This document shows, piece after piece, positions 1 to 64,000 of a DNA stretch of 64,000 bases. Made by a program: the position numbers and the translations under genes. The notes under the pieces are model-generated. The model did not search any database, was not told the origin of the DNA, and saw nothing but the letters and a program-made list of their open reading frames with translations. The DNA lies in contig NIVC01000202.1 in the NCBI GenBank assembly GCA_002269645.1, forward strand, positions 124,001 through 188,000, written 5' to 3'. The stretch's first letter is position 1. Each line of letters opens with the position of its first letter. Source of the stretch: Macrostomum lignano (lineage: Eukaryota).

Positions 1-508
1 AACACTATCGGATAGTACAAATAAACACTATCGGATAGTACAAATAAACACCACCTGAAAGTACAAATAAACACTATCGGATAGTACAAATAAACACTAT
101 CCGATAGTACAAATAAACACTATCGGATAGTACAAATAAACACCACCTGATAGTACAAATAAACACTATCGGATAGTACAAATAAACACTATCGGATAGT
201 ACAAATCAACACTATCGGATAGTACAAATAAACACCACCTGATAGTACAAATAAACACTATCGGATAGTACAAATAAACACCACCTGATAGTACAAATAA
301 ACACTATCGGATAGTACAAATAAACACTATCGGATAGTACAAATAAACACTATCGGATAGTACAAATAAACACTATCGGATAGTACAAATAAACACCACC
401 TGATAGTACAAATAAACACTATCGGATAGTACAGATAAACACCACCTGATAGTACAAATAAACACTATCGGATAGTAAAAATAAACACCACCTGATAGTA
501 CAAATAAA
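1..508. repeat. 23-bp minisatellite (ACACTATCGGATAGTACAAATAA), runs off window start
   Basis: Period 23 read directly. Unit contains the inverted repeat ACTATC-G-GATAGT. A variant unit has ACCACCTGATAGT. Confidence 0.95.
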
Positions 509-1029
509 TTTTCGAACAACTTGCTTAATACTTGTATAAGCCCTACATAAAATAATATAATACAGGGTATAATATAACATACCTGTCATGAAGTGTCACG
601 CTGGTGCCTCTGCCCATGTTAAAGTATGTATAAGTCGGCCAGACCGCTTCTTCTTTGAACATTGTCTGCGAGCTAAATGAAATAACTTGCTAAAGAGATA
701 ACAAATAAAGTTTTTTCAATTTTTTGACAGGGCAGGCTGTCAGGCACTTGCATCTTTTATTTTGTGCCACGATAGATAAAAATTATGTACATCTGCTGGG
801 CTGATCAATGTACAATGCCGTCTGCCCCTCTGCCTCCTCTGCTCCACTCTGATTGGCTTAGAGAAATGGTCGCAGGCCTATTAGAAGTTTCTCACCCCTC
901 ACAATATTGGTAATTGCTTTATTAGTGCAGTTCTGTCGGGTTGGGTGGGGGTTATTTTGACAACTTCATGAAATAATATTCGACTGACGCACAAGCATTG
1001 TAAAATAGGCAATTCAGAGGTTTGAATAT

Positions 1030-2482
1030 TGAGAAATTCTCTATGGGTGCTTGACCAACTGTGAAATTTCCTTTGAGTGCTTGACCAAGCTGAGAAATTC
1101 CCTATGAGTGCTTGAACAAGCTGAGTAATTCTCTATGAGTGCTTGACCAAGCTGAGAAATTCCCTATGAGTGCTTGAACAAGCTGAGTAATTCTCTATGA
1201 GTGCTTGACCAAGCTGAGAAATTCCCTATGAGTGCTTGACCAACTGTGGAATTCCCTATGAGTGCTTGACCAACTGTGGAATTCCCTATGAGTGCTTGAC
1301 CAACTGTGGAATTCCCTATGAGTGCTTGACCAAGCTGAGAAGTTCCCTATGAGTGCTTGACCAAGCTGAGAAATTCCCTATGAGTGCTTGACCAACTGTG
1401 GAATTCCCTATGAGTGCTTGACCAACTGTGGAATTCCCTATGAGTGCTTGACCAAGCTGAGAAATTCTCTATGAGTGCTTGACCAAGCTGAGAAATTCCC
1501 TATGAGTGCTTGAACAAGCTGAGTAATTCTCTATGAGTGCTTGACCAAGCTGAGAAATTCCCTATGAGTGCTTGACCAACTGTGGAATTCCCTATGAGTG
1601 CTTGACCAAGCTGAGAAATTCCCTATGAGTGCTTGACCAAGCTGAGAAATTCCCTATGAGTGCTTGACCAAGCTGAGAAATTCCCTATGGGTGCTTGACC
1701 AAGCTGAGAAATTCCCTATGAGTGCTTGACCAACTGTGGAATTCCCTATGAGTGCTTGACCAAGCTGAGAAATTCCCTATGAGTGCTTGACCAAGCTGAG
1801 AAATTCCCTATGAGTGCTTGACCAAGCTGAGAAATTCCCTATGGGTGCTTGACCAAGCTGAGAAATTCCCTATGAGTGCTTGACCAAGCTGAGAAATTCC
1901 CTATGAGTGCTTGACCAAGCTGAGAAATTCCCTATGAGTGCTTGACCAACTGTGGAATTCCCTATGAGTGCTTGACCAAGCTGAGAAATTCCCTATGAGT
2001 GCTTGACCAAGCTGAGAAATTCCCTATGAGTGCTTGACCAAGCTGAGAAATTCCCTATGAGTGCTTGACCAACTGTGGAATTCCCTATGAGTGCTTGACC
2101 AAGCTGAGAAATTTTCTATGAGTGCTTGACCAAGCTGAGAAATTTCCTATGAGTGCTTGACCAAGCTGAGAAATTCCCTATGGGTGCTTGACCAAGCTGA
2201 GAAATTCCCTATGAGTGCTTGACCAACTGTGGAATTCCCTATGCGTGCTTGACCAAGCTGAGAAATTCCCTATGAGTGCTTGACCAACTGTGGAATTCCC
2301 TATGAGTGCTTGAACAAGCTGAGTAATTCCCTATGAGTGCTTGACCAAGCTGAGAAATTCCCTATGAGTGCTTGACCAACTGTGGAATTCCCTATGAGTG
2401 CTTGACCAACTTTGGAATTCTCTATGAGGGCTTGACCAACTGTGGAATTCTGTATGAGGGCTTGACCAACAGAAAAATTCTC
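1030..2482. repeat. 30/31-bp minisatellite (TGAGTGCTTGACCAAGCTGAGAAATTCCCTA / ...ACCAACTGTGGAATTCCCTA)
   Basis: Two interspersed unit variants, about 45 copies. Confidence 0.95.
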
Positions 2483-2877
2483 CATTAATAATTTTTCAAT
2501 AAAAACATTCCACTGCAAAAAGCTGGTGACAGCAATATTTTCATATCCTTAAATCATGCCGGATAAGGTTACTAACAAGGTCCTACATCTCATACAAAAC
2601 CCATGCCAAAACAGTTCCCGACCCCATGCTATTGATAAACTCGATAGGCCCTTATTACCTGCAGCAGGTGCGAGCTACTCATGGTGTCAATTAGCCGCAG
2701 TGCGTGTGTTTACTGTATGCGCTACACTTATTGAGCCACTTAAAATGGGAATTTCTTCCTCAGGTAACTGCTCCCTCTGTGTATTGAAAGTTGGGGCCTG
2801 GAGATATTGCGAAACACGGTCGGGAAAATAAGTGTTAGGGGGAATTATTTGCAACACTATGTGCCGTCACGAGGTCA

Positions 2878-4332
<1,455 letters not shown>

Positions 4333-5865
4333 CCAAAGCTCAGGTTAGTACGCCATCAAACAGCATTATAATCAGCAGCCGGGCCAATCACTCACCTGAT
4401 TGCGATGGTCCTAGAAAAGCGGGCACCAGTAAACAAACGACAGAACAGTCATAACAAATCGCAGCAGTTTTAATGGGAGTACCTAATGCAGATCCATAGA
4501 AAGGCTGAGGCTAGGCCCAGTGCAGTACCAGTCAGGTATATATAAAGATGCCGCACGCATGGAATGTGATTGGCAGTAAAATACGTGGAAAAAAGTCATA
4601 AATTGCACCGCACACCACCAGCTTAACAATAATTTTATGGGAAAGGAAGACCTCACAAGACGCATCGTTGCCCGGCGTACTTCCAGTTGGGATCCGAGCT
4701 AAATTTGGCGAATCGAACCTGTTGATTCCCTGATGATCTTGTCAGTCTGGGGCTTCATCATATGGAGGGCTGCGTCCTAATAAAATTGACAGCATCCTAA
4801 GACGGTGATATCATTTTTCCGAATTAATTTTTATAGTTATATGCATGCTAGCTATAAATGTTCAGTCAAGGACTTACGAAATAGTCGTTTCCAGTCCAGG
4901 TTCTATAAATAGTAGTCTTTGGGTTAATCAGAATGCTTGAAGGATCGAAGCCATGGACAGCGAATTATTTTGGTGAAATTCAACTTAGGTATAGATGCTT
5001 TTAACGGGATCCATGGACTACTTGACCATATAGCTACTATAATGGACCTTGAAAAATAACATCTGGACTGGAGCCATAGCTCGTATGCATGTAGATCAAA
5101 GTCTTCAGAGCTGACTGGAAACGCAAAAGCAGACACCGCCAAAAAGCGACGCATAGCATTTCTGTGCCGGCACACTAGAAAGGTGTACAAGGTGAGCTCA
5201 GCACTATAAAAATCAGCTAGCAGTTCATTAGCGACTCGAGGGGTCACAACTGCACTTTTCTTCGCTCAACCCCCTAGCAACTAATTCTTGCGTGTCGCGT
5301 GCTCCCCAGACACCCGATCTACATGTGTAGTTATTTCGATAGAAATTTTCCTGGGTCTTCTTCAATTTTTTTTCTTATTGCCGAGCTGCTTTGGAACTCA
5401 TATCAGAAAATTTTATTCTCAATCAACGATAGATTGAGAACGACATTTTTGTAAGACTTCTTTCAACTAAATGCGACCTTTACGTACATTTTTCCTGAAT
5501 TACAGTGCAAAGTGAACTGTAAAATGTGTTTTTTTCTGCATAAAAAATCTGTGCAGATATTATTTTATCAACTTCCTGGAGCAGAGAATGCACGGACGAA
5601 AGTACATAATGCACTGTCATTTCTGTCGAATGATAATAACATTCGCTATAGTGGAAGTTATTAGACAGATAGACAGAGACATAAAGGAGGTCACCGCCCA
5701 GTCAGTGACTGTCTGAGATTGCTTTCAGCAGCCATCGCGTCTTAAAACCAGGTTTGCAAGGAAGAGCCAACAATTAACGCACGTAAATTTAGGTGCTTTT
5801 GAAAGTTGATTGCCAATAGGATTTTGGACGATATGAAAATTCAGAGCTTGTTTGACACCCTCAGA

Positions 5866-6175
5866 GTCAGAGAGAGATAGGAAGAGAGAGTAGAGGGGAA
5901 TAAGGGAGAGATAGGAAGAGAGAGTAGAGGGGAATAAGGGAGAGAGAGGGAGAGAGAGTAGAGGGGAAAAAGGGAGAGAGAGGGAGAGAGAGTAGAGGGG
6001 AATAAGGGAGAGATAGGAGGAAAGAGTAGAGGGGAATAAGGGAGAGATAGGAGGAGAGAGTAGAGGGGAATAAGGGAGAGATAGGAGGAGAGAGTAGAGG
6101 GGAATAAGGGAGAGATAGGAAGAGAGAGTAGAGGGGAATAAGGGAGAGAGAGAGAGAGAGAGAGAGAGGGGAATA

Positions 6176-6220
<45 letters not shown>

Positions 6221-6660
6221 GAAGGGGAGATAGAGAGAGAGATAGAGAGAGGGAGAGAGGGAGATAGAGAGAGGGAGAGAGGGAGGGAGAGAGGGAGAGA
6301 AGGAGATAGGGAGAGAGGAGAGAGGGAGAGGAGAGGAGGGAGAGAGGGAGAGAGGGAGAGAGGGAAAGGGAGAGAGGGAGAGAAGAAGAGGGGGACAAAG
6401 GGAGAGATGGAGAGAGGGACAGAGGGAGATAGGAAGAGAGGGAGACAGGAGAGAGGGAGAGAGGGAGAGAGGGATATAGGGAGAGAGGGAGGGAGAAGAG
6501 AGAGGGAGGAGGGAAAGAGGGAAAGAGGGAGCGAGGGAGAGAGGGAGAGAGGGAGAGAGGGAGAGAGGGAGATAGGGAGAGAGAGAGAGGGAGAGAGGGA
6601 GATAGGGAGAGAGGGAGAGAGGGAGAGAGGGAGATAGGGAGAGAAGCAGAGAGGAAGAGA
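5866..6660. repeat. ~800-bp polypurine (GA-rich) low-complexity tract
   Basis: Almost only G/A on the + strand, with ~30-bp degenerate units at the start. Confidence 0.9.
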
Positions 6661-7094
6661 CGGAGGGTCCCTGCTACCCACAGTCGCATGTCTGTTACAA
6701 TTTCTACAAGAGGACTGGCCAAAAAAATCGAGTGATAAGGCGGGGATTCTACACCGGGATCGTCCGTCGTCGGCACCTGCCGCATAGTCTGTAGCAATAT
6801 ATTGGCGCTCAGTACAGCACCAGAATGCTTGTTAAAGATACCAGTATAGAAAAAGAAAGAGGAGCGTCCCGGCAAACGGAATCTGGGAACTGGGGGCGAA
6901 GAAAATTGTAGTTCTGACGAAGCGGCCCAGAAGATGACGCTAAGGTGGGGAGGGAGAGAGAGAGAGAGAGTGGAAGCACGCGCGAGCGTCTGGGTCAGCG
7001 CCTGACCCCGTGTTGCTACCGGGTTTGGGGTTAACATTTGTTTCCAGCAGCTGCACTCCCGCCTCACGGGCACAGTTTTTTCGAGAGCACGCGG

Positions 7095-7095
<1 letters not shown>

Positions 7096-7124
<29 letters not shown>
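7096..7124. repeat. (TG)n microsatellite
   Basis: Direct reading. Confidence 0.9.
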
Positions 7125-7128
<4 letters not shown>

Positions 7129-7779
7129 TGTGTTTTGTCACTTTCTGCCCAAGCTGTGGAGAGTTGTCGAGACTACCCGAGCTTCCGTGAGGAGGAGATA
7201 TGGCTTATCCGCATCGGTATCAGACGCTGTGGGGAAAGTTTCGTAGAGTGGGCGCCCCCATCCTCTCTCTAAGGCCCCGAGGTCATGTGCGGTCACGCCC
7301 GACTCTCTGCTCGAAGAGGTTCCTCGAGGCCTTCCTTCCTGCCTGGCGTGTTGACGAATTTGCCAAGGTGAGCTCGGCTTACAGGCAGAATGCGAGGCCA
7401 AAGCAGCAACTGGAAGGCACGCGAGCGGCGGGATTGAAATAACATTCTTCTGTGCCAGCTCAAAACCAACAGAAATTTAAGTAAACTTCGTTTACCGTTA
7501 GGATGCCAACTATATTGAGTTCATGGTGATTACGTTTCCCGATCAAAAGTCTTTTTTGCACTAAAATGAAACCGATAGCAAAGCAGAGAGGGGCGGGTGG
7601 GCGGCGGTACGCGATTGTACGTCAACAGCAACAACAAAACTTCGTCAATAAACTTTTTGTTATGATAAGAACAAGATTAAATTAGCATTTGTACTAGACT
7701 ATATGCCTATGCTTGTAGTTGTTAATCAGTTAATGGAGTCATCAATAGAGAGGCTGCGGATCCGGCCGGAAATTGCATG

Positions 7780-9258
7780 CTATTCGATGAAATCTTCGGC
7801 CGGAAGCTGTCTGGGCGGCAGCACCAGCGGGTCGAGCTGGTCTGACGGCTGACTCTGATGATGGGGAAGCCGCTCCAGCTGCACCTGATGCTGGACAAGA
7901 TGCGGATGCAGATTCTGCTGCTGATGCAGCCGCAACTCGCCAACAGCGTCGTGCCGAGCCGAGGACGGATGACCGCGAGAGTACAGCGAGCACAGCTGCG
8001 CCATCTCCCGCTGCTGCCTGCCCTCCTCCTGGCAATTGCAACGGAGAATTAGCCGAAAGTACTTCTTAAACTTTGAACTGATCAGCGCTAGGCAGAGCGG
8101 ATTGATGGCGCTGTTAGCGTAGCCCAGCAGCAGGCAGATGGGCAGCACGGTGGTCACCACCACGTTCACCTCCTGGTCTTCGTCAGCCGCTGTGCTGCCG
8201 CCCATCATCGGCAGAGACGTTGTAGTCCCAGCGGTGGTGGAGGCAGCTGGAGTCGCGGTGGTCAAAGCATCGGGCAGGGCGAAGCCGCGCAAATCGATGA
8301 AGATCGTGACCGCGTGGTAGGGCAGCCAGCAGACAGCGAAGGCCAGCAGCAGGGCGATCATGATTTTGCTGACCTTCACCCGGCCCTGGCTGAGCGCCCG
8401 CAGCCCGCTCTGCTGGGCCTCGCTGGCGGCCTGCTGGCGCGCAAATTTTACCGTTGAGATGAGTGTCCGGCCCAGCATGGAGTAGAACACGGACATGGCG
8501 ATCAGGGGGATCAGGTATAGAGCCGCGAACAGGAATAGAGTGTAGGCGGTCTTGCGAGCTGTGGAGTCCTGCCAGTCCTCGACGCAGAAGTACACGGAGG
8601 ACTTCCAGTGGAAGTCGTGCCTACGCAGCTTGTAAGCAGCCGGGATGGGACTGCAGAGCAGCACGGAGGCCAGCCAGATGCCCGCCACCCAGAGGCTCAT
8701 CGCCCGGTTGCTCATCCGCTCCTTGGCCGTCATCGGGTATCGAATGATAACGTAGCGCTTGATCGACATCGAGGCCAGAGAAGCGATCGACACCGAGACG
8801 GAGACGCCCTGCAGGAATGGCGACAGTTTGCACAGGGCCACGCCGAATATCCAGCGAGTGCTGAGCACATTGTAGGCCGTGATGGGCAGGCAGATGAAGA
8901 AGATTAGCAGGTCGCTGATCGCCAGATTCAACAGGAAGATGTTGGTTCGCGAGCGCATAGTTGGGAAGATGGCAATGCTGAGGATTACCAGCGCGTTGCC
9001 AGTCACACCGACTAGGAAAAGGAGGCTGAAAGCAGCCACCATGGGGATCTTGTAGTGCATGCTCTGGCCCTGTAGGTAGGACTCAAAGAGCTCGCGGCAG
9101 TGCTCGGCCGTCTCCGGGGTCATTTCCTCAGAGGACATGCATCGGTTGAGTTCGCTGAGCTGCTGCAGGCGCTGCTGCCAAAGTTGCTGCAAACCGGACC
9201 CGTTGAAGTCCAGCTGGAGGCTGCCGAAGTCAAGTGGACCGGCAGGCGTGGTGGCCAT
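7780..9258 (-). CDS. Intronless class A (rhodopsin-like) GPCR, neuropeptide-receptor type (orexin/allatotropin or NPFF/SIFamide-like), 492 aa
   Basis: Seven hydrophobic segments with GN (TM1), NLAISD (TM2), CKLSPFLQGVSVSVS (TM3), W4.50, ECL2 Cys, YLIPL (TM5), CWLP (TM6) and NSAINP (TM7). The subfamily call comes from recalled motif similarity only. Confidence 0.93.
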   Translation of the reverse strand: MATTPAGPLDFGSLQLDFNGSGLQQLWQQRLQQLSELNRCMSSEEMTPETAEHCRELFESYLQGQSMHYKIPMVAAFSLLFLVGVTGNALVILSIAIFPTMRSRTNIFLLNLAISDLLIFFICLPITAYNVLSTRWIFGVALCKLSPFLQGVSVSVSIASLASMSIKRYVIIRYPMTAKERMSNRAMSLWVAGIWLASVLLCSPIPAAYKLRRHDFHWKSSVYFCVEDWQDSTARKTAYTLFLFAALYLIPLIAMSVFYSMLGRTLISTVKFARQQAASEAQQSGLRALSQGRVKVSKIMIALLLAFAVCWLPYHAVTIFIDLRGFALPDALTTATPAASTTAGTTTSLPMMGGSTAADEDQEVNVVVTTVLPICLLLGYANSAINPLCLALISSKFKKYFRLILRCNCQEEGRQQREMAQLCSLYSRGHPSSARHDAVGELRLHQQQNLHPHLVQHQVQLERLPHHQSQPSDQLDPLVLPPRQLPAEDFIE

Positions 9259-9748
9259 GGGGCTGCCTTGGAGTCTGCAAATCCGTAATATGGTTTTGGC
9301 CAGTTAATTAAAATCTGTCCAGACCGGGGCGGAACCTCGAGAAGAAAAGACGTTATTAACGCAGAAAGTGGGAGTTCGTGACGAATTCGAAAATTGGGAG
9401 CATCACAATGAATAGTTTGAAGGTGAATTGGGAATCAGGAGGTGTCCGGGGTTGGGCCCCTCTGCTGCTGAAAATCCCAGTGGAAATTTCCCAGTTTGCG
9501 GGAATTCAATCTTAATCCAATTTAAACTGCACAAAGAAAACAGGGAGACAGGGGAATTGGGGCGGATACAAGCAGCGCTCCTACATAGATTTATTAAATA
9601 AAATTTGGCCCGCTTTACGTTGCAGACCTGCACGCATCGAGGCCCGCTATCTTCATCAACCTCCTGCTTGATGGTCTCCTCATTATTGCTGCTTTAGGCT
9701 GAGAAACAAAACTGGCTTCCAATTTGACTAGCAAAATGAGATTAAAGA

Positions 9749-10464
<716 letters not shown>

Positions 10465-11113
10465 GAGCAGAGAAACAAAGATAGCAGCAGCTGCTTTCTG
10501 CTTCCTTGTTTTCGTCGCCTGTAGTCTAAATAAAGCAACCGAGTGAACCGCTCGCAGGGATAAACAGCAGCTGTTATCCCTCTATTTCTTGATGCCGATA
10601 GACAGTTTTTCAACTGTGAAATTAATATCCCCACTTAGTCTCGCTCTCGCAGAAGATATTCGACTTTCCATATTTGTCTTCAAACCAAGCGATTTGCAAA
10701 ATATTTTTCCCTTTCGAGGTCCGTGTGTCGAAGAAGTAGTAGGTGAAAATTATTATAATAATTGTCCGACTTTAAGATACTTGTATTTTCTAAAGAAGCC
10801 TTGTGTCCGAGATATTTTTCTCTACACTCCGGTGTCCGTCAACAATGAGCATATGATATCTTCTCTGCAATTGGCCCCCCCAGAGCCATCCTTGCCTTCG
10901 AACTCTTGGAATCTCTCTCTCTCTGCTCTCCGATCTTGAATAAGAAATTCGAGCTTAACAGGGAAAATTGGCCATCCGGTCTCCCCTATCCCCGATTCAG
11001 TGATCTTTTCGGAGAATTATTAATAAAGAACGAGTTGAATTGCACCGGAGCAGCGCCTTATGTGACCTGGAGGAAATGCTCTTGATGCTCACTTCGAGTT
11101 TGGTGAGGCTGCA

Positions 11114-11600
11114 GGGGGGGGGGGGTTTCACAAACTCGAAATTTCACAACGTCGAAAGCACCCTCTTTCATAAGGTCGAAATTTCACAAGGTCGAAATTT
11201 CACAACATCGAAAACTTTAGCAAGAGACTTCATAAGGTCGAAATTTCACAAGGTCGAAATTTCACAACATCGAAAACTTTAGCAAGAGACTTCATAAGGT
11301 CGAAATTTCACAAGGTCGAAATTTCACAACATCGAAAACTTTAGCAAGAGACTTCATAAGGTCGAAATTTCACAAGGTCGAAATTTCACAACATCGAAAA
11401 CTCGAAAAGCAGCCACTTTCATAAGGTCGAAATTTCACAAGCTCGAAATTTCACAACATCGAAAACTTTAGCAAGAGACTTCATAAGGTGAAATTTCTAC
11501 CTTATGAAAGTGGCTGCTTTTCGAGTTTTCGATGTTGTCAAATTTCGACCTTATGAAGTCTCTTGCTAAAGTTTTCGATGTTGTGAAATTTCGACCTTCT
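11114..11600. mobile_element. Foldback/MULE-like non-autonomous element, spacer-less or truncated copy
   Basis: Starts with poly-G+TTTCACAAACTCGAAATTTCAC, the same terminus as 24039-25335. AAGGTCGAAATTTCAC modules invert orientation at about 11490. Confidence 0.7.
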
Positions 11601-11669
11601 GAAACTACAGAAGGCTACATCATTCATATGCTGGCCGCTCTGTTTTAAGTGGATCGGACAGGTACGATG

Positions 11670-12170
11670 GGCAGATAGACAGACACTAGATAGGGAGATA
11701 GACAGACATTAGATAGGCAGATAGACAGGCACTATAGGCAGATAGACAGGCACTATAGGCAGATAGACAGGCACTATAGGCAGATAGACAGGCACTATAG
11801 GCAGATAGACAGGCACTATAGGCAGATAGACAGGCACTATAGGCAGATAGACAGGCACTATAGGCAGATAGACAGGCACTATAGGCAGATAGACAGGCGC
11901 TATAGGCAGATAGACAGGCACTATAGGAGACAGACACTATATAGGCAGATAGACAGGCATTATAGGCAGATAGACAGACACTATATAGGCAGATAGACAG
12001 ATACTATATAGGCAGATAGACAGACACTATATAGGCAGATAGACAGGCACTATAGGCAGATAGACAGGCATTATAGGCAGATAAACAGACACTATATAGG
12101 CAGATAGACAGATAACTATAGGCAGATAGACAGACACTATAGGCAGATGGACGAACGCTATAGGTAGATA
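11670..12170. repeat. 21-bp minisatellite (GGCAGATAGACAGGCACTATA)
   Basis: Period 21, degenerate at both ends. Confidence 0.93.
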
Positions 12171-12264
12171 GAGTCAGACTCCCTGAACCTGTCTTAGAGC
12201 ATCAGAGCAGTTGGGACTTACCGATTGAGTTGCAGATGGCAAAATATATCTTGAATGCTTTCCG

Positions 12265-12362
12265 AGGGCGGGGGTCTGACGCAGTGCTGAAATGGGGCGC
12301 CCGTTTTCTCTGTTCAGGGCTTCTCAACGCCGGCTCTGATTGGACCAGCCGCTCAGCCAATT
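12265..12362. promoter_or_regulatory. Possible promoter motif cluster (GC box, TGACGC, two oppositely oriented CCAAT boxes)
   Basis: GGGCGGGG, TGACGCA, CTGATTGG and AGCCAAT within 100 bp. Motifs only, no transcript evidence. Confidence 0.25.
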
Positions 12363-12667
12363 AGAATCGAGAGCAGCAGAGAAGTCTTTGGGAACTAAAA
12401 ATTCTGTTTATTTGGAATCTGACTACCTAATGAATTAGTAGGGCGGGTGATGCTGGAAGGTTATTACTCGTACAGGATAGTGAGAAGACGGCAGGAGGGA
12501 AGTAGGGGGCTTTTATCGCTATTAATTACTTTAATAATTCAGTACAACATCCTTTGAGATTTTGTCAAAGGCACGCGATGAAGGAGTCAATAGGCCGAAA
12601 AACAATGAATGAGCTCCCGAACAGAAAACAGGAGTGAGCCTGGGTGGAAAAACCTGGGTGGCAAAGG

Positions 12668-13270
12668 GTGAAGCTGAGAGTGAACTGGGGGGGTGAGCTG
12701 AGAGTGAACTAAGTGGGGTGAGCTGAGAGTGAACTGGGGAGGGTGAGCTGAGAGTGAACTAAGTGGGGTGAGCTGAGAGTGAACTGGGGAGGGTGAGCTG
12801 AGAGTGAACTAAGTGGGGTGAGCTGAGAGTGAACTGGGGAGGGTGAGCTGAGAGTGAACTAAGTGGGGTGAGCTGAGAGTGAACTGGGGAGGGTGAGCTG
12901 AGAGTGAACTGGGGGAGTGAGCTAAGAGTGAACTGGGGGGGGGGGTGAGCTGAGAGTGAACTGGGGGGGTGAGCTGAGAGTGAACTAAGTGGGGTGAGCT
13001 GAGAGTGAACTGGGGAGGGTGAGCTGAGAGTGAACTAAGTGGGGTGAGCTGAGAGTGAACTGGGGAGGGTGAGCTGAGAGTGAACTAAGTGGGGTGAGCT
13101 GAGAGTGAACTGGGGGGGGTGAGCTGAGAGTGAACTAAGTGGGGTGAGCTGAGAGTGAGCTGAGAACAATGTAGGAAGAGTGAACTTACTACAGTGAGCT
13201 GAGAGTGAGCTGTGAATAATGTTGAAAGAGTGAATTTAGTTGAGTGAACTGAGAGTGAGCTGAAGCGGAT
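12668..13270. repeat. 25-bp G-rich minisatellite (GAGCTGAGAGTGAACT + AAGTGGGGT or GGGGAGGGT), partly alternating as a 50-bp dimer
   Basis: Direct reading. Confidence 0.93.
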
Positions 13271-13896
13271 TGAAGAATAATTGGACGAGCGGTGGGTTTT
13301 GAAACAAAAAATATTAAAAGATGGAATTTGAAGATTTTACTTTCGTCACAAATTTAATTATTAATGCATAATTAAAGTCACTAATTATCCATCGCAATTA
13401 AAGATAATCTGGCGTAGGCGGCCAGTATAGCTCTCGAGTCTCCATCCGACATTCTCGCTGTTTTCAGGAAGCCTTACGAACTGAGAGCTTTCTTCTTGTG
13501 CCAGCTCCTCGCGATTGAAGAGTGCATCGAGGGGTACTTTGCTGGGCGAATGACGTCACGCCCAGAATTTTCTCCGGGGAGAGGGGGGTTGGGGCGGCGC
13601 CGGTGCATCTGCCTGAGCTGTTTCGAGTCGAGCTGCTTCGAGCCTGGAGAAGTGGACTGCCGGATGGAGTGTCCCACTGCTGAGAGTGTCTCAGGCTAGT
13701 TTGAAGAGGGCGGCCTGGGGGTCCCGCTGCGGATGGCACGTTCCAATTTGTTTGCTTTATTTCAAGGATGAAGCTGTCAGAATGAAGCTGAGATTTCGCT
13801 AGGTGGGGATCTTGCGATTAATTTCGGCTAACTGCACTTTACTATGCTCAACTCTTGTAAGTCTGCTGCACTGTTTGCATGGTTGGGCTGTAAGGT

Positions 13897-14125
13897 CACT
13901 GAAGATAGACTCGAGACACTTACTGGTCACTGAAGATAAACTCGAGACACTTACTGGTCACTGAAGATTGGCCCTCTAGACACTTACTGGTCACTGAAGA
14001 TAGACTCGAGACACTTACTGGTCACTGAAGATTGGCCCTCTAGACACTTACTGGTCACTGAAGATTGGCCCTCTAGACACTTACTGGTCACTGAAAATTG
14101 GCCCTAGACACTTACTGGTCATTGA
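13897..14125. repeat. 31/33-bp minisatellite (GGTCACTGAAGATAGACTCGAGACACTTACT)
   Basis: About 7 copies. Confidence 0.9.
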
Positions 14126-14518
14126 ATATTTAACTATTGATCTTGCAGGTTAGAAGCTCCTACTATAAGTAGACAAAAAACATGCGCAAACTTGCGTCGT
14201 TTTAACAGCGGGTCACAAGCACCGATTTTTATGCCCGCACTAGCCGCTTATCTGTGGCGAGGCAAGAACAATCTGCACTCGAATATTCGCCTCCATCCCT
14301 TCACCCACCTGCGCGGAGCGAGTTTTTTACATCAAAATGACGAATTCGGGATAGAGATGATTTTGCGATTAGCTTAAAATCGCACGAGGTTGACCTTAGA
14401 ATTTTTTCCCAGCCGGTTCAAGTTCACTTCCAATCGATGTAGAGGGGGGGGGGGAATTATCGCCCGTCAGTCATATTTTATGCCTGCGTGTGCCTGGTTC
14501 ACTCGATGTGTTGGCTAG

Positions 14519-15722
14519 CTTCTGACCAAATCACAGTTTCTGACCAACTAGCACAGTTTCTGACCAACTAGCACAGTTTCTGACCAACTAGCACAGTTTC
14601 TGACCAACTAGCACAGTTTCTGATCAACTAGCACAGTTTCTGACCAACTAGCACAGTTTCTGACCAACTAGCACAGTTTCTGACCAACTAGCACAGTTTC
14701 TGACCAACTAGCACAGTTTCTGACCAACTAGCACAGTTTCTGATCAACTAGCACAGTTTCTGACCAACTAGCACAGTTTCTGACCAACTAGCACAGTTTC
14801 TGACCAACTAGCACAGTTTCTGACCAACTAGCACAGTTTCTGACCAACTAGCGCAGTTTCTGACCAACTAGCACAGTTTCTGACCAACTAGCACAGTTTC
14901 TGACCAACTAGCGCAGTTTCTGACCATATCTAGCACAGTTTCTGACCAACTAGCACAGTTTCTGACCAACTAACACAGTTTCTGACAAACTGACACAGTT
15001 TCTGACCAACTAGCACAGTTTCTGACCAACTAGCACAGTTTCTGACCAACTAGCACAGTTTCCGACCAACTAGCACAGTTTCTGACCAACTGACACAGTT
15101 TTGACCAACTAGCACAGTTTCTGACCAACTAGCACAGTTTCTGACCAACTGACACAGTTTCTGACAAACTGACACAGTTTCTGACCAACTAGCACAGTTT
15201 CTGACCAACTAGCACAGTTTCTGACCAACTAGCACAGTTTCCGACCAACTAGCACAGTTTCTGACCAACTGACACAGTTTTTGACCAACTAGCACAGTTT
15301 CTGACCAACTGACACAGTTTCTGACCAACTGGCACAGTTTCTGACCAACTGACACAGTTTCTGACCAACTGGCACAGTTTCTGACCAACTGGCACAGTTT
15401 CTGACCAACTAACACAGTTTCTGACCGACTGACACAGTTTCTGACCAACTAGCACAGTTTCTGACCGACTGACACAGTTTTTGACCAACTAACACAGTTT
15501 CTGACCGACTGACACAGTTTCTGACCAACTAGCACAGTTTCTGACCGACTGACACAGTTTCTGACCAACTGGCGCAGTTTCTGACCAACTGGCACAGTTT
15601 CTGACCAACTAGCACAGTTTCTGACCAACTAGCACAGTTTCTGACCAACTGACACAGTTTCTGACCAACTGGCTCAGTTTCTGACCAACTGACACAGTTT
15701 TTGGCCAAATCACAGTTTCTGA
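14519..15722. repeat. 20-bp minisatellite (TTTCTGACCAACTAGCACAG)
   Basis: About 60 copies. Confidence 0.96.
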
Positions 15723-15990
15723 CTATAGTGTCACCTACTATTGCAATACTTTCATTAAGCAATATTGGATTATATCGAATTAAGCTTATCAACATAAATC
15801 CATTAGCAAGCACTTAGCAGCACCAACAGGTACCATTGTGAGATTCAAACTGAATTAATTATAGTAACTGGATTTCGAAAAGGACAACACGGAGTGTAGA
15901 TAGTCTTCCTGGATCGGTTTTGAGACTTGTTTTGATCCAGACAATATTTATCTTATTGCGCAAGGTTTAGAATAATTTTTTGTAAGAGTA

Positions 15991-16446
15991 AGGGTTGAGG
16001 TCATCTCTGAGTAGGGTTGAGGTCATCTCTGAGTAGGGTTGAGGTCATCTCTGAGTAGGGTTGAGGTCATCTCTGAGTAGGGTTGAGGTCATCTCTGAGT
16101 AGGGTTGAGGTCATCTCTGAGTAGGGTTGAGGTCATCTCTGAGTAGGGTTGAGGTCATCTCTGAGTAGGGTTGAGGTCATCTCTGAGTAGGGTTGAGGTC
16201 ATCTCTGAGTAGGGTTGAGGTCATCTCTGAGTAGGGTTGAGGTCATCTCTGAGTAGGGTTGAGGTCATCTCTGAGTAGGGTTGAGGGCATCTCTGAGTAG
16301 GGTTGAGGTCATCTCTGAGTAGGGTTGAGGTCATCTCTGAGTAGGGTTGAGGTCATCTCTGAGTAGGGTTGAGGTCATCTCTGAGTAGGGTTGAGGGCAT
16401 CTCTGAGTAGGGTTGAGGTCATCTTTGAGTAAGGGTTGAGGTCATT
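15991..16446. repeat. 22-bp minisatellite (AGGGTTGAGGTCATCTCTGAGT)
   Basis: About 20 near-perfect copies. Confidence 0.96.
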
Positions 16447-16949
16447 TTTCAGCAAGATTATCTCTTATAGTTGTTAGGATTCAATATTTAGGGTTCAAAA
16501 GAAGGGTTAACATGCGGCCTATGTTTTCCATCGCTATTGTACGAAGATCTTGTATTAACAATCCTCCCATCGATGAAAACCGATGAAAATAGGCCAAACT
16601 TCGAAGCAGAAACACGGATGCGTGGGAGTACACTATAAATATATCAAGCAATCCGGCAAAGTCCAAGATCTGCAATCAGCTGTGCTAGAGAAATCTTTTT
16701 TACTCTATTCATATCCCATTTCTCCATCCACAACTTTCCCTAATTCCGCTACCCCCCGATGCTTTTACAAGGGAAATTCTTGGCTAGCAACAACTTGAAG
16801 GAAAATTCCATTCACTAATGCGGCTGCCAGCTCCAGCTTCGTGAACTTTCATTCATGGCGAGCGCATTAAGGGCTTGAACGAAAATAGGACTTTTGTCAA
16901 GGACAAGCATTCCATGTGAATCGAGGTGCCGATCTGAAGGAGTGTACTC

Positions 16950-17510
16950 TTTGAGGATAAACTGTCTATGGCACAAACGCCCAACCCGAGAATTAAGGAT
17001 AAACTGTCTATGGCACGCACAAACCCCAAGCATAGAATTCATAATAAATTGTCTATGGCACAACCCCCCGACCAAGGGATTTCAGGATAAACTGTCTATG
17101 ACACAACCCCCGACCAAGTGATTCCAGGATAAACTGTCTATGACACAAACGCCCGAGCAGGGATTCAGAATGAGCTTCCTATAGCACAAAGGCCCGAGCA
17201 GGGAATTCAGGATAAATTGTCTATGGCACGAACCCTCGACCAGGGAATTTAGTATAAACTGTCTATGTCACAAACGCCAGAGAAGGGAATTCATGATGAA
17301 CTGTCTCTAGTACAAACGCCCGACCAGGGATTTCAGGACAACTGTCTATGGCACGAACCCTTGACCACGGAAATCAGGACAATTGTCTATGGCACAAACG
17401 TCAGAGCACAGGGAATTCAGGATAAACTGTCTATGGCACAAAGGCCCGAGCAGGGAATTCAGGATAAACTGTCTACGACATAACAGCCTACAAAGCAATT
17501 CGCATAGTCT
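16950..17510. repeat. ~42-bp degenerate minisatellite (CAGGATAAACTGTCTATGGCACAAACGCCCGAGCAGGGAATT)
   Basis: Recurrent GATAAACTGTCTATG core about every 42 bp. Confidence 0.85.
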
Positions 17511-17997
17511 ATGGTACAAGCATAGCGGCGAACCTGTCAGAAGTTATCCTCAGATAAAAGCAAATAAAACCTTTTTGCTAAAAAGGTCACTCTGAACGTT
17601 TCGTTAAACTTAATATAGTTAAATTTATTATTGCATGGGCCAAACAACGCATACAACAAAAAATATTTATGCACTTTCCCTGTTTGAAAAACCATTTATT
17701 ACAAAATTTTCATCTCGGCCGCAATGCAAAACAGGAAATTATTATTTAAGGGCGGGAGACAGGGTTGGACAAGATAAGAGCAAAATCTGGGGAGAAAAAA
17801 GCACCCGAGTTGATTGCATATCGATTTTGTCCCAGCTGAACGAGGCTCTTGGCAAATTCTTTAATCCCAGTTGGCTGGCGACTGTCTGTTGCTGGGTCCT
17901 GCTCGATTTGTTAGGAAATATTTTCTGTCAAAATTTATAGCTGAGTTCGTAGTAGAATGAATGCTGCCCTGTGCACTCTTGCCTGTCTTTATCTGGA

Positions 17998-18240
17998 TTG
18001 ATTCTGTCACTCCAGATCAATTCTGTCACTCCAGATCTATTCTGTCACTCAGATCGATTCTGTCACTCCAGATCGATTCTGTCACTCCAGATCTATTCTG
18101 TCACTCCAGATCTATTCTGTCACTCCAGATCTATTCTGTCACTCCAGATCTATTCTGTCACTCCAGATCTATTCTGTCACTCCAGATCTATTCTGTCACT
18201 CCAGATTGATTCTGTCACTCCAGATCTTTCTATTCTGTCA
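17998..18240. repeat. 19-bp minisatellite (TATTCTGTCACTCCAGATC)
   Basis: Direct reading. Confidence 0.93.
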
Positions 18241-18344
18241 GATTTAGTCAAGTATTTTTTCGCTTTAATTCCCATGATTTCAATTAAAACATTGAAGCGG
18301 TTTTTTTATTAAAATAGTTCTACTTTTGTTATTAAGCTAGAATG

Positions 18345-18700
18345 CTACTAGTGAGCTACTAGACTGCAACTAGTGTGCTACTAGACTGCAACTAGTGTGC
18401 TACTAGACTGCAACTAGTGTGCTACTAGACTGCAACTAGTGTGCTACTAGACTGCAACTAGTGTGCTACTAGACTGCAACTATAGTGTGCTACTAGACTG
18501 CAACTAGTGTGCTACTAGACTGCAACTATAGTGTGCTACTAGACTGCAACTAGTGTGCTACTAGACTGCAACTAGTGTGCTACTAGACTGCAACTAGTGT
18601 GCTACTAGACTGCAACTAGTGTGCTACTAGACTGCAACTAGTGTGCTACTAGACTGCAACTAGTGTGCTACTAGACTGCAACTAGTGTGCTACTAAACTG
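18345..18700. repeat. 22-bp minisatellite (TAGACTGCAACTAGTGTGCTAC)
   Basis: Direct reading. Confidence 0.94.
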
Positions 18701-19445
18701 TCCTTGAAAATCGTGCAAGGCCAGATCGGGCTGGGCTTCTAAAAATACATCAGCAAGATTGAAATGCTTCAGTTTTGTTTTAAACACATTATAAAGATTG
18801 CTTCATATTCTGGAGTTTCATTCAAGGTGTCAATCAATAAAAACCGCATATTGTCATTTTAGTGCTAAAAAACGAAAACAGACGTCCAGCGATGACTAGG
18901 CGACGTTAATCCGACCTACGCGTATTTAACACCCATCTATCTTAGAGAACATCACGCGGTGCTTGCATGATTTTTTAAATTTTGTTTTCCATATAATACA
19001 TTATTATGAGCTCAGCTCACAATTTTTTTTTCAACGCGACATCAACTGCTGCAGCTTAATTAGAATGCAGGTGAGCCAGCCGAGTCACCTTTGCCAACCG
19101 CTCGGGAAGAAAGAAAGAGAAAGAAAGAATGCAGCATTATCACAAGGCGAGTGCGCGCTGCAGATTCAAGGCTGGACAATCGCTGCTTAAAAGATAGCTG
19201 GGCCCGTTCATGCGTGGCATTGTGCCAGCAGCCTCCCCCCACTGTGCTATGCTCTGCCTGCCAGACCCTCATGCTTCTCTCTGCCGGGGGATGGGGGGGG
19301 GGTAAACAACAAGCAACTTTCCTGCACTTGTACTGCTTAAATAACCAAACGGCCAGGGCTTTTTTCGAAAATGATAGAAGATTGAAGCCACCATCTAAAG
19401 TTTTCAAGCCTTAGCACCTCAGGGCAACTGCTGAAACTCAGAGCC

Positions 19446-19658
19446 ATGCAGGCAAGCAGCAAGCCGACAAACCTGGCCCAGACTTATAGGGCCACGCACC
19501 AGACAAGGGCACCGCCTGCCGAAGAGAAAAGCGACATCGCCGACAATCCGTTCCTGAACGCCTTCATTGCCATTGACGAGGACGGCAGCGAGACCATCAC
19601 GGTTGATGAGCTGAGGGCCTACATGAAGAAGAACAACTTTCAGGAGTCCTTTGTCAAG
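19446..19658 (+). CDS. Tegument allergen-like (TAL; 2 EF-hands + dynein light chain domain) protein, exon 1 of 3
   Basis: EF-hand loop DEDGSETITVDE. Donor AAG|GTTCGG at 19659, phase 0. Confidence 0.85.
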
Positions 19659-19830
19659 GTTCGGTTGGCGACTAACCGGGCTGGGCTGCTCCAGATGGGA
19701 ATTTAGAAACTAAGAAGGAGAGGCCAGAGCTCTAAGACAGACAGCCATTCCGTGCGCGGCCCCACATTCATTGGGGGGCTGGTGTGCACGTAAAATAAAA
19801 TTGGCCCGAGGGGATTGTCATGCCATAAAG

Positions 19831-20181
19831 GGGGGCCGTAGCCCAGCGGTAGCGCAGCTGCTCTGGTGTGCCAGCGGCTCAGGCTCGATTCCAAGTGCAG
19901 TCACATTAATTTGAGGCTAAATTGGAATCTCGGCTTGGCTCTGCTCGTGCAATTAACGCCACTGAGAGCCAACCCCCCAGGGCGCAGTGAAGTGTACATG
20001 CCTAACGATAAATAAAGTTAGGGCCGCTGTACACTCCTGTGTGAGTGTGCGCCTGTGCGTATGACTGCGTACGCATCCGCGCGCTTGTGTGCCTGCTCAG
20101 GGGAGTCGGCGGAATGGGCAGTAATGCCTCTCGCCGGTTGTGCGACAATGTCGCTTGAAGTGCGCCAGAGTGCACACAGCC
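19831..20181 (+). mobile_element. tRNA-derived SINE, family A, copy 1 (TAL intron 1)
   Basis: A-box TAGCCCAGCGG (19839-19849), B-box GGCTCGATTCC (19882-19892). Body repeated at 21267-21616 and 35145-35305. Confidence 0.85.
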
Positions 20182-20204
20182 CCCGGCCTCTAATAAAAAA
20201 ATTG

Positions 20205-20400
20205 TCATGTCATTCACAGCCATGAGGGCCAACCCCCAAGGCACAGAGAGTGTACATGCCTGACGATTAGAAAGTCAGGGCCGCTGTACACCCTGGGTGA
20301 GCTGTGTATGAGTGATTTGCCTGCGTGCAGTATTGGCGCGCTTCAGTCAGTGCTGATGGCGGGACGATGTCGCTGAGGGCATTGCGCCAGGGTGCCATAT
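20205..20400 (+). mobile_element. Diverged partial copy of the SINE family A body
   Basis: GGCCAACCCCCAAGG..GTGTACATGCCTGACGAT..GGGCCGCTGTACAC resembles 19965-20040. Confidence 0.6.
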
Positions 20401-20479
20401 TACAGACGGACACTAAGATACCAAGCGATAAAAAGCTACAGACAGACGATTCACTGCAACAACTCAAATTTCCGCACAG

Positions 20480-20568
20480 AAATGGCTCACCATGTTCGAC
20501 CTAGACGGAGACGGAGTCATCAGCTTTGACGAGTTCTGCGAAGTCCTCGGCCTGCAGACGAAAAGCGC
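20480..20568 (+). CDS. TAL protein, exon 2 of 3 (second EF-hand)
   Basis: Acceptor CGCACAG|AAA. Encodes KWLTMFDLDGDGVISFDEFCEVLG. Donor GC|GTAAG, phase 2. Confidence 0.88.
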
Positions 20569-20646
20569 GTAAGCTGAACTGTTTAATCCCGCTAGACCGT
20601 GGCATTCAAAAGTTAAAATAGATCAAATGCAAAATCGGGTTTTCAG

Positions 20647-20974
20647 ACGCAACTACCGACGTCAGAGCCTCATCCGCTCCGGCCTGCCAAGCGACGTCCG
20701 AATCATCCTGGTCCACATGAGCGAGTGGACCCAGTACCAGGTCGTGCAAATCGTCCGCAACGCCTGCTCGAACTTCAACGACGAGCGCGACATCGCTATG
20801 AACGTGAAGCAGCGTCTTGACCGCGAGTTCGGCCCGATGTGGCACATCATGATAGTGCAGGGCAAGTACTACGCCAGCTACAGTCACGAGCCGGAGATGT
20901 GCATCTTCTTCAAGTTCGACTCTCGGGTGTTCTTAATCTGGAAGACGCCGGAGGAAGGACCGCGAAAGCAATGA
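20647..20974 (+). CDS. TAL protein, exon 3 of 3 (dynein light chain-like domain); spliced CDS 630 nt = 209 aa
   Basis: Acceptor TTTTCAG|A keeps the frame. IAMNVKQRLDREFGPMWHIMIVQGKYYASYSHE...FLIWKTP is the DLC-type signature. Confidence 0.9.
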
Positions 20975-21266
20975 AAATTATTTCCAACCTTCGAACAACA
21001 TATCTATAAAAGCGCATTCTTATCGTTAGGAAGTTTTCTACGTCCTGTCATGTTAAAATCATCCAAGTGTACCGCTGTATGAAAGATACTCGTAGCGATT
21101 TGTTTTTTTGTTAGTTAAAAACTAGACCGGGTTTACACTTTAGCCGTACAGTGTGAACCAAATAGAAATCCCATGGCAGAATGAGTTCTCACATTTCGGT
21201 AAAAACTTTAAATTAATCAAATTAAATTCGACGCTCGTGATTTGCAACACATCATTCTTACAGGCA

Positions 21267-21616
21267 GGGCTGTGTCCCTGGCGCACTTTAAGCGACATTA
21301 TCGCACAACCGGCGAGAGGCATTGCTGCCCATTCCGCCGACTCCCCTGAGCAGGCACACAAGCGCGCGGATACGTACGCAGTCATACGCACAGGCACACA
21401 CTCACACAGGAGTGTACAGCGGCCCTAACTTTATTTATCGTTAGGCATGTACACTTCACTGTGTCTTGAGGGTTGAGGGCCCTCAATGGCGTTAATTGCA
21501 CGAGCAGAGCCAAGCCGAGATTCCAATTTAGTCCCAAATTAATGTGACTGCACTTGGAATCGAGCCTGGGCCGCTGGTACATCAGAGCGCCGTGCTGGAC
21601 CACTGGGCTACGGCCC
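21267..21616 (-). mobile_element. tRNA-derived SINE, family A, copy 2 (inverted relative to copy 1)
   Basis: Reverse complement matches 19831-20181 along its whole length. Confidence 0.85.
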
Positions 21617-22571
21617 TCTTGAAGCACAGTATTGCAATTCGCAGTAATTCACAATGAACTCTGCTACCCAGAACTTACAGACAACAATGTCCCCCGACTG
21701 AGATTTCTTGACTCAGATCACGCAATGTACTCGTGTCTGCTCTCTCCTTTCGTGTGAAGTTGCCGAGCTTAGCCCAGCAGGATGTGGGAATAATGGAATT
21801 CTCATGCAGCACTCATTGCCCCTGACCTCCGCGACAAGTCACCAGAACGAAGACTCTACGATATTTAATAGCTGAGCTAATTATTAACTAAACGTACATC
21901 GTGCATTTAGCACAGTCAACTTCATCTGGCTATTGAATGGAAAATTCTGCAGGAAGTTCCACCTGGAGTGAGAAGCCTCTGCCGAACAAGATGTCAAGGG
22001 AAAGGCGAATTTTTTTGAGAATCATGTGACTCAGAATGAATATTGGCTTCCGAATGGGATTTTGGGAAAATAACTCCCATATATGGCTGCTGTTTTTCGT
22101 TGCAGTTCGAGTAGCTACTGTTTTTTCATGCGAAAAATTTTGTTGGGAAAAACATTGCTAAATCAAAATGAAGGTTGAGCAGCTTCGGTGTGGCTCAGTG
22201 TAGATAATTAGTTCATTAAATAAAATCTAAGTCAATTTGTAAGCAAAACGCATGCCAATATAAAGTTTGGGAAAAACTTTTTTCTAATAAAGTCATTTTA
22301 TTTTCATAGTTATCAAAGTTGAAAAAGTATAGTTATTAAAGCAACAAAACATGCAGAGGCCTACAAAACCTTGCCAATAGAAATACATTTTAACGATGGG
22401 CAGTTCCTTCGATTTCTCGCTCTTTCTATTGAAGTTAACAGATCCTGCCACTATTTTAGAGCTCTTTAGTAAAAAAGTTCATTATGTACTTCCACTCTTC
22501 GACCATTTATGTCAGACAGTTAATTGTTACATTTAATTGGGGTGCCAGAAGGACTAGCAAAACGGGCTAAG

Positions 22572-23483
22572 GTGTCAAATAGGCTTCATGGGGTGTCAAA
22601 TAGGCTTCATGGGATGTCAACTAGGCTTCATGGGGTGTCAACTAGGCTTCATGGGATGTCAACTAGGCTTCATGGGGTGTCAACTAGGCTTAATGGGGTG
22701 TCAAATAGGCTTCATGAGGTGTCAAATAGGCTTCATGGGGTGTCAAATAGGCTTCATGGGGTGTCAAATAGGCTTCATGGGATGTCAACTAGGCTTCATG
22801 GGGTGTCAAATAGGCTTCATGGGATGTCAAATAGGCTTCATGGGATGTCAAATAGGCTTCATGGGGTGTCAAATAGGCTTCATGGGGTGTCAAATAGGCT
22901 TCATGGGGTGTCAAATAGGCTTCATGGTGAGTCAAATAGGCTTCATAGGGTGTCAAATAGGCTTAATGGGGTGTCAAATAGGCTTCATGGGGTGTCAAAT
23001 AGGCTTCATGGGATGTCAACTAGGCTTCATGGGGTGTCAAATAGGCTTCATGGGATGTCAAATAGGCTTCATGGGATGTCAAATAGGCTTCATGGGGTGT
23101 CAACTAGGCTTCATGGGGTGTCAAATAGGCTTCATGGGATGTCAACTAGGCTTCATGGGGTGTCAACTAGGCTTCATGGGGTGTCAACTAGGCTTCATGG
23201 GGTGTCAAATAGGCTTCATGGGGTGTCAAATAGGCTTCATGGGGTGTCAAATAGGCTTCATGGGGTGTCAAATAGGCTTCATGGTGAGTCAAATAGGCTT
23301 CATAGGGTGTCAAATAGGCTTAATGGGGTGTCAACTAGGCTTCATGGGGTGTCAACTAGGCTTCATGGGGTGTCAACTAGGCTTCATGGGGTGTCAAATA
23401 GGCTCTAAGTGTGTCAAATAGACTCTAGGAGTGTCAAATAGGCTTCAGAGGTGTCCAATAGGCTTCATGGGTGTCCAATAGGC
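22572..23483. repeat. 21-bp minisatellite (GTCAAATAGGCTTCATGGGGT)
   Basis: About 43 copies. Explains the VSNRLHG/MGCQIGF ORFs. Confidence 0.96.
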
Positions 23484-23574
23484 ATCAGATATAAGCTTCG
23501 GGGAAATATGACCCAACTAAAAATTTACACTAAATCATGCACCCTACATTGAGTTCTAGCAATGCAGGCTGGCT

Positions 23575-23774
23575 CTAACTATCGCTGACCAAGCAGCGAA
23601 TGGCCAGTGGATAAACAAGAGTGTCATCGAATATGTTGCCCTCGGTGTCCATGCCGCCGTTAATTAGCAGGCAGGTGACAAGATAGGTCGGCCGCTGCCC
23701 GCTTCCGGCCCCCAGCGCCCCGCCTTCGACAGTTGAATTTTCTGCACTCGGAGTGCCAGCCGCTGATTCCGAAT
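23575..23774 (-). CDS. RABEPK: Rab9 effector protein with kelch motifs (p40), exon 4 of 4
   Basis: Acceptor TTTATCCCAAG, phase 1. Encodes TCLLINGGMDTEGNIFDDTLV (human recalled as LLCLVFGGMNTEGEIYDDCIV). Stop TAG at 23577-23575. Missed by the ORF track. Confidence 0.88.
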
Positions 23775-23976
23775 CTTGGGATAAAGGAGGTGGAGATGCA
23801 TTTGTGGACTGATCTGCCTACTGCTAGTAGGATTGTAGAATTAGTGTGCTTAAGTGGTCAGTCAGTCAGCCAATTGTATTTGCTTACAATATGGGACCGC
23901 GGCGTCTCGCTCTCACTTCTCCTCTCACACTCACTCACTCACTCACTCACTCACTCACAAACAAACAAACAAACAA

Positions 23977-23977
23977 G

Positions 23978-24026
<49 letters not shown>

Positions 24027-24038
24027 GAACGAACTAAC
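23977..24038. repeat. (AACT)n microsatellite, left part
   Basis: Interrupted by the foldback element. Preceded by (CTCA)n and (AAAC)n. Confidence 0.9.
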
Positions 24039-25335
24039 GGGGTGCTTTCACAAGGTCGAAATTTCACAACGTCGAAAAGCAAATTATTGCACAAGGTCGA
24101 AATTTCACAAGGTCGAAATTTCACAACATCGAAAACTTTAGCAAGAGACTTCATAAGGTCGAAATTTCACAAGGTCGAAATTTCACAACATCGAAAACTC
24201 GAAAAGCAGCCACTTTCATAAGGTCGAAATTTCACAAGGTCGAAATTTCACAAGGTCGAAATTTCACAACATCGAAAACTCGAAAAGCAGCCACTTTCAT
24301 AAGGTCGAAATTTCACAAGGTCGAAATTTCACAACATCGAAAACTTTAGCAAGAGACTTCATAAGGTCGAAATTTCACAAGGTCGAAATTTCACAACATC
24401 GAAAACTCGAAAAGCAGCCACTTTCATAAGGTCGAAATTTCGCAAGGTCGAAATTTCACAACATCGAAAACTCTAGCAGAAGACTTAATAGTTGTAAGCC
24501 TTCGAGGCTTTTCTATATTCTATTGTTGTTTAGTAGGCCTATATATGTTGTAGGTGTTTTTCTGTTTGTCACTTAGTCTAATTTATCCTAACCAGTCATT
24601 GCCAAAGTTATAGGGCTTTTTTCTCTTTTCAAAGTTTTTCTCTTTTCCCCTAAATTTATCATACTTCTGATACCAAATTTTAGGTGCTTTTTACTGCTCT
24701 AATTCCAAAATGCTTCCCAACTATATAGCTAAACTTACAGCTTATGTAAACTAACCCATCGTCCCAGTAGTGATAAGACACTTAGCAGAGCACTCAGCAC
24801 TCCTTGACGTTGAACTACTTAAAGAAGAAGTGATTAAAAACTTCTCTGAACCAAACATTGTAAAATTTTGATCTTTTCATACTTGAGGCTGCTAAATTCT
24901 CAGTTTTTACATTGTAAAATTTCGATCTTATGAAAGTGGCTGCTATTTGAGTTTTCGACCTTGTGAAATTTCGACCTTATGAAGTCAAAGTTTTCGATGT
25001 TGTGAAATTTCGATGTTGTGAAATTTCGACCTTATGAAGTCTCTTGCTAAAGTTTTCGATGTTGTGAAATTTCGACCTTATGAAGTCTCTTGCTAAAGTT
25101 TTCGATGTTGTGAAATTTCGACCTTATGAAAGTGGCTGCTTTTCGAGTTTTCGATGTTGTGAAATTTCGACCTTGTGAAATTTCTACCTTGTGAAAGTGG
25201 CTGCTTTTCGAGTTTTCGATGTTGTGAAATTTCGACCTTGTGAAATTTCGACCTTATGAAAGTGGCTGCTTTTCGAGTTTTCGATGTTATGAAATTTCGA
25301 CGTTGTGAAATTTCGAGTTTGTGAACCCCCCCCCC
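24039..25335. mobile_element. Foldback/MULE-like non-autonomous DNA transposon with modular inverted arms and 9-bp TSD (CGAACTAAC)
   Basis: Left arm 24039-24480 and right arm about 24860-25335 are inverted arrays of AAGGTCGAAATTTCAC modules around an AT-rich spacer. CGAACTAAC lies at both 24030-24038 and 25336-25344. Confidence 0.82.
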
Positions 25336-25336
25336 C

Positions 25337-25420
25337 GAACTAACTAACTAACTAACTAACTAAGTAAGTAACTAATTAACTAACTAACTAACTATCAAAA
25401 TCACTAACTAACTAACTAAG

Positions 25421-25459
<39 letters not shown>

Positions 25460-25566
25460 TTAACTAACTAACTAGCTAACTAACTAACTAACTAACTAAC
25501 TAACGAACGAACTAACTAACTAACTAAGTAACTAATTAACTAACTAACTAACTAACTATCAAAATC

Positions 25567-25651
<85 letters not shown>

Positions 25652-25737
25652 CAAAATCACTAACTAACTAACTAATTAACTAATTAACTAACTAACTAAC
25701 TAACTAACTAGCTAACTATCAAAATCACTAACTAACT
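25337..25737. repeat. (AACT)n microsatellite, right part
   Basis: Direct reading. Confidence 0.95.
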
Positions 25738-25861
25738 TAGTTCCTCTCTCCTTCTCGTTTCTCCTCTTTTTCATGAGAGAAATATGAATGCAAGAACATA
25801 ATTTTCCAGCTCATATGGTTGGAACTGCAAATCCTCGTACTCAAAAAATCCCAGAGCTCAC

Positions 25862-25996
25862 CCTGCCGCTGCTGAGGCTGCTGCTCATCTTCATCTCGAT
25901 CCGGTCGGATTTCAATGTCGCACAGGCAGTGGGCGAAGTCAAGCCTAGGCTGGAGCGCGTCGCCCTGCACTTCGATGCGGCTCCATTGGTAGGTTT
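25862..25996 (-). CDS. RABEPK: RABEPK exon 3 of 4
   Basis: Acceptor TTTTCTTAG. ETYQWSRIEVQGDALQPRLDFAHCL. Donor G|GTGAG, phase 1. Confidence 0.87.
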
Positions 25997-26079
25997 CTAA
26001 GAAAACCGAATAATTGGAAAAGTACACGGTCACTTTAGAATAATAAAAGTTATTAGCATAAAAAGCTTTGACTTTGGCG

Positions 26080-26268
26080 CTATTTCAGCGTGGGCAGTGC
26101 CGAACTTTGGCGTCATTTTAGCGACACGAGCGCCTCATTTTGGCGCCAGAACAGCCTGATTTTGGCGCCATTTTAGCACCAGAAAAGCCCTCATTTTGGC
26201 GCCAGAACAGTTTGATTTTGGCGCCATTTTAGCACCAGAAAAGCCCTCATTTTGGCGCCATTTTAGCG
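26080..26268. repeat. Degenerate TTTTGGCGCC-cored tandem repeat in RABEPK intron 2
   Basis: Recurrent TTTGGCGCC and TTTTAGCACCAGAAAAGCCCTCA. Confidence 0.75.
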
Positions 26269-26453
26269 TCGGGAAGCCTTACAAACATTAATGAAATATA
26301 ATAGTTTAACTAAGTTAGAATATAATCTTCCATTTCTAAACAATGGGATTAGTACTGAAGCACTTTTTATCTGCAATCCATTAGCTGATTGCGACTCTTT
26401 CTTGATAATGCGATACCCATCAGTCAGAGAGTCGGTCTCAATACTGCTCTCAC

Positions 26454-27130
26454 CGAGGTCGCACGAGTACAAGTCGTTCAGTGCGCCGGACCGGCCGAGG
26501 CCGCCGAACACAAGCAATCGCTGGCGCCACAAGACAGCGCCGTGACCAGCCCTGGCGCACGGCGCGCCGGTGTTGTTATCGCCACTGGCAACAGTTGACC
26601 AGACTCGATTGTGCAAATCGAACCGGTGCAGCGAGCTGTAGAATTCGCCTCTGTGCATGCCACCGTGCACGAACAGCGCCGAGTCCGTGACCGCCACCGC
26701 GTGACCCTGGCGCGGCGTCGGAGGCGACTCCGACACGGAGGAGGCTGAGTCGGCTACTTCAAGGGTCTCCCAGCGACGCTCGGCCAGGTCCAGCCGGTGG
26801 ACGCGGCTGTCCGGCACGGCGTCGGCGCCGGCCAGGCCACCGGAGAACACGTACAGGTGGTCGCCGCGGCAGGCGGCCTCCCCGGCATGGTAAGTCCGGG
26901 GACTCGGCGGCTCGCCGGCTAGCAGCGGGCTGAGCGCTTTCCACTTGCCCGGCGTGCCGTCCGACCGGACGTCGACGTACACAACGTCGGAACGGTTCGA
27001 GTCGGTGCCGGCGCCGGCGAAGGCGAAGACGCGACGAGGACGCGATTCTGTCTGGAAGGCGGCGTGCTCGTAGCGACCAAGCTGGGCCGGGCCGTCCACC
27101 CGGTCCCAGGACAGAGTGCTGAGACAGAGC
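26454..27130 (-). CDS. RABEPK: RABEPK exon 2 of 4 (kelch repeats)
   Basis: RYEHAAF, PPSPRTYHA, LYVFSGG, PTPRQGH, LFVHGG and LLVFGG kelch motifs. Acceptor CCCCAG, donor G|GTGAGA. Confidence 0.92.
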
Positions 27131-27311
27131 CTGGGGATCGGAGGGTTTCGGAAGCATAATACTGGATGCATGCGGCTCGTATATAGACCAAATCAGGGTG
27201 TGCGAGAGTTGCCGGTCAAGGGGGAGCTTTCTATCTGCCCTGAATACTATATACAAAGTATACAATTTGTATCAGGGGAAAGCCAGTTAGAGAGAGGCGC
27301 CCATGCAGCTT

Positions 27312-27712
27312 CAGAAAGTGGCACTAGCTATAAAAGGGGCATTGGCTTCAAAAGGGGCACTAGCTACAAAAGGGGCACTAGCTACAAAAGTGGCACTAGC
27401 TACAAAAGGGGCACTAGCTACAAAAGTGGCACTAGCTACAAAAGGGGCACTAGCTACAAAAGGGGCACCAGCTACAGAAAGGGGCGCCAGCTACACAAAA
27501 GGGGCGCCAGCTACAGAAAAGGGGTGCCAGCTACAGAAAGGGGCGCCAGCTACAGAAAAGGGGCGCCAGCTACAGAAAAGGGGCGCCAGCTACAGAAAAG
27601 GGGTGCCAGCTACAAAAGGGGCGCCGGCTACAAAAAGGGGCGCCAGCTACAAAAAGGGGCGCCAGCAACAAAAAGGGGCACCAGCTACAGAAAGGCGCGC
27701 CCAGCTACAGAA
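27312..27712. repeat. 18-20-bp minisatellite (AGCTACAAAAGGGGCACT / AGCTACAGAAAAGGGGCGCC) in RABEPK intron 1
   Basis: Direct reading. Confidence 0.92.
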
Positions 27713-28324
27713 GACAAGGTGCGCTTTAATTTTGGATTAGAAATTTTTAGGCCACACTTTTCGGCTGTGTAGGGCCGTTTGAAGCTGTGGTAAAAGTGAC
27801 TTGGCTTTGCAGAGCTCTCTTCTCTTTGTCTCCAGTGCCTCGCAATGCCAACCTCACAGGGCCCCCGACTAAGCCTCGAGTTGATGGAGTCTGGGCCGTG
27901 AGTTCCAGTGCCGAATGGGATGGGACTTAGACAAAGGCTCTATTTTTCTTTGTCGTCATAGATCATTTACCGCAAGACTGAGCCAGTCATGGTCAAAAGA
28001 GCCCTGAGCTTACAGTATTTACCAGTCAGATTGTGTGAGCCGAAGCCGACAGTCTACATTGTTTGCTTGTTTACCCCGTAGTGGATTCAGTTGAGCACAA
28101 TGAAATAATCAGCAATGCAGCAATGCATGCATGATACAGGATCACTGAACTATGGCAAGCCGGCTCACTCGGCTGACTGGGAGAAAATGGCTCGTCTGAC
28201 TAAACATCACTAAGGGTTGGGGATTTGGGACTACTGTTTGTGCTGTTGACTGCTTTCAATAGACCTATGAAGCTTGAGTAATAAAGAGAGAAGAGGAGAA
28301 CAGAAATCAAACTTGAGCAGGCGG

Positions 28325-28326
28325 GC

Positions 28327-28411
<85 letters not shown>

Positions 28412-28414
28412 CTA

Positions 28415-28455
<41 letters not shown>

Positions 28456-28458
28456 CTA

Positions 28459-28499
<41 letters not shown>

Positions 28500-28522
28500 C
28501 TAAGACAGACAGACAGACACTA

Positions 28523-28583
<61 letters not shown>

Positions 28584-28586
28584 CTA

Positions 28587-28665
<79 letters not shown>

Positions 28666-28668
28666 TAG
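28325..28668. repeat. (GACA)n with ACACTAAGACA interruptions, RABEPK intron 1
   Basis: Direct reading. Confidence 0.95.
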
Positions 28669-28710
28669 ACCAGAAAACCATGCCAGCAAGCGCCTTCACG
28701 GATGTCTTAC

Positions 28711-28895
28711 CTGTAGTGCTCAGCAAAGGTGCCGTCCGGATTAGCGCCGCCGACTATCAGCACCTGGCCGGCTTGCCGGACAAAAGTAGCCGTGTGTCCG
28801 ACTCGCATTGATGGCGAATCGCCAATGCCAGACAGTACATACCACATGCCCTCCTTGGGCAGTGAGTTCAGTTCCAGGATGGGGTTCAGTTCCAT
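28711..28895 (-). CDS. RABEPK: RABEPK exon 1 of 4; spliced CDS 1197 nt = 398 aa
   Basis: MELNPILE...WYVLSGIGDSPSMRVGHTA...LIVGGANP aligns with the recalled human N-terminus. Donor AG|GTAAG, phase 2. Confidence 0.9.
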
Positions 28896-28943
28896 GACGA
28901 TGAGCTTGTGACTATCTGAGACGGAGATAAAAAAAATGGCAAA

Positions 28944-29294
28944 TCACATCAGGACGCAAACTTTGGATTTATCAGCTGGCGCAGTGGACTCTGGATCGCT
29001 GGGGCGCCGTTTGTTGAGCTTTGAAACCGCGGCCGCCGATGCGATCACTGGCAGGTTGCCAAAGCTTGAATAGTGCTGGATGCGTGACGAACTGCCCAGC
29101 TGTAGGTAGCTCTTCGAGGCTGATAGCCCGATGTATTTGGCGCTGGTTGACAGACTTTGAAAGACGGTCTGCGCCGTGTCCTTGTACCGCTCTCTGATTT
29201 CCTGTTGAGTTTCCTCAGGCAAGTCTGGCAGCACTTCGCCCTGCTCTGTCAAGCTGTCTGGCGAAGCTGGCCTAATCCGCCCCTTCTTGCTCAT
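28944..29294 (-). CDS. Orphan 116-aa protein ending in KSKVCVLM (CaaX prenylation motif)
   Basis: GC-rich non-repetitive ORF beside an AT-rich region, preceded by acceptor CTACAG. No family recognised. Confidence 0.55.
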   Translation of the reverse strand: MSKKGRIRPASPDSLTEQGEVLPDLPEETQQEIRERYKDTAQTVFQSLSTSAKYIGLSASKSYLQLGSSSRIQHYSSFGNLPVIASAAAVSKLNKRRPSDPESTAPADKSKVCVLM

Positions 29295-29575
29295 TCGGCA
29301 TGGTCTGTAGGTTCAGATGTTCAATATGCTAGAGTTGTGTATTGGTAGATACATAGCTAAATGATTTTTTGCTAATATAGCATAATTAATGGTCCTAAGT
29401 TATAATTACAAATAATTGCTTCCAATGATACAAATATCAAACGAAAATAAAATTTAATAGGTTTTTATGCAAATTAAAAATGCATGCAAAAGTAAAAGCT
29501 CTAACATGTCATATTTAAAAACTAGAATCCAGGCTATCACCTATCATTGAAGTATATATAATACATTTAGTATAT

Positions 29576-29758
29576 CAGTGGCGGATCCTGGGGTGGGGGC
29601 CAAGGGGGCTATGCCCCCCCTCAGCTGCCTCGAAAAAATTCTGCTCTTGGCATTTGGCCCCCTTCTAAGTAAAGAAAGGGCTTGGGCCTTGGGGTGGGTT
29701 CCTACTTGGGGTAGTATGAAAAAAGTTGGCCCCCCCTCAAGAAATTCCTGGATCTGCA
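29576..29758. mobile_element. MITE-like relic (CAGTGGCGGATCC terminus)
   Basis: GC-rich 180-bp island in AT-rich DNA. Left end CAGTGGCGGATCCTGG; degenerate inverted right end CCTGGATCTGC. No TSD seen. Confidence 0.45.
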
Positions 29759-30714
29759 TAAAGAAAAAATGTACATTGTAAAGAAAAAAATAGTGCATGT
29801 GCATTTAACAATGCTCATAGAATCTAGAGGATAATAAACCCACTGAATGAAGGATATAAAAGATAAAAATAGTTCCTATATAATATTTCAGCATGTAGTG
29901 TAACACTTAAAACACAATACAAAAACAGCTAGGTCAAGTAAAAAATATACTTTTAATATTATATAGAATTTATACTATAGTGCACATCATTGAAACTTAT
30001 TCAGGAACTACTATTACAAACTAAGAGATAGTTTTCTGCCGCCATTATAACACTATTAATTCGATAATACAAATTTAGCAAATACAAATAAATATTAACT
30101 TGCATTCTAATAAATTAAAGCCTTAAATTTTCTTTTGTAAGTAAATTTAGCCAAAAATTAGTTTAAAAAATTATACCAGGGAAAAGGGTGATTTAACTTG
30201 TCTATTTACGCTTGAAATCGGGTCCTTACGTCAAGTCATTAGTCAAGGTGGATTAAATAAAAGTAAAAATTCTTTTTTGTATGTTATCGCTGAAACAAAT
30301 TTTTAGACAATAACGATACACAAATCAATAGTATTATGCTAGTAAGGCTTTTAATTACTAGAAATTAAATATAAACTATCCTAGCTTGAATTATTTATCA
30401 AAGCAATTTATTAAAATTGTTTATAAATACTTCATTTAAGTTTGAATTTGGTTGGTTTCTTTTTCTTGGTTTCTTTCCAAGAAAACGTTTTTTTATTGAT
30501 CGAAGTACTGACTGTTCAATTTTATCTGGAAATCTCGTTGCTCCCTACCAGGCTACCAACTTTAACAGATTCACATAGCCGGCACAGGTCACAGGTGCAA
30601 GTCTGTTATAGGCCCTATCTTGTACAAGATGCCTTTGATACCCTCAAAGCAATATAAAATTCAAATTATCCTGTGTTAAATAAGCCTGTATATAGAATAT
30701 AGTGCGTGTAGTCG

Positions 30715-30855
30715 CTAGTCGGTAACGGTAACAGCCATTTCGGTAACAGCAACTTCGGTAACAAAAAATGACCACGTCGGTAACAGCCATTTCGGTAACA
30801 TTTCGGTATTTCGGTGTAGTCATACTTAGTCACCGACTATCGGTGTAGTCATACA
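30715..30855. repeat. Short CGGTAACAGCCATTT / CGGTGTAGTCATAC repeat cluster, possibly a transposon subterminal array
   Basis: Direct repeats of CGGTAAC. Confidence 0.55.
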
Positions 30856-31094
30856 TACAAGGCTAGGCTGCTAGGTAGGGCCAATCCAATAAAACAGCTA
30901 CAGGCACTAGGCCTATACCTATTGTATTGATTGCTATACAAAATGCAGGGCCTTGGCCTAGCCTAGGTTAGACTAACTCTACTGAATAGCATTATGATTG
31001 ATTATAGCTCTTTTTTAATAATTTAGGCCATGATGTGTTTTTTACTTTGCTTTGTTGCCACTCATTATTTGCATAGTACCGCATAAAGGTAGGG

Positions 31095-32500
31095 CCTAAC
31101 CCATTGTTTTGCCCATAAACCATTTCAGGCTTCAGCTATGGACATTTTGCCACCAGACCATTTTACCCATAGACTATTTTAGCCATGGACCATTTTGCAT
31201 CCAATTTGGACCAGTCTGGCCAAGGCCATAGTCTGGATCATGCTAGGTGCACACCCAAACAAAAATTGAATAATTACAAATGCACGCCAAAAAAAAATGT
31301 AGTGCATGCCCATTCTAAAAAATATGCTGGTGAGTGGTGTTGCAACAATAAATGACCTTTTTTACATTGTGACAATAAAATATTTTTTTAAATTGCATAG
31401 TAGACCCTTATTACCAGATAATTTGGTTGCTCTTTATGCTTTTTCAGCAATACTATTTATGGCAGAAAATTTATACACCCAAAAATTTGTTTAAATGCCC
31501 TTTTACAAGCTTGATAAAACCGGAAAACTTGAAATTTGCGCTTAAATATGAACTTTTTCATCTTTTTTCTACTTCATAATAACTCTTACACGTGATTCTA
31601 TAAAGTGCATGCCAGGTATGCACATTGCACACATACTATCTTTTCAAGAGTGATGCAAGCCAACTGTGCATGCCTAATTTTGGCATGCAAGGCCAATGCA
31701 TGCCCAAATTTTTGGGCATATACTACATGATCCAGAGTATGGGACCAAGGTGGCAACAAATGCCCAAACTTAGAGAAAAGTTGATAGATTTTTTATACTA
31801 TTCATTTTTATAGTGTATTGCATCACTGGCTAACTGAGAAATAGTTGTACATGTATATTGTAACTTCAATTCAATTCAATTTATTCTAGGCCAAAATGTA
31901 CAATGCAGTTTAATTTATTGATTATTCATTTACTAGCCTTGCAGATATATATATCTATATACATATTTGTAAAACTTAGCTTATATAGTACATGCAAAGT
32001 ATAGACTATAGATTTGAAGACAATTTAAACTAACATAGTAGCTAGCTGACTTCTATAAGTTTTCATAAAACTAGATCTTAGCATTCTGCAGATTATTTTA
32101 GACGCAACTAGTAGTGATTTATCTCTACTATGTAAAAAAGTTGTAAGTAGTCTAGTTTAATTATTGTACTTTTGCATGGAATGACTTTAAAAAACTTGTA
32201 ATAATTCACAATTGTAATAAACAAAGTTGCAACAATGCAATAGGCCTAACACAATTGTTGTAGAAACAATTTAAATCCTATTTTGTTAGGCCTACACATT
32301 TAAACTAAAAATCAGCATTGAAAAAAAGAAAATAAAGATATATGTATGGCTGTATTTCTAAATTACATAATCATCATTTTGGCCAAAAAGCCCATTACCA
32401 AACTGGTTTATAGGCAAAATGGACTATGGCAAAATGGACCTGGGTGAAATGGTCTGGGGATAACACGTCCATGGCCAAAATGGTTTGGGGATAAAACAAC
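31095..32500. mobile_element. Degenerate foldback-like relic with inverted ~18-bp module arrays (ACCATTTTGCC at 31095-31205, GGCAAAATGG at 32400-32500)
   Basis: Arms resemble each other as reverse complements by eye. Termini and TSD not resolved. Confidence 0.4.
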
Positions 32501-33344
32501 TTGAATTCCCATGTAAATAGGTCTAGAATTAAACATTATTTATATGGTAACGAAAATATATACTAGTTTATATACTATATAGTACTGATAGCTATAGTCC
32601 AGTTACATTTGACTACAAATCCATCCTTTTGAAGGCAAATAAGTCATATTTTTATTTATTTCTTTTGAAACACCTTTTGTTTTTTGCATTATCAATAGTA
32701 TAAGCTAATAAAAAAGCTAAGCTATAAACATATATAAACATACCTTAATAACTCTGTTTAATGCCTTTAGTTAGTTTAAACTCATTAAGAAATGAAAAGA
32801 TATAGGGTCCAATATTGAGTAGTGAATTGATAAGATAATTACCTTGATAAGATAACTATTTATAATATATTTTTCTTAGTTACCATGTAAATAACACTAG
32901 CAATATTTACATGGTACTTTGCAAATAAGAACTGCCTTGTTGATATTACTTTAATGATTTTAACAGTTTTTCATAATTTATAAGATAATAATAGTACATT
33001 TAGAATTTGATTTAAGCTATAATGTTAACATTGTTAGTTACATTTGCAAAGTTAATAAAAACTTGCCTTAGATATTTATTGATCTGTAATGTGCTGGTTT
33101 TTATATGTATATCATATTTTTTCTTTGTTTTGTTTTTTTTAGTAAAGTTGTAAGTTACATATAAATTATTAAATTATTTTTTGTTTGTTATTACAAGAGT
33201 ACCACAATTTAAAAGAAAGCTTTCTTTGGTACTACCAATAGTACTACAAGTCTTCTTTGATTGGTAGTGATGTTCATAATACATATAGTATACCTGTCTA
33301 ATTTTTGGTATGCAGCATGTATTCACCATAGCATAAATAGGGAA

Positions 33345-34200
33345 TTGATCAAAAGGCAACAAATCAAAAGGGTGACAGCCAGGAGATAAGAATGACAGTC
33401 AAAAGGGTAATAGTCAAAAAGGCAATAGTTGAAAGCATATATCCAATCTTTCTTGATTTATACTAGCCATGCAATTTACTTTTTGACAAAAAAGTGACTT
33501 AGCTTATATTATGACTTAGAAACCCTAAAACAAAAATTAATACAATGTTGAGTAAACAGCAAGAGTAACTATGACTATCTTATTAAGGCTTAATGCCTTA
33601 TCATCTAATTAGTACCATATCTATATTCTTCTAGCTGTGCATTTTTGCAACTTACCCTTGTTTTACCATAATTTATAGTGGCCAGATTAACTAGGTCAGC
33701 CAGCAGTTGCATATGTATAGTTGAAGTTGAAGACAGTCACAGTGTATTTATTGGATGATTAAACAATTTTTTAAACAAACTAACAATGTAAATTATTTTG
33801 ATGAATGATTATAAAAAATTGACTAAAATGCAATGGCAAAAATTTATACCCATGTCTTAATCATCTATTATTTAGGTTTGTATATAGTTAAAAAGTTAAT
33901 AAAAACAATCTCCTTAAAATGAATAACTTATACATTTCAACAAATACATATGAACAATGGAATACTTATAAATACAGATAATGTTAGAACTTATAGGCAT
34001 GTCTACCATGTCTATAATGGTTAAGTACAGATTTATCTATTGCTTTAAAAGGCCTATTAACAAATTATACAAGTCCAATATATTGTGAACTTATAATTCC
34101 AACATGTGTTGTCTATCACCTCTTTGATTTTTGCCCTCTTGACTATAGACCTTTTGACTATTGCCTTTTTGATCTGTTGAGTGTTGCCCTTTTGACCTAT
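33345..34200. mobile_element. Degenerate foldback-like relic with inverted TCAAAAGG modules (33345-33425 and 34115-34200)
   Basis: TCAAAAAGGCAATAG on the left versus CTATTGCCTTTTTGA on the right. Confidence 0.4.
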
Positions 34201-35144
34201 AGCTGGCATATATATATATACACTTATTCTAGACCTAGAAGAGGCTAAACCATATTATTACTGTTTGTATAAGCACAAAAACATCACAATTAAATTAAAT
34301 AAAAATAATTTAAAAATAAATTAATTAGAAAGTTCATATATTATAAAGTTTATAGTATATAGTTAAATATTTTTTAAAATTTGTTGTATATACATTAAGG
34401 ATAATAGCTTTATCAAGAAATGTTTTCAATTTTTATAAATTAGTATAAACATTTATATCTTTTTTATAATAAGCATATATATTACTTTGGCTAATCTGTT
34501 TTTTTACTGAAGTTAAAGTTAAACCAATGTTAAAATGTACATAGTGGCACTGGGATGGCTAACCAAAGGGTGGTAGGTAAAAGAGTCATCATGCTAAATC
34601 ATGCCATTTCCTTATGTTATGTACATTAGCTATGTACATTTTAATGTTCTAGTAAAAATCAATCAGCAAGAAGCTAAGAGATTTCTTAGCCTAAGAGATA
34701 AGAGAAAGCTGCAAGCACCTAGTACACTTCCTATACTAGTGTATTTTGCCAGGTATATTTGGTGCTAATTAAAAAAAATTGAGAAACTTGTGGTACTTAT
34801 ATCATGATCATAACTATGGATTGTAGATAAGGGTAGATACTGAGTTTTTTTGAATAGACAGAAATAAGTTTAAGTATTAATATTTACAGTCACATCTATA
34901 TTTATTTCATATTTATAGAATTACTTAAGGCTATATTAAAACTTAGCCTCTTAGTGATAAAAAGCAAAAATCGCTGTACAAGAGGTGTTAAGTATTTATA
35001 ACACAAAAAACCTTTTAGAATTGATGATTTTTTACTATGATTTGATACCATTGGCAGATTTTATGTGAGAGTTTGCATCTAAATTAGTTTCCATATTTAA
35101 ATGGACCATGTTTAGATGTATAAGTAGGGCATCCTTTAAAGGGT

Positions 35145-35305
35145 TGGGGGTTGGTGCCTTGGGGGTTGGCCCTCAAGGGCATTAACTGCACAAGCAGAGC
35201 CAAGCTGAGATTCCAATTTAGCCTCAAATTAATGCGACTGCACTTGGAGCCTGGGCCGCTGGCACATCGGAGCGCCACGCTTGACCACTGGGCTACGCCC
35301 CCCCC
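35145..35305 (-). mobile_element. SINE family A, 5-prime part, copy 3, upstream of SDE2
   Basis: Reverse complement matches 19831-19985 including the A-box. The B-box region is partly deleted. Confidence 0.8.
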
Positions 35306-35458
35306 TCACAACCAATATAACAATCCACTAGAGTCAAAATAAGGTAACCAGAACGTAGACCGCGTAGTCACACTAAATAGATGGATTATCCTATAAAGAT
35401 TCAACCATAGCGTCAACTTATTACAAACAAAATTCATGCAAATTCACCTCCAGTAACC

Positions 35459-36712
35459 ATGGCAACCACCAACGATGATTTGCTAAACTCCGCCAACTGC
35501 TACTACACCTGCAATGGAAAAATTTTGCACTCGCCCGAGGAGCTGGCCGCCGCTCGCGCCTCCGGCTTGCCTCTGCGCGCCTGGCCGCGCCTCCCAGGCG
35601 GCAAAGGCGGCTTCGGCTCGCTGCTCCGCTCCATCGGCTCCCAGATTGATAAAACCACTAATAGGGAGATGTGCCGCGACCTCAGCGGCAGGCGTATGCG
35701 CGACGTGAATAATCAGAAGCGCCTGGCTGAATGGGCCTCCGGCGCCAGCGCCCGGGCCGCCGAACGGCAGAAGCGCCGAGAGGAGAAGCGCCAGCGCCGA
35801 CGCCAGCTGCTGGCCTCAGCCGACGGACCAGCCGGTCACGTGATGGAGGACGGCAGCTACCTGGTTGAGAAGGAGCGCATAGTAGATTCGGTTTTCACCG
35901 CGGTCAAGGAAGTTCTGACGGCGCCGAAAAAACGACCGGCGGTTGCGTCGACCAGCGCCGATGCGCCATCGACGTCGGCCCCTGCCGGCCCGTCAAAGCC
36001 GCCGAAGCTGGCCAAGAAATGGTTGGACGCCGATTTAGCCGAACTCGAAGCCGAGGGCAGCAGCGGCGCCAGCAGCAGTAGCAGCGACAGCGACACCGAC
36101 GACCGCGACTCGCCGTCGTCTTCGACTGGCAGCGCGGCGGACGAGTCAAGAAACGGCGATGATGCGAAGCCAGCAACGGAGGAGGCGCCGAAAGCGAACA
36201 GAAGCCAGACGGAACAGCCGCCGCCACAATCTGCAGAGAACAACGTCAATACCAAGACACCAGCCGTCGTCGATACCAAGACACCAGCCGTCGTCGATAC
36301 CAAGGCACCAGCCGTGGTCGATACCAAGGCACCAGCCGTCGTCGATACCAAGGCACCAGCCGTCGTCGATACCAAGGCACCAGCCGTGGTCGATACCAAG
36401 GCACCAGCCGTCGTCGATACCAAGGCACCAGCCGTGGTCGATACCAAGGCACCAGCCGTCGTCGATACCAAGACACCAGCCGTCGTCGATACCAAGGCAC
36501 CAGCCGTCGTCGAACTAATCGACCTATCGGCCATAGACAGTCTGGAGTCGGCCGAAGCCCTAGGCTTGGATTCGTTGAAAGATCAACTGCGACTGCGAGG
36601 ATTGAAATGCGGCGGCAGCCTGCGAGATCGGGCTCAGCGTCTGCTGGCTGTGCGCGGCCTGCAGCCGGGCGATTATCCGGCCGCTCTGCTGGCCAAACCG
36701 GCTAAGAAGTGA
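35459..36712 (+). CDS. SDE2: SDE2 (ubiquitin-fold-activated splicing / replication-stress factor), intronless, 417 aa
   Basis: [17 protein letters not shown]...[17 protein letters not shown] signature and C-terminal [28 protein letters not shown] domain. Confidence 0.95.
36248..36511 (+). repeat. Coding 24-bp minisatellite, 11 x (D/N)TK(A/T)PAVV, inside SDE2
   Basis: 11 in-frame units counted. Confidence 0.95.
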
Positions 36713-37019
36713 CCTTTCTAAGAAGTGTTTTTTAACCAGCCAGAGCCTTGGCTTCAATTAAATGCTGCTTCATTTAACAACACTCGTAACCAGAAATATG
36801 CGTTGCGTTCTCTCTAACTTGTGCGTAAAAAATTACTACATATTAATTATATTTTATGCAAATGCTGCATCTTTCTCGTGTAATACATTAATTAATCGCG
36901 AAAAAGCAAACTATATTGAATTTTTGCCGTTTTTTGTTTTTATGCATCGGTTTGTAAAATATTTTTGTTACTATTTAGGCATTGTTTAAAAGTGAGATTC
37001 ATTGCGTAAATTTTAGACA

Positions 37020-37380
37020 GTGGAGTAGATGCTGAAGTAGATAATAGGGTAGAGAATATACGGTAGAGTAAAGAATCTACTATAGAGTAGAGAATAGATG
37101 GTAGAGTTTATAGTAGAGTAGAGAATAGACGGTAGAGTTGATAGTAGAGTAGAGAATAGACGGTAGAGTTGATGGTAGAGTAGAGAATAGACGGTAGAGT
37201 TGATAGTGGAGTAGAGAATAGACTGTCAGAGTTGATAGTAGAGTAGAGAATAGACGGTAGAGTTGATAGTGAATAGACGATAGAGTTGATAGTAGAGTAG
37301 AAAATAGACTGTCAGAGTTGATAGTGGAGTAGAGAATAGACGGTAGAGTTGATAGTGGAGTAGAGAATAGACGGTAGAGT
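37020..37380. repeat. 31-bp minisatellite (GTAGAGTAGAGAATAGACGGTAGAGTTGATA) between SDE2 and UBE3B
   Basis: Direct reading. Confidence 0.9.
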
Positions 37381-37422
37381 CGAGATTACACGGCAACTCC
37401 GCCGCCGCCCGCAGCCCAGCGA

Positions 37423-39402
37423 ATGTTTCTGCCGCCCAGCCAGTGCGGCCAGGGCCAGTCGGCCCTAATCGAGAAGGCCCGTCGACAGCGGGACGAGCGT
37501 CAAGGCGAGCGGCGTCGCGAACTGTCGGCCCTGCGCATACAGGCCTGGTATCGAGGCCAGCTCGCTCGCATCCGCCTGCGCTGTCAACTGCGCGACGAGT
37601 TCCGCGCCAGCCTGTCAGCCGCTGCGCCAGCTGGCGGCGGTTCAATCAGCGCCGAGGAGCTGCTGTCTGCGGCGGCGAAACTGCTGTACAGATTCGATCC
37701 GATCCGAGATCTGGCCGATTTCGAGCTGCTAGCCCGCCGTCTGGTCTCGAGCTCAGAGGCCACCGCTTCGCGCGCCGCCTACCCGGCGCTGCTATTAAAA
37801 AAAGCCCGCGCCGCGGCCTGCGCCGCCCAGCTTAGCAAACTGATTGCCGCCATCTCGGCCTGTCTGGCCGCACTGCAGCCGGACACTAATGCCGGACACT
37901 TGCGCACGGCCAGCGTCTGTTTGAGCGCACTGTTGGCTCTGTCCACTCCCGAACGGTGGGGCTTCCTGTCCGCCCTGTCTAATCGAGAGGCCTACCTCTC
38001 CGGTCTGAGGCCCCTGCTGGCTCGGGCCTTCTCCGGACCCAGCGGCGCCTCCGCATTGCTGGCCTCCATTGGCCGCTTCCTCTGGCTGGGCCTGGCCAGG
38101 CAGAAATCTCTCCTGTCCCCTCTGCTGCTCGGCGCCCTGCTCACCGCGTCTCTGCGCGCCGCCGATTTAGGCGGCTGGACAGCCGGCCTGATTGACGACT
38201 TCCTTCGACATCTGCTGTCCGTGCCCGGGCTGGTTGCTCACGCGGCCGCGGCTGGCGAGGCCGCTCTGCCCGGCCTGCTGGAAGCCGATGCTGCCGGTCG
38301 GCTTGTCGACCGGCTGGCCGAATCCGACGCCAGGCCGCTTTGCAGCGAGCAGTCGCCGTTGGACGCCGGTCGGCTGCTGTGCACCCTGGCTAATCTGGTG
38401 CAGCTGGCCCAGCTGGATCTGCGAGTTTTAGCCGACCGGCTGCCCGCATTCTGTCTGGCCGCGTCCGCTTTGCTGAGACGCCTTCGCCAGTTAGTTAGCA
38501 ATGGCCGGGCCGCCTCCAGCACTAGCTGGCATCCAGTGCTTGGCTGGTTCTCTCATCCCTGCGATCCCGGCCTGCAAGAGTCTATGCCAACCGTTGCTAA
38601 GCAACTGCAATTATTATGCGGAGCTAAAATGGTCCGGCTCTTATTTGCCGATTTACTCGGCTACGAAGTGTTCACTTTAAGATTTCACGACGAGTTGGCT
38701 TCCGGCGGAAGTGGCAGCGGCGGCGGCTCCTCGGGCAGCAGTGGGATCAGCATCAAGCGGCCGACATTCCGCCTGTTGAAAGGCTCGTCTTCTTCGGCGT
38801 CGAAAACGTCGTCAACTTTGCCTCTGCCCGCGGCGGCTTCGGCCTCGTCATCGGCGTCGGCGTCTGGGGCGCCGGCGCCCGTTCGCGAGCTGGCCGGGCT
38901 GCGGCTGGCGGACACCGGCGACTGCGGCGGCGGCGGCAGTGGCAAGCGTCAACAACAGCAGCAGCAGCAGCGCTGTTGGCTCCGACAGTCAGCCCAGACA
39001 GCCTGCCAGCTCTATCTGCAAGCCAGCAGGGCCCTGTCGCAGATGCGTAACGACATACTCGGCGGACTGTGGATCAGCGACCTGCCCAGGCGGCTGTGGC
39101 GCCTTGTCCAGTCATCTGGCAGCGCCGCCGATTGGTCCTCCGTGGCCAATGCGGCTGCCAAAACTGCTTCGCAAAATAATCATTGGGAAGACTCGTCGGC
39201 TAGCCCGCTGCACCTGTTGACCCTATTCTGCGAGAGCTCGGCCGCTCTGCTGACGGTGCTGGACGATGTTGAACTGTTTGAACAGGAGCGCTGCCTGCAG
39301 CTGACAGAGCTGGCGTCTTTGGCCGCCTTCCTGAATCGGTTTGTCTATTCGCACGTGTGCGCCGTCGGACCGGATGCTGCCAATGCTGGGCCCGCCTTTC
39401 AG
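37423..39402 (+). CDS. UBE3B: HECT E3 ubiquitin ligase UBE3B, exon 1 of 5 (IQ motif)
   Basis: MF...IEKARRQRDER...IQAWYRG N-terminus. Donor CAG|GTTTGT, phase 0. Confidence 0.9.
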
Positions 39403-39436
39403 GTTTGTTGCCCGAGTAAATGTAAGGTTGTGCACG

Positions 39437-40556
39437 ATGGTCACTCTTCTGCCACTTGACTGTCGCTATGGATGGTCACTTCTGCCACTTGGCTGTCGCT
39501 ATGGATGGTCACTTCTGCCACTTGGCTGTCGCTATGGATGGTCACTTCTGCCACTTGGCTGTCGCTATGGATGGTCACTTCTGCCACTTGGCTGTCGCTA
39601 TGGATGGTCACTTCTGCCACTTGGCTGTCGCTATGGATGGTCACTCTTCTGCCACTTGACTGTCGCTATGGATGGTCACTCTCCTGCCACTTGACTGTCG
39701 CTATGGATGGTCACTCTTCTGCCACTTGACTGTCGCTATGGATGGTCACCCTTCTGTCACTTGACTGTCGCTATGGATGGTCACTCTCCTGCCGCTTGAC
39801 TGTCGCTATGGATGGTCACTCTCCTGCCACTTGACTGTCGCTATGGATGGTCACTCTTCTGCCACTTGACTGTCGCTATGGATGGTCACCCTTCTGTCAC
39901 TTGACTGTCGCTATGGATGGTCACTCTCCTGCCGCTTGACTGTCGCTATGGATGGTCACTCTTCTGCCACTTGACTGTCGCTATGGATGGTCACTCTCCT
40001 GCCACTTGACTGTCGCTATGGATGGTCACTCTTCTGCCACTTGACTGTCGCTATGGATGGTCACTCTTCTGCCACTTGACTGTCGCTATGGATGGTCACT
40101 CTTCTGCCACTTGACTGTCGCTATGGATGGTCACTCTTCTGCCACTTGACTGTCGCTATGGATGGTCACTCTTCTGCCACTTGACAGTCGCTATGGATGG
40201 TCACTCTTCTGCCACTTGACTGTCGCTATGGATGGTCACTCTCCTGCCACTTGACTGTCGCTATGGATGGTCACTCTCCTGCCACTTGACTGTCGCTATG
40301 GATGGTCACTCTTCTGCCACTTGGCTGTCGCTATGGATGGTCACTCTTCTGCCACTTGGCTGTCGCTATGGATGGTCACTCTTCTGCCACTTGACAGTCG
40401 CTATGGATGGTCACTCTCCTGCCACTTGGCTGTCGCTATGGATGGTCACTCCTCTGCCACTTGGCTGTCGCTATGGATGGTCACTCCTCTGCCACTTGGC
40501 TGTCGCTATGGATGGTCACTCCTCTGCCACTTGGCTGTCGCTATGGATGGTCACTC
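39437..40556. repeat. 33/35-bp minisatellite (GATGGTCACTCTTCTGCCACTTGACTGTCGCTATG), UBE3B intron 1
   Basis: About 32 copies. Confidence 0.95.
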
Positions 40557-40683
40557 CAAAAGGCCACTGAGGGGAGTCAGTGGTTGACTGCTATACTGCG
40601 GTCTCAATAGTGGCTCTAAGTGATTGCACGCAGGGATTTATAACATGCCCCGATTTTCTGCACGCCCCTCCCCCACTCAACAG

Positions 40684-41097
40684 GCGGCCCTCCGCCTTCT
40701 GGCCGTGCTGCACACGAAGGACACCAGGCATCCGTTCTGTCCGCCAGCGGTTTGGCTGGTGCCCGGCCTGAAGCCGCACGCCTTCCTAGCCGATTTAGAG
40801 CGCGAACGGCCGGCTGCTCAGTTCCTATTGCGCGCTTGTCCTCACGTGCTACCATTGCGCGAGCGTATCGGCTTGTTTCGCCGGCTAGTCCGATCCGACA
40901 AAAATGCTTTAGGCCTGCTTGCTTTGGAGACTCCGCCGTCTACGCTGATTGTTGTTCGGCGAAGCCAGCTGGTTGAGGACGGCTATCGACAGCTGGCGGC
41001 GCTGCCCGTGGCCAAATTGAAGGGCACCGTCCGGGTGCGGTTTGTCAATGATCTGGGACTGGACGAGGCCGGCATTGATCAGGATGGAGTCTTCAAG
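40684..41097 (+). CDS. UBE3B: UBE3B exon 2 of 5
   Basis: Acceptor CAACAG|GCG. PHVLPLRERI...EDGY...GLDEAGIDQDGVFK. Donor AAG|GTGCGC. Confidence 0.9.
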
Positions 41098-41109
41098 GTG
41101 CGCTTGCTC

Positions 41110-41648
41110 TTTGGTTGCTGGTCTTTTGGTAGGGTTTCTGGTGTTTTGGTAGGGTTTCTGGTTGTTCTGTTGGGTTTCTGGTGGTTCTGTTGGGTTTCTG
41201 GTGATTCTGTTGGGTTTCTGATGCTTCTGTTGGGTTTCTGATGCTTCTGTTGGGTTTTTTATGGTTCTGTTGGGTTTCTGCTGGTTGTGTTGGGTTTCTG
41301 ATGCTTCTGTTGGGTTTCTGGTGGTTCTGTTGGGTTTCTGCTGGTTGTGTTGGGTTTCTGATGCTTCTGTTGGGTTTCTGATGCTTCTGTTGGGTTTTTT
41401 ATGGTTCTGTTGGGTTTCTGGTGGTTCTGTTGGGTTTCTGCTGGTTGTGTTGGGTTTCTGCTGGTTGTGTTGGGTTTCTGCTGGTTGTGTTGGGTTTCTG
41501 GTGGTTCTGTTGGGTTTCTGGTGGTTCTGTTGGGTTTCTGATAGTTCTGTTGGGTTTCTGCTGGTTGTGTTGGGTTTCTGCTGGTTGTGTTGGGTTTCTG
41601 ATGCTTTTGTTGGGTTTCTGCTGGTTCTGTTGGGTTTCTGCTGGTTTT
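41110..41648. repeat. 20-bp minisatellite (GTTGGGTTTCTGCTGGTTGT), UBE3B intron 2
   Basis: Direct reading. Confidence 0.94.
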
Positions 41649-41688
41649 AAGTCGTAAGTTACCAATATCTTGCATGATCCATCGGCAG

Positions 41689-42057
41689 GAATTCCTGGAG
41701 GAGATCCTCCGCCGCGTGCTGGACCCCAGCCTGAACCTGTTCAAAGCCACTGAGGACCAGCGCCTGTACCCTAGCCCGACTTCTTGCGTGCAGGAGAATC
41801 ACCTGCTTCTATTCGAATTCGTTGGCCGACTGTTGGGCAAAGCTGTGTACGAAGGCATTGTTGTTGACGTTGCATTCGCCACGTTCTTCCTCACCCAGAT
41901 GCTTGACAGGCAGCGCTCCTCATTCTATAGCTTTGTTGACGAGCTGGCCAGCTTAGACGCTATGCTGTACAAGAATCTCACCTTTATTAAGCACTATGAG
42001 GGCGACCTGTCCGAGCTGGAGCTCACCTTCAGTTACGATGAGGACGTCATGGGTCAG
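41689..42057 (+). CDS. UBE3B: UBE3B exon 3 of 5 (HECT N-lobe)
   Basis: EFL...LYPSPTS...[20 protein letters not shown]. Donor CAG|GTAATC. Confidence 0.93.
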
Positions 42058-42063
42058 GTAATC

Positions 42064-43646
<1,583 letters not shown>

Positions 43647-43662
43647 CTCTTCGCTTCCGCAG

Positions 43663-43916
43663 GTAGTAACGCACGACCTGGTGCCTGGCGGCCGATTTGT
43701 TGCCCTCACCAACGAGAACCGGTTCAGCTACGTGCACCTGATGGCCAACCTGCGCATGCACACTCAGATTCGCCAACAAGTGGCCGCTTTCTTGCGGGGC
43801 TTCCGTCAGCTTGTGAGCGCTGATTGGCTGAGAATGTTTAGCCCGCCCGAGCTGCAGTGTCTCATCGCTGGGGAGGCTACCGATATAGACCTGGACGATC
43901 TCAAACAGCACGTCAG
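43663..43916 (+). CDS. UBE3B: UBE3B exon 4 of 5
   Basis: Acceptor CCGCAG|GTA. VVTHDLVPGG...MFSPPELQCLIAG. Donor AG|GTAAG, phase 2. Confidence 0.93.
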
Positions 43917-44009
43917 GTAAGACAAAGGGCCTTTTGAGTTACACGGGAGTGAATCTCGGTTTGGGTTAATGTAAACCTCCGTGTATTATTGTGGGAATAT
44001 CATATCTTA

Positions 44010-44320
44010 GTGTCAGAATCTCAGGATTTAGGTGTGAGAATCCCAGGACTTAAATGTAAGAATCTCAAGACTTAAATGTGAGAATCTCAGGTCTCGTGTG
44101 AGAATCTCAAGACTTGGGTGCAAGAATCCCTTCTAGAGCCTATTCTGATTACCTAGAAATGTGATATTGCTTTTTCGCCTAACATAAGTCCTGAGATTCC
44201 CACACCTAATTCCTGAGATTCCCACACCTAAGACCTGAGATTCCCACACCCCAAGTCCTGAGATTCCCACACCTAAGACCTGAGATTCCCACACCCCAAG
44301 TCCTGAGATTCTCACACCTA
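44010..44320. repeat. Inverted pair of ~21-bp arrays (GAGAATCTCAGGAC / GTCCTGAGATTCCCACAC), UBE3B intron 4
   Basis: 44010-44130 resembles the reverse complement of 44185-44320. Confidence 0.75.
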
Positions 44321-44612
44321 GGGGCTGTAGCCTAGTGGTTAGAGCGTCGGACTCATGACTTGAAGGTCGGGGGTTCGATTCCCGATCCCACTAAAACAAT
44401 TTGTATCCTTGAGCAAGACACTTGACTCTGCATTGCTTCAGTTCACCCAGCTGTAAAATGGGTGCCAGCATTAGCTGGGGTAATTGAGGGGGTGTGTGGC
44501 GACCCCCCAGTGCTTGGACTGAACAGCCGTACGCAGCCTTCAGATGCGCCGCGTAATAGCTGCGGCTGAGCTGTCGGTTGCACATCTGGCCCAATCGGGG
44601 CAGGTGTAATCA
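44321..44612 (+). mobile_element. tRNA-derived SINE, family B, with a CORE/MIR-like conserved central domain
   Basis: A-box TAGCCTAGTGG, B-box GGTTCGATTCC, then CCTTGAGCAAGACACTTGAC...TCAGTTCACCCAGCTGTAAAATGGG (44407-44462). Confidence 0.8.
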
Positions 44613-44730
44613 ATTAATCTTTTTTTATTAATATTTTTTTACCCTATTAGATAAAAAACGATAGCCATCCTCTATCTGCCTACTACAAGTAGCAAAACCA
44701 GCAATTTCAAACTGAATGATAATTTGTCAG

Positions 44731-45115
44731 GTACTACGGCGGCTTTCACAGCGGCCACCGCGTCATCCAATGGCTCTGGGAGGTGCTGGAGCGCGACTTC
44801 AGCCCAGCTGAGCGAGCCCTATTCCTCAAATTTGTCACTTCCTGTTCTCGACCACCGTTGCTGGGATTTGCTCATCTCCAGCCTCCGCTCTCCATCCGTT
44901 GCGTCGAGGTGGCCGAAGATCAGGACACCGGCGACACGCTGGGCACGGTGCTCAAAGGCTTCTTCCGAATCCGGTCCGGCCGAGACGCCCAACGACTGCC
45001 CACTTCGTCCACCTGCTTCAACTTGCTGAAGCTGCCCAACTACGCCAAGAAGGCCACGCTGAGGGACAAGCTGAGGTACGCGATCTCCAGCCACTCAGGG
45101 TTCGAGCTCAGCTGA
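44731..45115 (+). CDS. UBE3B: UBE3B exon 5 of 5 (HECT C-lobe); spliced CDS 3402 nt = 1133 aa
   Basis: [18 protein letters not shown]...DQDTGDTLG...[17 protein letters not shown]...GFELS with the catalytic Cys. Confidence 0.95.
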
Positions 45116-45209
45116 GCCTTCATAAGCCTATTGTTTTAATTGTTCGGGGGACCATTTGTATGGCCTTGTGTTCAAGTTTCTCTGAGAAACGACCCTATCT
45201 ATCTCCTGT

Positions 45210-45868
45210 GAGATTCCTGGGGTCTTTGGTGCGACTCCTGGGGTCCTCCGGTGCGATTTCTGTGGTCCTTCGGTGCGATTCCCTGAGATTCCTGTGGTCC
45301 TTCGGTGCGATTCCTGTGGTCTTTCAGTGCAATTCCTGTGGTCCTTCGGTGCGATTCCTGTGGTCCTTCGGTGCGATTCCTGTGGTACTTCGGTACGATT
45401 TCTGTGGTCCTTCGGTGCGATTCCCTGAGATTCCTGTGGTCCTTCGGTGCGATTCCTGTGGTCCTTCGGTGCGATTCCTGTGGTACTTCGGTACGATTCC
45501 TGTGGTCCTTCGGTGCGATTCCTGTGGTCCTTCGGTGCGATTCCTGGGATACTTCTGTGCGATTCCTGTGGTCCTTCGGTGTGATTCCTGTGGTACTTCG
45601 GTACGATTCCTGTGGTCCTTCGGTGTGATTCCTGGGATACTTCTGTGCGATTCCTGTGGTCCTTCGGTGTGATTTCTGTGGTCCTTCTGTGCGATTCCTG
45701 TGGTCCTTCGGTGCGATTCCCTGAGATTCCTGTGGTCCTTCGGTGTGATTTCTGTGGTCCTTCGGTGCGATTTCTGTGGTCCTTCTGTGCGATTCCTGTG
45801 GTCCTTCGGTGCGATTCCCTGAGATTCCTGTGGTCCTTCGGTGTGATTCCTGTTGATCCTTCGGTGGG
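45210..45868. repeat. 22-bp minisatellite (GATTCCTGTGGTCCTTCGGTGC) just 3-prime of UBE3B
   Basis: Direct reading. Confidence 0.93.
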
Positions 45869-47292
45869 CCACTTTAATCGCTTTGGTCCTTTGGTGGACC
45901 TCTTTTATTTGTTAACATCGCTCATTATTTGAAATGCCTGTTCTCCAATTGCATTCTCCACTTAGTGTCCACTCACTGTCACTAGTGAGTAGTGTCCAAG
46001 TTTTTTTCTGTGAAAATACTAAATCAAAAAGCTAGCTTCTCTAATGTCTAAACAGTATATATTTAAGCAGATTGTTTGCGACTTTGAAGATATTTTCACA
46101 AGTACTGTCTTGTTGAGTTAATGTATATATAGTATATACGCTTCGCAATATGTACACAATCGAGTAGATTGTAATGCACAGTCTTTGTTGTTTGCTGTCT
46201 AAGTATATTAGCACATAGCATATAATTGCTTACAGTAACGTCATTATAAACTTACTATGCGTTACGGAGCCTGATTAAACAGCTTCGGCTCGACTCGGGA
46301 CAAATTATTTAAAATTGCGTCTTATTCTTCTTGCTTGTCCACGCTAAAAGTTGCTTTCAAAATGCAGTTATTTTTAAAATCATTAAGATTTCTGTTCTTA
46401 TGCTGCACTTTACTACATATGTCTGTTATTAATCGAATAATCTGAGAAAATATATATACATAACTGAAATTGTAGAGAGAGACCGATGCAGACTCTAATC
46501 CAAATTATCCAAATTAAATTCCCGTTTGTCTCCATAATTTAAATGGCTTTTTTAGGTATGTGGCTATAGTATATGCATAAATAAGTTTTATAGCATTTTG
46601 TCTTTATTTTTACTGAGTAAGTAGGCAGTAGCGAAAGTTGAAGCCGCTTTTTTTATACACCTGACACCTCTTGTCACTCTTTTTCAATGCGAGAAAAGTT
46701 AAATACACAACATATCGGCGATGCTTTACTGTTTTTCCTTCGTCGTTTTCTGATCTAGGAAGTTCATATATAGAAAAGGCACGTATTAAAATTCAGCACG
46801 GATAATATCATCAAAAATATTTTTCTGTCTAAAAATATTGTTCCCCTCTCCCCTCCGGGATCCAGCTATCGGATTCCTGATTTCCCGTCTTATATCTGGT
46901 GCAAACTCGAGGACAAAATCGGAATCAAGAATTTCGAAACGATGCGGCTTGTTTAAAAATAGCTTTCGTTTCTCGCCTCTTCAAGTCGCCTACGCATCTC
47001 CCATATTCCGCAAGGCCTTCTCTTTTGTTCGGCTGCTGGATCGACTCTTCCTCTCTTCCCTCCGCCTCCTCAGGCCAGCCCGCCTACGCATTTTCAAGTC
47101 GCGCGTGCTCTCTCGGCTGGATGTAGGGGAGGGGGGCTAGGCTTTGGAGTTGATTTTTTACCCTTCCGTTTTTGCTTTGCTCTGCTGAACAGGAATATTA
47201 AAGTGTTATCTTGCCGTGCTCTTCAGTTTACAATGGAATGTCTCACTGTCTCTTATTTATCCTCTTCTCCGGGTCTTGTGTCTGCTACTCCA

Positions 47293-47998
<706 letters not shown>

Positions 47999-48388
47999 TC
48001 TGTCTGTATTATGTCCGTCTATATTTGAGATTACAACGATATTAATTTGAGAAGGGTCGAGATCATCCAGTCCTAGCCATACTACAACATTAATCGCTGA
48101 AGACCAATTCTTCATATCCATCATTGAATATCTTTTTAATTGCAAAAGCCTCTTCGCGGTTCATTCTACTCGTAGAAGAAGAAGCCTTTTCTGAACCAAG
48201 GCTGGTCTACGGTGCTCAATGGGCTGATGGGGCAAGCTTCAATTATTTCTTAAAATAGAATTTCTGTTCCACAAAATGATAATCGGCTCTACAGAGCGCA
48301 TTAGGACGCGACTTTTCTGCCTCAGGCTCTGGTTGTAAAAATAGACATAAAAGGATAAAATTCTTATGCGATTGAAACCTAATCGCCT

Positions 48389-49349
<961 letters not shown>

Positions 49350-49619
49350 GCATAAAGCAGCTGCGTCCGCCAAGCGCACTCAATGACAGCAGCAGAGGTT
49401 TGCTGAAAAAGTACAACCAAAGCCTCACTAATTCAAAGAGGGTAGAAAATGGCAATGAAGCGATGCCAAGAGATCAGGGTTATTTAGTGCGTTTGAAATT
49501 AGCTTTGAGATTATTTTCCAATTTAAAAATGCTGACTGACTGATTGATTGACAGACAGACTGACAGACGGACAGATACAGACACGACTGTAGAGACAGAG
49601 ACAGGAGACAAAGACAAAG

Positions 49620-50005
49620 ACAGGACGGACACAATGGCGCTAAGACAGGAAAAGACAGACACAGTGGCGCTAAGACAGGACAAGACAGACACAGTGGCGC
49701 TAAGACAGGACAAGACAGACACAGTGGTGCTAAGACAGGACAAGACAGACACAATGGCACTAAGACAGGACAAGACAGACACAATGGCGCTAAGACAGGA
49801 CAAGACAGACACAATGGCGCTAAGACAGGACAAGACAGACACAATGGCACTAAGACAGGACAAGACAGACACAATGGCGCTAAGACAGGACAAGACAGAC
49901 ACAGTGGCGCTAAGACAGGACAAGACAGACACAGTGGCGCTAAGACAGGACAGGACAGACACAGTGGTGCTAAGACAGGACAAGACAGACACAGTGGCGC
50001 GCTAA
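49620..50005. repeat. 30-bp minisatellite (TAAGACAGGACAAGACAGACACAGTGGCGC)
   Basis: About 13 copies. Confidence 0.94.
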
Positions 50006-50129
50006 GAAAAGAAAATACAGACAATAGCACTAAGACCAGACAGACTCCAGTCCATGATAATCAGGCTGGAATGAGGCTTGCGAGTAATGAAACTGGGTGC
50101 CGTCAGCATACTGTCTGAACATTTTCCAG

Positions 50130-50821
50130 ACAAAAGGCTTAACAGCAATCCGCGCCACTGCGGCGCGCTGCCTTTTAGCGCGCGTCCACCCGGCTGCGCT
50201 GGCGGCGCCGTCGCTGCTCGAAGTCAGCGGTTGGCGGCCCCGGCGGCTTCGCCAAGCCGCGTACTTTCTGCGCAGCGGCGCCGGCTGCGGCGCCCTGCTA
50301 GTGGAGCTGGAGCATTGGTCCGAGGTTCGCGACTACCTGGTCGGCGCCGGGACTGCAGCCGCACGAAGCGGCAGATTCTTCCTACCGTCGCCGGTGCTCG
50401 GCGACCCGGCCTGGGCCTTGGCGGCGGCGGCTGAATCGTCGGAGTGCCGACGCCAGCGCCTGAGCCCTGGCGTGTTCCGCCTAGCCGGGCTCAGCCTGGC
50501 GACCAGCCCGACAAATTTTACAGCTGCCGGTTTGTCCGGCCAGGCCATGCGGCTGTGTCTGTCGGCTCTGCTGCCGGAGCCTGAGCTGCTGGCGCGTCAT
50601 CTGGTGGCCGTCCAGTGCGACCGGCTGGCGGCGGCGGTAGGGCTCGACCGGCGGGTGGTCATTGTCGGCGGCTCCCGCTGCGGCTTCGGCGTCAGGGGCG
50701 CGCCGCTCAGCCTGCTGATGCTGCCGAGGCAACGGCAGTGCCGGGGTGGCAGCGGCGGCGGCGGTCGGTCGAAGGAACCCGCGGCGGTTGACGCGGCCGC
50801 GTTTAACACTAGGGAGCCTCG
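50130..50821 (+). CDS. Mitochondrial poly(A) polymerase/TUTase-like (Pol-beta nucleotidyltransferase fold) protein, first identified exon; catalytic DxD absent
   Basis: Acceptor TTTTCCAG, phase 0. RHLVAVQCDRLAAAV...VGGSRCGFGVRGAPLSLLM resembles recalled MTPAP RYLTCSLIEDMAAAY...FGSSVNTFGKLGCDLDMFL. Donor CG|GTGAG, phase 2. Confidence 0.65.
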
Positions 50822-50835
50822 GTGAGGATTTCGCT

Positions 50836-52295
50836 TGGATGGGATTTCTAAATGTTGAGTGGGATTTCCAAATGCTTTGTGGGGATTTCTAAATGCTGGG
50901 TGAGATTTCTAAATGTTGAGTGGGCTTTCTAAATGTTGAGTGGGATTTCTAAATGTTGAGAGTGGGATTTCTAAATGCTGTGAGGAATTCTAATTGTTGG
51001 GTGGGATTTCTAAATTTTGAGTGGGATTTCTAAATGCTGGGTGAGATTTCTAAATGTTGAGTGGGCTTTCTAAATGCTGTGTGGGAATTCTAATTGTTGG
51101 ATGGGATTTCTAAATGTTGAGTGGGATTTCCAAATGCTTTTTGGGATTTCTAAATGCTGGGTGGGATTTCTAAATGTTGAGTGGGATTTCTAAATGTTGA
51201 GTGGAATTTCTAAATGTTGAGTGGGATTTCTAAATGTTGGGTGGGATTTCTAAATGTTGAGTGGGATTTCCAAATGCTTGGTGGGGATTTCTAAATGCTG
51301 GGTGGGATTTCTAAATGTTGAGTGGGATTTCTAAATGTTGAGTGGGATTTCTAAATGTTGAGTGGGATTTCTAAATGATGGGTGGGAATTCTAAATGTTG
51401 AGTGGGATTTCTAAATGTTGAGTGGGATTTCTAAATGTTGAGTGGGATTTCCAAATGTTGAGTGGGATTTCTAAATGTTGAGTGGAATTTCTAAATGTTG
51501 AGTGGAATTTCTAAATGTTGAGTGGGATTTCTAAATGTTGAGTGGGATTTCTAAATGTTGAGTGGGATTTCTAAATGTTGAGTGGGATTTCTAAATGTTG
51601 GGTGGGATTTCTAAATGTTGAGTGGGATTTCCAAATGCTTGGTGGGGATTTCTAAATGCTGGGTGGGATTTCTAAATGTTGAGTGGGATTTCTAAATGTT
51701 GAGTAGGATTTCTAAATGTTGAGTGGGATTTCTAAATGATGGGTGGGAATTCTAAATGTTGAGTGGGATTTCTAAATGTTGGGTGGGATTTCTAAATGTT
51801 GAGTGGGATTTCTAAATGTTGAGTGGGATTTCTAAATGTTGAGTGGGATTTCCAAATGCTTTTTGGGATTTCTAAATTTTGAGTGGGATTTCTAAATACT
51901 GGGTGGGATTTCTAAGTGATGGGTGGGAATTCTAAGTGATGGGTGGGAATTCTAAATGTTGAGTGGGATTTCTAAATGTTGAGTGGGATTTCTAAATGTT
52001 GGGTGGGATTTCTAAATGTTGAGTAGGATTTCTAAATGTTGAGTGGGATTTCTAAATGTTGGGTGGGGTTTCTAAATGTTGGGTGGGATTTCTAAATGTT
52101 GAGTAGGATTTCTAAATGTTGAGTGGGATTTCTAAATGTTGGGTGGGATTTCTAAAAGTTAAGTGGGATTTCTAAATGCTGGGTGGGATTTCTAAGTGAT
52201 TGGTGGAATTTCTAAGTGATGGGTGGGAATTTTAAATGTTGAGTGGAATTTATAAATGCTGGGTGGGATTTCTAAGTGCTGGGTGGGATTTATAA
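50836..52295. repeat. 20-bp minisatellite (GAGTGGGATTTCTAAATGTT)
   Basis: About 70 copies, starting about 15 nt after the donor. Confidence 0.96.
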
Positions 52296-52944
52296 ATGAG
52301 GAGTTCGCTGTGATTAGATATTATTTCTATAGGATGAGAATGATAGTATTCAATTATAAGATTAGGATTTTCTTAGAAAGTCGGCAGATTGATTTAAACC
52401 CTAACTGTTTTATTTGTTTTATTTCCGCAATAAAATACGTCAAAATACGGCCCTAATTATGAAGGATGCGTCACACCTGTACACCTGTCCAGGCCCTAAA
52501 ATCTCTTTGAAGCGTAGCCTCAAGGCTGGTTCAGTCAGCCAGAGGATTTGCCGAATAAGCAGCTGCAATGCATTTAATTACCAATGCAGTATTTGGGAGG
52601 CGGTTTGCCTGGCTAAATTGAGCCAATTAAATTGAATAACAGGGCGCAACGATTATCCATCCGTTCTCTTGGTGAAAAAATCTCTTCTGCAACCTATGAA
52701 CAGCCTGTGACGTTCGCTTGAATAAGTGCGGATTTGTATTCCTTTGACTTTCTGTTTCAATTTCTTTTCAACAAACGGCTCGTGTAGTGACGCGCGCGAA
52801 GCTATTCACTGCTTTGACCAGATTATTCGCTTTCTTAAATAATTTCGCTTTGCCGGCGTCAGTTTAGTTCGTAAATTATTTTATTTTAACTATAACTTCA
52901 TTCAACTTTATATTGGGATCTGACGTCATGGCTTATTATATGCC

Positions 52945-53135
52945 ATACTGATCTTCCCATCTTCCCACACTGATCTTGCCATCTTCCCACACTGATCTTG
53001 CCATCTTCCCACACTGATCTTCCCATCTTCCCACACTGATCTTCCCATCTTCCCACACTGATCTTGCCATCTTCCCACACTGATCTTCCCATCTTCCCAC
53101 ACTGATCTTCCCATCTTCCTACACCGATCTTCCCC
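52945..53135. repeat. 22-bp minisatellite (CCCACACTGATCTTCCCATCTT)
   Basis: Direct reading. Confidence 0.92.
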
Positions 53136-53204
53136 ATCCTTACATCATTTATCTTTCCCATCCTTAAACTCCTATATTTTAGTGCAAGGATAACATTCTC
53201 CCGA

Positions 53205-54000
53205 CCCAGATCCCATTCTTTTTCATCTAGATCCCACTCTCCCATCTAGATTCCACTCTCTCATCTAGATCACACTCTCCCATCTAGATCACACTCTCTC
53301 ATCTAGATCACACTCTCCCATCTAGATCCCACTCTCTCATCTAGATCCCACTCTCTCATCTAGATCTCACTCTCCCATCTAGATCCCACTCTCCCATCTA
53401 GATCCCACTCTCCCATCTAGATCCCACTCTCCCATCTAGATCCCACTCTCCCATCTAGATTCCACTCTCATCTAGATCACACTCTCTCATCTAGATCCCA
53501 CTCTCCCATCTAGATCCCACTCTCCCATCTAGATCCCACTCTCCCATCTAGATTCCACTCTCATCTAGATCACACTCTCTCATCTAGATCCCACTCTCCC
53601 ATCTAGATCACACTATCTCATCTAGATCCCACTCTCCCATCTAGATCCCACTCTCCCATCTAGATCCCACTCTCCCATCTAGATTCCACTCTCATCTAGA
53701 TCACACTCTCTCATCTAGATCCCACTCTCCCATCTAGATCACACTATCTCATCTAGATCTCACTCTCTCATCTAGATCTCACTCTCCCATCTAGATCACA
53801 CTATCTCATCTAGATCTCACTCTCTCATCTAGATCCCACTCTCCCATCTAGATCCCACTCTCTCATCTAGATTCCACTCTCTCATCTAGATCCCACTCTT
53901 TCCCATCTAGATCCCACTCTTTCCCATCTAGATCCCACTCTTTCCCATCTAGATCCCACTCTTTCCCATCTAGATCCCACTCTTTTCCCATCTAGATCCC
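53205..54000. repeat. 19-bp minisatellite (CATCTAGATCCCACTCTCC; 17-21-bp variants)
   Basis: Direct reading. Its reverse complement resembles the 50836 unit. Confidence 0.95.
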
Positions 54001-54077
54001 AATCACCCTGATCCCACCCAACCTTATTCTCCCACATGCACTCAACATTCCACCTAATCTCCCAAATCTCTCTGCAG

Positions 54078-54858
54078 CTACTCCACCCAGGCTGAGCAGC
54101 TGTTCGATCTGCTTCGCTCTTCGCCGGCGCCAACTCCGTCCACTCTGGCACGCCTGCTGCTGCTGGCGGACCCCAGCTGCTCTGTGGAGTCGGGCACAAT
54201 GGAGAATGCTGCCAGTCTGGTCCTGCGGCACAGCCTCCTTGACTGCCGGATCCGCATCGATTCGATTCACGGCGAGGCCGAGCGGAGCCGGGCGATGCTC
54301 GACCAGCAGTTGGGCATCGAGCTGGCCAAGCATTGCCCCCCGCTGCGCCCAATCCTAGTTGCTATGCAGTGCCTGCTGATGCCTGAGCTCGAGCCCGGCC
54401 TGACCGACTGGCACCTGCTGCTGCTGCTGTGCTGGTCAATGCACCGGCGGGGTCGCCTGCCGCCTCTGCCCGACATTCGGGCGGCGCTGACGCCTGCCGG
54501 CCTGCCAGCCGAGTTCGGAGCTCGCCTCCGCTGCGGAGCCGCTGCCGGCGGGGCCGCCAGCCTCGGCCAGCAGCTGCTAGACGCTCTTGAAGATGCTGTT
54601 GAATTGGGATTCGACGGCGGCGGATTGTCGCAGGCGGAGGCTTCGTTGTTGTCTGCTGCAATCGACAGCTGCCGTCCGAGGCTGGCGGAGGCCCGGCGCC
54701 GGCTGCTGCTGGGCGATCGGCTGGCCGAAGTTGTCGCCGATGTTGGCGGCGGCGTCGATAGTGCCGGCTTGTCGGCTGCTGAGGATGCCGATGTTAAGTC
54801 GCTGCGGCTCACGCTGGAGACAATTGACAGGGAGGACAGCATTCGGTGCGCCTCCTGA
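54078..54858 (+). CDS. MTPAP/TUTase-like protein, last exon (central and PAP-associated-like region)
   Basis: Acceptor CTCTCTGCAG matches phase 2. LTDWHLLLLLCWSMHRRGRLPPL resembles [34 protein letters not shown]..LGFD resembles TLELLLKEFFE..FAFD. Confidence 0.68.
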
Positions 54859-54867
54859 GCTCGCACT

Positions 54868-55480
54868 GCCACCTCACTGTCACACCTCACCTCACTGTCA
54901 CACCGCACTGTCACACTCAACTCACTGTCACACTCACCTCATTGTCACACTCACCTCATTGTCACACTCACCTCATTGTCACACTCACCTCATTGTCACA
55001 CTCACCTCACTGTCACACTCACCTCATTGTCACACCCACCTCACTGTCACACTCACCTCATTGTCACACCCACCTCACTGTCACACTCACCTCATTGTCA
55101 CACTCACCTCACTGTCACACTCACCTCATTGTCACACTCACCTCATTGTCACACTCACCTCACTGTCACACTCACCTCATTGTCACACTCACCTCACTGT
55201 CACACTCACCTCACTGTCACACTCACCTCATTGTCACACCCACCTCACTGTCACACTCACCTCATTGTCACACTCACCTCACTGTCACACTCACCTCACT
55301 GTCACACTCACCTCACTGTCACACTCACCTCATTGTCACACTCACCTCACTGTCACACTCACCTCACTGTCACACTCACCTCACTGTCACACTCACCTCA
55401 CTGTCACACTTACCTCACTGTCACACTTACCTCACTGTCACACTTACCTCACTGTCACACTCATCCCACTGTCACACCCG
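54868..55480. repeat. 17-bp minisatellite (CACACTCACCTCACTGT) immediately after the stop codon
   Basis: Direct reading. Confidence 0.95.
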
Positions 55481-56199
55481 CTGTCAATAATTGTCATAAT
55501 ATGTAATGCTAGTTCACAGTAATGAATTGCTATTCAATATAAATTCTAATTGGCATTTATATTGCATTTCTAATATCTGAAAACATTTGAAATATAAACC
55601 AGTAATAATCTTATTTATAATTTAAGCCTTCAAAAATGTGTTTACTCTCACGGCCTTTTTAATTACCAATTAACAATTACCAAAAAGGCCTTGCACTTTT
55701 GTCGTCAACTGTTTTCGCTTCCGGGCTCAGTGGAAATGTTTAACTAATTTATAAAAACTTCTCATTGAGCTCTCCTGTGGAACTAAAAGTACACTGACTA
55801 ACAGTCCAACGCTAATCGGCTTTTCTTCGCCGCTATGCTCAAATACAGTAATTTTGCTGCACCAAATTTGGAGATACCAAATTTGGAAATGCATCGCTTT
55901 TCTTGCAAGGCGAAAAAACCCTGCAGTCTGCGAGAGAGCGAAAAAAATTATCCCCAAATTAGTGGGCGAGGGCGGACAGGCAGTGCTCAGCTGAGTTCCC
56001 CATTTTGCTTCTTCTGCCTGTAATTAGTATGCGGATCCCGCGCTCGTTTTGATTCTTCAAGCAAGCCGTCGGTGCGATTGTCTAGACATTCTAATTACTA
56101 ATCTAGTTGCTCTTTACCTAAATATGGCCACTCTAAATATGAATCTGCTCACTCTGGATAGAAATCTTGTTATTCGAGTTACGGAATTAAAGTCTAGTC

Positions 56200-56625
56200 A
56201 CGCTAAACTGAAATCTAATCTCTAAACTGAAATCTAATCTCCAAACTGAAATCTAATCTCGAAACTGAAATCTAGTCACATTAAACTGAAATCTAATCTC
56301 CAAACTGAAATCTAATCTCGAAACTGAAATCTAGTCACATTAAACTGAAATCTAATCTCCAAACTGAAATCTAATCTCGAAACTGAAATCTAGTCACATT
56401 AAACTGAAATCTAGCCAAACTAAACTGAAATCTAGTCACAATCAATCTGAAATTTAGTCATACTAAACTGAAATCTAATCTCTAAACTGAAATCTAGTCA
56501 CATTAAACTGAAATCTAGTCACAATCAATCTGAAATCAAATAACACTAAACTGAAATCTAGCCAAACTAAACTGAAATCTAGCCAAACTAAACTGAAATC
56601 TAGTCACATCACACTAGTGAAAAAT
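56200..56625. repeat. 21-bp minisatellite (TAAACTGAAATCTAGTCACAT)
   Basis: Direct reading. Confidence 0.92.
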
Positions 56626-57374
56626 CTAGTCATTAAAAAAACCAATACCAAAAATATAATCATAATCTACTCAATAAAATTTAATAAAATCACACACACG
56701 ATGTTTAACTTTCATATTCCAGTTATTAGCTGTAAAATGAATTAGACTGGCAGACAAGATGGTCACGAGTCTATCGAAGCACTCGCATTGAGTCATCGGG
56801 CGAAAGAGCCGCCTGCTTTCGATGACTCGTACGCGCCTCCCCTCCAACGTTGCCCCTCTCCCCTCGTGTTTCATATGGCTAAACCCCCCCCGGTGTTGCA
56901 AAGCCATAATACTATGTGTTATTATTGCAATCTATTAATACTATAAAGCTGACAGAGCCTTACCAGGTGGGGGACCATGGCGTTGGCACGAGAAATGACT
57001 CACTCCGCTTATACCAGCACGCTAAAACACACTAGAGCGAAGTCTCTAACATTGACCCTTTAGGGGGGGGGGTGGATAGTGCCGAGGTGACGCGTTGGGA
57101 GGATAGGGGATTATTACGTAATTCTATTTCCCATCTGCAGCAGTCAGCCAGAAGCGGGCAAGCAAAAGCGCTTGCTTGCTATCGAATCCTGGTCAACGAC
57201 TTTTTTTCTCTTTTGCTTGTGCATTTTCTGGTTTCTTTCGGTGGAAGGAAAATTTTCTAGTCTGACAGGTCCCCTAAAATTGCTTCTGAGCGAATGTTCA
57301 GAAAAATTAAATTAGGAAAGTCAGTCTTTTTACCATAATTCCTAGCAGTTTGCAGTTTTGATCAGTCTCTTACA

Positions 57375-57860
57375 ATCTTGTCTATGGCCTAAACCCCACC
57401 GCCCAGTGTGTACACAAGGTCTCTATCTTCACTGTATATGGCCTAAACCACCGCCCAGTGTGTACACAAGTGTCTTTATCTTCACTGTCTATGGCCTAAA
57501 CCTCACCGCCCAGTGTGTACACAAGTGTCTTTATCTTCACTGTCTATGGCCTAAACCTCACTGCCCAGTGTGTACACAAGTGTCTTTATCTTCACTGTCT
57601 ATGGCCTAAACCCCACCGCCCAGTGTGTGCACAAGGTCTCTATCTTCACTGTCTATGGCCTAAACCTCACCGCCCAGTGTGTACACAAGTGTCTTTATCT
57701 TCACTGTCTATGGCCTAAACCTCACCGCCCAGTGTGTACACAAGTGTCTTTATCTTCACTGTCTATGGCCTAAACCCCACCGCCCAGTGTGTACACAAGT
57801 GTCTTTATCTTCACTGTCTATGGCCTAAACCTCACCGCCCAGTGCGTACACGAGTGTCAC
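57375..57860. repeat. 55-bp minisatellite (CAGTGTGTACACAAGTGTCTTTATCTTCACTGTCTATGGCCTAAACCTCACCGCC)
   Basis: About 8.5 copies. Confidence 0.95.
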
Positions 57861-58477
57861 TCCAGTTCGAACATTTAATTTGTCTTGTTTTTACATGTAC
57901 TTTTCATTTTTCCAACTCTGAGTCAAGTTGCATTTGGGGTTTGAAACAAAATTTTGTTTAACAAAATCACATGGCTTGTCTGCGTATGTTTTTTATTACA
58001 ATATCTACTTTTCAATCACAACAACATTCAGTTCGTGCACTCTGCAATAATAAGGCTAGAAATTCTATAATTAGGCATGACCACTTAGACTACACAATCA
58101 GCAAGAAATACGTGCTATTTTTAAATCAGCCCACAGCTGTCTCGCATTTTCCTGCACTTTCGGGTCAGCCAAATGAAACCGTTTCTTTTTCTCTTTCAGG
58201 TCCAGGGTTTATCCCGTGTGTGCTCGGTGCAAAACTAGGTACTATATGCTAATTCAAGCTGAATTTCATATATTTTTGCTTTGCCATTTTTGGCTCTGAC
58301 TCATCTTTTCTGTTATCTATTAAAGTGCCCTGACAAAAAAAGGATGCGAAAGATCAGTTTTATCAGGTTTCGCCATTAAAATCTGCTTTGAATGTGCGTG
58401 TCGTTCCAGATATTGCATCACATTTCCACGCTTCCTTTTTATAATATCTGGCAGGCACTTTTTACTGTGTGTTTCTA

Positions 58478-59255
58478 ACTTGTATTGTGTCAGACAGCGC
58501 CAAGTTTTGTATTGTGTCAGACTGCGATAGTTTTGTATTGTGTCAGACTGCGCCAAGTTGTGTATTGTGTCAGACTGCGCCAAGTTTTGTATTGTGTCAG
58601 GCTGCGCCAAGTTGTGTATTGTGTCAGACTGTGCCAAGTCTGCATGTGTTTCTACCTTAGATTGTGCCAGACTGTGCCAAGTCTGCATGTGTTTCTACCT
58701 TAGATTGTGTCAGACTGTGCCAAGTCGGCATGTGTTTCTACCTTAGATTGTGTCAGACTGTGCCAAGTCTGCATGTGTTTCTACCTTAGATTGTGTCAGA
58801 CTGTGCCAAGTCTGCATGTATTTCTACCTTAGATTGTGTCAGACTGTGCCAAGTCTGCATGTGTTTCTACCTTAGATTGTGTCAGACTGTGCCAAGTCTG
58901 CATGTGTTTCTACCTTAGATTGTGTCAGACTGTGCCAAGTCTGCATGTATTTCTACCTTAGATTGTGTCAGACTGTGCCAAGTCTGCATGTGTTTCTACC
59001 TTAGATTGTGTCAGACTGTGCCAAGTCTGCATGTATTTCTACCTTAGATTGTGTCAGACTGTGCCAAGTCTGCATGTGTTTCTACCTTAGATTGTGTCAG
59101 ACTGTGCCAAGTCTGCATGTGTTTCTACCTTAGATTGTGTCAGACTGTGCCAAGTCTGCATGTGTTTCTACCTTAGATTGTGTCAGAATGTGCCAAGTCT
59201 GCATGTGTTTCTACCTTAGATTGTGTCAGACTGTGCCAAGTCTGCATGTGTTTCT
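58478..59255. repeat. 27-bp then 43-bp minisatellite sharing a TTGTGTCAGACTG(T/C)GCCAAGT core
   Basis: Period 27 to about 58640, then period 43. Confidence 0.94.
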
Positions 59256-59971
59256 TGCTCAGCGCTATAGCACATAACACTCTTCATAACTGAAAGGAAG
59301 TTTAGTAAGACTCCCAGTGCAGATGATGGGGAAGAATTGACACTGGGGGCGGTGTATCGCAGAGTGAAACTCTGCAGTCGTTGACGGGTTGGTACTAAAG
59401 TACGCCTCGATATTGTGGAACCTTTTGAGTTTGAAAGGCCAGGCAAGGACAAGGACTGGAAGGAAGGGAGAGTCAAAGGCCGAGCTGTCCCGGTTTGTCC
59501 CCCCCTCCACAATAAAACCGGTTGGAGACGAGTGAGGGCGAAATCTATAAAGAGGGGGAGGGGCAGAGCAGGCAGAAGTCCCGAATCCACGCCCACGCAC
59601 TGCTGGCTCTGCCTCCCCTCCGGTGACCGCCTCCGCATTCTCGCCCGGGGGACAGAGGCAGCCACCCCAGCCTCCCCGCCTCCGCCATTTTTACTCCTCT
59701 CCAAATAAAACTTTTCCGTTTCCCTGGTCCTGTCCTTGCCCAACCCCAGCGCGCGTCTCCTGTTCGCCTCTTCTCTTTGCAGTTGCGGACTTGCTAGAGT
59801 TCAACACAAGGGAGCCGCTGCACTTGATAGGAGCCTTAGGGAAGAAATCCCGTTCCATATTTAGCCGGCTGCCTGCGGAGTGAATGGGTGAGATTTGAGC
59901 TTATGGGAGCTGTTTGCAGATTGAGTTGAGTCCTCTGCCGACTCCTGGAGGACATTGGTGTGGCCTAATGA

Positions 59972-62900
59972 GGCATCGGGGGGGGGGCAGTGGATGCTGC
60001 GCCTGCTGAAGCATCGGAGGGGGCAGTGGATGCTGCGCCTGCTGAAGCATCGGGGGCTGTGCAGTGGATGCTGCGCCTGCTGAAGCATCGGGGGCTGTGC
60101 AGTGGATGCTGCGCCTGCTGAAGCATCGGGGGGGGGGGAGGGGGCAATGGATTCTGCGCCTGCTGAAGCATCGGGGGGAGGGGGCAATGGATTCTGCGCC
60201 TGCTGAAGCATCGGGGGGAGGGGGCAATGGATTCTGCGCCTGCTGAAGCATCGGGGGCTGTGCAGTGGATGCTGCGCCTGCTGAAGCATCGGGGGGAGGG
60301 GGCAATGGATTCTGCGCCTGCTGAAGCATCGGGGGCTGTGCAGTGGATGCTGCGCCTGCTGAAGCATCGGGGGGAGGGGGCAATGGATTCTGCGCCTGCT
60401 GAAGCATCGGGGGCTGTGCAGTGGATGCTGCGCCTGCTGAAGCATCGGGGGGAGGGGGCAATGGATTCTGCGCCTGCTGAAGCATCGGGGGGAGGGGGCA
60501 ATGGATTCTGCGCCTGCTGAAGCATCGGAGGGGGGCAGTGGATGCTGGGCCTGCTGAAGCATCGGGGGGGAGGTGGCAATGGATTCTGCGCCTGCTGAAG
60601 CATCGGGGGCTGTGCAGTGGATGCTGCGCCTGCTGAAGCATCGGGGGGGAGGGGGCAATGGATTCTGCGCCTGCTGAAGCATCGGGGGCTGTGCAGTGGA
60701 TGCTGCGCCTGCTGAAGCATCGGGGGGGAGGGGGCAATGGATTCTGCGCCTGCTGAAGCATCGGGGGCTGTGCAGTGGATGCTGCGCCTGCTGAAGCATC
60801 GGGGGCTGTGCAGTGGATGCTGCGCCTGATGAAGCATCGGAGGGGGCAGTGGATGCTGCGCCTGCTGAAGCATCGGAGGGGGGGCAGTGGATGCTGCGCC
60901 TGCTGAAGCATCGGGGGGGGCAATGGATGCTGCGCCTGCTGAAGCATCGGGGGGGGCAATGGATGCTGCGCCTGCTGAAGCATCGGGGGGGGCAATGGAT
61001 GCTGCGCCTGCTGAAGCACCGGGGGGGGCAGTGGATGCTGCGCCTGCTGAAGCACCGGGGGGGCAGTGGATGCTGCGCCTGATGAAGCACCGGGGGCAGT
61101 GGATGCTGCGCCTGCTGAAGCACCGGGGGGGAGGGGGCAATGGATGCTGCGCCTGCTGAAGCACCGGGGGGCAGTGGATGCTGCGCCTGCTGAAGCATCG
61201 GGGGCTGTGCAGTGGATGCTGCGCCTGATGAAGCATCGGAGGGGGCAGTGGATGCTGCGCCTGCTGAAGCATCGGGGGGGGGGCAATGGATGCTGCGCCT
61301 GCTGAAGCATCGGGGGGGGGGCAATGGATGCTGCGCCTGCTGAAGCACCGGGGGGGGCAGTGGATGCTGCGCCTGCTGAAGCACCGGGGGGGGGCAGTGG
61401 ATGCTGCGCCTGCTGAAGCATCGGGGGGGGGCAATGGATGCTGCGCCTGCTGAAGCACCGGGGGGGAGGGGCAATGGATGCTGCGCCTGCTGAAGCACCG
61501 GGGGGGGGCAGTGGATGCTGCGCCTGCTGAAGCATCGGGGGCTGTGCAGTGGATGCTGCGCCTGATGAAGCATCGGAGGGGGCAGTGGATGCTGCGCCTG
61601 CTGAAGCATCGGGGGGGGGGAAATGGATGCTGCGCCTGCTGAAGCACCGGGGGGGGGGCAGTGGATGCTGCGCCTGCTGAAGCATCGGGGGCTGTGCAGT
61701 GGATGCTGCGCCTGATGAAGCATCGGAGGGGGCAGTGGATGCTGCGCCTGCTGAAGCACCGGGGGGGCAGTGGATGCTGCGCCTGCTGAAGCATCGGGGG
61801 GGGGGAGGGGGCAATGGATTCTGCGCCTGCTGAAGCATCGGGGGGGAGGGGGCAATGGATTCTGCGCCTGCTGAAGCATCGGGGGCTGTGCAGTGGATGC
61901 TGCGCCTGCTGAAGCATCGGGGGGAGGGGGCAATGGATTCTGCGCCTGCTGAAGCATCGGGGGCTGTGCAGTGGATGCTGCGCCTGCTGAAGCATCGGGG
62001 GGAGGGGCAATGGATTCTGCGCCTGCTGAAGCATCGGGGGCTGTGCAGTGGATGCTGCGCCTGCTGAAGCATCGGGGGGAGGGGGCAATGGATTCTGCGC
62101 CTGCTGAAGCATCGGGGGGGAGGGGGCAATGGATTCTGCGCCTGCTGAAGCATCGGGGGCTGTGCAGTGGATGCTGCGCCTGCTGAAGCATCGGGGGGAG
62201 GGGGCAATGGATTCTGCGCCTGCTGAAGCATCGGGGGCTGTGCAGTGGATGCTGCGCCTGCTGAAGCATCGGGGGGGAGGGGGCAATGGATTCTGCGCCT
62301 GCTGAAGCATCGGGGCTGTGCAGTGGATGCTGCGCCTGCTGAAGCATCGGGGGCTGTGCAGTGGATGCTGCGCCTGATGAAGCATCGGAGGGGGCAGTGG
62401 ATGCTGCGCCTGCTGAAGCATCGGGGGGGGGGCAGTGGATGCTGCGCCTGCTGAAGCATCGGGGGGGCAATGGATGCTGCGCCTGCTGAAGCATCGGGGG
62501 GGGCAATGGATGCTGCGCCTGCTGAAGCATCGGGGGGGGGCAATGGATGCTGCGCCTGCTGAAGCACCGGGGGGGGGCAGTGGATGCTGCGCCTGCTGAA
62601 GCACCGGGGGGGCAGTGGATGCTGCGCCTGATGAAGCACCGGGGGCAGTGGATGCTGCGCCTGCTGAAGCACCGGGGGGAGGGGCAATGGATGCTGCGCC
62701 TGCTGAAGCACCGGGGGGCAGTGGATGCTGCGCCTGCTGAAGCATCGGGGGCTGTGCAGTGGATGCTGCGCCTGATGAAGCATCGGAGGGGGCAGTGGAT
62801 GCTGCGCCTGCTGAAGCATCGGGGGGGGGCAATGGATGCTGCGCCTGCTGAAGCATCGGGGGCTGTGCAGTGGATGCTGCGCCTGCTGAAGCATCGGGGG

Positions 62901-64000
62901 CTGTGCAGTGGATGCTGCGCCTGCTGAAGCATCGGGGGGGGGGGGGCAATGGATTCTGCGCCTGCTGAAGCATCGGGGGGGAGGGGGCAATGGATTCTGC
63001 GCCTGCTGAAGCATCGGGGGGAGGGGCAATGGATGCTGCGCCTGCTGAAGCATCGGGGGCTGTGCAGTGGATGCTGCGCCTGCTGAAGCATCGGGGGGGA
63101 GGGGGCAATGGATTCTGCGCCTGCTGAAGCATCGGGGGCTGTGCAGTGGATGCTGCGCCTGCTGAAGCATCGGGGGGAGGGGGCAATGGATTCTGCGCCT
63201 GCTGAAGCATCGGGGGCTGTGCAGTGGATGCTGCGCCTGCTGAAGCATCGGGGGGGAGGGGGCAATGGATTCTGCGCCTGCTGAAGCATCGGGGGGGAGG
63301 GGGCAATGGATTCTGCGCCTGCTGAAGCATCGGAGGGGGGGCAGTGGATGCTGGGCCTGCTGAAGCATCGGGGGGGAGGTGGCAATGGATTCTGCGCCTG
63401 CTGAAGCATCGGGGGCTGTGCAGTGGATGCTGCGCCTGCTGAAGCATCGGGGGGAGGGGGCAATGGATTCTGCGCCTGCTGAAGCATCGGGGGCTGTGCA
63501 GTGGATGCTGCGCCTGCTGAAGCATCGGGGGGGAGGGGGCAATGGATTCTGCGCCTGCTGAAGCATCGGGGGCTGTGCAGTGGATGCTGCGCCTGCTGAA
63601 GCATCGGGGGCTGTGCAGTGGATGCTGCGCCTGATGAAGCATCGGAGGGGGCAGTGGATGCTGCGCCTGCTGAAGCATCGGAGGGGGGGGCAGTGGATGC
63701 TGCGCCTGCTGAAGCATCGGGGGGGGCAATGGATGCTGCGCCTGCTGAAGCATCGGGGGGGGCAATGGATGCTGCGCCTGCTGAAGCATCGGGGGGGGGG
63801 CAATGGATGCTGCGCCTGCTGAAGCACCGGGGGGGGCAGTGGATGCTGCGCCTGCTGAAGCACCGGGGGGGCAGTGGATGCTGCGCCTGATGAAGCACCG
63901 GGGGCAGTGGATGCTGCGCCTGCTGAAGCACCGGGGGGAGGGCAATGGATGCTGCGCCTGCTGAAGCACCGGGGGGCAGTGGATGCTGCGCCTGCTGAAG
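59972..64000. repeat. >4-kb GC-rich satellite, ~33-40-bp unit TGGATGCTGCGCCTGCTGAAGCATC + variable G-run; runs off window end
   Basis: More than 100 units. Causes three long stop-free frames on the minus strand. Confidence 0.96.

What the first reader, a model, noticed from the sequence alone, without database searches (positions are those of the whole stretch)
28896..29310. Orphan CaaX-box microprotein packed 48 nt upstream of RABEPK: candidate bicistronic unit
Seen: a 116-aa GC-rich ORF ending ...ADKSKVCVLM-stop. Its stop (28944) lies 28 nt before a U-rich acceptor (AG at 28917-28916) and 48 nt before the RABEPK ATG, with no AATAAA between. The nearby donors I checked give no in-frame fusion, and the RABEPK ATG already matches the recalled human N-terminus. 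Known: basic residues followed by C-a-a-M is a Ras-like farnesylation signal; RABEPK (p40) is a Rab9 effector in endosome-to-TGN transport; Macrostomum uses SL trans-splicing and has operons. Inference: a lipid-anchored orphan protein co-transcribed with a membrane-traffic effector, in an operon with almost no intercistronic space, possibly a functional partner or a uORF-type regulator.
Basis: partly seen in the sequence, partly recalled or inferred. Interest (0 to 1): 0.7.

Follow-up and report, generated by a model that had tools for sequence, protein, structure and literature searches.

The report
Orphan CaaX ORF upstream of RABEPK
A 116-codon reading frame ending in a farnesylation-type CVLM box does sit 48 bases before a flatworm RABEPK gene and looks moderately gene-like, but it has no relatives anywhere, and neither its expression nor any link to RABEPK could be tested here.

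Summary
The minus-strand ORF runs 29294..28944 (116 aa, ends KSKVCVLM-TGA). A pyrimidine-rich CAG acceptor has its AG at 28917-28916, and the RABEPK ATG is at 28895. RABEPK is real (about 41% identity to reptile orthologues) and its ATG aligns with their N-termini. An EF-hand/dynein-light-chain gene elsewhere in the window marks the source as a flatworm; the species is not verified.

Evidence that the ORF is a separate cistron:
- It fills a sharp GC-rich block (0.56 against 0.25-0.33 upstream).
- GC3 is highest in its own frame, and its codon usage is the best of six frames (z = 4.3 against open shuffles).
- A CTACAG spliced-leader-type acceptor motif sits at its 5' edge.
- It contains no GTRAG donor.
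- No other exon-like segment lies in the 6 kb upstream.

Evidence against:
- There is no homologue in two very large protein libraries, Pfam or PDB.
- Its codon score is below every control exon chunk.
- An out-of-frame ATG with better context lies 7 nt upstream.
- Only 28 nt are available for a 3' UTR.
- The predicted protein is mostly disordered.

The databases lack this organism, so conservation, transcription, translation and prenylation remain untested. The best reading is a taxon-restricted upstream cistron of a two-gene flatworm operon (confidence about 0.45). That would be ordinary for such genomes. The proposed functional link to RABEPK/Rab9 is speculation.

The parts
29305..29310 (-). 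CTACAG acceptor-like motif (fits YTNCAG) at the AT-rich to GC-rich boundary. The putative exon or SL-acceptor start is at 29304.
   Evidence: The motif definition comes from PMC8629364. Only 4.8% of all ATGs in the window have such a motif within 20 nt upstream.
29272..29301 (-). Out-of-frame 9-codon uORF (ATG CCG AAT GAG CAA GAA GGG GCG GAT TAG). It overlaps the ORF116 start and has A at -3.
   Evidence: ATG list. The context was read from the sequence.
28944..29294 (-). ORF116: 116 codons plus TGA. It is an orphan with one predicted helix (residues 27-54) and is otherwise disordered.
28947..28958 (-). Codons for the C-terminal Cys-Val-Leu-Met (CaaX box, X = Met).
   Evidence: Background rate.
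28968..28973 (-). GATAAA, the only poly(A)-signal-like hexamer near the 3' end of ORF116. It lies inside the coding sequence.
28916..28943 (-). Pyrimidine tract plus CAG acceptor directly after the ORF116 stop. It is the candidate SL trans-splice acceptor of RABEPK and a possible U-rich downstream element for 3' end formation.
   Evidence: No GTRAG donor lies between 29312 and 28944. RABEPK exon 2 uses a similar GTCTCAG-type acceptor region.
28711..28895 (-). RABEPK exon 1 (ATG 28895; donor CAG|GTAAGA at 28710).
26454..27130 (-). RABEPK exon 2 (kelch repeats). The acceptor is at about 27131, or possibly 27119. The donor is CTCG|GTGAGA at 26453.

Best explanation
ORF116 is most likely a taxon-restricted, protein-coding upstream cistron of a two-gene flatworm transcription unit (operon) whose second gene is RABEPK.

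Inferred mechanism:
1. Transcription starts in the AT-rich region above 29312.
2. [quoted passage not shown]
3. RABEPK mRNA is made by spliced-leader trans-splicing at the pyrimidine-rich CAG acceptor (exon start 28915). This leaves a 20-nt leader before its ATG.
4. That acceptor lies only 28 nt after the ORF116 stop, so the two processing events must share the U-rich tract. Either ORF116 mRNA ends within those 28 nt, or it survives only on molecules that are not trans-spliced there. This resembles operons without intercistronic sequence.
5. If translated, the mostly disordered 116-aa product ends in CVLM. By established CaaX rules (X = Met) this is a farnesyltransferase substrate motif, so it would be membrane-associated.

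Shown here: the sequence anatomy, the coding-like statistics, RABEPK identity and flatworm origin. Inferred: transcription, both trans-splicing events, translation and prenylation.
For: - Composition: a sharp jump from 0.25-0.33 GC upstream to 0.56 exactly at the ORF's open frame. Outrons of other genes in the window are AT-rich.
- GC3 is 0.655 in the ORF frame against 0.48-0.53 at positions 1 and 2. This matches RABEPK exon 1, at 0.66.
- Codon log-odds, trained on five homology-supported genes of the window: the ORF frame is the best of six (0.01 against -0.23 or lower). z = 4.3 against 500 stop-free shuffles.
- Among all non-repetitive open segments of at least 80 aa, ORF116 groups with known exons rather than with intergenic ORFs.
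- It is the only exon-like minus-strand segment in 28.9-35.4 kb.
- A YTNCAG motif lies 3-10 nt before its ATGs, as at the GPCR and SDE2 starts. The window-wide background is 4.8%.
- No GTRAG donor lies upstream of the RABEPK acceptor within the block. This is the condition for trans-splicing stated in PMC8629364.
- Flatworm origin.
- In M. lignano, 15% of genes are in operons, mostly of two genes, and 24% of trans-spliced genes lack human homology.
- Operons whose poly(A) site abuts the next acceptor are known (PMC12582326).
Against: - No homologue at E <= 0.001 except a spurious bacterial repeat protein. No Pfam or PDB match.
- The codon score (0.01) is below all 18 control chunks (minimum 0.067, mean 0.23).
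- The ATG at 29301 is 7 nt upstream, out of frame and in better context. The ORF's own ATG has C at -3 and A at +4.
- At most 28 nt are available for a 3' UTR plus cleavage site, and only a GATAAA is nearby.
- The AF2 single-sequence model is poor (mean pLDDT 53, one helix).
- ORF length and the CaaX end were the selection criteria, and each is near chance expectation for a 64-kb scan.
- No transcript, ribosome or cross-species data could be reached.
Confidence: 0.45

Rival explanations
1. The block is a non-coding 5' leader or outron of RABEPK. It is transcribed, then discarded when the spliced leader is added at 28915 or kept as a long 5' UTR. The open frame and the CVLM ending are chance.
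For: - No homologue anywhere.
- The codon score is below all control exons.
- About 1% of shuffles are open per frame, and one chance CaaX-like end per window is expected.
- An overlapping uATG has better context.
- There is almost no room for a 3' UTR.
- ATGs are few in the 400 nt before the RABEPK ATG: 29301, 29294 and 28949 only.
Against: - Frame-specific GC3 and codon bias.
- A GC-rich block unlike the outrons of other genes in the window.
- The ORF spans the block exactly, from one acceptor-like site to the next.
Confidence: 0.3
2. ORF116 is a long upstream ORF translated from a RABEPK mRNA isoform that is not trans-spliced at 28915. It acts in cis by lowering RABEPK translation, and the peptide itself has no function.
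For: - Same strand, 48 nt upstream, with no processing signal proven between the two.
- The only ATG between the ORF start and the RABEPK ATG is the ORF's own last codon.
Against: - By established knowledge of scanning, reinitiation after a 116-codon ORF is inefficient, so such an isoform would make little RABEPK.
- A strong acceptor with no cis donor predicts removal of the ORF from RABEPK mRNA.
- Codon bias suggests selection on the peptide.
Confidence: 0.12
3. ORF116 is an exon of a larger gene. It could be an alternative N-terminal exon of RABEPK, or the last exon of an upstream minus-strand gene.
For: - The frame is open 18 nt above the ATG, and an acceptor-like CAG lies at 29305.
- Two GT sites would be in frame with RABEPK.
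Against: - Those GT sites do not fit GTRAG.
- The RABEPK ATG aligns with residue 8 of orthologues, so no extension is expected.
- No exon-like minus-strand segment lies in the next 6 kb, and beyond that are plus-strand SDE2 and UBE3B.
Confidence: 0.05
4. The block is a decaying remnant of a former gene or a captured fragment. It keeps residual codon bias but no longer has a function.
For: An intermediate codon score and no relatives.
Against: The frame is intact over the whole block. It is unique in the window and is not a repeat.
Confidence: 0.05

Closest known systems
[quoted passage not shown]
   Same: - Two same-strand genes at very short distance.
- The downstream gene is preceded by a pyrimidine-rich CAG acceptor with no cis donor.
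- The upstream gene has a YTNCAG-type acceptor.
- Two-gene operons predominate, and a quarter of trans-spliced genes are not conserved.
   Different: - The modal intergenic distance in M. lignano is about 100 bp. In S. mansoni intercistronic distances are at least 5 bp, with a median of 99.
- Here the stop codon itself is only 28 nt from the acceptor.
- The species and SL usage are unverified.
Operons without intercistronic sequence (C. elegans SL1-type; Ciona intestinalis), as summarised in PMC12582326
   Same: The 3' end of the upstream cistron would have to abut or overlap the downstream trans-splice acceptor.
   Different: - In those systems the upstream gene still has a normal 3' UTR with a poly(A) signal.
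- Here at most 28 nt follow the stop, with only a GATAAA inside the coding sequence.
- This type has not been demonstrated in flatworms.
Small CaaX-prenylated proteins (K-Ras4B hypervariable tail ...KSKTKCVIM, G-gamma subunits, MIEN1). Named from general knowledge, not searched here.
   Same: Small size and a C-terminal Cys-aliphatic-aliphatic-Met/Leu box. The KSKVCVLM ending resembles the K-Ras4B ending.
   Different: - No sequence or fold relationship was detected.
- There is no GTPase or other domain.
- The second membrane signal is weak: two Lys and no palmitoylatable Cys.
Long upstream ORFs in 5' leaders
   Same: [quoted passage not shown]
   Different: It is 116 codons long with frame-specific codon bias, and a strong acceptor lies between it and the main ATG.

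Membership tests
CaaX prenylation substrates | Cys at position -4 from the C-terminus | tested here: met
   TGC at 28958-28956, followed by GTC CTG ATG TGA
CaaX prenylation substrates | Aliphatic a1 and a2, with an X residue that selects the enzyme (Met, Ser, Gln, Ala or Cys for farnesyltransferase) | tested here: met
   Val, Leu, Met. The rule comes from established knowledge. No predictor such as PrePS was available.
CaaX prenylation substrates | The protein is actually made and modified | not testable with these tools
   No transcript, ribosome or proteome data. The exact sequence is not on record.
CaaX prenylation substrates | A second membrane signal (polybasic stretch or nearby palmitoylated Cys), as in Ras proteins | tested here: inconclusive
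   Only K109 and K111 lie near the Cys. KRR sits 20-22 residues before the Cys, with acidic residues in between, and there is no other Cys.
Spliced-leader operon (flatworm type) | Adjacent genes on the same strand at short distance | tested here: met
   48 nt from stop to ATG, and 28 nt from stop to the AG
Spliced-leader operon (flatworm type) | The downstream gene has a 3' splice acceptor with no cis donor upstream | tested here: met
   Pyrimidine tract plus CAG. No GTRAG lies in 29312-28944. Only four scattered GTRAG sites lie in the 6 kb further upstream, none preceded by exon-like sequence.
Spliced-leader operon (flatworm type) | Spliced leader found on the downstream mRNA, and poly(A) on the upstream mRNA | not testable with these tools
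   No RNA data. There is no SL RNA gene in the window.
Spliced-leader operon (flatworm type) | The upstream cistron is a real gene | tested here: inconclusive
   Codon and GC3 signals are positive but weaker than in control exons. There are no homologues.
Spliced-leader operon (flatworm type) | The organism uses SL trans-splicing | tested here: inconclusive
   - Flatworm marker gene: EF-hand + DLC, with best PDB hits to fluke CaBPs.
- YTNCAG lies within 20 nt of the ATG at 2 of 4 known gene starts, against a 4.8% background.
- The species is not identified.
RABEPK (Rab9 effector with kelch motifs), downstream gene | Kelch-repeat protein orthologous to RABEPK, with a matching N-terminus | tested here: met
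   41% identity over 98% of exon 2 to reptile RABEPK, E = 5.5e-36. tblastn places the ATG at residue 8 of P0001. Exon 1 gives weak kelch Pfam hits.

The most novel reading that the evidence does not exclude
A flatworm-specific, farnesylated, intrinsically disordered microprotein is made from the same primary transcript as RABEPK. Its processing would be mutually exclusive with RABEPK's, because trans-splicing 28 nt after its stop destroys its mRNA. The locus would then switch between a lipid-anchored peptide and the Rab9 effector, and the two might act on the same endosomal membranes.
Probability: 0.07. Interest if true: 0.55.

Novelty: new member of a known kind. Interest (0 to 1): 0.3.

Why it matters
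If real, ORF116 would add one taxon-restricted small gene to the many non-conserved genes found in flatworm operons. It would also be a clean example of an operon with essentially no 3' UTR or intercistronic space, a type not yet documented in flatworms. That would make it a convenient test case for how 3'-end formation and trans-splicing compete on one U-rich tract. A CaaX-tagged microprotein next to a Rab9 effector suggests a link but proves nothing. If it is not real, the case shows that a CaaX-ended ORF of this length is about what one 64-kb GC-patchy window yields by chance.

Tried and rejected
- Homology searches all failed. These were the word-indexed search of 5.8 billion proteins and an exhaustive phmmer against 1.84 billion representatives. 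The single phmmer hit, P0005, is a bacterial five-repeat surface protein and was rejected. Pfam, PDB sequences and a JGI metagenome scan also gave nothing.
- Exact-sequence look-ups of ORF116, the GPCR and SDE2 found nothing. The best UBE3B relative is only 65% identical. The collections therefore lack this organism, and absence of hits says nothing about close relatives.
- The M. lignano spliced-leader sequence is not in the window, and Rfam found no SL RNA.
- In-frame fusion of the ORF to RABEPK was rejected for lack of GTRAG donors.
- The idea that ORF116 is the last exon of an upstream gene was rejected, because no exon-like segment lies in the 6 kb upstream.
- A repeat or transposon origin was rejected, because the block is unique in the window.
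- Single-sequence AlphaFold gave pLDDT 53. That is too poor for a fold search, so none was run.
- The bacterial promoter/terminator scan is irrelevant to a eukaryote.

Full report
**Observation**

Reading the minus strand and listing ORFs confirm the layout to the base.
- An ATG at 29294 opens a 116-codon frame: MSKKGRIRPASPDSLTEQGEVLPDLPEETQQEIRERYKDTAQTVFQSLSTSAKYIGLSASKSYLQLGSSSRIQHYSSFGNLPVIASAAAVSKLNKRRPSDPESTAPADKSKVCVLM.
- The frame ends with TGA at 28946-28944.
- The next 28 nt are TTTGCCATTTTTTTTATCTCCGTCTCAG. They are 85% pyrimidine before the AG at 28917-28916.
- Twenty nucleotides later comes the ATG at 28895.
- There is no AATAAA in between.

It has A at -3 and opens a 9-codon uORF that overlaps the ORF start.

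**The downstream gene**

- The exon-2 translation finds reptile 'rab9 effector protein with kelch motifs' at 41% identity over 98% of the query, E = 5.5e-36.
- tblastn of those proteins against the window recovers four exons: 28895-28711, about 27130-26454, about 26012-25833 and about 23682-23614.
- The ATG at 28895 aligns with residue 8 of the orthologue, so no N-terminal extension is expected.
- Both checked introns start with GTRAG: CAG|GTAAGA and CTCG|GTGAGA.

**Organism**

No protein of this species or a near relative is in the searched collections.
- RABEPK tops out at 41% identity and the conserved UBE3B HECT region at 65%.
- Exact look-ups of ORF116, the GPCR and SDE2 fail.
- The M. 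lignano spliced-leader sequence is not in the window.
- The gene at 19386-20971 (+) combines an EF-hand with a dynein-light-chain domain. Its best solved relatives are CaBP-type calcium-binding proteins and a 20.8-kDa tegumental protein (5fwz, 9voa, 5x2d), which I recall as fluke proteins, ahead of canonical LC8.

By established knowledge, that architecture is a platyhelminth family. The window is therefore from a flatworm. 'Macrostomum' is plausible but unverified.

**Is ORF116 coding?**

*Evidence for*
1. GC content jumps from 0.25-0.33 upstream to 0.56 at the point where the frame opens. The regions upstream of the acceptors of other genes in the window are AT-rich.
2. GC3 is 0.655 in the ORF frame against 0.53 and 0.48 at positions 1 and 2. 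RABEPK exon 1 has 0.66, and well-supported genes here have GC3 of 0.70-0.79.
3. I trained a codon model on five homology-supported genes of the window.
   - The ORF frame is the best of six: 0.01 bits per codon against -0.23 or lower.
   - It is 4.3 SD above 500 shuffles that were required to be stop-free.
   - In a scan of all non-repetitive open segments of at least 80 aa, it falls with known exons rather than with intergenic ORFs.
4. It is the only exon-like minus-strand segment between 28.9 and 35.4 kb.
5. CTACAG|ACC ATG at 29310-29305 fits the [T/C]TNCAG motif reported at M. lignano trans-splice acceptors.
   - The same motif lies 16 and 5 nt before the GPCR and SDE2 ATGs.
   - Only 4.8% of all ATGs in the window have it within 20 nt.

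*Evidence against*
- There are no relatives in 5.8 billion clustered proteins.
- There are none in an exhaustive phmmer of 1.84 billion representatives. The single hit is a bacterial repeat protein, scored up by five repeats.
- Pfam, PDB and a metagenome scan gave no match.
- The codon score is below all 18 control chunks (minimum 0.067, mean 0.23).
- The better-context ATG lies 7 nt upstream in another frame.
- The single-sequence AlphaFold model is poor: mean pLDDT 53, with one helix at residues 27-54.
About 1% of shuffles are open per frame. One other unique C-aliphatic-aliphatic-X end occurs among about 470 open segments.

**Architecture**

- None of the 13 GT dinucleotides in the ORF fits GTRAG, so cis-splicing from the ORF to the 28916 acceptor is unlikely.
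- An acceptor without an upstream donor is the stated requirement for spliced-leader addition.
- In M. lignano, 30% of genes are trans-spliced and 15% lie in operons, 75% of which have two genes. The modal repeat-adjusted spacing is about 100 bp, and 24% of trans-spliced genes lack human homology.
- Operons whose poly(A) site abuts the next acceptor are known from Ciona and from C. elegans SL1-type operons. In S. mansoni all examined pairs keep at least 5 bp.
- Here at most 28 nt follow the stop, and the only signal-like hexamer is GATAAA at 28973-28968.
- Lack of AATAAA means little, because four other genes in the window also lack it within 400 nt of their stops.

**Verdict**

I rate the explanations as follows.

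| Explanation | Confidence |
|---|---|
| Taxon-restricted upstream cistron of a two-gene SL-type operon, with the U-rich tract shared between 3'-end formation of ORF116 and trans-splicing of RABEPK | 0.45 |
| Non-coding leader or outron, with the ORF and CaaX end arising by chance | 0.30 |
| Cis-acting long uORF | 0.12 |
| Exon of a larger gene | 0.05 |
| Decaying remnant of a former gene | 0.05 |

Farnesylation follows from CaaX rules only if the protein is made. The Ras-like polybasic claim is overstated, since there are only two Lys near the Cys. Nothing supports a functional link with RABEPK/Rab9.

If real, this is an ordinary kind of object for a flatworm genome with one unusual feature, the near-absence of a 3' UTR. 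Deciding the question needs SL and 3'-end read mapping and a comparison with congeners. Neither was possible with the collections available.

Noticed in passing
window 19386-20971 (+): A two-exon gene encoding an EF-hand plus a dynein-light-chain domain. Its best solved relatives are CaBP-type calcium-binding proteins and a 20.8-kDa tegumental protein, which I recall as fluke proteins. This is a flatworm-specific family and serves as a taxonomic marker for the window.
   Followed up: yes
window 35459-36712 (+) and 37423-45115 (+): SDE2 (Pfam SDE2 and SDE2_2C domains) is followed on the same strand by UBE3B. The gap of about 700 nt is filled with tandem repeats, and a CAG acceptor lies 8 nt before the UBE3B ATG. 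This is a second operon-like pair.
   Followed up: partly
window 7780-9258 (-): A single-exon rhodopsin-family GPCR (7tm_1, E = 1.5e-52) with a TTGCAG acceptor-type motif 16 nt before its ATG.
   Followed up: partly
window 44321-44390 (+): A borderline Rfam tRNA match (30.3 bits against a gathering score of 29) inside a UBE3B intron. ARAGORN finds no tRNA there, so it is probably a tRNA-derived repeat or pseudogene.
   Followed up: partly
window 28230-28690, 3034-4345, 47290-47730: Long (CTGT)n microsatellites with occasional CTTAGTGT interruptions. One fills much of RABEPK intron 1. They generate many spurious long ORFs in all frames.
   Followed up: no
window 54058-54855 (+) and 50091-50822 (+): GC3-rich open segments (GC3 0.76-0.78). 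Codon usage is clearly gene-like for the first and only weakly so for the second. Neither has a Pfam hit, so they are further candidate orphan or poorly conserved coding exons.
   Followed up: no
window 59864-64000: A GC-rich (0.67) tandem satellite that is open in all three minus-strand frames for more than 1300 codons. Its plus-strand ORFs repeatedly end in ...GCCAC, which accounts for nearly all CaaX-like ORF ends in the window.
   Followed up: no
window 35087-35339, 21385-21648, 19904-20017: A dispersed repeat whose translations share ...INCTSRAK(L/P)RFQFSLKLM... and ...NLGLNWNLGLALLVQL... It lies near the 5' side of SDE2 and around the EF-hand/DLC gene.
   Followed up: no
window: stops of GPCR (7780), UBE3B (45115), SDE2 (36712), EF-hand/DLC gene (20974): None of these genes has a canonical AATAAA within 400 nt downstream of its stop. 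Only ATTAAA, TATAAA or AATATA variants occur. Poly(A) signals in this genome appear non-canonical or distant.
   Followed up: partly
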